Source of the DNA: Allochromatium vinosum DSM 180
Lineage (GTDB): Bacteria; Pseudomonadota; Gammaproteobacteria; Chromatiales; Chromatiaceae
Reading direction: 5' to 3'
DNA length: 40,000 nucleotides
Assembly (NCBI RefSeq): GCF_000025485.1
Contig: NC_013851.1
Location: 743,154-783,153 of the forward strand
In this document: positions 1-40,000 of the stretch, one piece after another
Position numbering within the stretch: the stretch's first letter is position 1
Layout of the letters: each line of letters begins with the position of its first letter
Translations under genes and position numbers: made by a program
The notes under the pieces: generated by a model
The model's database searches: none
What the model saw: only the letters and a program-made list of their open reading frames with translations
Told to the model about the DNA's origin: nothing

Positions 1-110
1 TTCAATATGGATTCGCGTCCAGATGATCGAGTCGGCATCCGGGAGGCTCCTCGCTCCAAGTCGATGACACAGGCGTTCCGGTCGGGGGGGCTTCAGGCGC
101 CGGACTTCAC

Positions 111-1472
111 TCAGCCGATCGACGGCAATCCGGCGAGCGCCATGGCGACCTCGTTCTCGGCATAGTCCAGATCCTTGAGCTTGCCGCCCAGATAGTCGGT
201 ATAGGCCTGCATGTCGAAGTTGCCGTGACCGCTGAGGTTGAACAGGATGGTCTTGGCCTCGCCGGTCTCGCGGCACTTCTCGGCCTCATGGATGGCCGCG
301 CGCACTGCGTGGTTGGCCTCGGGCGCCGGGATGATGCCCTCGGCCTTGGCGAACTGGAGACCGGCGGCGAAGCATTCGAGCTGGTTGTAGGAGCGCGGCG
401 CGATGAGGCCGAGTTCAGCCAGATGACTGACCTGCGGGGCCATGCCGTGATAGCGCAGGCCGCCGGCGTGGAAACCGGGCGGCACGAAGCTCGATCCCAG
501 CGTGAACATCTTGCACAGCGGGGTGAGATGCGCCGTGTCGCCGAAGTCGTAGGCGAAGCGTCCCTTGGTGAGCGTCGGACAGGCCGATGGTTCGACCGCG
601 ATGCACTCGACCTGACGCCCGCCGCGCAGCTGCTCGCCGAGGAAGGGGAAGGCGATGCCGGCGAAGTTGCTGCCGCCGCCGGTGCAGCCGATGACCATGT
701 CCGGATAGGCGTCGGCCATCTCCAGTTGCTTCATGGCCTCCAGACCGATCACGGTCTGGTGCAGGAGCACATGGTTGAGCACGCTGCCGAGGGCGTATTT
801 GGTGTCTTCGCGCTGCGCGGCCAGCTCCACCGCCTCGCTGATGGCGATGCCCAGACTGCCGGTGCTGTCCGGATGCTCGGCGAGCACGGCGCGACCGGAC
901 TCGGTGGTGTTACTGGGGCTGGCGATGCACTGGGCGCCAAAGGCCTCCATGAAGGCGCGCCGATAGGGCTTCTGGTTGTAGCTGACCTTGACCATGTAGA
1001 CCAGGATCTCGATCCCGAACATGGAGCCGGCGAGCGAGAGCGACGAACCCCACTGACCGGCGCCGGTCTCGGTGGTGATGCGCTTGACACCCTCGACCTT
1101 GTTGTAGAACGCCTGAGCGATGGCCGAATTGGCCTTGTGGCTGCCGGAGGGGCTGACGCCCTCGTATTTGTAGAAGATCTTGGCCGGGGTCTTGAGCGCC
1201 TGCTCCAGACGGCGCGCGCGATAGAGCGGGGATGGACGCCACTGACGCCAGACCTCGCGCACCGGCTCCGGAATCTCGATCTCGCGCTCGGTGCTCATCT
1301 CCTGCTCGATGACGCCGCGCGGGAAGATGACTTCCAGCTCCTCGGGCGAGATCGGCTGCTGGGTGCCCGGATGCAGCACCGGATCGAGCGGCTTGGGCAG
1401 ATCGGCGTTGATGTTGTACCAGAAGCGGGGCAGGTGCTGCTCGTCGAGCAGATATTTGACGGTGTCGTTCAT
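111..1472 (-). CDS. TrpB2-type tryptophan synthase beta-like PLP-dependent enzyme
   Basis: 453-aa ORF. PLP-lysine region [13 protein letters not shown], glycine loop [11 protein letters not shown] and a long N-terminal extension are typical of the TrpB2 branch. Confidence 0.85.
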
Positions 1473-1561
1473 GCGATCGGGTCGTCTCAGATGAGTTGCG
1501 ATGACGGCCGGCGGTCAACAGGGCCGCCGGTCAGGGTCGACGATGGCCAGTCTGCCAGGGG

Positions 1562-3061
1562 CTAGCCTTGTCCGGCGCGCTCCAGCAACCAGTGCGTGAG
1601 CAGCGCCACCGGGCGTCCGGTGCCACCCTTCTCCTTGCCGGTCAACCAGGTGATACCGGCGATGTCCAGATGCGCCCACCGATATTTCTTGGTGAAGCGC
1701 GCGAGGAAGCAGGCGGCGGTGATGGCCCCGCCGTCGCGTCCGCCGACATTGGCCATGTCGGCGAAATTGCTGTCGAGCTGGCTCTGATACTCGTCCCACA
1801 GCGGCAGACGCCAGGCGCGATCGCCCGCCGCCTCGCCGGCGGCCAGGAGTTCGGCGGCGAGCCGGTCGTCGGTGGTGAAGAGTCCGGCCGGATGCTTGCC
1901 GAGCGCGACCACGCAGGCGCCGGTCAGGGTCGCCAGATCGACGACGATCTCGGGGTCGAAGCGCTCGCAATAGGTCAGGGCATCACAGAGGATGAGCCGC
2001 CCCTCGGCGTCGGTGTTGAGGATCTCGATGGTCTGGCCCGAGAGACTGGTGACGATGTCGCCCGGCTTGTTGGCCGCGCCGTCGGGCAGGTTCTCGGAAG
2101 CCGGCACCACGCCGATCAGATGGATGGGCAGCTCCAGCTCGCAGGCGGCGCGCAGGGCGCCGATGACCGCCGCGCCGCCGGCCATGTCGTACTTCATCTC
2201 GTCCATTTCGGCGGCAGGCTTGAGCGAGATGCCGCCTGCATCGAAGGTCAGTCCCTTGCCGACCAGCACCAGCGGTTTGGTCTCTTTGGACGCGCCGCGA
2301 TAGTGCATGACGATCAGCTTGGCCGGCTGACGGCTGCCGCGCGAGACCGAGAGCAGGGCGCCCATGCCCAGCTCGGCCATCTGGTCTTCTTCCAGCACCT
2401 CGACCTCGAGCTTGGGATACTGCTCACCGAGCGCGCGGGCCTGATCGGCCAGATAGCTCGGGGTGCAGAGGTTGCCGGGCAGGTTGCCGAGTTCGCGCGC
2501 CAGCCGGATGCCCTCGGCCATCGCCTGACCATGATGCGCGGCGCGCTCGGCCTGGGCGGCTTCGGACTTCTTGCCGATCCAGAGGTTCAGGCGCTTGAGC
2601 GGGGTCTTGGGCGCGCGCGTGTCGTCCTTGGTGCGGCTGTAACGGTAGACTTTGTCCTCGACCGTCACCACGGCATCGCGCACGCTGGTGTAGAGATCGA
2701 GCGTATTCGGCAGGGTCTCCGGGAGAGCCAGGGTCGCCTCGCCGGCGCCGCTCTGTTGCAGCAGGGTGGTGGCCGCCGCCAGCGCCTTGCGATAGTTGGC
2801 GCGGGTGAAGTCTTTCTTCTTGCCCAGCCCGATCAGGAGCACGCGCTCGGCGGTCACGCCGGGCAGGTCGTAGAGCATCAGCGTCTGGCCGGCCTCGCCC
2901 TCGATGTCGCCCTTCTTGAGCAGCCGGCTCAGATGACCGTCGCTGGCCTCGTCGATCCGCTCGGCCGGCCCTGAGAGCTTGCGTTTCTCGAAGATCCCGA
3001 GTACCAGACAGGGGGTCTTGTGGGTGGCGAGAGCGCCGGTCTTGATCTTGAACTCCATCAT
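1562..3061 (-). CDS. pepA: Leucyl aminopeptidase (M17 family)
   Basis: 499-aa ORF with the M17 signature NTDAEGRLILCDAL and the VGKGLTFDAGGISLKP active-site region. Confidence 0.93.
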   Translation of the reverse strand: MMEFKIKTGALATHKTPCLVLGIFEKRKLSGPAERIDEASDGHLSRLLKKGDIEGEAGQTLMLYDLPGVTAERVLLIGLGKKKDFTRANYRKALAAATTLLQQSGAGEATLALPETLPNTLDLYTSVRDAVVTVEDKVYRYSRTKDDTRAPKTPLKRLNLWIGKKSEAAQAERAAHHGQAMAEGIRLARELGNLPGNLCTPSYLADQARALGEQYPKLEVEVLEEDQMAELGMGALLSVSRGSRQPAKLIVMHYRGASKETKPLVLVGKGLTFDAGGISLKPAAEMDEMKYDMAGGAAVIGALRAACELELPIHLIGVVPASENLPDGAANKPGDIVTSLSGQTIEILNTDAEGRLILCDALTYCERFDPEIVVDLATLTGACVVALGKHPAGLFTTDDRLAAELLAAGEAAGDRAWRLPLWDEYQSQLDSNFADMANVGGRDGGAITAACFLARFTKKYRWAHLDIAGITWLTGKEKGGTGRPVALLTHWLLERAGQG

Positions 3062-3174
3062 CGGCTCCTGAGGATCGGTCGCGAGGCGAAAGCCCGAAGT
3101 TTACAGAAAATAGCCAAGTCGCGCCGGTCGTGGTATGCAATGCCGCCCGAAACAATCAACCTGGACAGGATTTC

Positions 3175-4239
3175 ATGCGGATTCTGGATCGTTATCTGGC
3201 CTGGGCGGTGATGAGCGGCACGCTGCTGACGCTCGCCGGACTGCTGCCGCTGATGGGCGTCTTCATCCTGTCGGACGAACTCGACGCCATCGGCACCGAG
3301 CGCTACGGTCTGGCCGAGGCCATGCTGTTCACGCTCCTGAGCCTGCCGCGCTATCTCTATCAACTCTTTCCGATCGCGACCCTGATCGGCGCGCTCATCG
3401 GCCTGGGCACACTGGCCAGCCGCTCGGAGCTGGTCGCCATGCGCGCGGCCGGAATCTCGGTCGGGCGTCTGGTGCGCGCGGCCCTGCTCGGCGGGCTGGT
3501 GCTGGCGACTATCGCCGTGGTGCTCGGCGAACTGGTCGCGCCCATCGCCGAACAGCGTGCCGTCGAACTGCGGCGTCTGGCGCTCTCGGGCGAGGCGGCG
3601 CAACTGACGCCCTATGGCTTCTGGGCCATCGACGATGGCGCCTATGTCAACATCCGCGAGATCCGCTCCGGGACCAGTCTGCGTGACATCGACATCTATC
3701 GGGTGGATGCCGCCGCCGGCACACTGGAAGCGAGTCACGCCGAGGGCGCGCGCTACGAAGATGGGCGCTGGGTGCTGGAGGGGATCGCCCTCAGCCGTGT
3801 CGATGGCGAAGGCGTGCAGGTCGAGCGCGTCGAGCACGCCGAGTGGGATTCGATGCTCGATCCGGGTCTGCTCAAGGTGGTGGTGGCCGACCCGCGCGCG
3901 TTGCCGGTGTGGGGACTCTACAAGTACATCCGCTTCATGTCGGTCAACAAGCAGGATGCCAGCGCCTACGAGATCGCCTTCTGGAGCAAGGTGCTGCATC
4001 CGGTGCTGACGCTGTCGATGATCCTGATCGCCATCCCGATGCTGCTCGGTTCCTCGCGCAGCACCGGGATGGGCCGGCGGATGCTGGCCGGCATCCTGGT
4101 CGGTCTGGTCTACTATCTGGTCAGCCGCACCTTCGCCTATCTGGCGCTGCTGTTCGGGATGAACGCCTTCCTGGCCGCCATCGCCCCGCCCGTGCTCTTC
4201 ATCGGCGCGGCCATGCTCCTGCTCAGGCGGGTGGGCTGA
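3175..4239 (+). CDS. lptG: LPS export ABC permease LptG
   Basis: ATG at 3175 preceded by AGGA. Begins MRILDRYL; motifs GLGTLASRSELVAMRAAGIS and AFWSKVLHP and the LLRRVG terminus resemble LptG rather than LptF. Several hydrophobic segments; divergent from pepA. Confidence 0.8.
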   Translation: MRILDRYLAWAVMSGTLLTLAGLLPLMGVFILSDELDAIGTERYGLAEAMLFTLLSLPRYLYQLFPIATLIGALIGLGTLASRSELVAMRAAGISVGRLVRAALLGGLVLATIAVVLGELVAPIAEQRAVELRRLALSGEAAQLTPYGFWAIDDGAYVNIREIRSGTSLRDIDIYRVDAAAGTLEASHAEGARYEDGRWVLEGIALSRVDGEGVQVERVEHAEWDSMLDPGLLKVVVADPRALPVWGLYKYIRFMSVNKQDASAYEIAFWSKVLHPVLTLSMILIAIPMLLGSSRSTGMGRRMLAGILVGLVYYLVSRTFAYLALLFGMNAFLAAIAPPVLFIGAAMLLLRRVG

Positions 4240-4276
4240 CGTAGGGCACGTCGTGCGTCCCCTACGGCACGCGAAC

Positions 4277-4726
4277 TCAGGCGCTCTTCGGCAGCAGCAC
4301 GACGCGGGTATTGGACCGGCTGTCGTGCCAGGCCAGGCCCTGACGGTTGAACAGGCTCCACCACAGTCCCAGGCCCGCCGGGATCAGGCTCAGGATCGAC
4401 CAGACGAAGCGCTTGACGGCGGCATTGACACCGACCGCCTCGCCATCCTGCGCCACGACCTGGAGGCGCCACGCCTTCATGCCCAGCGTCTGACCGCCGT
4501 GGGTCCAGAAATAGACATAGAACGCGCCGGTGACCAGCAGCAGATAGAGCTGCTCCAACAGCAGGTAGTGCTTGTGCAACTCTTCACCCGTGATGACGCC
4601 ATAGGGGACGACGACGAGGCCGACGGCGACCATCAATACGGCGATGAGCAGCAGCACGTCATAGAGGAAAGCGCCGATACGGCGGAAAATAGAAGGCTTC
4701 TGAGCTTTCGAGAGGTCGAATGACAT
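4277..4726 (-). CDS. RDD family membrane protein
   Basis: 149 aa from ATG 4726. RRIGAFLYDVLLL start region, hydrophobic helices and WHDSRSNTRVV near the C-terminus are typical of RDD-domain proteins. Confidence 0.7.
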   Translation of the reverse strand: MSFDLSKAQKPSIFRRIGAFLYDVLLLIAVLMVAVGLVVVPYGVITGEELHKHYLLLEQLYLLLVTGAFYVYFWTHGGQTLGMKAWRLQVVAQDGEAVGVNAAVKRFVWSILSLIPAGLGLWWSLFNRQGLAWHDSRSNTRVVLLPKSA

Positions 4727-4843
4727 GGTCTTCAGTGTTGGTCCACAAGGTTTGAGTGAATTGGCCTCGGATGAGACCGCCAGGGCTGATCGAACCGCGC
4801 CCGGACAGCGTCTGACGCACGCCACCCGCGACGCGGTTCAAAG

Positions 4844-7432
4844 ATGAGTATTAAACCATTTCTCTTCAGGCTTTTGCGACGGGTACCGATGCCCTGGATC
4901 GCAATCGTCGTCGGTTTGGCGACCGGAATCGCCATCTGGACCGTGCTCGATCAGATTCAGACACGTCAGGTCGACAAGATCTTCGACCAGGAGCTCCAGA
5001 TTCAGCTCGACTTGCGCGCGAGAGAGAGCCTGATCCGCTTCGATCGCTATCTGTCCAGCTACGGCGCCACGACCCGATTGCTGGCCAACTACCGCAAGCT
5101 CTCGGAATATCTCGAACCCCTGTTCTGGTCCGACGACGAGGCGATCGATCCGGTCATCTATAAGGACTTTCGTCCGCAGTGGCTGCCTGACTTCTTCGAG
5201 CGCGATGCACTCGCGCCGCCCAGTCATGTGCTCTTGACCGATCCTCATGGGCGCGTGCGCGAGATCTTCCAAGCGGGTTCGGACCCCGTACCGGCGGAGA
5301 TGGCCATCCAGGTACCGACCCAGTTGCTCGACCGTCACGACATCCGTACCGTGATCGACCGTCTCGGCGAGCGGCTCTATCTGATCACGAGCGATGCGGC
5401 CGAGGATGCCGGCGGTTATCACATGGGCTATCTGCTGGTCCTGGTGCCGGTCGACGCGACCTTCCTGGCGGCCTCGCAACGCGGCGTCGATGTCGGGCGC
5501 GCCTCGGTGGCCCTGGTCGACAGCGACGAGCAACGCATCCTGGCCAGTCTCGATCCGAGCCTCATCCCCATCGACTCGTTCCTGAGCGACTGGAGCGCGA
5601 CCCATGTCATCACCTCGCAGTCGCTGCCCGAATACGAGGGTTCGGACTCCAATCTGCTGTTCGCCACCTTCGTGCCCCAGTCGCGCGTGGAACGGATGTC
5701 ACGGCATGTGCGCATCTTCGAGCGCCGTCAGCGTTTCTATGCCGCCGCCGTGTTCGTGATCGTGTTCACGGGGCTGATCTATCTGGTCTCATCGCGCCTG
5801 AACAAGGTGCTCAAGCGCATGACTCGCTTTTCGCAGCGCGCGCTCGGCATCCCGGAACCCGGTTTTCAGCGTGGCGGCAATCAGCTGGTGCTGCTGGAGG
5901 ACTGGATCCAGCACTTCACTCAGCTGGTGCTCAAGGCGCGTGAGGAGATGAGCCGGCGCCATCAGGCGGCGATGCGCGAGAGCGAGGCGCTCAAGGCGGC
6001 CATGATGGAGGCGTCGCTCGACGCCATCGTCACCCTCGATCACAGCGGGCGGGTGATCGAATACAATCCGGCCGCCGAGCGGCTGTTCGGGGTCGGGCGG
6101 CCCTTTGCGCTCGGCGCGGTCTTCGTCGAGCGCTTCCTGCCCGATGTCGCCCGACCGGCGTTCAAGCGGCTGCTCGATCGCTCGCGCCATCGTCATCGCG
6201 AACCGCTCGGGCGGGGTGAGTTGATCGCGTTGCACGCCGATGGCGCCGAGATTCCGGTCGAGATCTCGATCGCGCCCATCGAGCGGGTCGGCGAGCGGTT
6301 CTTCACCCTCTACATCCACGATATCAGCAGCCGCAAGCAGGCCGAGCAGGAGATCAAGAGTCTGGCCCGCTTCGCCAGCGAGAGTCCGCATCCGATCCTG
6401 CGCGTCAACGCCGCCGGGCTGATCGTCTATGCCAACAATGCCAGCCGTCCGCTGTTGCGCGCCTGGAACGCCGATCCGGGCGAGCCGTTGCCCGAGGACT
6501 GGGGCACGGCGGTCGCCGCTGCCCTGGAGACCGCCCAGCCGCTGGAGCGCGAACTGGAGGCCGGCGGGCAGGTCTATTCACTGTTGCTGGCGCCGATCCG
6601 CGATCTCGGGTATGTCAACCTCTATGCGCGCGACATCACGGCCGTGCGCCGCGCCGAGCAGGAGTCGCGTCAGCATCAGGCCGAACTGGTCCATGTCTGT
6701 CGGCTGAGCACCATGGGCGAAGTGGCCACCGGCATGGCGCACGAGCTCAACCAGCCGCTCTCGGCGATCGTCAACTATGCCAACGGTTGTGTGCGGCGGT
6801 TGCAGGGCGGCCAGGGACAGCCCGAGGAACTGGTCGGGGCCATGAACCAGATCACCGCTCAGGCCAAGCGTGCCAGCGAGATCATCAAGCGTCTGCGCGC
6901 CCTGGTCGGCAAGCAGCCGCCGGCGCGCGCCGAGGCCGATCTCAACCATCTGGTGCGTGAGGTGTGCTCCTTCCTGGAGTTCGAGACCAGCCGGGTCGGG
7001 GTCGCGATCGAGCTGGAGTTGAGTGCCGAGGCGATTCCGGTCTGTGTCGATCTGGTCCAGGTCGAGCAGGTGCTGCTCAATCTGGTCGGCAACGCGCTCG
7101 ATGCGCTGGAGGAGCGGCCTGAGTCCGAGCGTCGGCTCCGGATTTGCACCGAGCTGGAAGACGACTGGGCGCAGGTGGCTGTCGCCGACAGCGGGCCTGG
7201 GATCGAACCCGAGCACCTGAAGCGTCTCTTCGACCCCTTCGTCACCACCAAGGAGGGCGGCATGGGGATGGGGCTGGCCATCAGCCAGACCATCGTCGAG
7301 AATCACGAGGGACGTATCTGGGCCGAGTCCGTGCTGGGGCATGGCTCGACCTTTCATCTGCGCCTGCCGCTTGCGCTACCCGTCCAGGAGGGCGCGGGCA
7401 CGCGGGCGAACGTGCTGGAACCCATTGATTGA
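4844..7432 (+). CDS. Sensor histidine kinase with N-terminal sensor domain, TM segments and PAS domains
   Basis: 862-aa ORF. H-box HELNQPLSAI, N box LLNLVGNALDA, G boxes DSGPGI and GMGMGLAIS, PAS-like segments upstream. Its stop lies 2 nt before the response regulator start. Confidence 0.88.
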   Translation: MSIKPFLFRLLRRVPMPWIAIVVGLATGIAIWTVLDQIQTRQVDKIFDQELQIQLDLRARESLIRFDRYLSSYGATTRLLANYRKLSEYLEPLFWSDDEAIDPVIYKDFRPQWLPDFFERDALAPPSHVLLTDPHGRVREIFQAGSDPVPAEMAIQVPTQLLDRHDIRTVIDRLGERLYLITSDAAEDAGGYHMGYLLVLVPVDATFLAASQRGVDVGRASVALVDSDEQRILASLDPSLIPIDSFLSDWSATHVITSQSLPEYEGSDSNLLFATFVPQSRVERMSRHVRIFERRQRFYAAAVFVIVFTGLIYLVSSRLNKVLKRMTRFSQRALGIPEPGFQRGGNQLVLLEDWIQHFTQLVLKAREEMSRRHQAAMRESEALKAAMMEASLDAIVTLDHSGRVIEYNPAAERLFGVGRPFALGAVFVERFLPDVARPAFKRLLDRSRHRHREPLGRGELIALHADGAEIPVEISIAPIERVGERFFTLYIHDISSRKQAEQEIKSLARFASESPHPILRVNAAGLIVYANNASRPLLRAWNADPGEPLPEDWGTAVAAALETAQPLERELEAGGQVYSLLLAPIRDLGYVNLYARDITAVRRAEQESRQHQAELVHVCRLSTMGEVATGMAHELNQPLSAIVNYANGCVRRLQGGQGQPEELVGAMNQITAQAKRASEIIKRLRALVGKQPPARAEADLNHLVREVCSFLEFETSRVGVAIELELSAEAIPVCVDLVQVEQVLLNLVGNALDALEERPESERRLRICTELEDDWAQVAVADSGPGIEPEHLKRLFDPFVTTKEGGMGMGLAISQTIVENHEGRIWAESVLGHGSTFHLRLPLALPVQEGAGTRANVLEPID

Positions 7433-7434
7433 AC

Positions 7435-8061
7435 ATGACTGCCGAAGCCAACGCCATTGTATTCATCGTCGACGACGACCAGGCCATGCGCACCTCGCTG
7501 CAATGGCTGATCGAGTCGACCGGGATGTCGGTCAAGACCTATGACTCGGCCGATGCCTTCCTGGCCGACTATTATCCCGGCCGTGCCGGCTGCCTGCTGC
7601 TGGACGTGCGCATGCCGGGCATGAGCGGTCTGGAGCTGCAAGCCTATCTGGCGCGCGAGGGGTTCCGGATCCCGGTCATCCTCATCACCGGGCATGGCGA
7701 CGTGGCCATGGCGGTGCGCGCCATGAAAGCCGGAGCCATGGACTTCATCGAAAAGCCCTTCCATGACGAGGATCTGTTGCGCAGCCTCCGCAACGCGCTC
7801 GACCATGATCAGAAGACGCGGGCCAATCGTCTGGCGCGTGCCGACATCGCCATGCGTCTGGCCGAGCTGACGCCGCGCGAGCACGAGGTCATGGCCATGG
7901 TCACGGACGGCAAGTCGAACAAGGAGATCGCCGCCGCGCTCGGGGTGAGCGCCAAGACGGTCGAGGCGCATCGCGCGCGGGTGATGGAGAAGATGCGCGC
8001 CGAGTCGCTGGCCGAGCTGGTGCGCATGGCGCTGATCGCCGCGCCTGAGGCGTTGGTCTGA
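7435..8061 (+). CDS. FixJ/LuxR-family response regulator (REC + HTH)
   Basis: MTAEANAIVFIVDDD..LLLDVRMPGMSG..KAGA receiver motifs, plus the LuxR-type HTH LTPREHEVMAMVTDGKSNKEIAAALGVSAKTVEAHRARVMEKM. Confidence 0.92.
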   Translation: MTAEANAIVFIVDDDQAMRTSLQWLIESTGMSVKTYDSADAFLADYYPGRAGCLLLDVRMPGMSGLELQAYLAREGFRIPVILITGHGDVAMAVRAMKAGAMDFIEKPFHDEDLLRSLRNALDHDQKTRANRLARADIAMRLAELTPREHEVMAMVTDGKSNKEIAAALGVSAKTVEAHRARVMEKMRAESLAELVRMALIAAPEALV

Positions 8062-9371
8062 GTGCCGGGCCGGCGCGCGATCGGTTAGGGTAGCGCATAC
8101 GAGAGCTGCACCCACAGGGTGCGCTCGTCCACCAGCGGGTAGTCCTCGTCGTAGGTCAGCGCCGGCGCGGGCGATCGGACCGTCTCGCCCAGCAGATTGG
8201 TCAACCCGAGGCGCAGATCTAGCCCCTGGGCGCCGACGTTGAACCAGCTGAGCGTGAGCGTCACAGTGTCGTAGCCGGCCAGATCGCTTCGGGAGTCATC
8301 GCTCGCGCGCGCGGTCCCCGACATGATTCCAGCGTCCGGCCAGCAACACGTCAGGAGCCAGGTAATAGAACAGGCTCAGGTTGCCCAGCCAGTTCGCGGC
8401 CCCCGGAATCGGTCCGCCGGTCTCGTAATTCAGGGTGTCGGCGTAGCTCAGGTTGGCTTGCAGCTTGAACCGGCGTCCAAACGCTTGTAGCCACTCGAGC
8501 TCGACGCCTTGCGTGCGCGCTTCGCCGAGGTTCACCCAGCTGCTTCCGCTCGCGGTGATCAGGTCGTACAGCCTGGAGTAGTAGGCCGAAGCGCGCCCGA
8601 CCGTATCGGCACGCCGGAAGATGTAGGCGAGTTCCGCCGTGCGGGTGGTTTCCGGATCGCGAGCCGTCTCGATCACAGGCAGAAAACTCTGGATATGGCG
8701 CTGGAGCAGGGAGGGCGGGAAAAAGGCGCTCGCGACTTGCGCCTTGAGCACATGCTGATCCGTTACGCGCCAGACGGCGGCCAGACGGGGGGAGACATTG
8801 TCGCCCACGTCGCTATAGGCGTCATAGCGCACGCCCAGGGTCAGGTCGAGATCGGGGCGGGCAGACCATTGATCCTGGAAAACGACACTCCGGATGGTGC
8901 GCGACGCCTCCGGGTCGATGAAGCCGAGTTCGCCTGAGTAACGGCGCATGAACGGCAGCGGTTCCAGGGTGAGCAGGTCTATATTGAAAGCCCACCAGGC
9001 ATCGAGCATTTTGTCTTCGGCGACACTGACTTCGAAGCGCATCCGGTGATCCGTCCAGCCCTCCCAATCGAGCGCGGCGTCCAGCTGGATGCGGTTCGAA
9101 TGGGTATGGAGCTTTTGGCGCGAATCCTCCGGCATGATGGCACCGATGCCCAGAGCCGGCAAACCGGCCGGAGCCAGGCGCTGATCGGAATCCAGCCAAC
9201 CCTCATGCCAATGCACCTTCAACTCGGCACGCGATTGATCGCTCAACGAGAACGCATAGCCGGCCTGAATGACCGACTTCGTCTGTGCGATTCCTTCGTC
9301 TCCCCATTGCATGGGACCGGGCAAGATATCGATCGCGCCGAAGAAGGGGTCTTTTTGCGTCGTCTGATATT

Positions 9372-10977
9372 TTGGACTTTGGACAAAGCATCCTGCCAGC
9401 CAGCAAAAATCGTTCGCTCACATACAGTTGGAGTAGACAAGTCCCCTGCAGAGGAGAGCGAACGATGACCACTTCCATGTTGAAAGATAGCCTGGAATCG
9501 CTCCAGCATTTCCGTCAACGCCTCTACGAGCACCTTGGCGCGCGCCGTGACGCCAGCCTCAATCTACTCGATAGCCTGTGCGCCAACACTCAGGCGCGTT
9601 CGGTGGTCGAGCTGAGTTTGAACCCGGCCTTCGAGCGCGATTACACCAGCCTCTACGCCGCGATCGAGGCGTTCACGCCGGAGCCGACGGCGCGCGATCC
9701 GTCCCCGTCGACGGGGTTGTCGGCCTTGGTGTCTGAACAGATTCCGGCGCCTTCGCCAGCGCGTCCATTCTGGCTGTTGGGGGTGGACACCACGCCGAAT
9801 CCACGCCCGTTCGCCGCGACCTTGGCCGATCGTGGGGTGGTCTACCAGCCCAATCCGGCTCCGGGCAACAAACCGATCGCTGTTGGGCATCACTATTCGG
9901 TGGTGGCCGCCTTGCCGGAACGCTCCCGCTGCCATCCTCCGTGGGTCGTACCGCTCCAGGCGCGGCGCGTGGCCAGCAACACCACCGCCACCGCCGTGGC
10001 GGCCTCACAGATGGCCGCTGTGCTGGCCGATCCCGCCCAACCCTATGCGACGGCGTTGAGCGTGCAGGTGGCCGACTCCCACTACAGCCACGCGGCGTAT
10101 CTGCATGCGCTCAGTGCCTTCTCCAATCATGTCGTCATCGCCCGTAGCGCCGGCAACCGCGTCTACTCTCGCGCCCCGCCCGCCACCGACGGCGCGTGCG
10201 GGCATCCGATCTGGTATGGCGAGGCCTTTCGCCTCGCCGACCCCGAGACCTGGGGGAGTCCCTGCCAGAGCGCCGAATGGCCTGATCAGACCGCCTCCGG
10301 ACGGGCCATTCGCCTCACACTGGAGCGCTGGGACGACCTGTTGATGCGCGGACATCGTGACAGCCCGATGCAGGACCACCCCTTCGATGTGGTCCGTTGC
10401 CGTGTCTTCGACGCCCAGACCGGGCGCGCGCTCTTCAAGCGCCCACTCTGGCTGATCGTGATGGGCCAACGCCGCGCCGAACTGTCCCTGCAACAGATTG
10501 AACAGGCCTACCGCCAACGCTTCGATCTGGAGCACTTCTTCCGCTTCGGCAAACACCCCCTGCTCCTCGATCGCTTTCAAACCCCCGACCTCACCCACGA
10601 AGAGCACTGGTGGCCGCTCGTCTGCCTGGCCTATGTCCAGTTATGGCTCGCCGCCCCGCTGGCCAGCGATCTGCCCAGACCTTGGGAGCGTTTCCTCCCC
10701 AAACCGCTCGCCGACACCCGCCTCTCACCCGCGCGTGTGCAGCGCGACTTCGCACGCCTTATTCGTCAGATCGGCACACCGGCCCGCGCCACCAAACGCC
10801 GGGGTATCTCCCCAGGCCGGGTCACAGGGACGCCAGGCCAGAGACGGGCACGACTCCCGATCGTCTTCAAGCGCCAACCGAGGCTCACCGCGACGGCTTG
10901 ATCGGATGCATACCACGACACGTTTCAAGAAAGCCTACTGGGCGTCGGGAAGGAGCGTGTTTTTGTCCAAAATCCAG
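9372..10977 (+). mobile_element. IS4-family insertion sequence (about 1.6 kb)
   Basis: Imperfect terminal inverted repeats TTGGACTTTGGACAAAG (left) and CTGGATTTTGGACAAAA (right, reverse complement). 7-bp direct repeat TGATATT at 9365-9371 and 10978-10984. Single transposase ORF. Confidence 0.8.
9465..10901 (+). CDS. IS4-type DDE transposase
   Basis: 478 aa from ATG 9465 (GAGGAG upstream). The C-terminal motif YRQRFDLEHFFRFGK fits the Y-x2-R-x3-E-x6-K signature of IS4-type transposases. Confidence 0.8.
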   Translation: MTTSMLKDSLESLQHFRQRLYEHLGARRDASLNLLDSLCANTQARSVVELSLNPAFERDYTSLYAAIEAFTPEPTARDPSPSTGLSALVSEQIPAPSPARPFWLLGVDTTPNPRPFAATLADRGVVYQPNPAPGNKPIAVGHHYSVVAALPERSRCHPPWVVPLQARRVASNTTATAVAASQMAAVLADPAQPYATALSVQVADSHYSHAAYLHALSAFSNHVVIARSAGNRVYSRAPPATDGACGHPIWYGEAFRLADPETWGSPCQSAEWPDQTASGRAIRLTLERWDDLLMRGHRDSPMQDHPFDVVRCRVFDAQTGRALFKRPLWLIVMGQRRAELSLQQIEQAYRQRFDLEHFFRFGKHPLLLDRFQTPDLTHEEHWWPLVCLAYVQLWLAAPLASDLPRPWERFLPKPLADTRLSPARVQRDFARLIRQIGTPARATKRRGISPGRVTGTPGQRRARLPIVFKRQPRLTATA

Positions 10978-11173
10978 TGATATTGGGCCAGTAAGGAAAA
11001 GTCGCCCGCGTTGAAGCGCAGTTGGCCGAAACGATAGCTCTGTCCGTCATCGACGGTTCCGGGTGCGTTCGAGAAGGCGCCGAGACCGAGCGGATACAGA
11101 CTGTCGGGTCCGGCCTCGATGCCAAGGCCGTGGCTGTCCCAGCCGGCCAGATTCATCAGTCTTGCGCGAGAAA

Positions 11174-11193
11174 CCCCGTCCTTCAGGGCGGGG
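11174..11193 (-). repeat. Right-end subterminal hairpin of the IscB element
   Basis: Minus strand CCCCGCCC-TGAA-GGACGGGG, same loop and nearly the same stem as the left end, followed by TTTCT. Confidence 0.55.
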
Positions 11194-11220
11194 AGGGATA
11201 GCGCACCGCGCGTAGCGCGG

Positions 11221-12570
11221 CTAGGCCGCCCGTCTCGCCTTCTCCGCGTCTGGTTTAGATTGAAAGGCGTAACCATAGCCGTCAGCGCGTTGAAGGACGC
11301 GGCAATGGCGATAGGAAATCCCCTGAACGGTGGCGTCCTGGGTCTGAATGTTGAACGCTCCGGTTCGGCGCACCGCCACGCGCCCGACATGCACGCCGGC
11401 CCTCTTCCCGGCGGGCACTTCGGCACGCACCCAATCGCCGGTCTGGAAGCCGTGGACGCGCTTTTCACGGATGAGGTAGCCGCGCGGAAAGCCGAAGCGA
11501 TCGAGACGCGTGCGACTGTAGGTGCCACGTCCGGTGGCCCGGATGGCCAGGACCGGGCGGTTCCAGTCGCGCACCTGATCGACGGCGCCAACACAGCTGG
11601 CATCCAAGGCGTGGGTCTTGGGGAGGTTCAAGCGGGAGCGGTTGAACTTGGTCCGTCCGCCGGAGCCGGTCTCGACGGGAAGCCCCTGAGCTTTCAGGGC
11701 CGCGAACAGCGCCCAGCGCGTGGCATTGACGGCGGCGGCGTCCTGGAGCGGCGCTTGGGCCTGCGCCTGGATCTGGCGCAGGAGCGCCGGTTGGCGTTTC
11801 AGAAAGTCCTCGATGGACTGGTTCCCCTTGCGCTGATTGCAGGCTCGGCAGGCGAGCGTCAGATTCGAGACCCGGTCCGAGCCGCCACGCGAGCGCGGCA
11901 CGATGTGCTCGATCTCCAGCGGTACGCCCGTTGCGCTGCAATAGGCACAGGTGCGGTGCCACTTCTCTAGCAGATATTCGCGCACTTCGTAACCGGCCAG
12001 TTCGCCCTGCTGATATTCGACCCCGCTGATCTCCGGGTTCTGCAGGGCTTGGGTGTCGAACCGCACCAATTCCTGACTGAGGGCGGTGATCGGCGCCAGC
12101 CGCCGCAGACGCTTCACCCAGTTGACGGTGCTCTCGACTCGATGCTGTACCGAGGGTGGGAGCCAGCCCGTGCGGCGGGTGCGATTCAGGAAGCGCGCGG
12201 CTCGGTAGCGGGTCTTGCGAGACCGACGCGCCCGGCGCAAGTGACGCCGTTGCCCCAGGGTCTCCCGGATCGCCTGACCGCGATGCGCCAGTTCCCCGAA
12301 CCACAGTCCATGCTCCAGGCGCTCGACCGCGCCCGTGTCCGCATCACAGGTCTCGGATTCGCGCACCAGCGCCAGCCCCGTGACGCGACTGCCCGGATCG
12401 AGCTTCAGGCGCAGTGGTTGAAGCGCCCCGCCGATCCGATCCTTCAGGCGAATCGTGAAGGGGGCCAGACGCACCACCACCGCGCGTCCGCGCTCCAGCA
12501 ACAGCCGCGCGCGTTTCTCCGTGCACGGCATCAGCGGATGTTTCTGTTTGTCGAGTACGAATACCGCCAT
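11221..12570 (-). CDS. iscB: IscB RNA-guided nuclease (PLMP + split RuvC + HNH)
   Basis: 449 aa from ATG 12570. PLMP domain (KQKHPLMPCTEKRARLLL), RuvC-I LKLDPGSRVTGLAL, arginine-rich bridge helix RRHLRRARRSRKTRYRAARF, HNH CAYC..EIEHIVPRSRGGSDRVSNLTLACRACNQRKGN, RuvC-III THALDASCVG, and the C-terminal GFQTGDWV..VGRVAVRRTGAFNIQ domain. Confidence 0.9.
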   Translation of the reverse strand: MAVFVLDKQKHPLMPCTEKRARLLLERGRAVVVRLAPFTIRLKDRIGGALQPLRLKLDPGSRVTGLALVRESETCDADTGAVERLEHGLWFGELAHRGQAIRETLGQRRHLRRARRSRKTRYRAARFLNRTRRTGWLPPSVQHRVESTVNWVKRLRRLAPITALSQELVRFDTQALQNPEISGVEYQQGELAGYEVREYLLEKWHRTCAYCSATGVPLEIEHIVPRSRGGSDRVSNLTLACRACNQRKGNQSIEDFLKRQPALLRQIQAQAQAPLQDAAAVNATRWALFAALKAQGLPVETGSGGRTKFNRSRLNLPKTHALDASCVGAVDQVRDWNRPVLAIRATGRGTYSRTRLDRFGFPRGYLIREKRVHGFQTGDWVRAEVPAGKRAGVHVGRVAVRRTGAFNIQTQDATVQGISYRHCRVLQRADGYGYAFQSKPDAEKARRAA

Positions 12571-12830
12571 TGGTCTGTTCCAAACGTCTGCCCTTACGGG
12601 CCTGGTGACGGAGCCTTGCGGCTCGCTCCCCTCGGGAATGTCTGCAACCGGCTCCCGCCTCGCGGCGGCGATCGGAACCTTCGGCGCTTTGCCTTTCGCC
12701 TGCATGACTCCGACCTTCCAGGGTCCGGGACTGAGGAAGCATCCCGGAGTGGGTCTCAACGACCTGTTGCAAACGCAGCGGATGTTCACCGCTGTCCCTG
12801 GTCAACCCGGCTCGTGAGTCGCCTCACAAG
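12571..12830 (-). ncRNA. Putative omega-RNA scaffold of the IscB element (extent approximate)
   Basis: About 260 nt of non-coding sequence directly upstream of iscB with many local hairpins on the minus strand (CAGCGG-TGAACAT-CCGCTG, GGAGC..GCTCC, GCCC-GTAA-GGGC). Position matches known IscB loci. No covariance model was run. Confidence 0.55.
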
Positions 12831-12850
12831 CCCCCGCCTTCAGGCGGGGG
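12831..12850 (-). repeat. Left-end subterminal hairpin of the IscB element
   Basis: Minus strand CCCCCGCC-TGAA-GGCGGGGG, a perfect 8-bp stem at the junction with receptor coding sequence. Confidence 0.6.
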
Positions 12851-13623
12851 TAGTTGACCGTCATCGACAGGCTCCGCTCGGGGTCTTCGAGTGAATACAC
12901 GCCACCCACCTGCGTGGTATTGGCGTCACCATAACGCACATGCACGCGGCGTGCCTGTTGCAGTGTGACGATGTTCACGACGCCCGAGAAGGCAAACTCG
13001 CCGTAGAGCGCCGAGCCTGGTCCGCGAATCACCTCGATCCGCTCCACCTGTTCGACCGGCATCTCATCGAATATGAGCACGGCACCGTCGCTGGTGTTCA
13101 TCGACACTGAGTCGATCAGAACCTTGACAGTGCCGGTACTGTTTCCCTGTCCTCTGATCGACAGCGTCATCTCCCCGGTCCCGTTTCGCTCGACCAGGAC
13201 GCCGGGGATCAGCGTCAGGGCATCCGCCACCGTGCGCACTCCCAGCGCGAGCATCTCGGCGCGATCCAGCACGGTCATGATGCCGGGGACATAGTCGACA
13301 TTGATACGGTTTTTGGTGGCCAGCTCCGTGGCCTCATCCAGGATGGCCAGCAGCTCGGCCTGTTGTCGATCGGATTGGTCGTCTTCCTGAGGCGTGAGGG
13401 TGGCATCGGCGGCTCGTAGGTTGGCGCCGGTCGCAACGCCGGCGCAGAGCGCGCTGACGGCGAGCGAGCGTCGCCAGCGGCCGACAAACGTGTCGATACT
13501 GAAGGGGATCGAAACCATAGCAACCTACGCTCTAAGGCGTTCCAGACAGTTGAACCCCAAGGCCCAAGCGGACTCAGGCAATCTTAGCAGTTTCCGCGTA
13601 TCGGCAATCGCTGCGCATAAGAA

Positions 13624-16600
13624 CGGCTCGTCCCCGCGAGCGCGGGGAACGGGATTCCTGGATGAGCCTTGTTTCGGTCCCAATCGGTTCATCCCCGCGA
13701 GCGCGGGGAACGGTGGGCGTCGACGCGATCGCGCCATTCGGTGTCCGGTTCATCCCCGCGAGCGCGGGGAACGGCGCACCCAGCCGAGGATGTATCGAGA
13801 AAAATCCGGTTCATCCCCGCGAGCGCGGGGAACGGCGCCAAGCGCCCACGGTCGGCCACATCTGGAACGGTTCATCCCCGCGAGCGCGGGGAACGGGGAA
13901 CCAAGATCCTCCGTGACGCGGACCCCGAAGGTTCATCCCCGCGAGCGCGGGGAACGGCCGGCGCGGGACTCGGCTCCACATCGATGGGGCGGTTCATCCC
14001 CGCGAGCGCGGGGAACGGTCGGTGCTGGACTCGGGAATATTCAGCGCGGTCGGTTCATCCCCGCGAGCGCGGGGAACGGTGCAGAGCGGTCACTGATTCT
14101 GGAACAGAGGGCGGTTCATCCCCGCGAGCGCGGGGAACGGTTCAGCGCGGTCTTGAACGCCTCGAATGTGATCGGTTCATCCCCGCGAGCGCGGGGAACG
14201 GGTGTACACCACCTTTTCTAAGTAAAACAAGCACGGTTCATCCCCGCGAGCGCGGGGAACGGTATTGTCAGACCCATCAGAAATAGACCATAGCCGGTTC
14301 ATCCCCGCGAGCGCGGGGAACGGCTCGACAGCAAGCGCTTCCTCTTCCAGCAGGACGGTTCATCCCCGCGAGCGCGGGGAACGGGACGGCAGGATAGTAC
14401 GATGCGCGATTTCGTCCGGTTCATCCCCGCGAGCGCGGGGAACGGCTGTGATGCGTCGTTTTTTATTCCTGATTTTACGGTTCATCCCCGCGAGCGCGGG
14501 GAACGGAGGTCAGAGCCGCGCAGGGCCAAATACGCGCGCGGTTCATCCCCGCGAGCGCGGGGAACGGGCGGCATCGGTGCCGTAGCCGGCCTCCAGCGCC
14601 GGTTCATCCCCGCGAGCGCGGGGAACGGGACATCACGCCGCCGATCTGCGTGCCGTCGAGCGGTTCATCCCCGCGAGCGCGGGGAACGGGGTCTGACGAA
14701 TGGTTTGAGGCCCGCTGCGGACGGTTCATCCCCGCGAGCGCGGGGAACGGCGCGCCAATTTGCACCGCGCAACGCCGGACGCCGGTTCATCCCCGCGAGC
14801 GCGGGGAACGGCCCCTTACGCGGCTTGGACGTATCCTCACAGCCGGTTCATCCCCGCGAGCGCGGGGAACGGTTATAGCGCGATGTGGCTCCAACGGCAT
14901 CGAGCGGTTCATCCCCGCGAGCGCGGGGAACGGTCGGACTGGGATTTGGGGATAAGGTCAAGAGGCGGTTCATCCCCGCGAGCGCGGGGAACGGAAGAGC
15001 CAGAAATCAAGGCCTAAATGCCGGTGCGGTTCATCCCCGCGAGCGCGGGGAACGGCAACCTGCGTCTAATCCTGGAGAATGACCCCGCGGTTCATCCCCG
15101 CGAGCGCGGGGAACGGGCGCCCTGGCCCGATTCCGGAGCCAGGCACCGACGGTTCATCCCCGCGAGCGCGGGGAACGGGTCATGCGCCGTCGGCACAGAC
15201 GAGAACGCTACGGTTCATCCCCGCGAGCGCGGGGAACGGGCGAGCGGTGCGCGGGTGCCGGTCTTGGTCGCCGGTTCATCCCCGCGAGCGCGGGGAACGG
15301 CAACTCTACGTTTGCAATTCGATTGCGCAATTCGGTTCATCCCCGCGAGCGCGGGGAACGGTATCTGTGAGGCCACTAGTCAACGACTAATCGCGGTTCA
15401 TCCCCGCGAGCGCGGGGAACGGGAGGTATTCATTCATTTTTGAATCGATCTGACCGGTTCATCCCCGCGAGCGCGGGGAACGGTTTTCTCGCTCATTGGT
15501 CGCCTCGTGACGCATCGGTTCATCCCCGCGAGCGCGGGGAACGGTTGTTCGCGGCCCTGCTCAAGAATGCGGGCCACGGTTCATCCCCGCGAGCGCGGGG
15601 AACGGTCTACATCGCCATGAAGGGCGCTAACATCCTGCGGTTCATCCCCGCGAGCGCGGGGAACGGCCGGACATGGATTACAGCGCACGGCGCAGCCACG
15701 GTTCATCCCCGCGAGCGCGGGGAACGGAGCCGTCTGCTGGGCCTGGGCGGTCTCAGGGGCGGTTCATCCCCGCGAGCGCGGGGAACGGTGAGCGGGAAAT
15801 TGGGTCACGGTGTCGCCGGACGGTTCATCCCCGCGAGCGCGGGGAACGGATTCGCGATCGGGCGCAAGAGGAGGCTGAGACCGGTTCATCCCCGCGAGCG
15901 CGGGGAACGGGCCCCGGATCTGGCCATGCAGCCGTATGCCTACGGTTCATCCCCGCGAGCGCGGGGAACGGATCACCTGCTCGGGTTCTGCGATTCCCCC
16001 ACCCGGTTCATCCCCGCGAGCGCGGGGAACGGCAGCCGCCCGCCGAAGGATTGATACAGGATAACGGTTCATCCCCGCGAGCGCGGGGAACGGTCCTGTT
16101 CCTCGTGGCTGGCGATGGCTGTGGCCGGTTCATCCCCGCGAGCGCGGGGAACGGAACGCCCTACAGCTCGCGCGGCAGAACGAGATCGGTTCATCCCCGC
16201 GAGCGCGGGGAACGGGAGGCCCTGCCTGCGTATCACGGTGGGCAGGGCGGTTCATCCCCGCGAGCGCGGGGAACGGGTGCCTTCGCCCGTCCAGCCGGTC
16301 CAGCCATGCGGTTCATCCCCGCGAGCGCGGGGAACGGAGCCGGGATCTTGACACCGCATTTGAGCAGATCGGTTCATCCCCGCGAGCGCGGGGAACGGGC
16401 GATAAAGCGCTTGTTCGCGCTGTTCGATACCGGTTCATCCCCGCGAGCGCGGGGAACGGTCACCCTGCGCTTCCTGATCCTGGAGTAAGGCCGGTTCATC
16501 CCCGCGAGCGCGGGGAACGGACAAACGAGGGCGCGGATACCGACCGCTGGATCGGTTCATCCCCGCGAGCGCGGGGAACGGCCGGGTCTTCAAACGTAGT

Positions 16601-19206
16601 GGAGCCAATAACACGGTTCATCCCCGCGAGCGCGGGGAACGGTCAGCCATGTCGGTCGTCAGATCCTGCAAATTCGGTTCATCCCCGCGAGCGCGGGGAA
16701 CGGCCGGGTCTTCAAACGTAGTGGAGCCAATAACACGGTTCATCCCCGCGAGCGCGGGGAACGGGTATTTGATGCGGTCGAATACCTATTCAATAAAGGT
16801 TCATCCCCGCGAGCGCGGGGAACGGACCTCTGAGCCGGGGTTAATGGTGCTCATGGCCGGTTCATCCCCGCGAGCGCGGGGAACGGACGGCACGCAGCGA
16901 GACATCTGCCTCCAGCACCGGTTCATCCCCGCGAGCGCGGGGAACGGCGGTAGGTCTCGTCGTCGAGACCCAGATCCTTCGGTTCATCCCCGCGAGCGCG
17001 GGGAACGGCCACGTATAGGAAGCGCGAAAATCAGGGCGCGCGGTTCATCCCCGCGAGCGCGGGGAACGGATGTTCGTGGTTTAGTGGGTAGGCATATTCA
17101 CCGGTTCATCCCCGCGAGCGCGGGGAACGGACCGTGGATCCGGTCGGACGCTGGCGATAGACCGGTTCATCCCCGCGAGCGCGGGGAACGGCCGCCCAGA
17201 CCGTCCAGGAGGCTCCTGGCGGCCGGTTCATCCCCGCGAGCGCGGGGAACGGGCTGAATCCCCGGATGATGGGGCGCGGGTCGCCGGTTCATCCCCGCGA
17301 GCGCGGGGAACGGACGCCGAACGGCTCTGGGCGTGCTCGGGTCGCCGGTTCATCCCCGCGAGCGCGGGGAACGGTTCACCGGAATCGGGAAAACGTCGGG
17401 ATCGACCGGTTCATCCCCGCGAGCGCGGGGAACGGGATCAGAGTAATCATGCGAGTGACGCCAACCGCGGTTCATCCCCGCGAGCGCGGGGAACGGTGTC
17501 TTATATCTCTAATTCGCAGTCCATTATGCGGTTCATCCCCGCGAGCGCGGGGAACGGACTTTGATATCCTGTCTTTATCATTAAAGAACCGGTTCATCCC
17601 CGCGAGCGCGGGGAACGGACGGCACGCAGCGAGACATCTGCCTCCAGCACCGGTTCATCCCCGCGAGCGCGGGGAACGGCGAGGACTGCAAGTCCTGGCT
17701 GCGCTCGCCGACGGTTCATCCCCGCGAGCGCGGGGAACGGGCAAGGTCCAGAGCACGAAAGAAATTAGGCGGCGGTTCATCCCCGCGAGCGCGGGGAACG
17801 GGAAATCCATTTCGGGCGAATCCAACGGGGCGTCGGTTCATCCCCGCGAGCGCGGGGAACGGAGCGATTTTTTCGATTCACTGCCGACTGTTTACGGTTC
17901 ATCCCCGCGAGCGCGGGGAACGGGGCAGCGAGTTCCTCGACGAGATGGTGCGCACCGGTTCATCCCCGCGAGCGCGGGGAACGGAACAAGGCTGATGCGA
18001 CCCGCGCGAAAGCGTTCGGTTCATCCCCGCGAGCGCGGGGAACGGTCGAGCAACCGCAGCGCGTTCGGGAACTGCGTCGGTTCATCCCCGCGAGCGCGGG
18101 GAACGGGGTGGCGCTGCTGTGCTATGACGAGCTGACGCACGGTTCATCCCCGCGAGCGCGGGGAACGGTGTCATTCCTCCCGCCCGGCGCAGTCATAAAG
18201 CGGTTCATCCCCGCGAGCGCGGGGAACGGCGGAGCAAGGCCGCAGTAGCCGCGACGGCGAGCGGTTCATCCCCGCGAGCGCGGGGAACGGACCGAATCCC
18301 CGACGACCCCAGGATCCCAAGACGGTTCATCCCCGCGAGCGCGGGGAACGGCGGCTGTCATCGCATTTATGGGTCTCAAGCGGCGGTTCATCCCCGCGAG
18401 CGCGGGGAACGGGTACGGACGCAGCGACTCTTGGTGGCGCTGTGCGGTTCATCCCCGCGAGCGCGGGGAACGGTTGTATCTATCTGAGTAGGTGTTCCAA
18501 TGAACCGGTTCATCCCCGCGAGCGCGGGGAACGGCTGTCCTGATGTCGGCGACTCGGGACTCTGAACGGTTCATCCCCGCGAGCGCGGGGAACGGCTAAA
18601 AGCATCCCGAGGGAGCGTATAAGGCCGCGGTTCATCCCCGCGAGCGCGGGGAACGGAGCGTCAGCCGCTCCGCGATGGCTAGTCCAGGCGGTTCATCCCC
18701 GCGAGCGCGGGGAACGGGCGCCGGGCGTGCGATCGATCTCGTCAAATATCGGTTCATCCCCGCGAGCGCGGGGAACGGCTCCCCAAACCACCGCCAGAAG
18801 TTCCTCACCCCGGTTCATCCCCGCGAGCGCGGGGAACGGGCCAACAATCCAGCCACCATCACTAGCGCTCGCGGTTCATCCCCGCGAGCGCGGGGAACGG
18901 TTCCCAGGTTTGGCGTGTTTTTCCCTGGCTTTCGGTTCATCCCCGCGAGCGCGGGGAACGGGGGGCGGGCGTCTGTAGATTGGGCCGCGTCAGCGGTTCA
19001 TCCCCGCGAGCGCGGGGAACGGGTTTACCGACAAGCCCCCGGACATGCGAATCAACGGTTCATCCCCGCGAGCGCGGGGAACGGGCGTGTTTTTCCCCGG
19101 CTCTCTTCGGCGTGCACGGTTCATCCCCGCGAGCGCGGGGAACGGGGAGTTCTGCCAATAATTGTGGTGGAACCTGTCGGTTCATCCCCGCGAGCGCGGG
19201 GAACGG
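13624..19206 (-). CRISPR. Type I-E CRISPR array, 92 repeats / 91 spacers
   Basis: 29-bp repeat CGGTTCATCCCCGCGAGCGCGGGGAACGG on the plus strand. Its transcribed form CCGTTCCCCGCGCTCGCGGGGATGAACCG closely resembles the E. coli I-E repeat. 88 spacers of 32 nt and 3 of 33 nt. Degenerate terminal repeat at 13624-13652 (CGGCTCGTCC...). Leader and cas2 lie on the 19207 side, so transcription is on the minus strand. Confidence 0.98.
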
Positions 19207-19308
19207 ACTTCCCATACTTGCCTGATCTAGAAAAAGAAATCAGACGCTGAGAAATCTACCAACAAAATGCCTCTTTTCAAAGGGGCACGATTTTGATTGT
19301 CAAAGAAC
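19207..19308 (-). promoter_or_regulatory. CRISPR leader (AT-rich) with candidate promoter TTGAAA-16-TAGATT
   Basis: 102-bp AT-rich segment between the cas2 stop and the first repeat. Minus-strand TTGAAA (19275-19280) and TAGATT (19253-19258) are 16 nt apart. The promoter assignment is tentative. Confidence 0.6.
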
Positions 19309-20497
<1,189 letters not shown>

Positions 20498-20554
20498 GGC
20501 ATTCGGCCGTGTTGGTACCTCTCGCGTTATGGAGTAGCTCGACTGGAGAAAGGA

Positions 20555-20767
20555 TCAGGCCGCGATCTCGATGTAGTCGACCTGACTGGTCGGCGTTGGC
20601 ACCGGCAAGCCATCTTCTCGCAGACCTTCCAGATGAAACGCGATCGCTTCCCGAATCTCCCGCTCGGTCTCCTCCAGGGTGCGCCCGGTAGCGATGCACC
20701 CTGGCAGATCGGGGACATAGGCCGAGTAGTTATGCTCTGCTCGTTCGATCACGATGGCGTAACGCAT
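20555..20767 (-). CDS. hicB: HicB-family antitoxin-like protein (short form, no DNA-binding domain)
   Basis: 70 aa from ATG 20767. MRYAIVIERAEHNYSAYVPDLPGCIATGRTLEETEREIREAIAFHLEGL is the HicB/UPF0150 N-terminal fold pattern. Inserted between cas6e and cas1. Confidence 0.8.
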   Translation of the reverse strand: MRYAIVIERAEHNYSAYVPDLPGCIATGRTLEETEREIREAIAFHLEGLREDGLPVPTPTSQVDYIEIAA

Positions 20768-20778
20768 TGTCGCGGCCC

Positions 20779-20849
20779 TCATTTCCAACCGGCTTGTTTG
20801 TAATACTGCTCACCGTGCCTGGAGCCAAGTCGTCGCTCGACTTGCCCGG
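20779..20849 (-). pseudogene. HicA toxin C-terminal remnant (truncated and frameshifted)
   Basis: Directly after the cas6e stop, two frames together read PGKSSDDLAPGTVSS / YYKQAGWK*. This resembles the HicA C-terminus (..GKDLKPGTLRSILKQAGL). The stop is 11 nt before the hicB ATG. No N-terminal part exists. Confidence 0.45.
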
Positions 20850-21479
20850 TCATGAGGTAGCACGACGCACCAGCAGCAGTCCGCAGCCGAACGCCTTAGC
20901 GGGACCAAGGCCGTTTTCCAGTAATGCGACTAGCGCATTCGGATCAAGGACGGTCAAGAGACCCTCGAAGGTAGCGCACAGGATCTTTCCGCCTCGGTTG
21001 GCCTTACGAAAGTAGAGAGGCGGATGCGGTGTGACAGCGACAGCCTCGACTTCGGCGACATCCTTGAGCCGCTGTATCAGCCAGGATTTTTGGGTTTCCT
21101 CAGTGATCAGCGGAACACGGCAGGTATCGCGTGTCTTCCGTGGTTTGGTGTCTGCCTGTCGATCTTTGATGGTCTTGATCGGGTTCGCCGTCAGGATAAA
21201 GGCGAGCCGTTGGCCTTGCGAGGGTTGCGGGTTGATCTCTCGGCTACCGATGAGGTTCAGGGTGGCCTCGGGTTGTGGCATACACCTGGATTGAATCAGA
21301 ACCTGGGCCGGTCGGCCGGGCCGATGGTCCTCCACCCGGAACAGGAATCCCCGACGCGGCTGATCCGGCGTTCGGCGTGATTCCGCCGCTTCGCCGGGAA
21401 AGAGTCGCCATATGGCGCGGTGCATGTCATAGGGGTTGCGGGCCTCGGACCAAGGAATCTCAGCGCGACTCAGGATCAT
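20850..21479 (-). CDS. cas6e: Cas6e (CasE) crRNA endoribonuclease
   Basis: 209 aa. MILSRAEIPW..NPYDMHRAIWRLFP..FLFRVE..VLIQS and the C-terminal GPAKAFGCGLLLV are typical of Cas6e. ATGA overlap with cas5e. Confidence 0.92.
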   Translation of the reverse strand: MILSRAEIPWSEARNPYDMHRAIWRLFPGEAAESRRTPDQPRRGFLFRVEDHRPGRPAQVLIQSRCMPQPEATLNLIGSREINPQPSQGQRLAFILTANPIKTIKDRQADTKPRKTRDTCRVPLITEETQKSWLIQRLKDVAEVEAVAVTPHPPLYFRKANRGGKILCATFEGLLTVLDPNALVALLENGLGPAKAFGCGLLLVRRATS

Positions 21480-22159
21480 GAAGATTCCTCCTCGCGATGC
21501 AGATAGAGGCGGCGAGTAGCAAATTGGCGATGGCGACCGTAGCGGGGAACGTCGCGAATCCAGGTTGGTTGATCCGAGACGAGTTCGTCTTCGCTGTAGA
21601 TGAGTCCGCCATGGGGCGGAAACTGCGCTAATGCCGCTTTCGCGTCATCGGCTTCAATGCAATCCGGGCGTTCGAGCAGGGGGCGGCCCAGGGGGCAGGA
21701 GCGTCGTCCCAAAACGGGCGTGAAGCGCGGTTGCCGCAGAGATTCGGCGATCCGCGCCAGACTGAAACTTGCGTCTGGTCTGGAGCCGATAGCCACGGCG
21801 AAGGCGGCATCGAATAGATATTCCCTATGCGACTGGATCGGGAATTTATTCGTCGATCCGTCGACCTTCCGGGCATCGAGCACGGTGTGATAGTCAGACA
21901 GCTTGGTATGGCGCTTGGGCATCAGGCGATCGACGCCGGGACGCGGAGCGCCCGTGTCGAGGCGGACTGTGAATGCGACGCTCTCGGCGAGTGCATCGAG
22001 ACTCGGGGTGTCGGATCGGTCCAGCCCGAGACAGGCGCCCAGGAGTCCAAGCAGACCGCTACGGGTTGGAAACGGGTTGCTGGGACGATAGTCCTCGAAG
22101 GTGTGTGTGCCCCAAGCCTGCATGGGGCCATCGAGTCGAAGGATCAGGTAGCTCGGCAT
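21476..22159 (-). CDS. cas5e: Cas5e (CasD)
   Basis: Start at ATG 22159 gives MPSYLILRLDGPMQAWGTHTFEDYRPS..PTRSGLLGLLGACLG, the typical Cas5e N-terminus. Confidence 0.92.
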   Translation of the reverse strand: MPSYLILRLDGPMQAWGTHTFEDYRPSNPFPTRSGLLGLLGACLGLDRSDTPSLDALAESVAFTVRLDTGAPRPGVDRLMPKRHTKLSDYHTVLDARKVDGSTNKFPIQSHREYLFDAAFAVAIGSRPDASFSLARIAESLRQPRFTPVLGRRSCPLGRPLLERPDCIEADDAKAALAQFPPHGGLIYSEDELVSDQPTWIRDVPRYGRHRQFATRRLYLHREEESS

Positions 22160-22170
22160 GTCGGTACGCC

Positions 22171-23352
22171 TCACGCCCGACCATCGTTGGCAAGCCACTG
22201 TTCGAGGTCTGCGATCGAGGTCAGAACCTCTTGATCACCCAGCTTGATTCCTCCCCGGAGTGCAAAGGCGCGCGCCTGTTCGTCGAGTCCGTAGGCGCTG
22301 TTGACCCGTGACCAATAGTCGGCGAGCGCGGTGATGGATGGCTGGAGAAAACCTCCAATCTTGCGCTCACGTTCGATGGGTTCCTCGAAGGCGTTGGCAA
22401 GAGAGACGGGCTGATCGGCGAGGCTGACGATCACGAAGTCAGCCAGGTTGTGTGCCGCGAATGACTGCTGCTTGGCGGAAGGCACCACGGTGGCCAGCAG
22501 ATGCAAGACATGGCGAGCGATATCGAGCGCGCGCGCGCGCGACTCCGTCGTTTGCTCGGCATTTATGTTGGCCAGCAAGCCAAGATTAAACTGAAGCTGA
22601 CGCAGATTGAGGCTGGCATAGCGGTAGAAGACGCCCGCCGAGAATTGCTGGGTATTCAGGTGTCCGGCGCCGGTTTCGCCGGCATCCAGGGTCAGATCGT
22701 CGACAGCAGTGAACCAGTCGATGTCCTGAGGCTCCACCGTGTGGGTCGTGATGGCGTGAGCAACAGCGAGCGCCCCATCGACCGGATAGATGAGTTCGGA
22801 ATTGGCCATGCGTCCGGAGAGCGCGACATCCAGGTCGATGCGGGTGCGTTGCTCGCGCTCCAGACGCTGGATTTCGGCCTTCATGTACTCGATACGGCCT
22901 TTCTCCGGTTTGCCGGCGGCTTCGAGCAGGATCTGTTTGATTCCCTCGATTTCAGCGCAACTGAATGGAATGATCTGGGTTTCGATATGATCGCTTTTCT
23001 TGTCGCGTTCATACTTACCAATCTCGTCGATCTTGGTCTTTCCCTCGAAAATAGCCGCCGCATACAGCGCGCACTTCTCGATGGCCGTGGTCTGCTCAGC
23101 CGATTCGGCCGATGCGCTCAACTCGTCGGCCATTTTATCGAACAGCCGGCGCGTGCGCTGCGACTTACTAATAAAGTACCTGGCGTAATAGTCGCTATAT
23201 CTGATCGCGCGCTTGAGTGATTGACTGGAAATGCGCACCCGAGTCTTACCGCCGAAGATGGCGGTTTTCTGCATGTTCATGTCGTCCCGGTTGAGGCAGG
23301 ACGGACTGTGTGAAATGAGGACGTGGAAATTGACGAAATTCCTGGTGTTCAT
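22171..23352 (-). CDS. cas7e: Cas7e (CasC) Cascade backbone subunit
   Basis: 393 aa. FHVLISHSPSCLNRDDMNMQKTAIFGGKTRVRISSQSLKRAIR is almost identical in pattern to E. coli CasC. Confidence 0.96.
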   Translation of the reverse strand: MNTRNFVNFHVLISHSPSCLNRDDMNMQKTAIFGGKTRVRISSQSLKRAIRYSDYYARYFISKSQRTRRLFDKMADELSASAESAEQTTAIEKCALYAAAIFEGKTKIDEIGKYERDKKSDHIETQIIPFSCAEIEGIKQILLEAAGKPEKGRIEYMKAEIQRLEREQRTRIDLDVALSGRMANSELIYPVDGALAVAHAITTHTVEPQDIDWFTAVDDLTLDAGETGAGHLNTQQFSAGVFYRYASLNLRQLQFNLGLLANINAEQTTESRARALDIARHVLHLLATVVPSAKQQSFAAHNLADFVIVSLADQPVSLANAFEEPIERERKIGGFLQPSITALADYWSRVNSAYGLDEQARAFALRGGIKLGDQEVLTSIADLEQWLANDGRA

Positions 23353-23811
23353 TCACTTGTCTCCCTGGTCGATCTTGTGGAGGGCGATGTAGTAGCCTTC
23401 GACGAGGCGGCGTTTGCTGGATCCTGTCTTTTTACTGCCCCAGTACCAAAGGAGCGGAGCCAGATCTAGCCAGCCGACGGCTGGATGCAGTTGCATCACG
23501 AGCCGTCTCAAGGCGATGAGATCGTCCGGCGGATTGGCGCGGGCAATTTGCATGATCCGCTCTTCGGAAATGCTGTTGGCGCATAGAGTCATGAAGCCGG
23601 TGTTGCTGTTCAGTTCTGGGCACCAGGGCAGAAAAAACGCGAGCAGTGTTTCCTGATTCGAAGGTCTGCTTCCTGGAAACAGATGGTAGAGTCCAGGCAG
23701 ATCCCTCAAGTCGTCCGGCTCGGCGGCTCGGCGCAGTCCGGCCTTCGCTCCGTTGGGTAGCCGTTCGAAGCGAGCATGGTATTCGGCGAAATCCGGCGCT
23801 TCGGTGCTCAT
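23353..23811 (-). CDS. cse2: Cse2 (Cas11e, CasB) small subunit
   Basis: 152-aa ORF between cas8e and cas7e with Cse2-like size and basic helical composition. The ATG overlaps the cas8e C-terminal frame stop (ATGA). Confidence 0.85.
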   Translation of the reverse strand: MSTEAPDFAEYHARFERLPNGAKAGLRRAAEPDDLRDLPGLYHLFPGSRPSNQETLLAFFLPWCPELNSNTGFMTLCANSISEERIMQIARANPPDDLIALRRLVMQLHPAVGWLDLAPLLWYWGSKKTGSSKRRLVEGYYIALHKIDQGDK

Positions 23812-25330
23812 TGGCTCTCCTTGAGTTTCTTGAGATCAGCATTCAGGCTGCGGCGTGCCCAAGCGATGATTGGGATCAACTCAGGTTTCATTGTGTAAGG
23901 TTCGGTCATAGCATCGAAGATATCGCGGCAGTCAGCAGCAAGCGCATCGATATAAGCCGCGCGATTCTCTTTCCATTGCATGAACGTAGTCGGTCTGGAC
24001 AAAGTTTCAATGATTTTGCCTTCGGTCCGAGAGTAGAAGATTCGTTCTCCGACGTCCTGTATAGGAGATCCAATTCCTGGAAGCATTTTTTCTTATGCCC
24101 TTTGGACGCGAAAGAGAGCTTGTCCTTTAGACTCTCTTTGGCTTTTATGCCCAGCGCTACCAAATCTTTTAATCGACTGCCGTCTTCTTCGCTCCAGCCC
24201 GCTGCCAGAGAAAGCATCTCATGACGGCGCTCTGTGACCGATGCTTTGTTATTGCGGTAGCCGCCTATGATCAAAGTAAGTGGTTGGGGCTTTTCGAGCG
24301 CTGTTACTGCCATTGATTTAGCTTGAGCGACCGGAGTCGCTGGCCGACTGCCTTCTCCTTTCGGGCCATTGATGCGTAGGACCATCTCTGTGAGGCGTGT
24401 CCAGGCCGGAGCCTCTGTGGTGAAGGAGGCAAATTTCATCTCCAACGCACCCTTCTTGAGGCTCGACTGGAGTACGCCATGCGGATGCGGCCAAGTGCCT
24501 TCCAGCGTGAAGTTGAATTTCTCCTTCCGAAAGCCTGTGTAGAGCGGGCCAGCCTCAATGCCGAGCAGGTCGCAAGGTCCGGATTCGCGGCTACCAACCA
24601 GCTCGACATGGGCCGGCTGCCAGAACAGTCCGCGAGCGAGTCCGATTTGGTGAGCATGGATCGTCTCTTTTGACCGAATCGGTTCGATCCAGGTCGGCAG
24701 ATCCTGACTCAGGTCGTGCTGCCAATCCGGGAAATCCGTGCGGATGAACTCCGGGGTCAGCACATTGCACCAGATCCGTTTGCGCAGATTGCGGCCATCG
24801 ACGAGTGTCGTGATAGGAGCGATACCACGCAGACTGCCCTTAAAACCGCCGCCGAAGCTGGGGCAATTGGTCGCTTGATGGAAGAGCGCGATGGCGGCAA
24901 CCGGCGCTGAAAGCACCGAGACCTCACCAGGCGCGTTGAAAAAGGCATGATTGGTCCCCTCCGGCAGGCCGATCAGGAGTTTTTGGATGGGCGTGACGTC
25001 TTTGGCAACGACTCCGCGTGTTTGCATGAAAGGCTGCGTCGGGTGATCCAGGTCGAACCATTCCAGGCAGGGCGAAATGCCCTCGGTGAATTCGTCTGGT
25101 GTGAGCGGTATATCGATGCGGTCCAGCAGGACATCATCCTCCGGGGGCAGGAACATGATCTGCGTCATGCAGATCAGGAGTTGCAGACAGGCCAGTTCCA
25201 GGTCGTCTCGGGGAAGACTGATCTGCCAGTCTTCGTCTTCGCAGAGCAGTTCCTGATAGGTGAGCAACCGAAACGTGCCACTTCCGCCGTGGGCTCGCAC
25301 CGGGATCCAGGGTGTCTTCAACAGATCCAT
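23808..25330 (-). pseudogene. cas8e: Cas8e (Cse1, CasA) large subunit, reading frame broken at an A6 run
   Basis: N-terminal frame 25330->24092 (MDLLKTPWIPVRAHGG.., 421 good residues). The C-terminal 92 aa are in the -1 frame from 24086 to 23808 and are coupled to cse2. One extra A in the run at 24086-24091 would give about 513 aa. Confidence 0.85.
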
Positions 25331-25385
25331 AATCCTCATCCTGAACACGACTGGCGCCGCAGTTGGTGCAGACGCCTTGGTTTTT

Positions 25386-25535
25386 CTAGAGTCGAAGCAG
25401 GAACAGTGTTGCTATAAAGAACAGGAAAATCAGCAACATCAGCATCGCAATCAGTTTGAGTGCGACTATCCCATCCGGGCCCAGTTTGCCGAGTTCGACC
25501 ACCAGATCTTTCAAGGCTTTGATCGTCTCAAACAT
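25386..25535 (-). CDS. Hypothetical 49-aa tail-anchored hydrophobic peptide (candidate CRISPR-repressed toxin)
   Basis: ATG 25535 with GGAG 6 nt upstream. MFETIKALKDLVVELGKLGPDGIVALKLIAMLMLLIFLFFIATLFLLRL. About 25 hydrophobic C-terminal residues; AT-rich codons; first ORF downstream of the 25571-25598 promoter. Confidence 0.5.
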   Translation of the reverse strand: MFETIKALKDLVVELGKLGPDGIVALKLIAMLMLLIFLFFIATLFLLRL

Positions 25536-25570
25536 TCTGAGCTCCACCAAATCGAGTACGAATGTCGCTG

Positions 25571-25598
25571 AGTATAGTCGGCGCGTTTCAACTTGCAA
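25571..25598 (-). promoter_or_regulatory. Sigma-70-type promoter TTGCAA-16 nt-TATACT reading toward the small ORF and cas8e
   Basis: Minus strand -35 TTGCAA (25593-25598) and -10 TATACT (25571-25576). About 30 nt of 5' UTR with a GGAG SD follows. Confidence 0.55.
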
Positions 25599-25610
25599 GA
25601 GTTAAAGTGT
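25597..25610 (+). promoter_or_regulatory. Predicted Cascade binding site: AAG PAM + seed match to the mini-CRISPR pseudo-spacer
   Basis: AAG|AGTTAAAGTGT versus pseudo-spacer AGTTACAGTGT. 10/11 identical, the only mismatch at position 6. Overlaps the -35 hexamer of the minus-strand promoter. Confidence 0.6.
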
Positions 25611-25638
25611 TAATCTCATCGTGTGCTATTCTTTGACA

Positions 25639-25728
25639 GAATTCCCGGCTTAGCTTGGGATGACCCAAGTTACAGTGTCCTGTGACATCGAAATTGGGTT
25701 CGTTCCCCGCATTAGCGGGGTGCCTCCG
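25639..25728 (+). ncRNA. CreA/CreR-like mini-CRISPR (psiR1 - 32-nt pseudo-spacer - psiR2), inverted relative to the main array
   Basis: psiR1 25639-25667 is 16/29 identical to the repeat and psiR2 25700-25728 is 20/29 with an intact CCCCGC/GCGGGG stem. Exact 61-nt period. psiR2 overlaps the cas3 stop codon. Confidence 0.6.
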
Positions 25729-28345
25729 TCGGCGGGTCCATGAGGCCCGCCGTTTCTGCTTTGGCCAAGCCAAGCTCAGTCGTGTAGCAGACTCCTCCAT
25801 CAAGGCTACTCCAGCGTTGTTGGCCGTCGTCATGCATCTTGAGCCGAATGCGGCCATCCTCATCGCGGACGTGGCCCGCAAGCTGCCTGTCGCCCCAACT
25901 GTGCGGTGCGGGAACCGTGTTCAACATGAGCGTTTCAGCTTGGGTGTATTCGTCCATCTGGTCAGGATCTTCGCCGTCCAGCAGGCGACCATCCTCTCGA
26001 GTCAGCAGAACGGATAAGCTCATTTCGCCATCTCGTGTGAGCGAGGTCAGGCGCTCTTCGTCGTCGCGAAATTTGCTCAGGTTCATGGTCGTGAGACGAT
26101 GTGCTTTCTTTTCTGCCTCGCTTTGGTCGTCCCGCCACGCCAGATGTTTGCCATAGACGGTCCCAGGCTCATCATCCCAGGGAGCTTCTCCATAGACAGG
26201 CTCGATCCATTCCCGATAGGCTGCTGGAAAATGGATCTGCTTGTGCCGGGCCAGCAGGAACTCGGTTCGCCACAGCAGGCGTGCATCGCCGTAGATCAGT
26301 TCATGCAGACCGTAATCGTCCGTTTCGACCGACAGGACGGTGCAGGTGGGAACCTGGAAATCATCGGGACGTTTGCGCGAGTGTCTGTGCAAGCGTCCGA
26401 GACGCTGGAATAGGAGGTCGACCGGGCAGAGCTGAGTGATGAGCCAATCGAAGTCCAGATCGAGGCTCTGCTCGATGACCTGGGTCGCGACCAGGATGCG
26501 TCCTTGAGTCCGTTCGGCGTCACGTCCGTAGTGCTCGATCACCCGCTGCTCGATACGCTGTCGGTCCTGGAGCCTGAAGCGGGCATGGAAGAGATCGACG
26601 GGCACCTGGGCATTCTTGTGGAGCTGAATCCAGAGTTGCTGAGCATCGTCGACCGTGTTCATCACGATGCCAACCAGGGCACCGGATTCGGCTGCGTCGA
26701 TGATACGTTGGATGAGCGGCTCGTCGGGGCAAGCACCGCCCAGTTTGGAGAGGCTGACTTCGATGGTGCGTTGGGCCGGGCGCTCGGTGTCCGGCAAGCT
26801 CAAGGGTGAGTCGGATTCGGATAGCGCGGCCGTATTCCAGATGGCCGGATAATTGGCGACATCCGCGACTGGTTCGTGCCCCCATGATTCCAAAAGCTTG
26901 CCGCGAATGCTGGCGGGCAAGGTCGCCGACAGCAGGATGGCGCTTCCCCCAACCGCCTTCTGGCGCTTGAGCACCTCGATCAGCAGCCCATTCATGTAGG
27001 CATCATAGGCATGCACCTCGTCGACGATCAGAACGGAGCGGTGCAGCCCGAAAGCCCGGACGAAATTGTGTCTGACCGGCAGGACGGACAGCAAGACCTG
27101 ATCGACCGTGCAGACGCCGATCTGTCCCAGGAAGACACGCTTGCGGCTGCTGGCCAGCCAGGCGGCACACTGGACGCCGGCCTCGGTCTCGCCCTGAGCC
27201 GTGCGTTTGGATCCGGCCTCGATAAGCCGTTGGTACGCCTGATTCAGCCGACTATGCCCATGAGCCAGAACCAGATTCGCGCGACCAAAGGCGCTCTTGG
27301 AGAAGGTTTCACAACGTCCAAGCATCGCGTTTGCCGTGGCCTGAGTGGGAAGCGCGAAGACGATCGACTCGGCCAGTCCGGCATCGATCAGGCGCCAGGC
27401 GTAGGCCAATGCCGCTTCGGTCTTGCCGCTGCCCGTGGGAGCTTCAACGATCGTCAGTCCTGGAACAAGCGGCAGATCGTCGATCATGACCTGAGTGCCG
27501 CGCGGATGCTCGTCGGTTTTGAGCAGAGCCGGGATTCCCTGATAGGCCAGCGGCGTGGCGATCAGCCCGAAGTGCCTCAAGATATCGTCGCGTCTGATCT
27601 GCTCCAAGCGTGAATGCAAATAGTCGTTTGGAGAGAGTGCAGGCGGGGCGTAGGCAAAGACGTCGACATTGGAGCCTATCCAGTCGCACAGACTACAGAA
27701 TCCCGCCAGCAGGTTTCGGGCTTCGGTTACGCATGGCGGTGGTGGATCTTCGAGGCTCAACCCAGCCGGGTGGAGGAAGAGATCGGCCGCTTCCTGGATC
27801 CATGCACGGCGCGCATTGGCGTCTTGCTCCAATATAGTCGCTTCGGCATAAGCAGGAAGAGGATCGTCGTTATCCGGGATCTCTCCGTGATGCCCCGTCA
27901 CGGCGGCAAGCCACGAGGACCAAGCTTTCAATGCGTGACGGCTTGCGGGTTTGAACCAACCGCGAAGCTCGGCCATCGACAGACGGTATCCTTCACGGCC
28001 ATGATCGTAGTGTCCGCCCGAGGTATCGATCAGCTTCGTCGAGGCTAGATCGGGCCAGATCTGAGGCAGGATATGGGGGGCTTTGATCTGAAACAGCGCG
28101 TGCAGCTTTCCGATGTCATGGAGTGCGACGAAAAACAGGATCCACGCCAGAAGCCGCTGAATTTCCGCCTCTTCCACGTCAAAGGCAGCCATGAGAGTAC
28201 GGCGGACTGCCGACGAATCTCGCCAAAACGTTGCTGCAATTACTGCTGCATCGAGGGAATGGTAAGCGAAGGGATGCCATTTGTTGGCCCCTTCGACTCC
28301 CGTATCTGCCTTCGCCCAATAACGCCAATAGTCCTTGGATAACAT
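25712..28345 (-). CDS. cas3: Cas3 HD nuclease / SF2 helicase (I-E)
   Basis: Start at ATG 28345 (GGAG 7 nt upstream). HD region ..HPFAYHSLDAA..ALHDIGK.., helicase motifs APTGSGKTEAAL and DEVHAYD, C-terminal domain. 877 aa. Confidence 0.95.
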   Translation of the reverse strand: MLSKDYWRYWAKADTGVEGANKWHPFAYHSLDAAVIAATFWRDSSAVRRTLMAAFDVEEAEIQRLLAWILFFVALHDIGKLHALFQIKAPHILPQIWPDLASTKLIDTSGGHYDHGREGYRLSMAELRGWFKPASRHALKAWSSWLAAVTGHHGEIPDNDDPLPAYAEATILEQDANARRAWIQEAADLFLHPAGLSLEDPPPPCVTEARNLLAGFCSLCDWIGSNVDVFAYAPPALSPNDYLHSRLEQIRRDDILRHFGLIATPLAYQGIPALLKTDEHPRGTQVMIDDLPLVPGLTIVEAPTGSGKTEAALAYAWRLIDAGLAESIVFALPTQATANAMLGRCETFSKSAFGRANLVLAHGHSRLNQAYQRLIEAGSKRTAQGETEAGVQCAAWLASSRKRVFLGQIGVCTVDQVLLSVLPVRHNFVRAFGLHRSVLIVDEVHAYDAYMNGLLIEVLKRQKAVGGSAILLSATLPASIRGKLLESWGHEPVADVANYPAIWNTAALSESDSPLSLPDTERPAQRTIEVSLSKLGGACPDEPLIQRIIDAAESGALVGIVMNTVDDAQQLWIQLHKNAQVPVDLFHARFRLQDRQRIEQRVIEHYGRDAERTQGRILVATQVIEQSLDLDFDWLITQLCPVDLLFQRLGRLHRHSRKRPDDFQVPTCTVLSVETDDYGLHELIYGDARLLWRTEFLLARHKQIHFPAAYREWIEPVYGEAPWDDEPGTVYGKHLAWRDDQSEAEKKAHRLTTMNLSKFRDDEERLTSLTRDGEMSLSVLLTREDGRLLDGEDPDQMDEYTQAETLMLNTVPAPHSWGDRQLAGHVRDEDGRIRLKMHDDGQQRWSSLDGGVCYTTELGLAKAETAGLMDPPTEAPR
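25730..25762 (+). terminator. Candidate intrinsic terminator for the plus-strand mini-CRISPR transcript (antisense, inside the cas3 3' end)
   Basis: 7-bp GC stem CGGCGGG / CCCGCCG (25730-25736 / 25746-25752) followed by TTTCTGCTTT (25753-25762). Confidence 0.45.
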
Positions 28346-28651
28346 GACGGGACTCCGCTTTTCCGTGTCATCAGGAGTCCTGATCATAGACGAAGTGACG
28401 GGCGTTCCGCCAAACCTGGGATGGCGTATTTCGTGTATTGTTTGGGCTTTGTCGCCGTTAGAGTGAAGATGGGCAGTCGGTCAAGGCGCGCTTGATATCG
28501 ATGGATTGTCAGCCGGACGCCCGACTCCTACACTGTGACGCATTCGTGACCCTTCCTGCCTCCGTGCCGAGGCCATGGTTTCTGTCGCGCCTCCCTCACC
28601 GTCGGCCCGACCGGGCCGCAGATCAACCCTCAACGATCAAAACGATCAACC

Positions 28652-29500
28652 ATGAACCCTCATCATCCGATCGGCGTCTTCGATTCAGGCCTGGGCGGAC
28701 TGACCGTACTGCGCGAGATCCGCCGCCTGCTGCCGGGCGAAGATCTGCTCTATGTGGCCGACTCGGCCCACGCGCCCTATGGCGACAAGTCCATGGCCTT
28801 CATCGAGTCGCGCTCCATCGCCATCACCGAATTCCTGCTCGAACGCGGCGCCAAGGCGATCGTGGTGGCCTGCAACACCGCCACCGGCGCCGCCGCGAAG
28901 CTGTTGCGCACTCAGTACAATGTCCCCCTGATCGCCATGGAGCCGGCCGTCAAGCCGGCGGTCGAACGCACGCGTTCGGGCGTGGTGGCGGTGCTGGCCA
29001 CGCGCCGGACGCTGGCCAGTCACAACTTCTCGGTGCTGCTCGGGCGGCTCGAAACCGACGCCGAGATCCTGTTGCAACCCTGTCCGGGGCTGGTCGAGCG
29101 GGTCGAGGCTGGTGATCTGGCAGGGGAGGGGACACGCGAACTGCTGCGCGGTTATCTGGAACCGTTGCTCGCGCGCGGGGCCGATACCCTGGTCCTGGGC
29201 TGCACCCACTATCCGCTGCTGACCCCCTTGATCCAGGAACTGGCCGGACCGGACGTGCTCATTCTGGACTCGGGCATCGGGGTCGCGCGTCAGGTGCGCC
29301 GCCGACTGAGCGAAGCCGAGCTACTGGCCCCGGAAGAGCGGACCGGACGCGAGCGCTTCTGGACCAGCGCGCCCCCGGCCAGGATGCACGCCCTCATGGC
29401 ACGGCTCTGGGCGGGAGAGGTCGAACTCGCGCGCTGGGTCGAGTCGGAGGCCGAGGATGACCGGAGATCCCCCGGCGATCTGGCGCTGGAGCCGACCTGA
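28652..29500 (+). CDS. murI: Glutamate racemase
   Basis: IGVFDSGLGGLTVLREI, VVACNTATG and LGCTHYPLL are the MurI signature blocks with both catalytic Cys. Confidence 0.93.
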   Translation: MNPHHPIGVFDSGLGGLTVLREIRRLLPGEDLLYVADSAHAPYGDKSMAFIESRSIAITEFLLERGAKAIVVACNTATGAAAKLLRTQYNVPLIAMEPAVKPAVERTRSGVVAVLATRRTLASHNFSVLLGRLETDAEILLQPCPGLVERVEAGDLAGEGTRELLRGYLEPLLARGADTLVLGCTHYPLLTPLIQELAGPDVLILDSGIGVARQVRRRLSEAELLAPEERTGRERFWTSAPPARMHALMARLWAGEVELARWVESEAEDDRRSPGDLALEPT

Positions 29501-29528
29501 ACCAAGGCGCCGTGTCCCGATCAGCGCA

Positions 29529-29897
29529 TCACTCCGCGCTTCGCTCGTTCCGCTCGTTCCGCTCGTTCCGCTCGTTCCGCTCGTTCCGCTCGTTCCGCTC
29601 GGCCGGAATGAGTGTCGGGACACGCGGATCGATCCCCTCCAGCATGAACACGAACGCCAGCACCTCGGCGACGGCCACATAGAGCGCGCGCGGGATCTCA
29701 GCCCCGAGCGGGATCTGCGCCAGAGCCTCCACGAGCACCGGATCGGCGCGCAGCGGGATGTCGTGCTCCTCGGCGATCTTGAGGATCTGTTCGGCGGTCA
29801 GGCCGGTTCCGGTGGCTGTGATGCGGGGAGCGTGTTCGCGGTCCCAGTGGAGCGCGACCGCCTTGGTGGTCTTGGGACGTTGAGGGGGGGCGCTCAC
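29529..29897 (-). CDS. FlhB C-terminal-domain-like protein (EscU/YscU/HrcU family, stand-alone short form)
   Basis: 122 aa. AVALHWDREHAPRITATGTGLTAEQILKIAEEHDIPLRADPVLVEAL..IPRALYVAVAEVLAFV, then a C-terminal (NER)n tail. Overlaps the fliK stop. Confidence 0.8.
   Translation of the reverse strand: MSAPPQRPKTTKAVALHWDREHAPRITATGTGLTAEQILKIAEEHDIPLRADPVLVEALAQIPLGAEIPRALYVAVAEVLAFVFMLEGIDPRVPTLIPAERNERNERNERNERNERNERSAE
29543..29601. repeat. 9-bp tandem repeat GCTCGTTCC x 6.5, in frame in the flhB-like gene
   Basis: Six perfect consecutive copies from 29543 to 29596 plus a partial copy. Encodes NERNERNERNERNERNER on the minus strand. Confidence 0.95.
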
Positions 29898-31351
29898 GCT
29901 TGCTCACGCACCAGCGGATCAGCGAAGGGCGGGGGCGGCCGTTCGAGCGGACGGTGCCCGGCATGGAGGCTGGCGACCTGGATCTCGCGTGCTTCGAGTC
30001 GAGCGCGCAAATCGCCCAGGTGCTGCTTGATTTGCTCAGCGCCATCCGGGTCCCCGGCTTGAAGGCTGGCATTGAGTCGCTCATTGCACAGTGTCAGCAC
30101 AACATTCAGCGGACCGAGCTTGGGCAGGTCGAGCCGCAGGCGCATGCTCCAGGTGTCGTGCTGCGTGTCCCCGCGCGCCTGTTCACGCCGGATGTCGGCC
30201 TCCAGCGCCTGGAGTCCTGAGGGGGTTCTGAAGGGCAGTTCCAGCAGCCACTGGGTTTGTCCGGGGGTGTTGTCGAGCGACTGGAGCTGCTTGGTGACGA
30301 CCTGTTTGAGCATGCCTTCCACGTCGCGCGCCAGACTGGCGGTGCGATGAGTGTCCTGTGCGGGGCGATGCGCCGCCTCGGTCGGCTTGTCCCCGGTCGT
30401 CACGGGTGGAGCCGGTTCCGGCGGCGCTCCCGGCCGTGGGGCGGCGGGCGCGCCCACGGGCGTTGGCGGTGCGCCGGTTTGAGGTGGGCTGGGTTGAGGC
30501 GCAGCACTCATATCGGGACGGCGACCAGCCGCCGCCGGCACACCGGGAGGCGGCAGGCCGGGAGTGCGCGTTTCCTGGACCCGCAGGCGTTGTGCGAGCG
30601 TGAGCAGTTGTGCCTTGAGATCGAGCCGCAGTCCGTTCGAGTGGGCCGGGTCGATCGCCGCTTGCGCCAAGAACGATTCCAGCCAGACTCCGGAGCGGCT
30701 GACGGCGGTTGCCAGTTGCTCGGGGTCCGTCAGCTCGGTGACGGTGGCGAGTTGAGCGATCAATGTGGTGACGGCGCGTTGGAGCTGGAGACGGCCGTTG
30801 GTCTCAGTGTTGGTGGCGCTCGTCGGGGCCGTGATGGGCGTGCCGGCGATCTCATCGGCCAGTTGCACCGCGATTCGATCCAGCGTGGCCGCGACCGGAC
30901 GTGACTCGGGCCAGTGCTGCCGGAACTGCTGTCCCAGCCACTCACGCGAGCCGGCCCCCGAGGCGGTTGGCGGACCCGGCATGGGCATGGGGCGATCCGC
31001 TACCGAAACGAGCTTCAACACCAGTGTCGGACTGGTGGCGACGACCTCGGCGCGCAATGTCGGCATCGCGCCCGATCCCGGGCGTTCATTGGCTGTGGCT
31101 TGAAGTCCGTTTGCCGGCAGGGCTGTGGTCAATTGCGCCCGGACACTGTTCGTCCAGCCGCCTGTCCCTCCGACTGGCCGCAGTCGCGTTTCGATCAGTT
31201 CGGGAGTGATCGAGCGGGCCGGCATGAGTTCGACCTGCATTCCGACCTGGAGTCGGCCGGTCAGCGCGTTCGCTGTCGAGTCGAGCGCCCGGCCTCCGAT
31301 CGGAGGATTCGCGCCGGAGCCGGAGGGCGGGAGGCGCGTCGGCTCGCTCAT
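29894..31351 (-). CDS. fliK: Flagellar hook-length control protein FliK
   Basis: Pro/Ala-rich central region and the conserved C-terminal domain (..WLLELPFRTPSGLQALEADI..LRLDLPKLGPLNVVL..LNASLQAGD..). Start chosen at ATG 31351 (GGAG 5 nt upstream), just after the flgN stop. Confidence 0.85.
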   Translation of the reverse strand: MSEPTRLPPSGSGANPPIGGRALDSTANALTGRLQVGMQVELMPARSITPELIETRLRPVGGTGGWTNSVRAQLTTALPANGLQATANERPGSGAMPTLRAEVVATSPTLVLKLVSVADRPMPMPGPPTASGAGSREWLGQQFRQHWPESRPVAATLDRIAVQLADEIAGTPITAPTSATNTETNGRLQLQRAVTTLIAQLATVTELTDPEQLATAVSRSGVWLESFLAQAAIDPAHSNGLRLDLKAQLLTLAQRLRVQETRTPGLPPPGVPAAAGRRPDMSAAPQPSPPQTGAPPTPVGAPAAPRPGAPPEPAPPVTTGDKPTEAAHRPAQDTHRTASLARDVEGMLKQVVTKQLQSLDNTPGQTQWLLELPFRTPSGLQALEADIRREQARGDTQHDTWSMRLRLDLPKLGPLNVVLTLCNERLNASLQAGDPDGAEQIKQHLGDLRARLEAREIQVASLHAGHRPLERPPPPFADPLVREQA

Positions 31352-31367
31352 GGATGCTCCGAGCGCC

Positions 31368-31832
31368 TCACGCCTGGCTGATGGTGCGTCCGCGCTGACC
31401 GCTGGAAGCGGCCCGGCCCCGTGGGTCATAGGTGGCGCCGGTGTCCTCGCCCTTGAGCAGTCGCAGGGTCATGGCGACACGTCGCTGGTCTCGCTCGATC
31501 AGACGGGCGTTGTCACTATTGAGCCGATCGCAGCGGCGTGTGTGGTCGAGCAGGGTCGACCAGCGGGTTCCGAGTTGGTCGGCCTGATCGTGGGCCTGGA
31601 TGAATCGCTCCAGGCCATCGGGCGTGAAGCCGAAACCAGCGGCCTCGATCCAGCGTTTCTGCTGCGCGGTCTCGTTCTCCAGGCGGGCCAGGAGACCTCG
31701 CTTGGCATCGACGATCTGCTGGAGTCCATCGGGATCCCTGGACTCGATCGCCCGCAGTTCATCCAGCATCAGTTCCGCGAGTCGGCGCATGTCCTCGATG
31801 GACCTGTCGAGTGACGCGACGAATGCCCCCAT
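31368..31832 (-). CDS. flgN: FlgN-family flagellar export chaperone
   Basis: Position after flgM and an FlgN-like helical pattern (LMLDELRAIESRDPDGLQQIVDAKRGLLARLE..). Start uncertain: ATG 31832, or TTG 31877 overlapping the flgM stop. Confidence 0.75.
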   Translation of the reverse strand: MGAFVASLDRSIEDMRRLAELMLDELRAIESRDPDGLQQIVDAKRGLLARLENETAQQKRWIEAAGFGFTPDGLERFIQAHDQADQLGTRWSTLLDHTRRCDRLNSDNARLIERDQRRVAMTLRLLKGEDTGATYDPRGRAASSGQRGRTISQA

Positions 31833-31873
31833 ATCATTCGCGCCTGATGCCTGACTCGGATCGTTCCGGGCGT

Positions 31874-32179
31874 TCAAGTGAACACGCCCTCAAAGTCGAG
31901 AATGCTCTTGGCCAGACGCTGATTGTCGATCGTGTAACGACCCTCGGCGATGGCCGACTTGATCTCGGCCACGCGGGTCTTGTCGATGGGGGCATCCTGC
32001 GCGCCTCCACGTAAAGAACTCAGGGTCTTGGCCGTATCTGTGAGTGTGACGGATTCGCCCGCCGCCTCCTTGGGCGTGACCGGAGTTTGATCGGCTTGCA
32101 AGGGACTGCCACGCGGCTTGCCCCCTGCCGCCGGTCCATCGGTGCGCAGGTTGTTTCCAATGGGAAGCTTGATATCCAT
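31874..32179 (-). CDS. flgM: Anti-sigma-28 factor FlgM
   Basis: 101 aa. The C-terminal DKTRVAEIKSAIAEGRYTIDNQRLAKSILDFE is the conserved FlgM sigma-28-binding region. Confidence 0.9.
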   Translation of the reverse strand: MDIKLPIGNNLRTDGPAAGGKPRGSPLQADQTPVTPKEAAGESVTLTDTAKTLSSLRGGAQDAPIDKTRVAEIKSAIAEGRYTIDNQRLAKSILDFEGVFT

Positions 32180-32215
32180 GGGCTGAGTCCAGAGTCGATT
32201 GGGGTACGCCTATGA

Positions 32216-32242
32216 ATATCGGCGATGGGTTGGAAAACTGTA
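32216..32242 (-). promoter_or_regulatory. Sigma-28 (FliA) promoter upstream of flgM
   Basis: Minus strand TACAGTTT-11 nt-GCCGATAT versus consensus TAAAGTTT-N11-GCCGATAA. About 37 nt upstream of the flgM ATG. Confidence 0.75.
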
Positions 32243-32285
32243 GAGCATGATTGGATCTTCGTCGTTCATTGACGCTGGTTTACCA

Positions 32286-33023
32286 TCATAATGCGACGCG
32301 CACGGCACCGGAAGGTTCGACATAGCCTTCGACGATCCGTTTCGACGACGTGTTGCGCACCCGGATGCGCTCACCTTCGACGCCATTCTCCAGGGCGGTT
32401 CCCTTCATCCGCACGACCAGACCGGGGCGTGCCGAGAAGAGTGTCACCTCCTGGCCGCGTTCGACGATCCGACGCTGGGTGACGTGGGCGCTGGTGAGCA
32501 CCTGGCCGGGCATCAGACGACGGCGCGAGGCCAGACCGACGACGTCACTGGCCTCGGTGAAGTAGCCGTTGGTCAGGGTCGAGACGGCCTGACGCTCGAT
32601 TCGGATGTCGTCGGGACCGATGACCTGTTGACGACTGATCGGACGTTCGAGTACCACGACCGGCAGATGACGCTCGATGCGTGCCGGGACGAACAGTGAC
32701 CAGCTCACAGGGTCGGAGCAGCGAACATTGATGGTGGTATGGCCATCGGTGCGTGCCCCTGGGGCGAGTTGAGCGGTCGGTGGGTGGGCGCAGCGTGTCA
32801 GTTGCAATCGGCTGTCGAGTTGCCCGATCTCGATCAGGGTCTCCTGATCGGGGGACGTGCCGGCCGTTGCGGCGGCGAAGGCGCGCGCGGTGTTCAGGAT
32901 GCGTTCCACGGGTTCGATGTCCGACCCCAGGGCGGGCTGGAGCAGTCCGGCCGCGATCAGGGCGCATCCGATGGTGCGCGCTCGAAGGCGGGACTGGAAC
33001 GTCTGGGTCGTCGTCACTGTCAT
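32286..33023 (-). CDS. flgA: Flagellar P-ring assembly chaperone FlgA
   Basis: Start ATG 33023 (GAGGAG 7 nt upstream). Signal-peptide-like N-terminus, SAF-type C-terminal region ..GQEVTLFSARPGLVVRMKGTALENGVEGERIRVRN... Confidence 0.85.
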   Translation of the reverse strand: MTVTTTQTFQSRLRARTIGCALIAAGLLQPALGSDIEPVERILNTARAFAAATAGTSPDQETLIEIGQLDSRLQLTRCAHPPTAQLAPGARTDGHTTINVRCSDPVSWSLFVPARIERHLPVVVLERPISRQQVIGPDDIRIERQAVSTLTNGYFTEASDVVGLASRRRLMPGQVLTSAHVTQRRIVERGQEVTLFSARPGLVVRMKGTALENGVEGERIRVRNTSSKRIVEGYVEPSGAVRVAL

Positions 33024-33207
33024 GATGCGGCTCCTCGCGTGGCTGACTTGGCTGAAATCATGCATGAACCGCGCCGGCTCACAGCGGGTGCTTGGCGGAC
33101 GAACGGTCGATGTCGAGCGCGTCGAGCCGCTTCGTGGCTGCTACACTGGCCATCGGTGGTTGTGAGGCGGGCCTTTAGCGAATGACATCAATGAGGGTGT
33201 GGGTGAG

Positions 33208-34131
33208 ATGAGTCAATTTATCGAGGATATCGATCAGCGAACCCGCCTGGTCGGACAGAACCGCATGGAACTGCTGCTGTTCTATCTCGGTGGTCGGCAG
33301 ATCTTCGGCATCAATGTCTTCAAGGTCCGCGAGGTCATCGCCAAGCCGACCCTGAGACATCTGCCAGGCTCCAGCCCCATGGTCTGCGGTGTGGCCAACA
33401 TCCGCGGACGCACGGTCTCGGTGGTCGATCTGGCGCGCGCCATCGGTTTCGATCCGCTCCCGGTCGATCAGAACAACGACGCCAAGGTGATCGTGACCGA
33501 GTTCAACCGTTCGGTACAGGGTTTCTGGGTCTCGGCGGTCGACCGTATCGTCAACGTCAACTGGGAGACGGTCAAGCCGCCCCCGCGCGGCACCGAGCGC
33601 GAGAGCTATCTGGTGGCCGTCACCGAGGTCGATGGTCAACTGGTCGAGATCATCGATGTCGAGCGTGTCTTCGCCCAGATCAACAATCTCTCGACGGACG
33701 TCTCGGCCGAGGTGCAGAAGTTGGCCGAGGAGGTTCCGCACGACAGGCGCATCCTGGTCGTCGACGACTCGCTGGTGGCCCGCAAGCAGATCGAGCGCGC
33801 CATCACGGCGCTGGGGTTCCGCACCGAGAGCCGCTCCGACGGCAAGGCGGCGCTGGAGTATCTGGAGGAACTGGCGGAGGCCGATATGGTCGATGCCTCG
33901 ATCGAGCTGGTGATCGCCGATATCGAGATGCCGCGCATGGATGGCTATACCCTGACACGCAAGATCCGCGAACATGCCAAGCTCAAGCATCTGTGCGTGA
34001 TCCTGCATTCTTCGCTGAGCGGTCAATTCAATGTCGATATGGTCAAGCGGGCCGGGGCCGACGATTTTCTGGCCAAATTCGATCCGAACGAACTGGGGGC
34101 GACCGTGCTCAAGTATGCGCGGCATGATTGA
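33208..34131 (+). CDS. cheV: Chemotaxis coupling protein CheV (CheW-like + receiver domain)
   Basis: CheW-like N-terminus (MELLLFYLGGRQIFGINVFKVREV..) followed by a REC domain (ILVVDDS..ADIEMPRMDGY..K). Confidence 0.9.
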   Translation: MSQFIEDIDQRTRLVGQNRMELLLFYLGGRQIFGINVFKVREVIAKPTLRHLPGSSPMVCGVANIRGRTVSVVDLARAIGFDPLPVDQNNDAKVIVTEFNRSVQGFWVSAVDRIVNVNWETVKPPPRGTERESYLVAVTEVDGQLVEIIDVERVFAQINNLSTDVSAEVQKLAEEVPHDRRILVVDDSLVARKQIERAITALGFRTESRSDGKAALEYLEELAEADMVDASIELVIADIEMPRMDGYTLTRKIREHAKLKHLCVILHSSLSGQFNVDMVKRAGADDFLAKFDPNELGATVLKYARHD

Positions 34132-34961
34132 TATGGGGCGGGTTCGTGATTGACGCGCAGGATTACGCCGAGTTCGCTCGGTTTCTGTCAGAGTGCTGCG
34201 GCCTGGTGCTGGGCGAGAACCGTCAGTATCTCGTCGCCAGCCGTCTGTCGCGTCTGCTCGGCGAGTTCGGCTATCAGAAGGTCGAGGATCTGTTGCGGGC
34301 GCTGCGCCAGTCGGGCAATCCGACGCTCAAGTCGCGCGTCATCGACGCCATGACGACCAACGAGACCTCCTGGTTTCGCGACGGCTATCCATTCGAGATC
34401 CTGCGACAGGTGGTGCTGCCCGAGCTGGAGGCGCGCAAGAAACCCATCCGCATCTGGTCGGCGGCCTGTTCCAGCGGCCAGGAGCCCTACAGCATCGCCA
34501 TGGTGGTCGCCGAGTGGGAGTCGAGCTTTCCGCCCAAATCCTCGCCGGTCAGCATCCTGGCCACGGATCTGTCCGAGAGCGTGCTGGCCGAGGCCCGCAG
34601 CGGTCTCTATGACGGGCTGAGCATCGTGCGTGGCCTGACACCGGAGCGGCGTCAGAAATATTTCGACACGCTCGAGAACGGCCATCGCATCAAGCCCGAC
34701 ATCCAGCGCCGGGTGCGCTTCCAGAAGCTCAATCTGATGGATTCCTTCAGCCTGCTGGGCAAGTTCGATGTCGTCTTCTGTCGCAATGTCCTGATCTATT
34801 TCTCGGCCGACACCAAGCGTCGGATCTTTGACGGTATGGCGCGGCAGATGGATCCGGGTGGCTATCTCTTCGTCGGTGCCTCGGAGTCGGTGAGTTCCTA
34901 CACCGAGGCCTTCGAGATCGTGCGCACACCTCAGGGCAGCCTGCTGCGGCGCCGGCCGTAG
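34128..34961 (+). CDS. cheR: Chemotaxis protein methyltransferase CheR
   Basis: ETSWFRD, the SAM-binding IWSAACSSGQEPYSIAM and FCRNVLIYF motifs. The start codon is uncertain (TTG 34128 or GTG 34146). Confidence 0.9.
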   Translation: MIWGGFVIDAQDYAEFARFLSECCGLVLGENRQYLVASRLSRLLGEFGYQKVEDLLRALRQSGNPTLKSRVIDAMTTNETSWFRDGYPFEILRQVVLPELEARKKPIRIWSAACSSGQEPYSIAMVVAEWESSFPPKSSPVSILATDLSESVLAEARSGLYDGLSIVRGLTPERRQKYFDTLENGHRIKPDIQRRVRFQKLNLMDSFSLLGKFDVVFCRNVLIYFSADTKRRIFDGMARQMDPGGYLFVGASESVSSYTEAFEIVRTPQGSLLRRRP

Positions 34962-35052
34962 ACTCCAGGGTGCCACGATTCGCGCCGAGCCTACCGGAGG
35001 TTCGGCCTCTCTCCTCCGGGATGTCCGTCCCGGCGTCCTGACTGTCATTGTC

Positions 35053-35068
35053 TGGCATGTTGTTTGCA
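35053..35068 (+). promoter_or_regulatory. Sigma-54 promoter upstream of flgB
   Basis: TGGCAT-GTTGT-TTGCA matches the -24/-12 consensus TGGCAC-N5-TTGCA. About 37 nt upstream of the flgB ATG. Confidence 0.75.
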
Positions 35069-35104
35069 ATTCAGCAGACAACCCTCGTTGCGGATGCCAG
35101 TGCC

Positions 35105-35512
35105 ATGAGTCTCTCGCTCGACAAAGCCTTTGGAGTCCTGCCCTCGGCGGTGCTCATCAAAGCCCGTCGGGCAGAGCTGTTGGCTTCCAATCTCGCCAAC
35201 GTCGACACGCCGAATTACAAGTCGCGCGATTTCCATTTCACCGAAGTGCTCGCCGAAGTCGAGGGAATGAGCAATCGGATGAAGCTGGCGACGACCCGCG
35301 CCAATCATTTGACCAACGAGATCGACAAATCCAGGGCGCTGGAGCCGGAGTTGCTCTATCGCATCCCGGCGCAACCCTCGCTCGACGGTAACACCGTCGA
35401 TCCGCAGCTCGAACGCGCTGCTTTCACCGAAAACACCACGCACTATCAAAGTACGCTCGAATTCCTCGATCGTCGCGTGTCGAGTCTGCGCAAGGCGCTG
35501 AGTAAGGAGTGA
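35105..35512 (+). CDS. flgB: Flagellar basal-body rod protein FlgB
   Basis: MSLSLDKAFG..RAELLASNLANVDTPNYKSRD. Start placed at ATG 35105, downstream of the sigma-54 promoter. Confidence 0.92.
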   Translation: MSLSLDKAFGVLPSAVLIKARRAELLASNLANVDTPNYKSRDFHFTEVLAEVEGMSNRMKLATTRANHLTNEIDKSRALEPELLYRIPAQPSLDGNTVDPQLERAAFTENTTHYQSTLEFLDRRVSSLRKALSKE

Positions 35513-35516
35513 TGTC

Positions 35517-35936
35517 ATGAGCGATCTGTTCCGTATCTTCAATACATCAGCCTCGGCACTGACGGCACAGTCCGTGCGGCTCAATACCGTAGCCTCGAAT
35601 ATGGCGAATGCCGCCATGACGGCGTCGACAGCCGAGGATACCTATCGTGCGAAACACGTTCTTTTTCAGACCGTGATCGATCAGGAAGATCCCAATGGCG
35701 TGGCCATGCCGGTGCGGGTCGCGGGCATCGTCGATGACGAATGTGAGCCGATCCCGACCTATGAACCCAATCACCCCCATGCCAATGAAGAAGGCTATGT
35801 CTTTCGGCCTGCGATCAACGTGGTCGAAGAGATGGCCAACATGATGTCGGCCTCGCGTAGCTACGAAGCCAATGTCGAGGTGCTGACGACTGCGCGCTCT
35901 CTGTTGCAGCGCACACTGCAAGTCGGTCAGAGCTGA
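35517..35936 (+). CDS. flgC: Flagellar basal-body rod protein FlgC
   Basis: 139 aa. FNTSASALTAQSVRLNTVASNMANA and the C-terminal SYEANVEVL motifs. Confidence 0.95.
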   Translation: MSDLFRIFNTSASALTAQSVRLNTVASNMANAAMTASTAEDTYRAKHVLFQTVIDQEDPNGVAMPVRVAGIVDDECEPIPTYEPNHPHANEEGYVFRPAINVVEEMANMMSASRSYEANVEVLTTARSLLQRTLQVGQS

Positions 35937-35975
35937 TCGGGATAACACACGAATGATGGCCCAGGAGCCTTCACC

Positions 35976-36686
35976 ATGACTGCATTGACCACGGATTATT
36001 TGAACAGCCTCGGGTTGACCGGCTATAACACCACGAATTCGACCACCGGAACCGCTGCTGGCACGGCTTCCACCGGGAGCGGCAACAACGCGCTGGGTCA
36101 ATCGGATTTTCTCAAATTGATGATCACCCAATTGACCAATCAGGATCCGACCAACCCGGTCGAGAACGAAGATTTCGCCTCTCAAATGGCGCAATTTTCG
36201 ACCCTGACAGGCATCGAGGAGCTGACGAGTTCATTCGAAACGCTTTCCAAGACCCTCTTGCAGGGTCAAACCGTTGAGGCGGCAACACTGGTCGGTCAAA
36301 GCGTTCTGGTTCCGGCAAGCAAAGCGGACGTTTCGGCGGGGCAGAAAGTAAGTGGAGCGGTCGATCTGACGGCTTCGGCGACTCAGGTTTCGGTGAACAT
36401 CCAGGATGCGACCGGCCAACTGGTTCAAACCCTGGATCTGGGCAACCAGAGTGCCGGTCTGATCGATTTCGAGTGGGATGGGTTGCTGGCGAACGGTTCG
36501 GCGGCGCCGGCTGGCACCTATTCGTTCAGTGTCACCGCTCAGCGCAATGGTCAGACCGAAGCACTCGAAACACTACTCGATGGTCAGGTCAAGAGTGTCT
36601 CCCTGGACAGCGGTACGGGCGCACTCATGCTCGATGTGCAGGGTCTGGGTTCAGTTGGTTTTTCAAGCCTCAAACGTGTCGGTTAG
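35976..36686 (+). CDS. flgD: Flagellar hook capping/assembly protein FlgD
   Basis: [42 protein letters not shown] is the FlgD signature. AGGAG RBS. Confidence 0.95.
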
Positions 36687-36725
36687 TGATCTGGTCCTTC
36701 AGGCATCACAGCAGGAGATAATCTC

Positions 36726-38036
36726 ATGTCTTTTAGTATCGGGTTGAGTGGCCTGCAAGCCGCTGCAAAAGATCTCGAAGTCACCGGCAACAATGTCGCC
36801 AACTCCGGCACCATTGGTTTCAAAAAGTCGCGCGCAGAGTTTGCCGATATCTACGCCTCTTCTTTCTACACCTGCGTCAATAAATCGGCTGTCGGTGTCC
36901 GATTGGATGCGGTGACTCAGCAGTTTTCTCAGGGGAATGTCGAGCTGACTGACAATACACTCGATCTAGCCATCAATGGTGAAGGTTTTTTCGTTTTGAA
37001 CAGTGAAGCTGGCCAGGATGGAAAGGTGTATACGCGCAATGGCGCCTTTCAGGTCGATCGAGATGGCTATGTCGTCAACTCTTCAGGACAGCGCTTGCAA
37101 GCCTATCCGCCGACGACGCCCAATAGCGCTGTATCCGCATTCGATACCGGAAAGCTGGAAGACATTCAGTTGCCGTTGGACAATATGGCGCCGAAGGCCA
37201 CGACGGAGGTCGAGTTACAGGTCAATCTCAATTCCGATGAAACAGTTATAACCGGAACGACTCCTCCAGGGCCGGCATTTGCATTTCCAACGGCCCCGGC
37301 TACTGATGTTGATCCCACGAGTTATAACTGGTCGACAACTTATCAGGTCTACGACTCTCTGGGCAAACCCCGAGATGTGACTATGTATTTTGTCAAAACC
37401 GCTCCAGACAACTGGGCGGTCCATGTTGGCATGCGTGATTCGGCTGGCGTCATGCAGGACGTAGGCGGCGGCACAAATACAGCTATCTTCACGGCCGCCG
37501 GTGTATTTGATACCGCCACCTCGACTCCAAATCCAATTGCTGTCTCAGTGGGGCCATTTTTGACTCCACCGGATGACAATGGGGCTGGGGCTTTGGCGTT
37601 CTCCATCGATATGTCGAATTCGACCCAATATCACAATTCCAGGAACAACCTCAATGATGTGACTCAGGATGGTTATACCAGCGGCACGCTCAGCGGATTC
37701 GATGTCGATGCCGACGGGGCCATCTTTTCTCGCTACTCGAATGGTAAGTCCTATGTTTTAGGGCAGGTGGCGATGGCGAATTTCAAGAACCCTCAGGGTC
37801 TACAGCAACTCGGCGATAACAATTGGGGCGAAAGCTACAATTCTGGCGAGCCTATCTATGCGGCGGCTGGGGACGGGCGGTTGGGCAGCATCCAGTCCTG
37901 TGCGCTCGAAAATTCCAATGTCGATCTCAGTCAGGAACTGGTCAATATGATCACGGCTCAGCGCAATTATGAAGCCAACGCCAAAACCATTTCGACATCT
38001 GATCAGATGACCCAGACCATTCTCAATATCCGTTGA
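36726..38036 (+). CDS. flgE: Flagellar hook protein FlgE
   Basis: 436 aa. N-terminal MSFSIGLSGLQAAAKDLEVTGNNVANSGTIGFK and the C-terminal LENSNVDLSQELVNMITAQRNYEANAK rod/hook motifs. Confidence 0.95.
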   Translation: MSFSIGLSGLQAAAKDLEVTGNNVANSGTIGFKKSRAEFADIYASSFYTCVNKSAVGVRLDAVTQQFSQGNVELTDNTLDLAINGEGFFVLNSEAGQDGKVYTRNGAFQVDRDGYVVNSSGQRLQAYPPTTPNSAVSAFDTGKLEDIQLPLDNMAPKATTEVELQVNLNSDETVITGTTPPGPAFAFPTAPATDVDPTSYNWSTTYQVYDSLGKPRDVTMYFVKTAPDNWAVHVGMRDSAGVMQDVGGGTNTAIFTAAGVFDTATSTPNPIAVSVGPFLTPPDDNGAGALAFSIDMSNSTQYHNSRNNLNDVTQDGYTSGTLSGFDVDADGAIFSRYSNGKSYVLGQVAMANFKNPQGLQQLGDNNWGESYNSGEPIYAAAGDGRLGSIQSCALENSNVDLSQELVNMITAQRNYEANAKTISTSDQMTQTILNIR

Positions 38037-38062
38037 TATAGCGATCGTGCGGAGGCTGAACC

Positions 38063-38803
38063 ATGGACCGTTTTCTCTATCTCGCAATGTCCGGCGCCAA
38101 AGAGACGGCCTATGCGCAGTCGATCAACAACCACAACCTGGCCAATGCCAACACGACGGGTTTTCGTCAGGCACTGGCCTACGCCTACACCGCACCGGTG
38201 CGCGGTCCCGTCTACGACTCGCGCGACTATGTGCAGGTCGGCAATCAGGTTCTCGATTTCTGTCCGGGAACGCTCCAGTCGACGGAACGGGATCTCGATG
38301 TCGCCATCCAGGGCGAGGGCTTTCTCGTGGTCCAGACCGAGGATGGCGGCGAGGCCTATACCCGAGCCGGCAATCTGCAGATCGACGCTACGGGGGTGCT
38401 GCGCAATGAACGCGGGCTGGCGGTGCTCGGCGATGGCGGCCCGATCACTATTCCGGAGTACGAGAGCCTGAGCATCGGTACGGATGGCACCATCACCATC
38501 CGGCCCGCAGGGGCCGCGCCCAACGCGCTGGCGGCCGTCGATCGGTTGCGATTGGTCAATCCGGATACCCAGAATCTGCTGCGCGGTGAAGATGGCCTGA
38601 TCCGTGCTCAAGATGGAGAGCCGGCCGTGGCGGACGCCGGTGTTCGCGTCATCAGCGGCATGCTGGAGACGAGCAATGTCAACACCGTAGCCTCGCTGAC
38701 CCGAATGATCGAGCTGTCGCGTGCCTTCGAGACCCATATCAAGATGATGGAAACCGCCAGTAGCAACGAGAAGAATCACAACCGCCTCCTGGCGATCAGT
38801 TGA
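38063..38803 (+). CDS. flgF: Flagellar basal-body rod protein FlgF
   Basis: 246 aa. MDRFLYLAMSGAKE..NNLANANTTGFR and the C-terminal [16 protein letters not shown]. Confidence 0.93.
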   Translation: MDRFLYLAMSGAKETAYAQSINNHNLANANTTGFRQALAYAYTAPVRGPVYDSRDYVQVGNQVLDFCPGTLQSTERDLDVAIQGEGFLVVQTEDGGEAYTRAGNLQIDATGVLRNERGLAVLGDGGPITIPEYESLSIGTDGTITIRPAGAAPNALAAVDRLRLVNPDTQNLLRGEDGLIRAQDGEPAVADAGVRVISGMLETSNVNTVASLTRMIELSRAFETHIKMMETASSNEKNHNRLLAIS

Positions 38804-38830
38804 ATCTGGCGGAGCCTTTGGGAGCAGATC

Positions 38831-39622
38831 ATGAATCAAGCGCTTTGGATCGCCAAGACCGGGCTCGACGCTCAGCAGACCCGGATGTCCGTGGTCTCCA
38901 ACAATCTGGCCAACGTCAACACCACAGGTTTCAAGAAGGGGCGCGCCGTCTTCGAGGATCTGATCTATCACAGCTGCCGCCAGCATGGCGCCCAGGCCAC
39001 TCAGGAGACGCAGCTTCCATCCGGGTTGACGATCGGCACGGGCGTGCGCACCGTGGCGACTCAGAAGCTGTTTGCACAGGGCAATTACATTCAGACTGGC
39101 AACTCGCTCGATATGGCCATCGAGGGTCAAGGCTTCTTTCAGATCCTGATGCCGGGTGGCGAGATTGGTTACACCCGCGATGGGAGCTTTCAGCTCAATG
39201 CCGATGGCGAGGTGGTGATGTCCAATGGCTATGCCTTGCAGCCGGCTCTCGTTATCCCGGCAGATGCCGAGAGCATCACGATCGGCAAGGACGGCACCGT
39301 CTCGATCAAGCAGCCGAATCAGGTCGGCGAGGTTCAGATAGGCCAGATCCAGCTGGCCAACTTCATCAACCCGGCCGGCCTGCAACCGATCGGCGAGAAC
39401 CTCTTTCGCGAAACGACGGCCTCCGGGGCTCCTCAACAGTCCAACCCGGGTGAGAATGGCTTCGGAAGTCTGGTGCAGTGCTCGCTCGAGACCAGCAACG
39501 TCAACATGGCTGAAGAGCTGGTCAATATGATCGAGACCCAGCGCGCCTATGAGGTCAACTCCAAGGCGATCTCCGCCGCTGACTCGATGCTCCAGTTCGT
39601 CAATAACAATCTGGCGCGTTGA
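38831..39622 (+). CDS. flgG: Flagellar distal rod protein FlgG
   Basis: 263 aa. [33 protein letters not shown] .. [29 protein letters not shown]. Confidence 0.96.
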
Positions 39623-39777
39623 TCCTGGCTGATTGGTGCGATTGCTGCTTGTCTGATACTGAGCCAGCCATCAAGGCGTCGGATCATCGACGCGGTCTGG
39701 TGTCGATCATCCGGCTGACCAACTGTCGTCGCGATCATGATCGGGCCCCAAGGTTCAACACGAGTCGCTGGAAACCC

Positions 39778-40000
39778 ATGAACCCTTACTCGAAAACACT
39801 GAGTAGCCTGCTGGTCGCTTTCGCGCTCTCCGGCTGCGCTACCCTCAATCCGCCCAAACCAGGCGATTCAGCGGAATATCGCCCGGTCGCGCCGCTCGAG
39901 CCGCGTCCGGCGTCCGCCAACAATGGCGCGATCTTTCAGCCGGCGCTCGGTGCGGCCCTGTTCGAAGATCGCAAGGCTCTGCGCGTCGGCGATCTGGTGA
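39778..40000 (+). CDS. flgH: Flagellar L-ring lipoprotein FlgH (5' part, runs off the window)
   Basis: ATG 39778. MNPYSKTLSSLLVAFALSGCA lipobox, then ..NNGAIFQPALGAALFEDRKALRVGDLV typical of FlgH. Not in the ORF track because no stop lies within the window. Confidence 0.85.
   Translation, partial: MNPYSKTLSSLLVAFALSGCATLNPPKPGDSAEYRPVAPLEPRPASANNGAIFQPALGAALFEDRKALRVGDLV

Follow-up and report, generated by a model that had tools for sequence, protein, structure and literature searches.

Overlapping leader-proximal spacers in the type I-E CRISPR array of Allochromatium vinosum reveal an AAG PAM and have the layout of primed acquisition

Two spacers near the leader of the type I-E CRISPR array of Allochromatium vinosum DSM 180 overlap by 20 nt on the same strand, and the younger one carries, directly before the shared sequence, an AAG that can be read as the PAM of the older protospacer. 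The spacers were numbered from the leader, and the two concerned are spacers 2 and 5 (90 and 87 of 91 when counted from the trailer). Judged from this layout, no other history of spacer 2 is as likely as primed acquisition, which we regard as somewhat probable.

The analysis covered a stretch of 40,000 nt, referred to here as the window. Its minus strand holds a complete canonical type I-E CRISPR-Cas locus consisting of a cas operon, a leader and an array, in the order cas3, cse1, cse2, cas7, cas5, cas6e, cas1, cas2, leader and array. In a profile search, 8/8 cas genes scored above the curated NCBIfam cut-offs, and they were located on a single strand, in the canonical order and in one operon beside the array. 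The genome comprises 3.67 Mb in three contigs with 64% GC, and no further array with the same repeat was found elsewhere in it. The features of the locus are as follows:

25712..28387, minus strand: cas3 (HD nuclease and helicase), NF007248, 1260 bits
23808..25348, minus strand: cse1/cas8e, frameshifted, NCBIfam profile match with a frame break
23353..23811, minus strand: cse2/cas11, above the curated cut-off
22171..23352, minus strand: cas7e, above the curated cut-off
21476..22198, minus strand: cas5e, above the curated cut-off
20850..21479, minus strand: cas6e, above the curated cut-off
19580..20497, minus strand: cas1e, adaptation gene, TIGR03638, E=2.6e-113
19309..19617, minus strand: cas2e, adaptation gene, TIGR01873, E=2.7e-34
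19207..19308, minus strand: AT-rich leader of ~100 nt, between the cas2 stop (19309) and the first repeat
13624..19206, minus strand: CRISPR array of 92 repeats and 91 spacers, leader-proximal end at 19206

A full-length Cse1, as an intact effector would have, is absent from the assembly. Residues 1-420 lie in a single frame and match positions 1-405 of the CasA profile at 634 bits, after which the frame breaks at an A6 run near 24086-24091. The C-terminal domain continues in the -1 frame as a 92-aa ORF (23808-24086, profile positions 410-494, E=4e-7), while the in-frame tail past the break gave no profile match. The break may be a true mutation, a slippery site, a recent event or a homopolymer error of sequencing or assembly. 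A genuine break would probably mean that Cascade no longer functions and that priming could not occur at present. The frameshift gives no date for the capture of spacer 2.

The array repeat is 29 nt long (CCGTTCCCCGCGCTCGCGGGGATGAACCG) and recurs with a period of 61 nt, and the spacers measure 32 nt in 88 cases and 33 nt in three. The repeat RNA folds into a hairpin of the I-E type (-14.5 kcal/mol) with an 8-nt 3' tail, AUGAACCG. The features expected of a type I-E array were found, namely a partly palindromic 29-nt repeat, a 3' portion that supplies the 8-nt 5' handle of the crRNA and spacers of 32-33 nt. A 27-nt core is identical in 89/92 repeats, and the trailer repeat, farthest from cas2 (13624-13650), is degenerate with two changes. 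Given the AT-rich leader that follows the cas2 stop and the degenerate repeat at the opposite end, the leader side is correctly assigned. The I-E gene set together with the position relative to the leader makes spacer 2 younger than spacer 5.

A first-pass annotation of this DNA had described the two spacers in crRNA sense (minus strand) as sharing 20 nt with two differences. Their coordinates and sequences, as well as the overlap and both mismatches, were reproduced here:

19085..19116, minus strand: spacer 2 (trailer count 90), the younger, whose bases 13-32 overlap spacer 5
18901..18932, minus strand: spacer 5 (trailer count 87), the older, which differs from spacer 2 at positions 2 and 7
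19105..19107, minus strand: AAG within spacer 2 (its bases 10-12), read as the PAM of the older protospacer

All 91 spacers were compared with each other without gaps and on both strands, with a score of matches minus three times the mismatches. Bases 13-32 of spacer 2 align with bases 1-20 of spacer 5 at 18/20 identity on the same strand. The mismatches fall at positions 2 (18931) and 7 (18926) of spacer 5, which correspond to 19103 and 19098 in spacer 2, and at both sites spacer 2 has G and spacer 5 has A. The seed of E. coli type I-E comprises positions 1-5, 7 and 8 (Xue 2015, PMC4678831), and under this definition both mismatches are seed positions, as had been claimed.

The pair scored 12, compared with 7 for the best of 20 shuffled sets, and it was the top pair in the array when the two exact duplicates (spacers 26=38 and 41=43) were set aside. 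A shuffle null over 92,093 within-array pairs of related arrays gave ~0.7 pairs scoring at least 10 per replicate, against 47 observed. The overlap of spacers 2 and 5 is not due to chance. A history in which the two spacers have no common target, and resemble each other through chance or through mutation or rearrangement inside the array, is very improbable. Apart from the score of 12 against a shuffle maximum of 7, the probability of AAG standing precisely at the junction is 1/64. The two registers lie 12 nt apart, which is incompatible with the duplication of a unit and calls for two captures. Mutation within the array is also poorly placed to account for the differences, as two point mutations within 20 nt are unlikely where the repeats are almost invariant. 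Spacers 2 and 5 probably represent separate captures from one stretch of ~44 bp, carried by two sequence variants of the same mobile element, as far as can be judged from the spacers themselves.

The AAG directly before the spacer 5 match inside spacer 2 had led the first-pass annotation to propose AAG as the PAM. Four further independent read-outs agreed with this assignment, and we consider the AAG PAM to be confirmed, read from sequence in five independent ways within the genus or its phages. The spacers that supplied additional read-outs in this array are listed below:

14141..14172, minus strand: spacer 83, the younger of a second overlapping pair (score 11; shuffles at most 7)
14019..14050, minus strand: spacer 85, the older of the second overlapping pair (score 11; shuffles at most 7)
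17802..17833, minus strand: spacer 23, with a 30/32 protospacer and AAG immediately 5' in a congener (G003:C34:186417-186448)
18779..18810, minus strand: spacer 7, matching three uncultivated tailed phages at 28-29/32 within one large gene

The final 11 nt of spacer 83 are identical to the 11 nt with which spacer 85 begins, AAG directly precedes the shared sequence, both spacers are on the same strand and the younger lies upstream. In another congener with an identical repeat (G005), spacers 1 and 112 overlap at 19/20 with the same 12-nt offset and AAG at the junction, which brings the overlapping-pair read-outs within the genus to 3/3 with AAG. The protospacer of spacer 23 sits in an island of ~3.8 kb in G003, between cinA and a gene for a PLP enzyme. 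This island looks like an integrated inovirus-like element, given that it encodes an HTH protein of the Cro/CI type and a rolling-circle replication protein (REP_ORF2-G2P). The 383-kb contig that carries it contains no other protospacer of the array. The phage matches of spacer 7 are flanked by AAG in 2/3 and by AGG in 1/3, and no second protospacer of the array was found within these three phage records. With AAG at spacer 23 and in two of the three spacer 7 matches, the alternative that protospacers of this array generally lack AAG was not borne out. Three other candidate matches were set aside: those of spacers 52 and 75 in G003 (25/32 each) lack AAG and were taken as chance, and that of spacer 48 in a Leptolyngbya phage (28/32) has CGC upstream and lies in a low-complexity repeat, and was likewise attributed to chance.

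The last base of the repeat offers a related observation. It is G before 89/91 spacers and T before 2/91, and in related arrays, too, a minority of repeats end in a base other than G. In E. coli, this base is reportedly copied from the PAM, as Swarts and Datsenko are said to have described in 2012. By analogy, the G/T pattern fits a PAM-derived origin.

To place the pair among others of its kind, overlapping spacers were surveyed in 73 I-E arrays with similar repeats, holding ~2,950 spacers, from 46 other genomes of the family and class together with the array of the window. A BLAST search of the whole array against 250 genomes of the family was dominated by repeat matches, and it was used for the array coordinates of the survey. 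All within-array overlapping pairs scoring at least 10 were listed. One opposite-strand pair (spacers 12 and 19 of array L065) was left out as a palindrome artefact arising from an exact duplicate. The non-identical pairs were distributed as follows:

8 pairs, same-register variants: priming geometry not applicable
8 pairs, same strand, shifted: younger upstream in 7/8, binomial p=0.035
8 pairs, opposite strand, shifted: younger downstream (the arrangement that fits priming) in 5/8

When E. coli is primed on phages through its type I-E system, more than 99% of the upstream (PAM-side) spacers share the orientation of the priming protospacer, 95% of the downstream spacers have the opposite orientation, and upstream spacers are ~10 times more numerous (Strotskaya 2017, PMC5389539). 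Spacer 2, which is nearer the leader and thus younger, lies directly upstream of the older protospacer in the same orientation and has this geometry, in agreement with the first-pass annotation. By analogy, the layout of spacers 2 and 5 is what the E. coli priming mechanism would produce. Across the survey, 12/16 shifted pairs fit the E. coli geometry, with p=0.038 in a test that was framed post hoc. The offsets of the younger same-strand upstream spacers range from -1 to -22 nt, and -12 occurs twice within the genus. The opposite-strand overlapping pairs do not clearly fit the priming geometry, and their 5/8, together with the 12/16 of all shifted pairs, indicates that a good share of overlapping pairs arises without priming of the E. 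coli type. In a simple mixture of E. coli-like priming and orientation-blind independent capture, about half of the pairs would be primed, and a same-strand upstream pair such as spacers 2 and 5 would be likely to have been primed, with wide uncertainty.

The overlap, the strand, the array order, the AAG and the I-E gene set are direct observations, and a primed history built on them would run as follows. Spacer 5 would have been captured first, from a protospacer flanked by 5'-AAG. A variant of the element in which protospacer positions 2 and 7 were G rather than A would have entered later, and the spacer 5 crRNA in Cascade would have recognised it imperfectly, with the PAM intact and two mismatches in the seed. 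Cas3 would then have been recruited and have left the PAM-proximal end, translocating 3'->5' on the non-target strand. From a position 12 bp upstream, Cas1-Cas2 would have taken up a same-strand fragment, which became spacer 2 on insertion at the leader; spacer 2 would on this account hold the sequence of the variant, the old PAM included. A causal role of the older crRNA in the later capture is inferred, as is the escape of the variant from interference.

The second of these points fared less well than the first. The first-pass annotation had described primed adaptation against a seed-escape variant, and its priming part is consistent with the same-strand upstream geometry, the AAG and the seed positions of the differences, whereas a selected escape did not find such backing. 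Two random differences among the 20 overlapped positions would both fall on the 7 seed positions with a probability of 21/190 = 0.11, which does little by itself to mark the differences as selected seed-escape mutations. In the survey, 15 same-strand pairs contain mismatches, of which 10/34 fall in the seed against ~8 expected, so that related pairs show no enrichment. The other two pairs of the genus have either an overlapped seed without a mismatch (83/85) or a single mismatch at position 17 (spacers 1 and 112 of G005). The two changes in the spacer 2/5 pair are 5 nt apart, so that no single frame would place both at third-codon positions, and this spacing gives a weak hint against purely neutral drift and in favour of selection. 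Seed escape of the invader is possible but unsupported, and the data are explained just as well by priming on a relative that had diverged naturally.

Priming of the latter kind (interference-driven or 'cross' priming) would involve a second invader, naturally related to the first, with the differences at positions 2 and 7 already in place. This invader would have been partly cleaved, and the Cas3 degradation products would have fed Cas1-Cas2; the causal chain would be that described above, with no selection for seed mutations. Targets with one or two seed mismatches and a good PAM still undergo interference and priming in E. coli (PMC4678831). Upstream same-strand capture also occurs where the seed is unchanged, as in spacers 83 and 85 (perfect PAM and a perfect 11-nt overlap on the seed side) and in the G005 pair, which differs at position 17 only. 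By sequence alone this account is inseparable from the version with escape. We tentatively consider it the more likely form that priming took, and its probability is counted within that given to priming as a whole.

A serious rival, which we hold to be quite possible yet less probable than priming, is that spacers 2 and 5 were acquired independently from related invaders, either naively or through priming by some other spacer, with the spacer 5 crRNA playing no causal part. The region would have been sampled twice since a few AAG-flanked sites are strongly preferred, and the differences would be ordinary divergence. Identical spacers do recur within arrays, in 25 pairs across the family set including the two in this array. 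In addition, a same-register pair with 29/32 identity links the arrays of two different congeners, where a priming connection is not possible, and it shows that independent lineages sample the same protospacer. Half of the shifted pairs (8/16) are on opposite strands, 4/16 have a geometry that priming of the E. coli type almost never gives, and the mismatches lack seed enrichment, all of which speaks for independent capture. This account would, however, place ~1/4 of the shifted pairs in the class with the younger spacer on the same strand and upstream, against 7/16 observed, or 7/8 of the same-strand pairs. All three overlapping pairs of the genus (3/3) have the younger spacer on the same strand and upstream, as in priming, which also speaks against it.

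The source of spacers 2 and 5 was found in none of the phage, plasmid, genome and metagenome collections searched. When the whole array was compared with 50,697 phage records, these two spacers had no match, and its comparison with 72,556 plasmids returned only repeat-driven matches to other I-E arrays. Searched singly against the plasmids, spacers 2 and 5 gave chance matches only (E>=0.7); a Phaeobacter plasmid match was rejected, having no AAG and no extension. AAG followed by the 20-nt core, in both variants, had 0 exact matches in IMG/VR, in 185,579 species genomes and in the JGI metagenomes. In the same three collections, the 19-nt core GGGAAAAACACGCCAAACC had 4, 2 and 0 matches, which is about the chance expectation, and none of them extends past the core. 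Among 100 relatives, nothing matched the 20-nt core with at most one mismatch. The own genome contains no match longer than 18 nt to any array spacer, so that there is no self-target. The neighbouring spacers gave a similar picture, as spacers 1-6 had no match in the phage and plasmid collections, and the cores of spacers 1, 3 and 6, like the 83/85 junction, had 0 matches in IMG/VR. The shared protospacer region and its variants, for which the first-pass annotation had looked to the databases, were thus not recovered, and no match pointed to unrelated sources for the two spacers. With the invader present in none of these collections, the priming reading of spacers 2 and 5 rests on geometry.

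The system closely resembles that of E. coli K-12. The gene order and families are the same, Cse1 and Cas3 score as equivalogs of the E. coli proteins, and the two systems share the 29-nt hairpin repeat, the 32-nt spacers, the AAG PAM and the variable last repeat base. The resemblance extends to the layout seen in priming, with the younger spacer upstream of the older protospacer in the same orientation and with mismatches within the seed of positions 1-5, 7 and 8. The A. vinosum system differs in its host genome of 64% GC, in the repeat loop and in the frameshifted cse1, and what is said of it here comes from DNA sequence. A further difference is how close the two protospacers lie: the newer runs across the PAM of the older and into its sequence, and so short a distance was not singled out in the E. 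coli priming experiments cited. As in Nicholson et al. 2019 (RNA Biol 16:566), as far as that work is presented in PMC7293040, priming is deduced from the strand and order of spacers in the same array; that work, in the same presentation, maps spacers to known targets, whereas the link made here is the mutual overlap of the spacers alone. Recurrent and duplicated spacers, which Kupczok et al. 2015 (PMC4524480) reportedly connect with hot protospacers and array recombination, have their counterpart in the exact duplicates and same-register variants of this array and its relatives. Unlike duplicated units, spacers 2 and 5 are shifted by 12 nt and require two capture events.

The case shows established type I-E biology in a further host and leaves the knowledge of type I-E systems unchanged. 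Its value lies in the fact that overlapping spacers give an internal reading of the PAM without any database match, for a system with very few recognised targets, and in providing a natural example with the layout of laboratory priming in E. coli. The 7/8 result for same-strand pairs suggests a cheap and scalable test for priming in natural arrays. A more general proposal, which we put forward as speculative and rather unlikely, is that primed capture in this family of I-E systems often takes DNA directly adjoining the priming protospacer at its PAM-proximal end, or overlapping that end. If this were true, overlapping pairs would serve as a database-free read-out of the PAM, of array polarity and of priming activity, and they might reveal a preferred footprint of Cascade, Cas3 and Cas1-Cas2 at the edge of the R-loop. 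For A. vinosum itself, the results are useful for genome annotation and for the design of targets and priming assays in this host.

The last base of the CRISPR repeat was examined across the type I-E array of the window, and two of its 92 repeats were observed to carry a T in place of the G.

16797: repeat 40, last base T
13929: repeat 87, last base T

In the sister arrays, an A, C or T was found as the last repeat base in approximately 4% of the units. These minority bases, together with the T-ending repeats 40 and 87, fit a PAM-derived last repeat base. As this base would be a copy of the PAM, the spacers at repeats 40 and 87 may stem from non-AAG (AAT-like) source sites.

Two spacers occur twice within the window array.

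17619-17650 and 16887-16918: spacers 26 and 38, exact duplicates
16704-16735 and 16582-16613: spacers 41 and 43, exact duplicates

The neighbouring spacers on either side of these copies were not duplicated. Exact duplicates were common in the related arrays too, with 25 pairs across 67 arrays. Possible origins are the repeated capture of a hot protospacer and repeat-repeat recombination.

The trailer end of the array directly adjoins a region that looks like a TonB-dependent receptor gene split in two (8296-13518), with two inserts lying between its parts.

8296-9324: beta-barrel ORF of the split receptor
9285-10901: DDE_5 transposase, first insert
11221-12789: RRXRR + HNH protein of 522 aa, second insert, apparently IscB-like
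12802-13518: Plug-domain ORF of the split receptor

Within the cas operon on the other side of the array, cse1/cas8e is frameshifted in the stretch 23808-24091. The break falls at an A6 run, past which the C-terminal domain is carried on in the -1 frame by an ORF of 92 aa, the stop codon of which overlaps the start of cse2. This break may reflect a pseudogene, a slippery site or an error in the assembly. A gap of 350 nt (20498-20849) separates cas6e and cas1, which are normally adjacent in I-E operons. Elsewhere in the window, 6.7 perfect tandem copies of the 9-nt unit CGCTCGTTC (29542-29601) are flanked by the racemase-like ORF and a FliK-like ORF.

A protospacer of window spacer 23 was located in the congener genome G003, in what looks like an integrated inovirus-like element.

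L019 5400-9200 (G003:C34 ~185.4-189.2 kb): small island flanked by cinA and the gene of a Cys/Met PLP enzyme

The island carries genes for a Cro/CI HTH protein and for a rolling-circle Rep protein (REP_ORF2-G2P). The AAG-flanked protospacer matches at 30/32 positions, with mismatches at positions 8 and 25.

Comparison of arrays from two species of the genus revealed that spacer 73 of L004 (G005) and spacer 21 of L006 (G001) share the same register and are 29/32 identical; they represent one protospacer sampled independently from diverged invaders. A G005 array showed overlap between its newest and a very old spacer.

L075, G005:C1 ~2504.5-2511.7 kb: congener array of 118 repeats

Here, spacer 1 overlaps spacer 112 at 19/20 positions with AAG at the junction, and lies 12 nt upstream of the spacer 112 target on the same strand, an offset identical to that of window spacers 2 and 5. 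Given the age of spacer 112, a crRNA from deep within a long array may therefore still be able to guide capture.

Follow-up and report, generated by a model that had tools for sequence, protein, structure and literature searches.

Between cas3 and cse1 (cas8e) in the CRISPR-Cas locus (type I-E) of Allochromatium vinosum DSM 180 lies a gene of 49 codons whose product belongs to a previously undescribed and unannotated family of small proteins. To judge from the sequences compared here, members of this family are encoded only in first position behind promoters that appear to be repressed by a crRNA-like guide, and they are found there in at least 20 independently diverged I-E loci. Our preferred reading, to which we assign a probability of about 0.45, is by analogy that the peptide is a membrane toxin of the CreT or CreP kind fused to a CreR autoregulatory cassette; that in a subset of I-E systems a single Cascade-repressed promoter drives a membrane-toxic peptide and then the effector genes, merging both crRNA-like circuits, seems to us slightly less probable than that.

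The window (the whole stretch of 40,000 nucleotides that was analysed) contains a complete type I-E locus on its minus strand, comprising cas3, cse1, cse2, cas7, cas5, cas6e, cas1 and cas2 as identified with Pfam, and a CRISPR array of about 91 repeats at 13624-19210, the transcribed repeat of which is CCGTTCCCCGCGCTCGCGGGGATGAACCG. The relevant features of the cas strand, in the order in which it is read, are as follows.

25712-28387, minus strand: cas3, HD nuclease-helicase (Pfam PF18019, PF22590, PF00270)
25571-25598, minus strand: sigma-70-type promoter, TTGCAA-16 nt-TATACT, the sole promoter-like site in 25200-25900
25542-25545, minus strand: Shine-Dalgarno GGAG, read from the sequence, 6 nt ahead of the peptide ATG
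25386-25535, minus strand: peptide ORF, 49 codons plus stop (translation, homologues, purifying selection, AlphaFold2, hydropathy)
23906-25330, minus strand: cse1/cas8e (Pfam PF09481)
23353-23811, minus strand: cse2 (Pfam)
22171-23352, minus strand: cas7 (Pfam)
21476-22198, minus strand: cas5 (Pfam)
20850-21479, minus strand: cas6e (Pfam)

Translation of window:25386-25535 (-) gives MFETIKALKDLVVELGKLGPDGIVALKLIAMLMLLIFLFFIATLFLLRL followed by a stop, in agreement with the coordinates and strand that an earlier note on this DNA had given for the ORF. The same note had placed GGAG 6 nt upstream of the ATG and had put the gap to cas8e at 55 nt, and the sequence bears out both (the peptide stop lies 55 nt from the cse1 ATG at 25330); runs of purines resembling a Shine-Dalgarno sequence occur at the equivalent place in most homologous loci. 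The peptide ORF is the first reading frame downstream of the sole sigma-70-like site (25598-25571), where shuffling gives a mean expectation of 0.1 promoter-like sites for the interval 25200-25900, and both hexamers of this promoter are conserved in an alignment of six loci. The minus strand carries no terminator-like site between the peptide gene and cse1, and cse2-cas7-cas5-cas6e (20850-23811) follow downstream of the peptide as the remainder of the Cascade operon. The predicted promoter, the only one upstream of cse1-cas6e, would drive the peptide gene, cse1, cse2, cas7, cas5 and cas6e. Compared with its counterparts in three related loci (L006, L004 and L001), the cse1 gene of the window has a 1-nt deletion in a poly-A run (at about 24085-24091), which shifts the frame near residue 452 and costs the protein its last ~55 residues; the ORF of the peptide is unbroken.

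The peptide ORF is a genuine gene under purifying selection. A single-sequence protein search matched only two proteins, both 94% identical, and the distant members of the family surfaced only through tblastn on loci anchored by Cse1 and then through profile searches. The Cse1-anchored sample comprised 26 related I-E loci from genomes, with Allochromatium humboldtianum (97% Cse1 identity) and Imhoffiella purpurea (79%) at the near end and Thiobacillus and further MAGs of beta- and gamma-proteobacteria, at 42-68%, at the far end. Used as a tblastn query, the peptide found its match immediately ahead of cse1 in Imhoffiella (61% identity) and likewise in five loci that are more distant. A profile built from seven sequences retrieved 42 clusters (90% identity) among 5.8 billion proteins, and an exhaustive HMM search of 1.84 billion cluster representatives yielded 26 (50% identity) at E < 0.001; of these, 24 are 35-70 aa in length, and the other two (275 and 785 aa) match only in short repeated stretches. 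The members found by profile search are 35-52 aa long except for calls with an upstream start (up to 79 aa) and two long multi-stretch matches; altogether the homologues of 35-52 aa make up about 40 sequence clusters, with the consensus MVEvIKAiKELvsEvGKvGPtGvAvLALLVALSAIWVLGGK. Synonymous sites are saturated (pS 0.6-0.8, against pN of 0.1-0.5), dN/dS of the peptide gene within the subfamily is 0.05-0.2, column entropy in the peptide alignment is 0.93/0.56/1.44 at the three codon positions, and the two alternative frames of that alignment are full of stops.

That the ORF might be a chance reading frame in the 5' UTR of the Cascade operon could be argued from its shortness, its lack of database annotation and the fact that gene callers missed or mis-started it (70-aa TTG calls, JGI records). 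Conservation at the protein level, however, extends to loci with only ~36-60% Cse1 identity, and the substitutions are of the coding type with the other frames closed. Because of this protein conservation and substitution pattern we reject the chance reading, which retains practically no probability. A spurious ORF was among the alternatives that the earlier note had listed, and the coding substitution pattern rules it out; a check on conservation of the ORF itself, which that note had also proposed, shows it kept as protein in distant I-E loci.

The earlier note had described the ORF as AT-rich and its codons as unusually rich in A and T, a description that needs one correction: G+C is 0.47 (0.40 at codon positions 1 and 2), while GC3, at 0.63, is close to the 0.64-0.77 of the cas genes, and the two ATA codons are the only clearly rare ones (ATA makes up 7% of Ile codons in the cas genes). 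The low G+C is thus due mainly to an amino-acid composition rich in Leu, Ile, Phe and Lys. A foreign origin of the ORF, considered on the basis of codon usage, was rejected since its GC3 resembles that of the cas genes. One change, R31M, is unique to the window peptide.

AlphaFold2, run on the family alignment, returned two helices, at residues 2-16 and 20-48, with a pLDDT of 90. Amphipathicity of the N-terminal helix is significant (hydrophobic moment 0.48-0.60), its C-terminal counterpart is strongly hydrophobic, hydropathy over the best 19 residues of the peptide comes to 2.0-3.05, and the helices are separated by a break that reads G-K-L-G-P in the window peptide and G-P-x-G in the family. 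On this model the peptide is predicted to be a tail-anchored membrane peptide, with an amphipathic helix and a C-terminal transmembrane helix; the amphipathic N-terminus and following hydrophobic stretch that had been read from the sequence at the outset are confirmed by the AlphaFold2 helices, the hydrophobic moment and the hydropathy. Its small size, the tail-anchored hydrophobic helix and the heptad-like character of the amphipathic helix would fit an oligomerising membrane-active toxin.

Searches for known families (Pfam, NCBIfam, PADLOC, PHROGs) left the window peptide without a match and the family without a match above the curated cut-off. Pfam gave nothing at E <= 0.01, and the matches of a few of 32 members at E <= 10 all lay below the cut-off, with none to KilAC; a PsbH match in NCBIfam, which at E = 0.019 scored 14.5 bits where the cut-off is 65, and an IPTL-CTERM match (5 of 32 members, best E = 0.0066) were dismissed as transmembrane-helix noise. 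In PHROGs a few family members gave weak, unrelated matches. The best PDB sequence match, to a designed helical bundle (E = 0.008), reflects only the amphipathic helix, and Foldseek found no match in the PDB for the AlphaFold2 model. No relatives of the peptide were found in the viral contigs, phage genomes and plasmids searched, the profile and PDB searches revealed no known toxin, holin or defence protein as a homologue, and Pfam and NCBIfam gave no match to type I toxin families, so that the hydrophobic-peptide and toxin profiles from which the earlier note had hoped for a lead matched no toxin or holin family. A holin in particular would have to be reconciled with the lack of both holin homology and phage linkage, all contexts examined being I-E cas loci. 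Rfam matched nothing in the intergenic region. Where databases carry the peptide at all, its label is 'hypothetical protein'.

The promoter of the peptide gene is the apparent target of a mini-array that reads on the plus strand of the window, antisense to the cas genes.

25597-25631, plus strand: target, consisting of an AAG PAM (25597-25599) and a protospacer-like site with its seed at 25600-25610
25639-25667, plus strand: psiR1, degenerate repeat, 16/29 identical to the array repeat, with handle-like ATGACCCA
25668-25699, plus strand: psiS, 32-nt pseudo-spacer AGTTACAGTGTCCTGTGACATCGAAATTGGGT
25700-25728, plus strand: psiR2, degenerate repeat (20/29) with an intact CCCCGC-ATTA-GCGGGG hairpin, overlapping the cas3 stop codon
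25730-25762, plus strand: terminator-like GC hairpin and T-run directly 3' of psiR2, antisense within the last cas3 codons

Positions 1-5 and 7-11 of psiS match 25600-25610 behind AAG, the canonical I-E PAM, and the 40 kb window has no second match of this kind. Bases of the -35 box of the peptide promoter are shared with the PAM complement; the target is upstream of that box and outside the transcript, and the mini-array overlaps neither the peptide ORF nor its leader. The terminator-like hairpin at 25730-25762 is probably the end of a crRNA-like transcript. A GC-rich hairpin follows psiR2 in most of the 21 loci examined, with differing stems and often with a T-rich run behind, and this recurrence speaks for a separate transcript and for the orientation assigned to the mini-array. 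We considered a mini-array that runs along the cas strand and has the hairpin of the cas3 stop for its psiR1, and rejected this arrangement because it is the opposite strand that gives a handle, a 32-nt spacer, an AAG-flanked target and a terminator. A candidate promoter for the mini-array, TTGACA at 25633-25638 of the plus strand, has no convincing -10 box and is not conserved. With its degenerate repeats inside a cas locus and its PAM-flanked seed match at a promoter, the mini-array has the features of CreTA and CrePA, and with a guide that matches the promoter of the effector cas operon it has that of CreR; from its sequence it is a member of the known CreR/CreA class.

The same arrangement recurs across related loci, the mini-array in more than 20 of them. 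Handles resembling ATGAACCG, a 32-nt psiS and the psiR2 hairpin are found in peptide-bearing loci, alike in those from genomes, metagenomes and protein lookups, and across these loci an AAG-flanked target lies 51-74 nt before the peptide ATG. Mini-array and target are present in all peptide loci with enough upstream sequence except L042. At least 20 distinct psiS seeds occur, each paired with its own target, so that guide and promoter covary across loci, and by our own estimate the chance of such a match between seed and target within ~130 nt at a single locus is ~10^-6. Seed position 6 matches in only about a quarter of the loci, a free variation that is expected since position 6 is the flipped-out base in Cascade. 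An equivalent promoter was found in 19 loci, its -10 box ending 24-38 nt upstream of the peptide ATG, and in 14 of the 19 the PAM complement CTT together with a following G supplies the TTG of the -35 hexamer. In every locus examined the peptide gene is the first cistron after a sigma-70-type promoter. The observation from which the work started, that the ORF is the first behind the promoter bearing the pseudo-spacer target, therefore stands, and it recurs in at least 20 independent loci with compensatory changes in seed and target. This comparison supports a Cascade-type guide that would recognise the promoter, with the peptide as the first product of that promoter; from the covariation, and by analogy with CreR of Salmonella, we infer repression by Cascade and the mini-array RNA, and we regard the 'CRISPR-repressed' status of the peptide promoter as well supported.

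Related I-E loci that lack the mini-array lack the peptide as well. In thirteen of the Cse1-anchored loci the cas3 stop overlaps or nearly abuts the cse1 start (14 nt in 12 of the 13), leaving no intergenic region and no peptide, and the eleven of these in which the cas3 start could be located have no mini-array upstream of cas3 either; the remaining Cse1-anchored loci have a gap of at least 200 nt and an antisense mini-array at the end of cas3. The peptide usually precedes cse1, and in some loci it precedes cas3. Such is the case in L045-L047 and L052, where the whole cassette lies ahead of cas3, cas3 and cse1 are joined in a single operon and the peptide stops 1 nt short of cas3; in L045 the targeted promoter heads cas3-cse1 and the genes that follow. 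Because the cassette precedes cas3 in these loci, the peptide is tied to the repressed promoter and not to Cse1 specifically. The stop codon of the peptide and the start codon of cse1 overlap in at least 12 loci (as ATGA, GTGA or TTGA), and the codons of the conserved C-terminal Gly-Gly-Lys (GGAGGxAAA) serve cse1 at the same time as its Shine-Dalgarno sequence; the window and its relatives have 13-55 nt between the peptide and cse1, and here cse1 has a GAGGA of its own.

In a few loci the peptide is missing or damaged.

L008: mini-array and target kept, peptide absent
L010 (Thiodictyon): mini-array and target kept, only the C-terminal half of the peptide recognisable
L011: mini-array and target kept, peptide replaced by an unrelated non-hydrophobic ORF of 38 aa
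L012 (Lamprocystis): mini-array and target kept, peptide start out of frame and an internal TGA
L042: cassette disrupted by a RAYT-like insertion, 5' end of the peptide lost

The ORF that replaces the peptide in L011 has a strong Shine-Dalgarno sequence, a TGATG overlap and an Arg-rich stretch, and in L012 only the 3' part of the peptide ORF survives, still overlapping the cse1 start. Whether relatives that keep the mini-array also keep the ORF, a question on which the earlier note had staked its proposal, has a divided answer: close relatives (at least 79% Cse1 identity) retain it, while in the more distant L008, L010, L011 and L012 it is lost or decayed.

Guides of this kind have precedents with which the locus can be compared. 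CreR represses P_casA ~8.6-fold in the I-E system of Salmonella enterica through an AAG-flanked partial match, and is also found in I-B and V-A systems (10.1101/2023.03.10.532045); mini-arrays at cas8 promoters were described by Shmakov et al. (10.1101/2023.03.03.530964). Like CreR, the window has a degenerate mini-array between cas3 and casA/cas8e with the psiR1 handle and psiR2 hairpin kept, an AAG PAM, a partial match beside the Cascade promoter and, as a prediction, Cascade autorepression; unlike CreR, it has a conserved peptide gene that separates the repressed promoter from the first of the cas genes. The absence of an accompanying toxin gene is stated for the CreR loci described so far and was a provisional criterion of the authors, who left hidden toxins open (10.1101/2023.03.10.532045). 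Neither the CreR paper nor that of Shmakov et al. mentions a small ORF or membrane peptide (10.1101/2023.03.10.532045; 10.1101/2023.03.03.530964), and in the full texts covered more widely (the CreR and mini-array papers, the December 2025 review of CreTA, CreR and CrePA, and preprints of 2024-2026) a small membrane ORF in I-E loci is undescribed.

On the side of the toxins, the nearest parallel is CreP, a proteinic toxin of the Acinetobacter baylyi I-F system that is encoded between cas3 and csy1 and whose promoter CreA represses (10.1101/2024.01.05.574328). The window shares with CrePA a protein gene in the gap between cas3 and the large-subunit gene, a promoter with a PAM-flanked partial match to the pseudo-spacer of a degenerate two-repeat mini-array, and the proposed logic of derepression when the effector is inhibited. 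CreP, however, is a soluble KilAC-domain protein of 103 aa that derives from phages, keeps cells from dividing and is expressed from a promoter of its own, whereas the product here is a membrane peptide of 41-49 aa with no detectable phage homologue and no KilAC domain; the system here is of type I-E, promoter and often ribosomes are common to the peptide and the Cascade genes, and the toxicity is that of a candidate. With CreTA (Haloarcula I-B; Acinetobacter and Pseudomonas I-F) the locus would share the logic of addiction or guarding and a degenerate mini-CRISPR as antitoxin, and some CreT toxins also use the same promoters as cas genes, that of P. aeruginosa having promoters in common with the adjacent ones (10.1101/2024.10.29.618823). 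CreT toxins are small RNAs and work by tying up rare tRNAs with a few codons, in contrast to the peptide here, where the active product should be the peptide because its amino-acid sequence is itself under purifying selection.

Many toxin peptides of type I toxin-antitoxin systems depolarise the membrane when overproduced, and the family resembles them (Hok, TisB, Ldr, Fst) in being a hydrophobic single-helix peptide of less than 60 aa. It differs in that the hydrophobic helix is C-terminal, behind a conserved amphipathic helix, and in having no sequence similarity to them; no antisense RNA over the peptide mRNA was found, no plus-strand promoter-like site was found across the peptide ORF, and Cascade would exert control at the level of transcription. 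Sequestration of the Shine-Dalgarno sequence in a structured leader, as in type I toxin mRNAs, is unsupported (leader RNA z = -0.45). Small membrane peptides encoded beside C. difficile CRISPR arrays are toxic on overexpression (PMC5961336).

The peptide-type analogue of CreT that the earlier note had proposed is borne out as far as a conserved peptide behind a guide-matched promoter is concerned, but not as a stand-alone module, the promoter being common to the Cascade genes; the same guide would consequently also autoregulate Cascade in the manner of CreR. In the circuit that we propose, the peptide, encoded by the first cistron of the I-E effector operon, would be a small tail-anchored protein of the inner membrane. 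Cascade carrying the crRNA-like RNA would bind the AAG-flanked 11-nt seed match adjoining the -35 box and repress the operon promoter, the match being presumably too short to license Cas3. The cassette would in this way autoregulate Cascade as CreR does, and the same repression would keep the peptide low. Were Cascade lost, mutated or blocked by an anti-CRISPR, the promoter would be fully derepressed and the peptide would accumulate, oligomerise through its amphipathic helix and damage the membrane, with growth arrest or abortive infection as the outcome. Failure of Cascade would thus first boost Cascade and, if that proved insufficient, the cell would be killed or arrested.

Patchy distribution and pseudogenisation are typical of toxin genes, and we count the patchy distribution of the peptide and its pseudogenes (L010, L012 and L042) in favour of the toxin reading. 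Against it stand the lack of any match to known toxins, holins and defence proteins and the four mini-array loci (L008, L010, L011, L012) without an intact peptide, in one of which, L011, an unrelated upstream ORF has taken its place. Since the peptide is co-transcribed with Cascade, and translationally coupled to cse1 in at least 12 loci, it must moreover be made whenever Cascade is made. If the frameshift in the cse1 of the window is real and inactivating, a lethal guard should already have fired, which counts against a toxin as well, although a sequencing error, residual function or the window-specific R31M are possible ways out.

Of the readings that do without toxicity, the one we take most seriously, at about half the weight given to a toxin, makes the peptide an accessory membrane protein of these I-E systems, non-toxic and co-expressed with Cascade. 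Its cytoplasmic amphipathic helix would act on a partner, perhaps as a tether for, or modulator of, Cse1, Cas3 or another membrane protein, or it might impede the entry of phage DNA. Many bacterial small membrane proteins regulate larger ones, and the succession of helix, break and transmembrane segment, common to regulatory micropeptides, is shared by this family. The stop/start overlap with cse1 and the placement in the effector operon imply production in a fixed ratio with Cascade, purifying selection on the N-terminal helix suggests a specific interaction surface, and in the window the peptide is intact though cse1 looks frameshifted. An accessory protein is harder to reconcile with the loci in which the peptide precedes cas3, as these tie it to the promoter cassette and not to one Cas protein; with the lack of a fusion to any Cas protein among the profile-search matches; with its absence from all 11 related I-E loci without a mini-array; and with its dispensability in L008, L010, L011 and L012.

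In L011 the coupled position of the peptide is taken by an unrelated ORF, a hint that what counts may simply be to have an ORF upstream, and this is one of the observations behind a further, unlikely reading, to which we give somewhat less credence than to an accessory protein: a leader ORF, the translation of which delivers ribosomes to, or unmasks, the first cas start (cse1 or cas3), and the product of which has little function. The NTGA overlaps in at least 12 loci, the Gly-Gly-Lys codons (GGAGGxAAA) that serve as the cse1 Shine-Dalgarno sequence, the strong Shine-Dalgarno sequence of the 38-aa ORF in L011 and the retention in L012 of just the 3' part of the ORF, cse1-start overlap included, all speak for such a role. 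Yet conservation of the amino acids runs from end to end of the peptide and takes in the N-terminal helix, which is ~100 nt away from the junction, with synonymous sites saturated; the window and its relatives have the 13-55 nt gap and a separate cse1 Shine-Dalgarno sequence; RNA structure is not unusual (z = -0.45); and coupling needs no hydrophobic transmembrane product. A leader peptide was also among the alternatives of the earlier note, and such a role may be part of the function.

The use of crRNA-like guides for self-repression of the effector (CreR) or repression of a toxin (CreTA, CrePA) is a recent discovery, and for type I-E, the best-studied subtype, only the autoregulatory form has been known so far. 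What is new here with respect to CreP and CreT is the membrane-peptide product, the I-E subtype, the placement in an autoregulated effector operon and the frequent coupling of its translation to that of the first cas gene, and the peptide family makes the question of toxin partners for the I-E 'CreR' elements directly testable. If the two circuits are indeed merged behind one promoter, the family would supply the toxin that I-E 'CreR' elements have been lacking as a partner, and no CRISPR-repressed toxin of a peptide type that acts on the membrane would have preceded it. If the peptide is toxic, these I-E systems would have a built-in guard against loss and anti-CRISPRs, with autoregulation and addiction arising from one promoter, and would offer a compact module for AcrIE screening or kill switches. 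A non-toxic peptide, for its part, would be the first case of a small membrane protein with a functional link to Cascade.

The mini-array (psiR1/psiS/psiR2), which runs antisense to the cas genes and is predicted to encode a crRNA-like guide, is followed by a terminator-like element:

25730-25762, + strand: terminator-like GC hairpin, 3' of psiR2 on the mini-array strand

In most of the 21 loci examined, a GC hairpin stands behind psiR2 at the corresponding place, frequently trailed by a T-rich run, and this terminator-like hairpin is antisense to the final codons of cas3, which encode the ...DPPxxxPR tail. Its persistence across loci although the stem sequences vary argues that the C-terminus of Cas3 is shaped by RNA elements on the opposite strand.

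Codon 31 of the candidate membrane peptide encoded between cas3 and cse1 (cas8e) is ATG in the window (25443-25445), giving Met31, versus Arg31 (AGG or AGA) in the peptides of the related type I-E loci L006, L004 and L001 and also in Imhoffiella; a single G-to-T substitution separates the two residues, at the point where the hydrophobic helix begins. The same genome carries a frame shift in cse1 (23906-25330, minus strand), where a run of six A at ~24085-24091 corresponds to seven A in L006 and L004. Compared with these two loci, the window frame shifts after about residue 452 and the last ~55 residues are missing, and with the shift arises a 95-nt gap between cse1 and cse2; cse1 of relatives encodes 507 aa, its end overlapping cse2 by 4 nt. 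Either the shorter run is genuine and the frameshift inactivates cse1, or it reflects a sequencing error in the homopolymer.

In two other loci the peptide position is replaced or disrupted. L042 has a RAYT/IS200-like transposase fragment inserted in the cas3-cse1 interval (2978-3500), and L011 has in place of the membrane peptide an unrelated 38-aa ORF (MNTFIGSGLRLGGWSSERFRRRHPPEWTQSALIWQEAP; 5885-6001), preceded by a strong AAGGAG Shine-Dalgarno sequence and ending in a stop codon that overlaps the cse1 ATG (TGATG). Its clustered arginine codons AGG/CGA/CGG recall, by analogy, the tRNA-sequestering CreT RNAs of CreTA modules.

Additional small genes occur elsewhere in these loci, including one in the window:

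20555-20788, - strand: 77-codon ORF (MRYAIVIERAEHNYSAYVPDLPGCIATGRTLEE...) between cas6e and cas1

By resemblance this ORF looks like a HicB-type antitoxin, and L001, L033 and L034 carry a 70-aa gene with PF15919 at the same position; no HicA partner was seen for the HicB-like ORF between cas6e and cas1. DUF4160/DUF2442 pairs are often considered toxin-antitoxin-like, and two small genes that make up such a pair are inserted between cse2 and cas7 (2544-3070) in L048, a distant I-E locus that carries the peptide. In the metagenomic relative L001, cas3 (7256-9890) is broken into one ORF of 447 aa and another of 444 aa, which suggests a frameshift; the peptide and Cascade genes of L001 are intact.

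At the promoter ahead of the peptide, the TTG of the -35 hexamer is made up, in 14 of 19 loci (window 25593-25599), from CTT, the complement of the AAG PAM, and the G that follows. Cse1, in recognizing the PAM, and the sigma factor, in recognizing the -35 box, would then contend for identical bases.

Follow-up and report, generated by a model that had tools for sequence, protein, structure and literature searches.

Between cas3 and cas8e of Allochromatium vinosum DSM 180, an 11-nt sequence preceded by AAG repeats the start of a spacer-like sequence encoded in the same gap and lies on a promoter that faces a small ORF and the Cascade genes, raising the question of whether Cascade is directed to this site as a repressor of its own operon. 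We analysed the site within the whole 40,000 nt stretch in which it occurs (hereafter the window; features are listed in Table 1). The locus belongs to type I-E, with Pfam hits for all eight cas genes and an array of period 61 with 29-nt repeats and 32-nt spacers. The start of cas8e is most likely ATG 25330, which gives the N-terminus MDLLKTPW as in relatives, rather than the GTG of the mechanically called ORF. Our reading, which we hold with considerable though not complete confidence, is that the cas3-cas8e gap is a module of the CreA/CreR type, in which Cascade loaded with a mini-guide would repress the small ORF and the Cascade operon, the peptide being a likely toxin.

Table 1. Coordinates of the features of the cas3-cas8e gap and the adjoining type I-E locus in the window.
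Feature	Position	Strand	Basis or remark
PAM AAG of regulatory target	25597..25599	+	read from sequence
Seed target AGTTAAAGTGT	25600..25610	+	equals positions 1-5 and 7-11 of the pseudo-spacer (AGTTACAGTGT)
-35 hexamer TTGCAA of small-ORF/cascade promoter	25593..25598	-	promoter scan
-10 hexamer TATACT	25571..25576	-	16 nt past the -35; promoter scan
Small ORF, 49 codons + stop (MFETIKALKDLVVELGKLGPDGIVALKLIAMLMLLIFLFFIATLFLLRL)	25386..25535	-	SD GGAG 25545-25542
Extended -10 TGcTATTCT of mini-array promoter, predicted	25624..25632	+	from sequence; start expected near 25639
psiR1, degenerate repeat, 16/29 identical to array repeat	25639..25667	+	weak hairpin; conserved 3′ GGGATGACCCA
Pseudo-spacer, 32 nt, AGTTACAGTGTCCTGTGACATCGAAATTGGGT	25668..25699	+	alignment to target
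psiR2, repeat-like (20/29), intact CCCCGC-ATTA-GCGGGG hairpin, degenerate 3′ end	25700..25728	+	
Terminator-like hairpin and T-rich tail of mini-array transcript	25730..25762	+	predicted
cas3	25712..28387	-	Pfam Cas3_HD, DEAD, Cas3-like_C_2; convergent with mini-array
cas8e (cse1), first Cascade gene 3′ of small ORF	23808..25330	-	Pfam PF09481
cse2, cas7, cas5, cas6e, cas1, cas2 (remaining operon fed by the regulated promoter)	19309..23811	-	Pfam
Type I-E CRISPR array, 91 exact repeat cores (crRNA strand CCGTTCCCCGCGCTCGCGGGGATGAACCG)	13686..19207	-	

On re-reading the sequence, the coordinates that the earlier note had given for the site, the promoter and the ORF were all right. The plus strand reads AAGAGTTAAAGTGT at 25597-25610, and the 10/11 seed match claimed after the AAG is present, with position 6 (A in the target, C in the pseudo-spacer) as the sole disagreement within positions 1-11. 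The similarity does end after position 11, beyond which identity falls to 1/21 positions. The bases at positions 6, 12 and 18 are those flipped out by Cascade. The view that such a match is too specific for chance also stood, as the 40-kb window holds a single AAG+AGTTANAGTGT and 0/100 shuffles contained any match; the shorter PAM+8 pattern AWGAGTTANAG likewise has a single occurrence in the window. That the remnant of a decayed array resembles an AT-rich promoter by chance might be entertained given a match of merely 10 bases plus a PAM in a gap of 47% GC, against 63% for the window, but it is effectively refuted by the shuffles together with the comparative data presented below, in which the relationship recurs with different sequences in each related mini-array locus, and its probability is negligible.

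A search for sigma70-like promoters across 25200-25900 returned one promoter-like hit, with 0.1 expected, and this was the minus-strand TTGCAA-16 nt-TATACT on whose -35 the site had been said to lie. On the operon strand the PAM is CTT, its TT forming bases 1-2 of the -35, and downstream of the promoter come GGAG (25545-25542, minus strand) and then the ATG (25535) of the 49-codon ORF. The gap therefore displays PAM-flanked partial seed complementarity within a promoter (AAG, positions 1-5 and 7-11, over the -35), which is one of the defining marks of CreA and CreR guides.

The source of the putative guide looks, from its sequence, like a complete transcription unit. The pseudo-spacer is directly preceded by the 8-nt handle-like ATGACCCA, comparable to the array repeat 3′ end ATGAACCG, and the 3′ end of psiR1 (GGGATGACCCA) is the predicted source of the 8-nt 5′ handle; psiR2 overlaps the cas3 stop codon (25712-25714), and the terminator-like hairpin falls within the 3′ end of cas3 on the opposite strand. 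As in CreA/CreR mini-arrays, the psiR1 handle and psiR2 hairpin are kept, and this architecture was likewise found in 17 related loci. There the psiR1 hairpin is kept with differing stem sequences in all 17, psiR2 hairpins are also kept, and a strong hairpin follows psiR2 in 16/17, several with a T6 run. The psiR1 hairpin of the window is poor (-7 kcal/mol, with G-U pairs), which makes Cas6e processing at the 5′ side uncertain. The extended -10 GTGCTATTCT is common to three relatives (L001, L006 and L008), located 6-7 nt 5′ of psiR1, and a -10-like hexamer is found 7-12 nt 5′ of psiR1 in most related loci. An array-strand promoter was called by the scanning tool in L034; the same scan called none in the window, where the promoter is weak by consensus. 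TTGACA (25633-25638) was considered as the mini-array -35 and rejected in favour of the extended -10 TGcTATTCT conserved in relatives, because the -10 belonging to it would fall inside psiR1 and is poor. No Rfam family matched the cas3-cas8e gap at gathering thresholds.

The pairing between guide and target was then compared across 20 related type I-E loci, representing approximately 17 distinct spacer/target pairs. Gaps were searched for AAG plus 10/10 identity, position 6 being free, between any two 11-mers, and for the last four loci to be included (L038-L041) either AAG or ATG was accepted, with at most one mismatch. The earlier note had named, as grounds for abandoning the idea, a match that is missing where related loci keep the mini-array; we found that every cas3-cas8e gap with a mini-array contains a single site that is flanked by AAG and agrees with the first bases of the pseudo-spacer in that gap. 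Loci satisfying the strict search gave exactly one pair each; without exception it was located on the array strand and its second 11-mer began directly after a ATGAACCG-like handle. One extra mismatch was needed in five pairs from six loci (L011, L023/L036, L032, L038 and L039), while L040 and L041 gave exact AAG matches. AAG stands 5′ of the seed-matching site in 20/20 loci, in a search that itself demanded AAG (or ATG for L038-L041).

The seeds themselves differ from locus to locus and change on both sides, from AGTTACAGTGT/AGTTAAAGTGT (spacer/target) in the window to AGTTGTGATGT/AGTTGAGATGT in Imhoffiella purpurea, where positions 5, 7 and 8 are altered in both spacer and target, TAATTAACTGT on both sides in L003 and TAGGTCAAGGT/TAGGTTAAGGT in L012. 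The pseudo-spacer is identical in L001 and L006, and other loci have a different sequence in the same place. At 97% Cas8e identity, L001 has G at target position 6, with the PAM and the other 10 bases unaltered. Over the 20 loci the co-variation score was 0.751, compared with 0.222±0.025 for shuffled pairs (0/500 reached it) and 0.09-0.17 when the partner was slid, a statistic with a circular component, since identity at positions 1-5 and 7-11 was itself the criterion by which targets were picked out. The search set no condition on position 6 or on positions from 12 onward. In 14 distinct loci the matches at positions 1-11 numbered 13, 14, 14, 14, 14, 1, 14, 13, 14, 14 and 13, those at positions 12-18 numbered 1, 10, 8, 8, 6, 4 and 1, and thereafter there were approximately 3 per position. 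The mismatches at 6, 12 and 18 are, as the aligned pairs indicate, the 6-nt periodicity of Cascade, and spacer and target co-vary as in the CreA/CreR class. The promoter follows the same pattern: most loci have CTTGnnn-16/18-TAnnnT on the operon strand, the PAM sharing two bases with the -35, and the promoter scan called this overlapping -35 in L012, L003 and L034, while it was recognised by eye in most others.

These comparative data strongly support the proposal of the earlier note that the mini-crRNA turns Cascade into a repressor of the small ORF, of the Cascade operon, or of both, a circuit that would operate as follows. The plus-strand gene, comprising the extended -10, psiR1, pseudo-spacer, psiR2 and terminator hairpin, would yield a crRNA-like RNA; after trimming by Cas6e this would consist of the 8-nt handle (AUGACCCA) followed by the pseudo-spacer and the psiR2 hairpin, and Cascade assembly would take place around it. 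This complex is predicted to recognise the AAG at 25597-25599 and to pair with minus-strand bases 25600-25610 through positions 1-5 and 7-11 of the spacer, base 6 being flipped out; since pairing ends at position 11, no full R-loop would form and Cas3 would not be licensed. Bound Cascade would occupy the -35 TTGCAA of a minus-strand promoter that is expected to drive the 49-codon ORF and, there being no terminator between, cas8e through cas2, resulting in negative feedback on Cascade. The mini-guide would face competition from the crRNAs of the large array, and whenever Cascade became scarce, inhibited or titrated by the approximately 90 array crRNAs, the promoter would open and more Cascade and more peptide would be made. 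That a partial match may mean binding without cutting, as had been argued by analogy, is backed by published work on I-E Cascade, for which a 5 bp seed plus AAG is enough for binding in vivo and more than 18 bp is needed for interference (PMC5904413). In E. coli, such short-seed off-target binding had no measurable effect on transcription (PMC5904413), so repression through 10 bp must depend on exact placement on the -35.

An improbable alternative is guide-RNA homeostasis, in which the site acts chiefly on the divergent promoter of the mini-array itself and not on the cas operon. The stretch in which the plus-strand -35 and -10 must fall is covered by the 32-bp protospacer-equivalent (25600-25631), and in L034 the tool placed the array-strand -35 inside this segment. 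Yet the feature conserved across loci is the overlap of PAM and -35 on the operon-strand promoter, pairing is limited to the 11 PAM-proximal bases, and in L009 and L011 the target is located approximately 130 nt away from the mini-array. Control of the guide promoter and control of the operon are not mutually exclusive roles.

The ORF that operon control would also silence is, from its pattern of sequence change, a real gene. Differences at its three codon positions number 335/220/671, third positions being the most variable, and its transmembrane part has 231 synonymous versus 113 non-synonymous differences. The AF2 model of the 49-aa peptide (pLDDT 90.5) places helices at residues 2-16 and 20-48, and a Kyte-Doolittle hydropathy of 3.05 over residues 29-47 indicates a single TM helix, so that the product is modelled as an amphipathic helix joined through a kink to a transmembrane helix. 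Homologues from related loci form 42 clusters in all, making this a rare, unannotated family of 41-50 aa with a helix-kink-transmembrane plan, which appears undescribed within the searchable literature and family libraries. An exhaustive HMM search of 1.84 billion representatives retrieved only 26 short proteins and no fusion proteins hinting at function, and a metagenome scan with a four-sequence peptide alignment found one locus only. Pfam, NCBIfam, PADLOC and PHROG gave no match at curated cut-offs, only chance-level matches (E approximately 0.02-8), and neither the 49-aa nor the 42-aa form had a KilAC or other Pfam hit above chance. The chance-level library matches included PsbH and Firmicu-CTERM. 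No peptide relative was found among IMG/VR viral contigs, and tblastn against PLSDB plasmids gave no hit; nothing thus points to a phage or a plasmid as the source of the peptide.

The distribution of the ORF bears on what it does. It lies 3′ of the mini-array and target in 13/13 distinct ORF-bearing loci with a readable upstream region, and as in CreTA and CrePA the gene is directly under the promoter targeted by the guide, with promoter, SD and ORF laid out in that order in 13 distinct loci. Among the loci examined, none had the ORF without the mini-array and target, and none had it without Cascade genes; the entire module is located upstream of cas3 in L039, and the spacer, psiR1, promoter and ORF are all deleted together in L004. 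By analogy with CreT and CreP, the peptide is most likely a dose-dependent toxin repressed by Cascade. Type I toxin-antitoxin peptides (Hok, TisB, Fst) are short, hydrophobic and single-TM, and their output is restrained by a small RNA. The peptide resembles them in form and in its proposed small-RNA control, and differs in that theirs is antisense pairing to mRNA, whereas here control would be transcriptional, via Cascade; it showed no family match to the known type I toxin peptides (Hok, Ldr, TisB, Fst and others in Pfam).

The principal rival, to which we assign a substantial but clearly minor share of the probability, is pure CreR autoregulation with a benign peptide, which might be anchored in the membrane as a partner of Cascade or Cas8e, or might come from a leader ORF coupled to cas8e translation. 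Where the peptide is 41-43 aa long, its stop codon runs into or adjoins the cas8e start and the cas8e SD GGAGG is encoded by the Gly-Gly codons of the peptide; this arrangement implies that Cas8e is never produced without the peptide, an unusual property in a toxin. The long forms (the window and L005) are uncoupled, ending at least 55 nt from cas8e. The TM sequence VLALLVALSAIWVLGGK is very highly conserved in loci whose Cas8e is only approximately 57-61% identical to the reference P0001, suggesting a specific interaction and not generic membrane damage. The ORF has also been lost repeatedly with the mini-array retained (absent from L003, L008 and L011; interrupted by a stop codon in L010). 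Against this, the ORF never occurs alone in the loci examined and moves with the mini-array and target in L039, an asymmetric dependence of the kind that a toxin/antitoxin pair predicts, and the nearest experimentally studied analogue, that of C. rodentium, is a translated toxin. With somewhat less than even confidence, we propose that the family is a type I-E-specific effector new to the literature, acting in Cascade feedback and coupled in translation to cas8e in its short forms (a repressed toxin or, more unusually, a membrane partner of Cascade), or else that one Cascade occludes two back-to-back promoters. As a new family of Cascade-repressed toxins it would kill or arrest the cell upon Cascade inhibition; a single Cascade bound over the guide and operon promoters would make a compact homeostat.

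Whether the circuit still operates in this strain depends on cas8e, which carries a 1-nt deletion in an A-run near 24091 that places its last approximately 90 codons out of frame. By alignment the run is A6 in the window and A7 in the close relatives L001 and L006, and tblastn of cas8e splits into two frames. The frameshift, if real, would mean that Cascade cannot recognise the PAM and that the circuit is dead in this strain, leaving a relic whose site is kept by descent and no longer bound. We regard this as unlikely: homopolymer indels are a common assembly error, the remaining parts of the module, from ORF, SD and promoter to PAM, seed, handle and hairpins, are intact and near-identical to those of A. 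humboldtianum, whose cas8e is intact, and the 91-repeat array has uniform repeats. The ORF is intact beside the frameshifted gene, which is either a consequence of sequencing error or evidence against strong addiction; a real frameshift would argue against a strongly lethal toxin and count in favour of the benign peptide.

The mechanism class is not new, such circuits having already been described for type I-E, and the locus is a clean natural example of Cascade serving as a transcription factor. New for type I-E in the searchable literature are the conserved unannotated peptide family, confined to loci with mini-arrays among those examined, the recurrent fusion of AAG and -35 (cTTGnnn) in most loci, and the co-variation record of the guide-target duplex. 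This record, with pairing at 1-5, 7-11 and partly 13-16 and mismatches at 6, 12 and 18, shows the small extent of pairing on which natural regulatory targets rely and the point at which it stops. Should the peptide prove toxic, its clade would hold the first I-E CreT family of any breadth, and a possible source of parts for Cascade-dependent kill switches or screens for anti-CRISPR proteins.

Among known systems, the founding case is the I-B CreTA of Haloarcula hispanica (Li et al. 2021, Science), in which a crRNA-like antitoxin reportedly guides Cascade to the toxin promoter through partial complementarity, as proposed here, and the cell is addicted to Cascade; that system is archaeal, and where the window is predicted to encode a membrane peptide, its toxin is reported to be an RNA by which a rare tRNA is sequestered. 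The I-F CrePA of Acinetobacter baylyi similarly encodes, between cas3 and csy1, a protein toxin that CreA and the effector complex repress, and differs in its CC PAM, 19-nt match and 103-aa KilAC toxin that blocks cell division (bioRxiv 10.1101/2024.01.05.574328). Within type I-E, mini-arrays are present in approximately 19% of bacterial loci (Shmakov et al. 2023, PMC10120712). These and the Salmonella CreR are degenerate two-repeat mini-CRISPRs between cas3 and casA/cas8e, antisense to cas3 (bioRxiv 10.1101/2023.03.10.532045; PMC10120712), and they share with the window the retained psiR1 handle and psiR2 hairpin, the AAG and the partial seed match at the cas8e promoter; they serve Cascade autorepression, the role proposed here on sequence grounds. 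A GFP reporter was used to validate the S. enterica CreR, whose target has an AAG PAM and 15 consecutive matches approximately 140 bp upstream of casA, with no associated ORF (bioRxiv 10.1101/2023.03.10.532045), whereas the window has 5+5 matches, a PAM fused to the -35 and, between promoter and cas8e, a conserved peptide gene. Closest by layout is the I-E CreTA of C. rodentium, which has cas3, an opposite-strand CreA, a PAM-flanked partial target in the promoter, an RBS with a small ORF, and casA, and in which the Cascade genes, but not cas3, are needed to silence the translated ORF (Nat Microbiol 2025, PMC12055562). Compared in this way, by layout and not by sequence, its ORF is 96 bp (31 codons), its PAM is ATG and its target lies on an UP element (PMC12055562), whereas the ORF here has 49 codons and a clear TM helix, and the PAM is AAG over the -35; toxicity was shown experimentally there (PMC12055562), and a toxin role here is suggested by analogy. 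The I-E mini-arrays of Salmonella and E. coli and the C. rodentium CreTA together make up the class into which the module of the window fits.

The window encodes a complete type I-E system on its minus strand (cas3, cas8e, cse2, cas7, cas5, cas6e, cas1 and cas2, by Pfam). The gap between cas3 and cas8e has a GC content of 47%, compared with 63% for the whole window, and carries a degenerate two-repeat mini-CRISPR (the mini-array). An earlier note had claimed an AAG-flanked match to the start of the pseudo-spacer at a promoter in this gap, and the site was found exactly as claimed: AGTTAAAGTGT is identical to spacer positions 1-5 and 7-11, similarity ends after position 11 (1 of 21 further positions identical), and the overlapping minus-strand promoter, TTGCAA-16 nt-TATACT, was the sole promoter-like match returned by the promoter tool in 25200-25900. 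The AAG-plus-AGTTAAAGTGT match occurs once in the 40 kb and was produced by none of 100 shuffles. Downstream of the promoter lie GGAG, an ATG at 25535 and a 49-codon ORF (the small ORF); cas8e starts at 25330, 55 nt past this ORF, with no terminator predicted in the interval.

Coordinates of features in the window (L numbers denote locus records of related type I-E systems)
Feature	Position	Strand	Remarks
DDE_5 transposase gene	9285-10901	plus	
Element holding the 522-aa ORF	11221-12858	minus	RRXRR and HNH domains
HEARO RNA (Rfam RF02033)	12620-12858	minus	106.5 bits; overlaps start of 522-aa ORF
Short ORF	12802-13518	minus	TonB-dependent receptor Plug domain only
CRISPR array	13686-19207		91 repeat cores; crRNA strand CCGTTCCCCGCGCTCGCGGGGATGAACCG; after cas2
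Small ORF	25386-25535	minus	49 codons
AAG plus target	25597-25610	plus	
Predicted extended -10 of mini-array	25624-25632	plus	TGcTATTCT; also in L001, L006, L008
psiR1	25639-25667	plus	repeat identity 16/29; GGGATGACCCA kept
Pseudo-spacer	25668-25699	plus	32 nt
psiR2	25700-25728	plus	repeat identity 20/29; hairpin intact, 3' end degenerate
Terminator-like hairpin	25730-25752	plus	T-rich tail to 25762
cas3	25712-28387	minus	Pfam
Racemase-like ORF	28652-29500		
Tandem repeat CGCTCGTTC	29542-29601		9 bp, perfect, 6.7 copies, 100% identity

Cas8e homologues placed the locus among the Chromatiaceae: the cluster representative P0001 shares 97% identity with the window Cas8e and 99% with the Cas8e of Allochromatium humboldtianum (L006), whose cas8e is about 95% identical to the window gene at the DNA level, and the window protein shares 79% identity with its Imhoffiella purpurea counterpart. 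We assembled 41 locus records from a genome scan and from look-ups of Cas8e and of the peptide. Thirteen of the 23 genome-scan loci leave no room between cas3 and cas8e because the genes overlap by 14 nt, and a mini-array occupies the opposite strand of every gap longer than about 230 nt. A search blind to the repeats scanned both strands of each gap for an AAG-preceded 11-mer that recurs unchanged elsewhere in the gap, position 6 being left free; for L038-L041 it also allowed ATG in place of AAG and at most one mismatch, with exact AAG matches still present in L040 and L041. This search returned exactly one pair per scoring locus. Without exception the pair lay on the array strand and its second copy started directly after a ATGAACCG-like handle. 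One extra mismatch yielded five further pairs with the same relationship in six loci (L011, L023/L036, L032, L038 and L039).

Seeds vary among loci, spacer and target altering together. The window seed AGTTACAGTGT is shared by L001 (97% Cas8e identity), whose target AGTTAGAGTGT has position 6 as its sole change even as the flanks past position 11 have diverged, with indels. Positions 5, 7 and 8 are compensated in I. purpurea (seed AGTTGTGATGT, target AGTTGAGATGT), both copies read TAATTAACTGT in L003, and L012 pairs seed TAGGTCAAGGT with target TAGGTTAAGGT. Guide and target were identical in 13, 14, 14, 14 and 14 of 14 distinct loci at positions 1-5, 1 at position 6, 14, 13, 14, 14 and 13 at positions 7-11, 1 at position 12, 10, 8, 8, 6 and 4 at positions 13-17, 1 at position 18 and about 3 of 14 beyond; with the duplex written as a helix and pairs counted over 20 loci, the co-variation score was 0.751 versus 0.222±0.025 in shuffles (0 of 500 reached it) and 0.09-0.17 with the partner slid, position 6 being unpaired in 16 and position 12 in 17 of the 20. 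These numbers are partly circular, since AAG and identity at 1-5 and 7-11 were the search criteria. Four features lay outside those criteria: that each gap gives a single hit, that the spacer copy sits at a fixed place behind the handle, that the target is found at the promoter, and how positions 6 and 12-18 behave. The 6-nt periodicity of the mismatches corresponds to the established geometry of Cascade, which flips out one base in six (PMC5904413).

Guide and target agree in only 3 of 42 comparisons across the 14 distinct loci at the three flipped-out positions (6, 12 and 18; 25605, 25611 and 25617 in the window), fewer than the 25% expected under neutrality, and 11 of the 14 targets carry A at position 6. 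At E. coli off-target Cascade binding sites position 6 is matched above chance (PMC5904413). The low identity could reflect selection against pairing or a UP-element constraint of the promoter.

The operon strand in most loci reads CTTGnnn-16/18 nt-TAnnnT, so that the PAM complement CTT shares TT with the -35; besides the window promoter, the tool independently called TTGATA-16-TACAAT in L012, TTGACA-16-TAGAAT in L003 and TTGAGT-18-TATCAT in L034. Exceptions are L011, L038 and L040 (PAM 3-12 nt upstream of the -35), L032 (-10 seemingly covered by the target) and I. purpurea, where the target falls between the -35 and -10 of the tool-preferred promoter. The target lies inside or beside the core promoter in all cases.

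The conserved structures of the mini-array are those of an RNA gene. Across 17 loci psiR1 always forms a hairpin (weak in the window) whose stem sequences vary and whose 3' side stays GGGATGAACCG-like; the canonical hairpin CCCC(G/A)C-N4-G(C/T)GGGG is retained in psiR2, and a strong hairpin, often with a T-run, follows it in 16 of the 17. A -10-like hexamer lies 7-12 nt upstream of psiR1 in most loci, and we infer a putative mini-array promoter at TGcTATTCT, the promoter tool having called no plus-strand promoter for the mini-array in the window. We also observed that psiR2 covers the cas3 stop codon and that the terminator hairpin falls within the final cas3 codons (TAGLMDPP; 25700-25762 against a cas3 3' end of 25712-25790). 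The two genes are convergent and overlapping, as in most relatives, so that read-through of either would be antisense to the other.

The small ORF is, from its substitution pattern, a real gene: eight short-form homologues differ 335/220/671 times by codon position, with 231 synonymous versus 113 non-synonymous codon differences in the transmembrane part. The family (consensus MVEVIKAIKELVSEVGKvGPtGvAVLALlVALSAIWVLGGK) is rare, with 42 clusters among 5.8 billion sequences; an exhaustive HMM search of 1.84 billion gave 26 representatives, all of 35-70 aa and none a fusion. The peptide matched no family in Pfam, NCBIfam, PADLOC or PHROGs, and no relatives were found in IMG/VR or PLSDB. An AlphaFold model (pLDDT 90.5) has helices at 2-16 (amphipathic) and 20-48 with a break at GKLGP, and hydropathy reaches 3.05 over residues 29-47. 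In the 41-43 aa forms (L012, L032, L034, L038 and L040) the stop codon either overlaps the start codon of cas8e or directly adjoins it, and the conserved Gly-Gly encodes the cas8e Shine-Dalgarno GGAGG, an arrangement that implies translational coupling to cas8e, whereas the 49-aa form of the window lies 55 nt away.

A mini-array and AAG target lie upstream of the ORF in 13 of 13 distinct ORF-bearing loci with a readable upstream region; a fourteenth, L016, has its contig end before the mini-array position. Mini-array and target persist with the ORF absent in L003, L008 and L011, interrupted by an in-frame stop in L010 and reduced to a remnant in L009. In L004 (83% Cas8e identity) a single deletion has removed the ORF together with both promoters, psiR1 and the spacer, leaving a 76-bp cas3-cas8e gap (3925-4001); all that survives of the module is the final ORF bases, GCTTTAG, and a remnant of psiR2 within cas3. 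This one-way dependence of ORF on mini-array is what a regulator-guarded toxin would predict, although toxicity is not thereby proven. In the metagenomic L039, one of the 13 ORF-bearing loci, cas3 overlaps cas8e and the module lies instead at 2400-2750, between a WYL-domain regulator gene and cas3, with all its parts: terminator, psiR2, spacer, psiR1, an AAG target on the -35 (TTGACT) and the small ORF; this displaced but complete copy indicates that the module moves as a unit.

The analysis shows the anatomy, conservation, co-variation and coding status; the mechanism is proposed from established I-E biology and published analogues: mini-array RNA would be processed by Cas6e and loaded into Cascade, which would bind PAM and seed without licensing Cas3 and occlude the -35 of the small ORF/cas promoter. 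A 5 bp seed with AAG is enough for Cascade to bind in vivo, and interference or priming takes >18 bp; the same study saw no transcriptional effect at short-seed off-targets (PMC5904413), so effective repression here must rest on exact placement, and perhaps also on high guide abundance. About 19% of bacterial I-E loci carry a mini-array between cas3 and cas8 that is transcribed opposite to cas3 and has an AAG-flanked partial target at the promoter of cas8 (PMC10120712). The regulatory RNA CreR of S. enterica I-E is reporter-validated and responds to crRNA load and AcrIE8 (10.1101/2023.03.10.532045), C. rodentium I-E CreTA includes a translated ORF of 96 bp at the place of the small ORF (PMC12055562), and a protein toxin, CreP, is known in type I-F. 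The regulatory class is already established and the window locus is a further member. The literature searched gave no description of this peptide family; what is new is the family itself, the fusion of PAM and -35, and the periodic footprint of mismatches.

Near 24091, cas8e lacks one base of an A-run (A6, versus A7 in L001 and A. humboldtianum). This 1-nt deletion places the last ~90 codons (residues from about 413) in another frame, ending at the cse2 start (23811). Either the assembly is wrong here or cas8e was recently inactivated; if the deletion is real, the circuit is inactive in A. vinosum DSM 180, and the intact small ORF beside it counts against a strongly lethal toxin.

Elsewhere in the window, the 522-aa ORF encodes an IscB-type OMEGA nuclease and the HEARO RNA is its guide RNA; the pair lies just past the trailer end of the CRISPR array and is flanked by the DDE_5 transposase gene and the Plug-domain ORF, which suggests that insertion-disrupted sequence adjoins the array. 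The CGCTCGTTC tandem repeat lies just downstream of the racemase-like ORF and upstream of a fliK-like gene.

Follow-up and report, generated by a model that had tools for sequence, protein, structure and literature searches.

Experiments on Salmonella enterica have shown that the CreR of its type I-E system represses P_casA, and this CreR is described without a partner gene (Liu et al., bioRxiv 10.1101/2023.03.10.532045). According to Shmakov et al. (PMC10120712), mini-arrays situated between cas3 and cas8 and transcribed opposite to cas3 occur in ~19% of I-E loci. These two reports settle a point about which an earlier note on the DNA analysed here was unsure, namely whether a type I-E version of such an RNA had been described. 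In CrePA of the Acinetobacter type I-F system, CreA accompanies a protein toxin, CreP (bioRxiv 10.1101/2024.01.05.574328).

The feature considered here is found in a 40,000-nucleotide stretch of the genome of Allochromatium vinosum DSM 180 (called "the window" below), in the gap between the cas3 and cas8e genes of a type I-E operon that lies on the opposite strand. Judged from its sequence, it can be assigned with good confidence to the CreR/CreA-type regulatory mini-CRISPRs of type I-E systems. Its RNA very probably guides the cell's own Cascade to the promoter of the Cascade genes, which is a known kind of feedback control. The RNA class has thus already been described for type I-E; the new part is a conserved small gene behind the repressed promoter.

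The mini-CRISPR and its host cas locus

The mini-CRISPR occupies positions 25639-25728 of the plus strand and has a 29-32-29 layout. It consists of a degenerate first repeat, psiR1 (25639..25667, GAATTCCCGGCTTAGCTTGGGATGACCCA), a 32-nt pseudo-spacer, psiS (25668..25699, AGTTACAGTGTCCTGTGACATCGAAATTGGGT), and a second repeat, psiR2 (25700..25728). The identity to the transcribed repeat CCGTTCCCCGCGCTCGCGGGGATGAACCG is 16/29 for psiR1 and 20/29 for psiR2. The last 8 nt of psiR1 (ATGACCCA, 25660-25667), which would supply the crRNA 5' handle, agree with ATGAACCG at 6/8 positions, i.e. with two changes. The first 21 nt of psiR2, the portion retained in a mature crRNA, have 17/21 identity, and the stem of the Cas6e-type hairpin CCCCGC-ATTA-GCGGGG (25705-25720) is intact in all of its 12 bases. 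From the known cleavage behaviour of Cas6e, the mature 3' end is predicted at 25720, which would give a 61-nt RNA spanning 25660-25720. The hairpin of psiR1 is weak in the window (CCCGG/TTGGG, with three G-C and two G-U pairs) and is the weakest among the compared set. Together with the two handle changes, this suggests that processing or loading of the RNA may be inefficient at this locus. Another hairpin, inside the pseudo-spacer, was set aside as it is absent in a related locus (L001). There are, in summary of the layout, two repeat-like sequences and a spacer-length insert at the CRISPR period within a cas operon, with both the psiR1 handle and the psiR2 hairpin retained, as in CreR/CreA-type mini-CRISPRs.

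The locus encodes a complete type I-E system, all eight cas genes of which are on the minus strand. The main CRISPR array (13624..19206, ~92 repeats), the source of the reference repeat and of competing crRNAs, is on the minus strand as well, so that the mini-CRISPR is inverted relative to both. The cas3 gene (25712..28387, minus strand; NF007248, 1260 bits) ends within the mini-CRISPR: its last ~17 codons are antisense to psiR2 and to the terminator-like hairpin described below, and its TAA stop (25712-25714) lies in the psiR2 loop. The sequences, coordinates and identities of psiR1, psiS and psiR2, the CCCCGC/GCGGGG stem, the inverted orientation and the position of the cas3 stop codon had all been given in the earlier note and are reproduced exactly. 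The first Cascade gene, cas8e (cse1), is at 23906..25330 of the minus strand (NCBIfam NF007247, E = 1e-195), downstream of a small gene. Its longest open reading frame begins at GTG 25348, but the probable start is ATG 25330: the NF007247 alignment begins at residue 7 of the long frame, and the cas8e gene calls in the related loci L001 and L004 begin at ATG.

Significance of the repeat likeness

Neither of the two repeat matches is significant when taken singly. Dozens of sites in the window have at least 16/29 identity to the repeat, and one further site has 20/29; with matches of 16/29 so common, repeat similarity by itself is weak evidence, and the identity of single sites was dropped as an argument. 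The pair fares differently. Outside the array, the window contains a single instance of a site of at least 16/29 with another of at least 20/29 situated 60-62 nt further on, and such a pair was seen in 0/300 dinucleotide-preserving shuffles. The comparison with shuffled sequence proposed in the earlier note therefore upholds the pair at CRISPR spacing and not the similarity of either repeat alone. When only the functional parts are scored (the 8-nt handle of psiR1 and the first 21 nt of psiR2), the observed 6/8 + 17/21 is attained in 3/300 shuffles. A scan of 25300-25900 against Rfam with E up to 10 returned noise only. The doubt left by the shuffle tests is taken away by the comparative data presented below.

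The target site and the regulatory signals

A protospacer-like target site for the pseudo-spacer is situated at 25600..25631 of the plus strand, 68 nt upstream of the pseudo-spacer. It is preceded by AAG (25597..25599, plus strand), the canonical type I-E PAM. The seed of the target, 25600-25610, corresponds to psiS positions 1-5 and 7-11, with a mismatch at position 6 and mismatches from position 12 on, so that there are 10 paired positions. The window has no better seed match on either strand, and by our own calculation the chance expectation of such a PAM-flanked seed match within the gap is ~3e-4 per locus. In close relatives, positions 1-5 and 7-10 of psiS are kept, and position 6 and positions 11-20 are variable. 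The idea that the target is a third spacer, now decayed, of an old array was rejected: its spacing of 65-135 nt is not constant from locus to locus, and what precedes it is AAG and not the end of a repeat. A phage copy of the handle and seed ("Cracr") was sought in viral contigs and gave no match.

The AAG PAM overlaps the -35 box of a sigma-70-like promoter that points toward the small gene and cas8e (25571..25598, minus strand). Its elements are a -35 box TTGCAA (25598-25593), a 16-nt spacer and a -10 box TATACT (25576-25571). This is the sole promoter-like site in 25200-25900, where the shuffle mean is 0.1. A partial, seed-only match at a PAM-flanked site on a cas8e-facing promoter-like site, as is characteristic of CreR/CreA, is likewise present in 15/15 loci. 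Between the small gene and cas8e, the search for terminators gave no candidate.

The promoter of the mini-CRISPR itself can be placed only tentatively. A candidate extended -10 (TGcTATTCT, 25624..25632, plus strand), read by eye, would let transcription begin close to the 5' end of psiR1; GTGCTATTCT is kept in the window and in the related loci L001, L004, L006 and L008 despite diverged flanks. TTGACA at 25633-25638 was also considered and rejected, as it is not kept in L001 and transcription from it would begin inside or after the handle. Downstream of psiR2 there is a terminator-like hairpin on the plus strand (25730..25762), which has a 9-bp GC-rich stem (25730-25752) followed by TTTCTGCTTT and falls within the final cas3 codons of the other strand. 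For the promoters and for the terminator, the identification is by agreement with consensus sequences only.

Conservation and co-variation in related loci

Relatives of the locus were gathered through Cas8e. The comparison set consists of 25 relatives with 42-97% identity; L030, which matches only from Cas8e residue 177, was left out. Locus L006 is that of Allochromatium humboldtianum DSM 21881, with a Cas8e 97% identical. The inverted mini-CRISPR is present in 9 of the 25 and absent from 14, and two contigs are too short to tell. In 13/14 relatives lacking it, cas3 abuts or overlaps cas8e without a gap. The loci compared are phylogenetically related, and conservation within the Allochromatium group is counted as one observation. 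The orthologous loci keep a 29-(31 to 33)-29 layout, down to 56-68% Cas8e identity, with compensatory changes in the stems, which is the outcome that the orthologue search suggested in the earlier note was meant to look for.

About 14 related lineages have mini-CRISPRs with differing spacers, each of which matches an AAG-flanked site at its own promoter. The seeds of these lineages include AGTTA-AGTGT, AGTTG-GATGT, AGATT-ACCGT, CTGTC-GTGTT, AGGTA-GTCGG, TAGGT-AAGGT, CTGGT-AGTGT, TGATA-GGGCT, CGTGT-ACTGC, TGAGT-GGTTT and CAGGT-ACTGT, and for every one of them the matching AAG-flanked site lies a short way upstream of the psiR1 of the same locus. The AAG PAM is found at the matching site in 15/15 loci tested. 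Upon testing all spacers against all loci, 15/15 spacers match their own locus and sites are otherwise found only in close relatives; some 200 unrelated spacer-locus pairs (~200) gave 3 matches, compared with ~2 expected by chance. Position 6 is free to vary in spacer and target alike, as expected for a Cascade guide. One target (L025), which has a mismatch at position 8, was missed by the strict seed filter; it was seen by eye at the promoter and was recovered with a 9/10 filter. In most relatives the PAM complement CTT and the next base, G, form the TTG of the -35 hexamer, which is followed by a TAnnnT -10.

The repeat hairpins are preserved in spite of sequence change. The psiR2 stem is paired in 13/13 lineages, with a double change from G-C to A-U in 5. 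The psiR1 stem is kept by differing sequences in 12 other lineages (CCCTAG/CTAGGG, CCCTCA/TGAGGG, CCTTGC/GCAGGG, CCCTCC/GGAGGG), and in all of those except L007 it ends immediately before ATGAACCG. In a fixed register, three psiR1 pairs are altered on both sides. Scoring in a fixed register under-counts psiR1 pairing, because loop lengths differ between lineages, and a per-sequence stem search was added; the mean psiR1 stem in this search is 5.4 bp, compared with 4.0 in shuffles, a value reached by 0/2000 of them. The stem covariation score is 0.303 vs 0.185 and was reached by 0/500 shuffles. A GC-rich hairpin directly 3' of psiR2 is found in most of the 15 loci, with differing stem sequences; it is weak or displaced in L034. 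The seed match at the AAG site, its overlap with the -35 box, the terminator-like hairpin and the mini-CRISPRs of related loci all point to the CreA/CreR-like reading put forward in the earlier note.

Two readings that would deny the feature a guiding function are very improbable in the light of these data. One is that the feature has no function, being what is left of an old inverted array after decay, or that it resembles a mini-CRISPR by chance. Matches of 16/29 and 20/29 do arise elsewhere in this GC-rich window; the absence of the pair from all 300 shuffles argues against such an origin, as do the persistence of the layout in distant orthologues with hairpins held by compensatory changes, and the co-variation of the seeds with PAM-flanked targets, for which the cross-test argues against a search artefact. 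The other, to which we give just as little credence, is that the hairpins have a role in the termination or stability of the cas3 mRNA at its 3' end, on the minus strand, and that their likeness to repeats is incidental. Such a role would account for the overlap of psiR2 and of the GC-rich hairpin with the end of cas3 and for the stop codon in the psiR2 loop. However, neither hairpin is followed by a T-run on the minus strand, the terminator pattern being present on the plus strand only, and psiR1, the handle, the 61-nt period and the seed-target matches would be left unexplained.

Proposed mechanism of repression

In the CreR/CreA-type reading, a short plus-strand transcript would start near psiR1 and end at the 25730-25762 hairpin. 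Cas6e, if it behaves here as is known, would cut at the base of both repeat hairpins and release a 61-nt crRNA-like RNA in which the handle AUGACCCA is followed by the 32-nt pseudo-spacer and then by the psiR2 hairpin. This RNA would then be loaded into Cascade. The complex would read the AAG PAM at 25597-25599 and pair with the 11-nt seed region only, with position 6 flipped out; the match is observed, and the binding is predicted from it. Because pairing would end after the seed, a complete R-loop should not form and Cas3 should not be licensed to cut, as expected from knowledge of type I-E systems and from the Salmonella CreR experiments. The bound Cascade would cover the -35 box (TTGCAA, 25593-25598) and so repress transcription of a unit made up of a 49-residue membrane-protein gene followed by cas8e-cse2-cas7-cas5-cas6e. 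Co-variation of seed and target across lineages lends indirect support to a repression that would depend on seed, PAM and Cascade. The circuit would constitute negative feedback, in which repression rises with the amount of Cascade, and the promoter would open once Cascade is diverted by anti-CRISPR proteins or by the crRNAs of the 92-repeat array.

The value of the mini-CRISPR is confirmatory, and it makes what appears, at the sequence level, to be an unusually clean comparative case for a role as a Cascade guide. Roughly a dozen distinct seeds co-vary with PAM-flanked sites at their own promoters while position 6 is free. A recurring design detail is added, namely that the TTG of the -35 box incorporates the AAG PAM.

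The small membrane-protein gene

The least ordinary part of the locus is the small gene between the target and cas8e, which the earlier note had missed together with the target site and the promoter. The open reading frame (25386..25535, minus strand) encodes 49 residues, MFETIKALKDLVVELGKLGPDGIVALKLIAMLMLLIFLFFIATLFLLRL, has a Shine-Dalgarno sequence GGAG (25545-25542, minus strand) and is the first cistron behind the promoter that carries the target site. In the protein, which is of the single-pass type, an N-terminal helix is followed by a GP hinge and then by a membrane helix at the C terminus. The AlphaFold model (pLDDT 92) has helices at residues 2-16 and 20-48, and the C-terminal half is hydrophobic. 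Pfam (E up to 10), NCBIfam, PADLOC and PHROGs gave no match.

A search with the 49-residue sequence alone found two near-identical proteins only; the family emerged only from an alignment built on open reading frames read in related loci. It comprises 36 proteins of 31-79 residues with a core of ~41-49, none of which is named, in 26 clusters among 1.84 billion representatives. The consensus is MVExIKAIKELxxExGKVGPTGxAVLALxVALSAIWVLGGK. The dN/dS of the small gene, 0.05-0.3, indicates purifying selection.

In every lineage in which the region upstream of the small gene is readable, the gene is accompanied by a mini-CRISPR and, at a distance of 38-74 nt upstream, by an AAG target; it is absent from 14/14 loci without a mini-CRISPR. 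In L012 the gene has an in-frame stop and is a pseudogene, and the mini-CRISPR and target persist; in L008 and L011 the mini-CRISPR is kept and the gene is absent. In L038 the three elements are situated upstream of cas3, where the small gene has its own promoter and adjoins no cas start codon; ~520 nt and a second promoter-like site come before cas3. In many relatives the small gene and cas8e share 4 nt, or the ribosome-binding site of cas8e is formed by the final codons of the small gene (GGAGG, encoding a C-terminal GGK), whereas in the window and in L007 the small gene lies ~55 nt from cas8e and is without the GGK end. No report of a small membrane protein under CreA in type I-E was found in the literature searched. 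We propose that the gene is a conserved passenger of the Cascade-repression circuit.

What the passenger does can be read in two ways. It may be, although this is put forward tentatively, that the 49-residue protein is a toxin and the mini-CRISPR RNA its antitoxin (CreA), forming a CRISPR-repressed pair in the manner of CreTA or CrePA. If Cascade were lost or blocked by an anti-CRISPR, the promoter would open fully, the peptide would build up in the membrane and growth would stop. Such a pair would refine the CreR/CreA explanation and would not contradict it, as the same site would also control Cascade. With a probability that falls just short of even, on the other hand, the mini-CRISPR is a pure Cas autoregulator of the CreR kind, and the small gene is harmless, being either a leader cistron by which translation is coupled to that of cas8e or a gene for a membrane accessory. 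The 4-nt overlaps and the GGK codons that double as the cas8e Shine-Dalgarno sequence fit a coupling device well, and they are awkward for a toxin, as the peptide would be made whenever Cascade is made. A coupling device, in turn, would need no conserved 40-residue protein sequence under the purifying selection observed, and it does not explain the ~55-nt distance and the missing GGK end in the window and L007, or the gene of L038 that adjoins no cas start. The last of these genes, having its own promoter with ~520 nt and a second promoter-like site before cas3, looks like the main regulated product, as a toxin might be.

Other observations bear on the same choice. For a toxin speak the position of the gene as first cistron behind the repressed promoter, the evidence that it is a genuine gene, its size and helix-hinge-membrane-helix shape, which are typical of small membrane toxins, and the reported enrichment of toxin-antitoxin genes between mini-arrays and cas genes in I-E loci. 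The pseudogene of L012 and the gene losses in L008 and L011, with the mini-CRISPR kept, are the decay expected of a dispensable toxin with an indispensable antitoxin; the mini-CRISPRs standing alone in L008 and L011 are also in keeping with pure autoregulation, as is the lack of a partner toxin for Salmonella CreR. The constant company of mini-CRISPR and target, and the absence of the gene from loci without them, favour a toxin but would be expected of any gene in that operon leader, and the small protein matches no toxin family. The family may accordingly be considered a possible, still doubtful, case of a CRISPR-repressed protein toxin of type I-E, encoded by the first cistron behind a promoter silenced by a CreA-like RNA and Cascade.

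Were it a toxin, loss or inhibition of Cascade would lead to membrane damage and growth arrest. Type I-E would then have its own addiction or anti-anti-CRISPR device on the Cascade promoter, a type-I-toxin-like counterpart of CreTA and CrePA that shares a promoter with the Cascade genes, and it would be a puzzle how the cell tolerates induction of its Cas genes. Should the protein not be toxic, its gene would remain a conserved first gene, not described before, in some Cascade operons.

Comparison with known systems

Type I toxins such as Hok, TisB and Fst have fewer than 60 residues and one hydrophobic helix, and their partner is a controlling RNA. The small protein resembles them as a small hydrophobic peptide with a membrane helix (core ~41-49 residues); no sequence relation to them was found. 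Unlike in type I toxin-antitoxin pairs, control here would be exerted at promoter DNA through Cascade and not by antisense pairing with mRNA: what the pseudo-spacer matches is DNA of the promoter, ahead of the predicted transcription start and outside both the open reading frame and its leader.

In CreTA, a type VIII toxin-antitoxin pair of the Haloarcula hispanica type I-B system, a single CreA site between divergent promoters serves to repress the cas8 operon as well as a passenger gene through seed-only pairing, an arrangement that the window locus resembles. However, the toxin CreT is itself a small RNA, with a strong Shine-Dalgarno sequence and a mini-ORF of rare codons by which a rare tRNA is sequestered, whereas the passenger in the window is a protein-coding gene on the cas8e transcript, a 49-codon open reading frame with a conserved protein sequence; no repeated rare-codon run was seen by eye after its start. 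The subtype and the domain of life also differ. CrePA is similar in that a protein-coding gene is placed under a promoter repressed by Cascade and CreA, and it shows that CRISPR-repressed protein toxins exist. It differs in subtype, I-F and not I-E, and in the protein: CreP carries a KilA-N domain, and the 49-residue membrane helix protein of the window has none, nor any Pfam domain at E up to 10.

The mini-arrays of PMC10120712 share with the window the long cas3-cas8 gap, transcription opposite to cas3, an AAG-PAM target in the cas8 promoter region with a tolerated mismatch at position 6, and the occasional presence of "cargo" genes between mini-array and cas genes. In that survey the upstream repeat is near the array repeat and the downstream one is degraded, whereas in the window the upstream repeat is the more degenerate overall. 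Toxin-antitoxin genes are the enriched cargo there, and the small membrane-protein family of the window is not described in the text consulted.

Salmonella CreR differs from the window locus in having 15 consecutive matching nt, where the window seed has 10 paired positions with position 6 skipped, and in the distance of its target from cas8e, ~140 nt compared with ~270 nt in the window, where the conserved small membrane-protein gene lies between the two. In both, a degenerate two-repeat mini-CRISPR is situated inside a I-E cas locus, psiR1 retains the 8-nt handle and psiR2 the hairpin, and the spacer is partly complementary to an AAG-PAM site at the casA/cas8e promoter. Of the window locus, as of Salmonella CreR, it is to be expected that Cascade would repress its own genes and that this repression would respond to the load of crRNAs and to anti-CRISPRs.

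The type I-E locus

A complete type I-E system is encoded on the minus strand of the window, with NCBIfam matches for cas3 (25712-28387), cas8e (23906-25330; longest ORF to 25348), cse2, cas7, cas5, cas6e, cas1 and cas2. The CRISPR array (13624-19206, also minus strand) has about 92 repeats, transcribed as CCGTTCCCCGCGCTCGCGGGGATGAACCG, and a degenerate repeat (27/29) at 13624 forms its distal end. The array leader is short, because just about 100 nt (19207-19308) lie between the first repeat (19178-19206) and the cas2 stop codon. The nearest genome is that of Allochromatium humboldtianum, whose Cas8e is 97% identical.

A 77-residue HicB-like antitoxin gene (20555-20788, minus strand; Pfam HicB_lk_antitox, E = 2e-14) is situated between cas6e and cas1, with no space for an adjoining HicA partner; a HicB-like insertion is also found in the related contig L001 (10759-10971). 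Upstream of cas3, the stretch 29542-29601 is a perfect tandem repeat with a 9-bp unit (CGCTCGTTC, 6.7 copies); it lies between genes for an Asp/Glu racemase-like and a FliK-like protein.

Structure of the mini-CRISPR

Two repeat-like 29-mers, psiR1 (25639-25667) and psiR2 (25700-25728), bracket a 32-nt pseudo-spacer (25668-25699) on the plus strand of the cas3-cas8e gap. Their positions and 61-nt period are exactly those claimed in the earlier note, and the cas3 stop codon is indeed seen in the psiR2 loop, which holds this codon (TAA or TGA) in several lineages. The last 17 or so codons of cas3 (25712-25762, minus strand) are antisense to psiR2 and the mini-CRISPR terminator. Cas3 ends here in ...LGLAKAETAGLMDPPTEAPR, and in loci lacking a mini-CRISPR it stops about 10 residues sooner (...FGLEKTDEPA).

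The similarity of the two elements to the array repeat, which the earlier note proposed to compare with shuffled sequence, holds for the pair but not for the single repeats. The GC-rich window contains dozens of sites at least 16/29 identical to the repeat, and one further site reaches 20/29; repeat identity by itself is not persuasive. A pair made up of a site with 16/29 or better and, 60-62 nt further on, a second with 20/29 or better is found a single time in the actual sequence outside the array, and none of 300 dinucleotide-preserving shuffles produced it. When the parts of the mature guide are scored alone (handle, 25660-25667, 6/8; hairpin part, 17/21), the score is attained in 3 of the 300 shuffles.

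Directly 3' of psiR2, within the last cas3 codons, is a hairpin with a T-rich run after it (25730-25752, plus strand), the sole terminator-like site found in 25200-25900. A conserved TGcTATTCT at 25624-25632 could, judging by its sequence, be an extended -10 element starting transcription at psiR1, this promoter assignment being uncertain. The pseudo-spacer may fold on itself (GUUACAG/CUGUGAC, 25669-25686, plus strand), which would mask the seed in free RNA; the fold is not retained in the close relative L001.

Target site and promoter

Both strands of the window were searched with the pseudo-spacer seed, every sixth position being skipped. The best match (25600-25631) is 68 nt upstream of the pseudo-spacer on the same strand, agrees at seed positions 1-5 and 7-11 with a mismatch at position 6, and has AAG, the canonical I-E PAM, directly 5' of it. 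The single sigma-70-like promoter in 25200-25900 reads along the minus strand (TTGCAA, 25598-25593; 16 nt; TATACT, 25576-25571), and its -35 box overlaps this PAM. Behind the promoter follow a GGAG ribosome-binding site, a 49-codon ORF (25535-25386) and cas8e, and no terminator was found between the small gene and cas8e.

Conservation in related loci

A Cas8e scan with one genome per species gave 26 loci of 42-97% identity. One of these, L030, whose match begins only at residue 177 of Cas8e, was excluded, leaving 25 genome loci; 17 more loci are metagenomic contigs encoding relatives of the small protein. An inverted mini-CRISPR is present upstream of cas8e in 9 of the 25 genome loci and absent in 14, two contigs being too short to judge. 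Loci having one score 23-27 of 31, against 14-20 for those without. Among the 14 loci lacking a mini-CRISPR, cas3 abuts or overlaps cas8e in 13, and the remaining one has an 82-nt gap.

The spacers vary by lineage, each having an AAG-PAM site with a seed match of 9-10/10 between its own psiR1 and cas8e. When every spacer was compared with every locus, the own locus was matched in 15/15 cases, together with loci of close kin; about 200 unrelated pairs gave three matches, compared with about two expected by chance. Spacer and target differ at position 6 in all lineages but one, and this position varies among close relatives in both, while the adjoining seed is constant, as would be expected of a Cascade guide. 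In most lineages the TTG of the -35 hexamer on the cas8e strand is supplied by CTT, the complement of the PAM, together with the next base, G, and a TAnnnT -10 element is found 16-18 nt past it.

The stem of psiR2 is paired in 13/13 lineages, five of which show a G-C to A-U double change. Orthologous loci thus have the layout and compensatory stem changes for which the earlier note suggested searching. The psiR1 stem is kept via quite different sequences and, with the exception of one lineage, abuts the handle. Taken overall, covariation scores 0.303, compared with 0.185 in shuffles; none of 500 shuffles reaches the observed value, and every slid control falls below it. In most loci a GC-rich hairpin of differing stem sequence lies 3' of psiR2.

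Proposed mechanism

The anatomy of the mini-CRISPR, its conservation and the co-variation of seed and target across lineages, together with the PAM-flanked seed target at a promoter and the kept stems, support the earlier CreA/CreR-like reading. Its assignment as a CreR/CreA-type guide gene, a regulator ordinary in kind, is well supported on sequence grounds. By analogy with established type I-E biochemistry and the Salmonella CreR experiments, we infer that it is transcribed and processed to a 61-nt crRNA-like RNA (predicted at 25660-25720), which would load into Cascade, the complex that recognises AAG. The guide would pair through its seed alone, so that no full R-loop would form and Cas3 would not cut. 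The bound complex would occupy the -35 box and repress the promoter of the small gene and the Cascade operon. If 25624-25632 is the -10 element of the guide, Cascade binding might damp guide synthesis as well.

The small membrane-protein gene

ORFs located 5' of cas8e in related loci were aligned, and a search with this alignment yielded 36 proteins, all unnamed and 31-79 residues long (core about 41-49), whose consensus is MVExIKAIKELxxExGKVGPTGxAVLALxVALSAIWVLGGK. An exhaustive profile search of 1.84 billion representatives found only 26 clusters, all of 35-70 residues, and library searches of NCBIfam, Pfam, PADLOC and PHROGs gave no name. The dN/dS of 0.05-0.3 between diverged pairs indicates that the gene is real. 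The C-terminal half of the 49-residue protein is hydrophobic, and the AlphaFold model (pLDDT 92) predicts a helix (2-16), a GP hinge and a second helix (20-48).

The gene lies between cas3 and cas8e in 8/9 family members looked up. The exception is the related locus L038 (2400-3280), where mini-CRISPR, AAG target with promoter, and small gene are upstream of cas3 and immediately follow a WYL-domain regulator gene; between the small gene and cas3 lie about 520 nt that seem to be non-coding, along with a second promoter-like site. Wherever the upstream region is available, the gene is accompanied by a mini-CRISPR and matching target, and when translated upstream regions were scanned with the family profile, it was detected in 0/14 loci without a mini-CRISPR. 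In Lamprocystis purpurea DSM 4197 (L012, about 7850-7970; profile match E = 9e-11) it is a pseudogene, its frame interrupted by a TGA at the hinge and lacking a start codon, and lies next to an intact mini-CRISPR and AAG target. The same scan gave a faint remnant in locus L010 and none in L008 and L011, all three of which keep the mini-CRISPR.

This co-occurrence and decay would be expected of a toxin that the guide RNA restrains, and are also compatible with a harmless operon-leader gene. In several relatives GGAGGnAAA, encoding a conserved C-terminal Gly-Gly-Lys, is also the cas8e Shine-Dalgarno sequence (loci L015, 3440-3449; L025, 7990-8001; L013, 3600-3616; and others), and in other relatives there is a 4-nt overlap between the two genes; the copies in the window and in locus L007 lack the Gly-Gly-Lys end, and their hydrophobic tail is longer. 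With either arrangement, found in many relatives, the small protein would be made together with Cascade, which speaks against a toxin. We regard the toxin reading as possible but less likely than not.

Comparison with known mini-CRISPR regulators

The type I-E version of such a mini-CRISPR is already described. CreR, demonstrated by experiment for a Salmonella I-E locus, has an AAG PAM and 15 matching nt, and its target is situated about 140 bp 5' of casA (bioRxiv 10.1101/2023.03.10.532045). In a survey, mini-arrays are reported in about 19% of I-E loci, typically between cas3 and cas8, opposite to cas3 and targeting the cas8 promoter; position 6 mismatches are noted, as are cargo genes, toxin-antitoxin included, between mini-arrays and cas genes (PMC10120712). 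In Haloarcula hispanica creT and cas8 are both repressed via one CreA site (bioRxiv 10.1101/2023.03.10.532045), and in Acinetobacter I-F a KilA-N protein toxin is repressed by CreA (bioRxiv 10.1101/2024.01.05.574328). Given these precedents, the mini-CRISPR is a further case of a known kind of regulator. One feature is not described in the literature searched: the guide is tied to a conserved gene for a small membrane protein, and this gene is the least ordinary element here.
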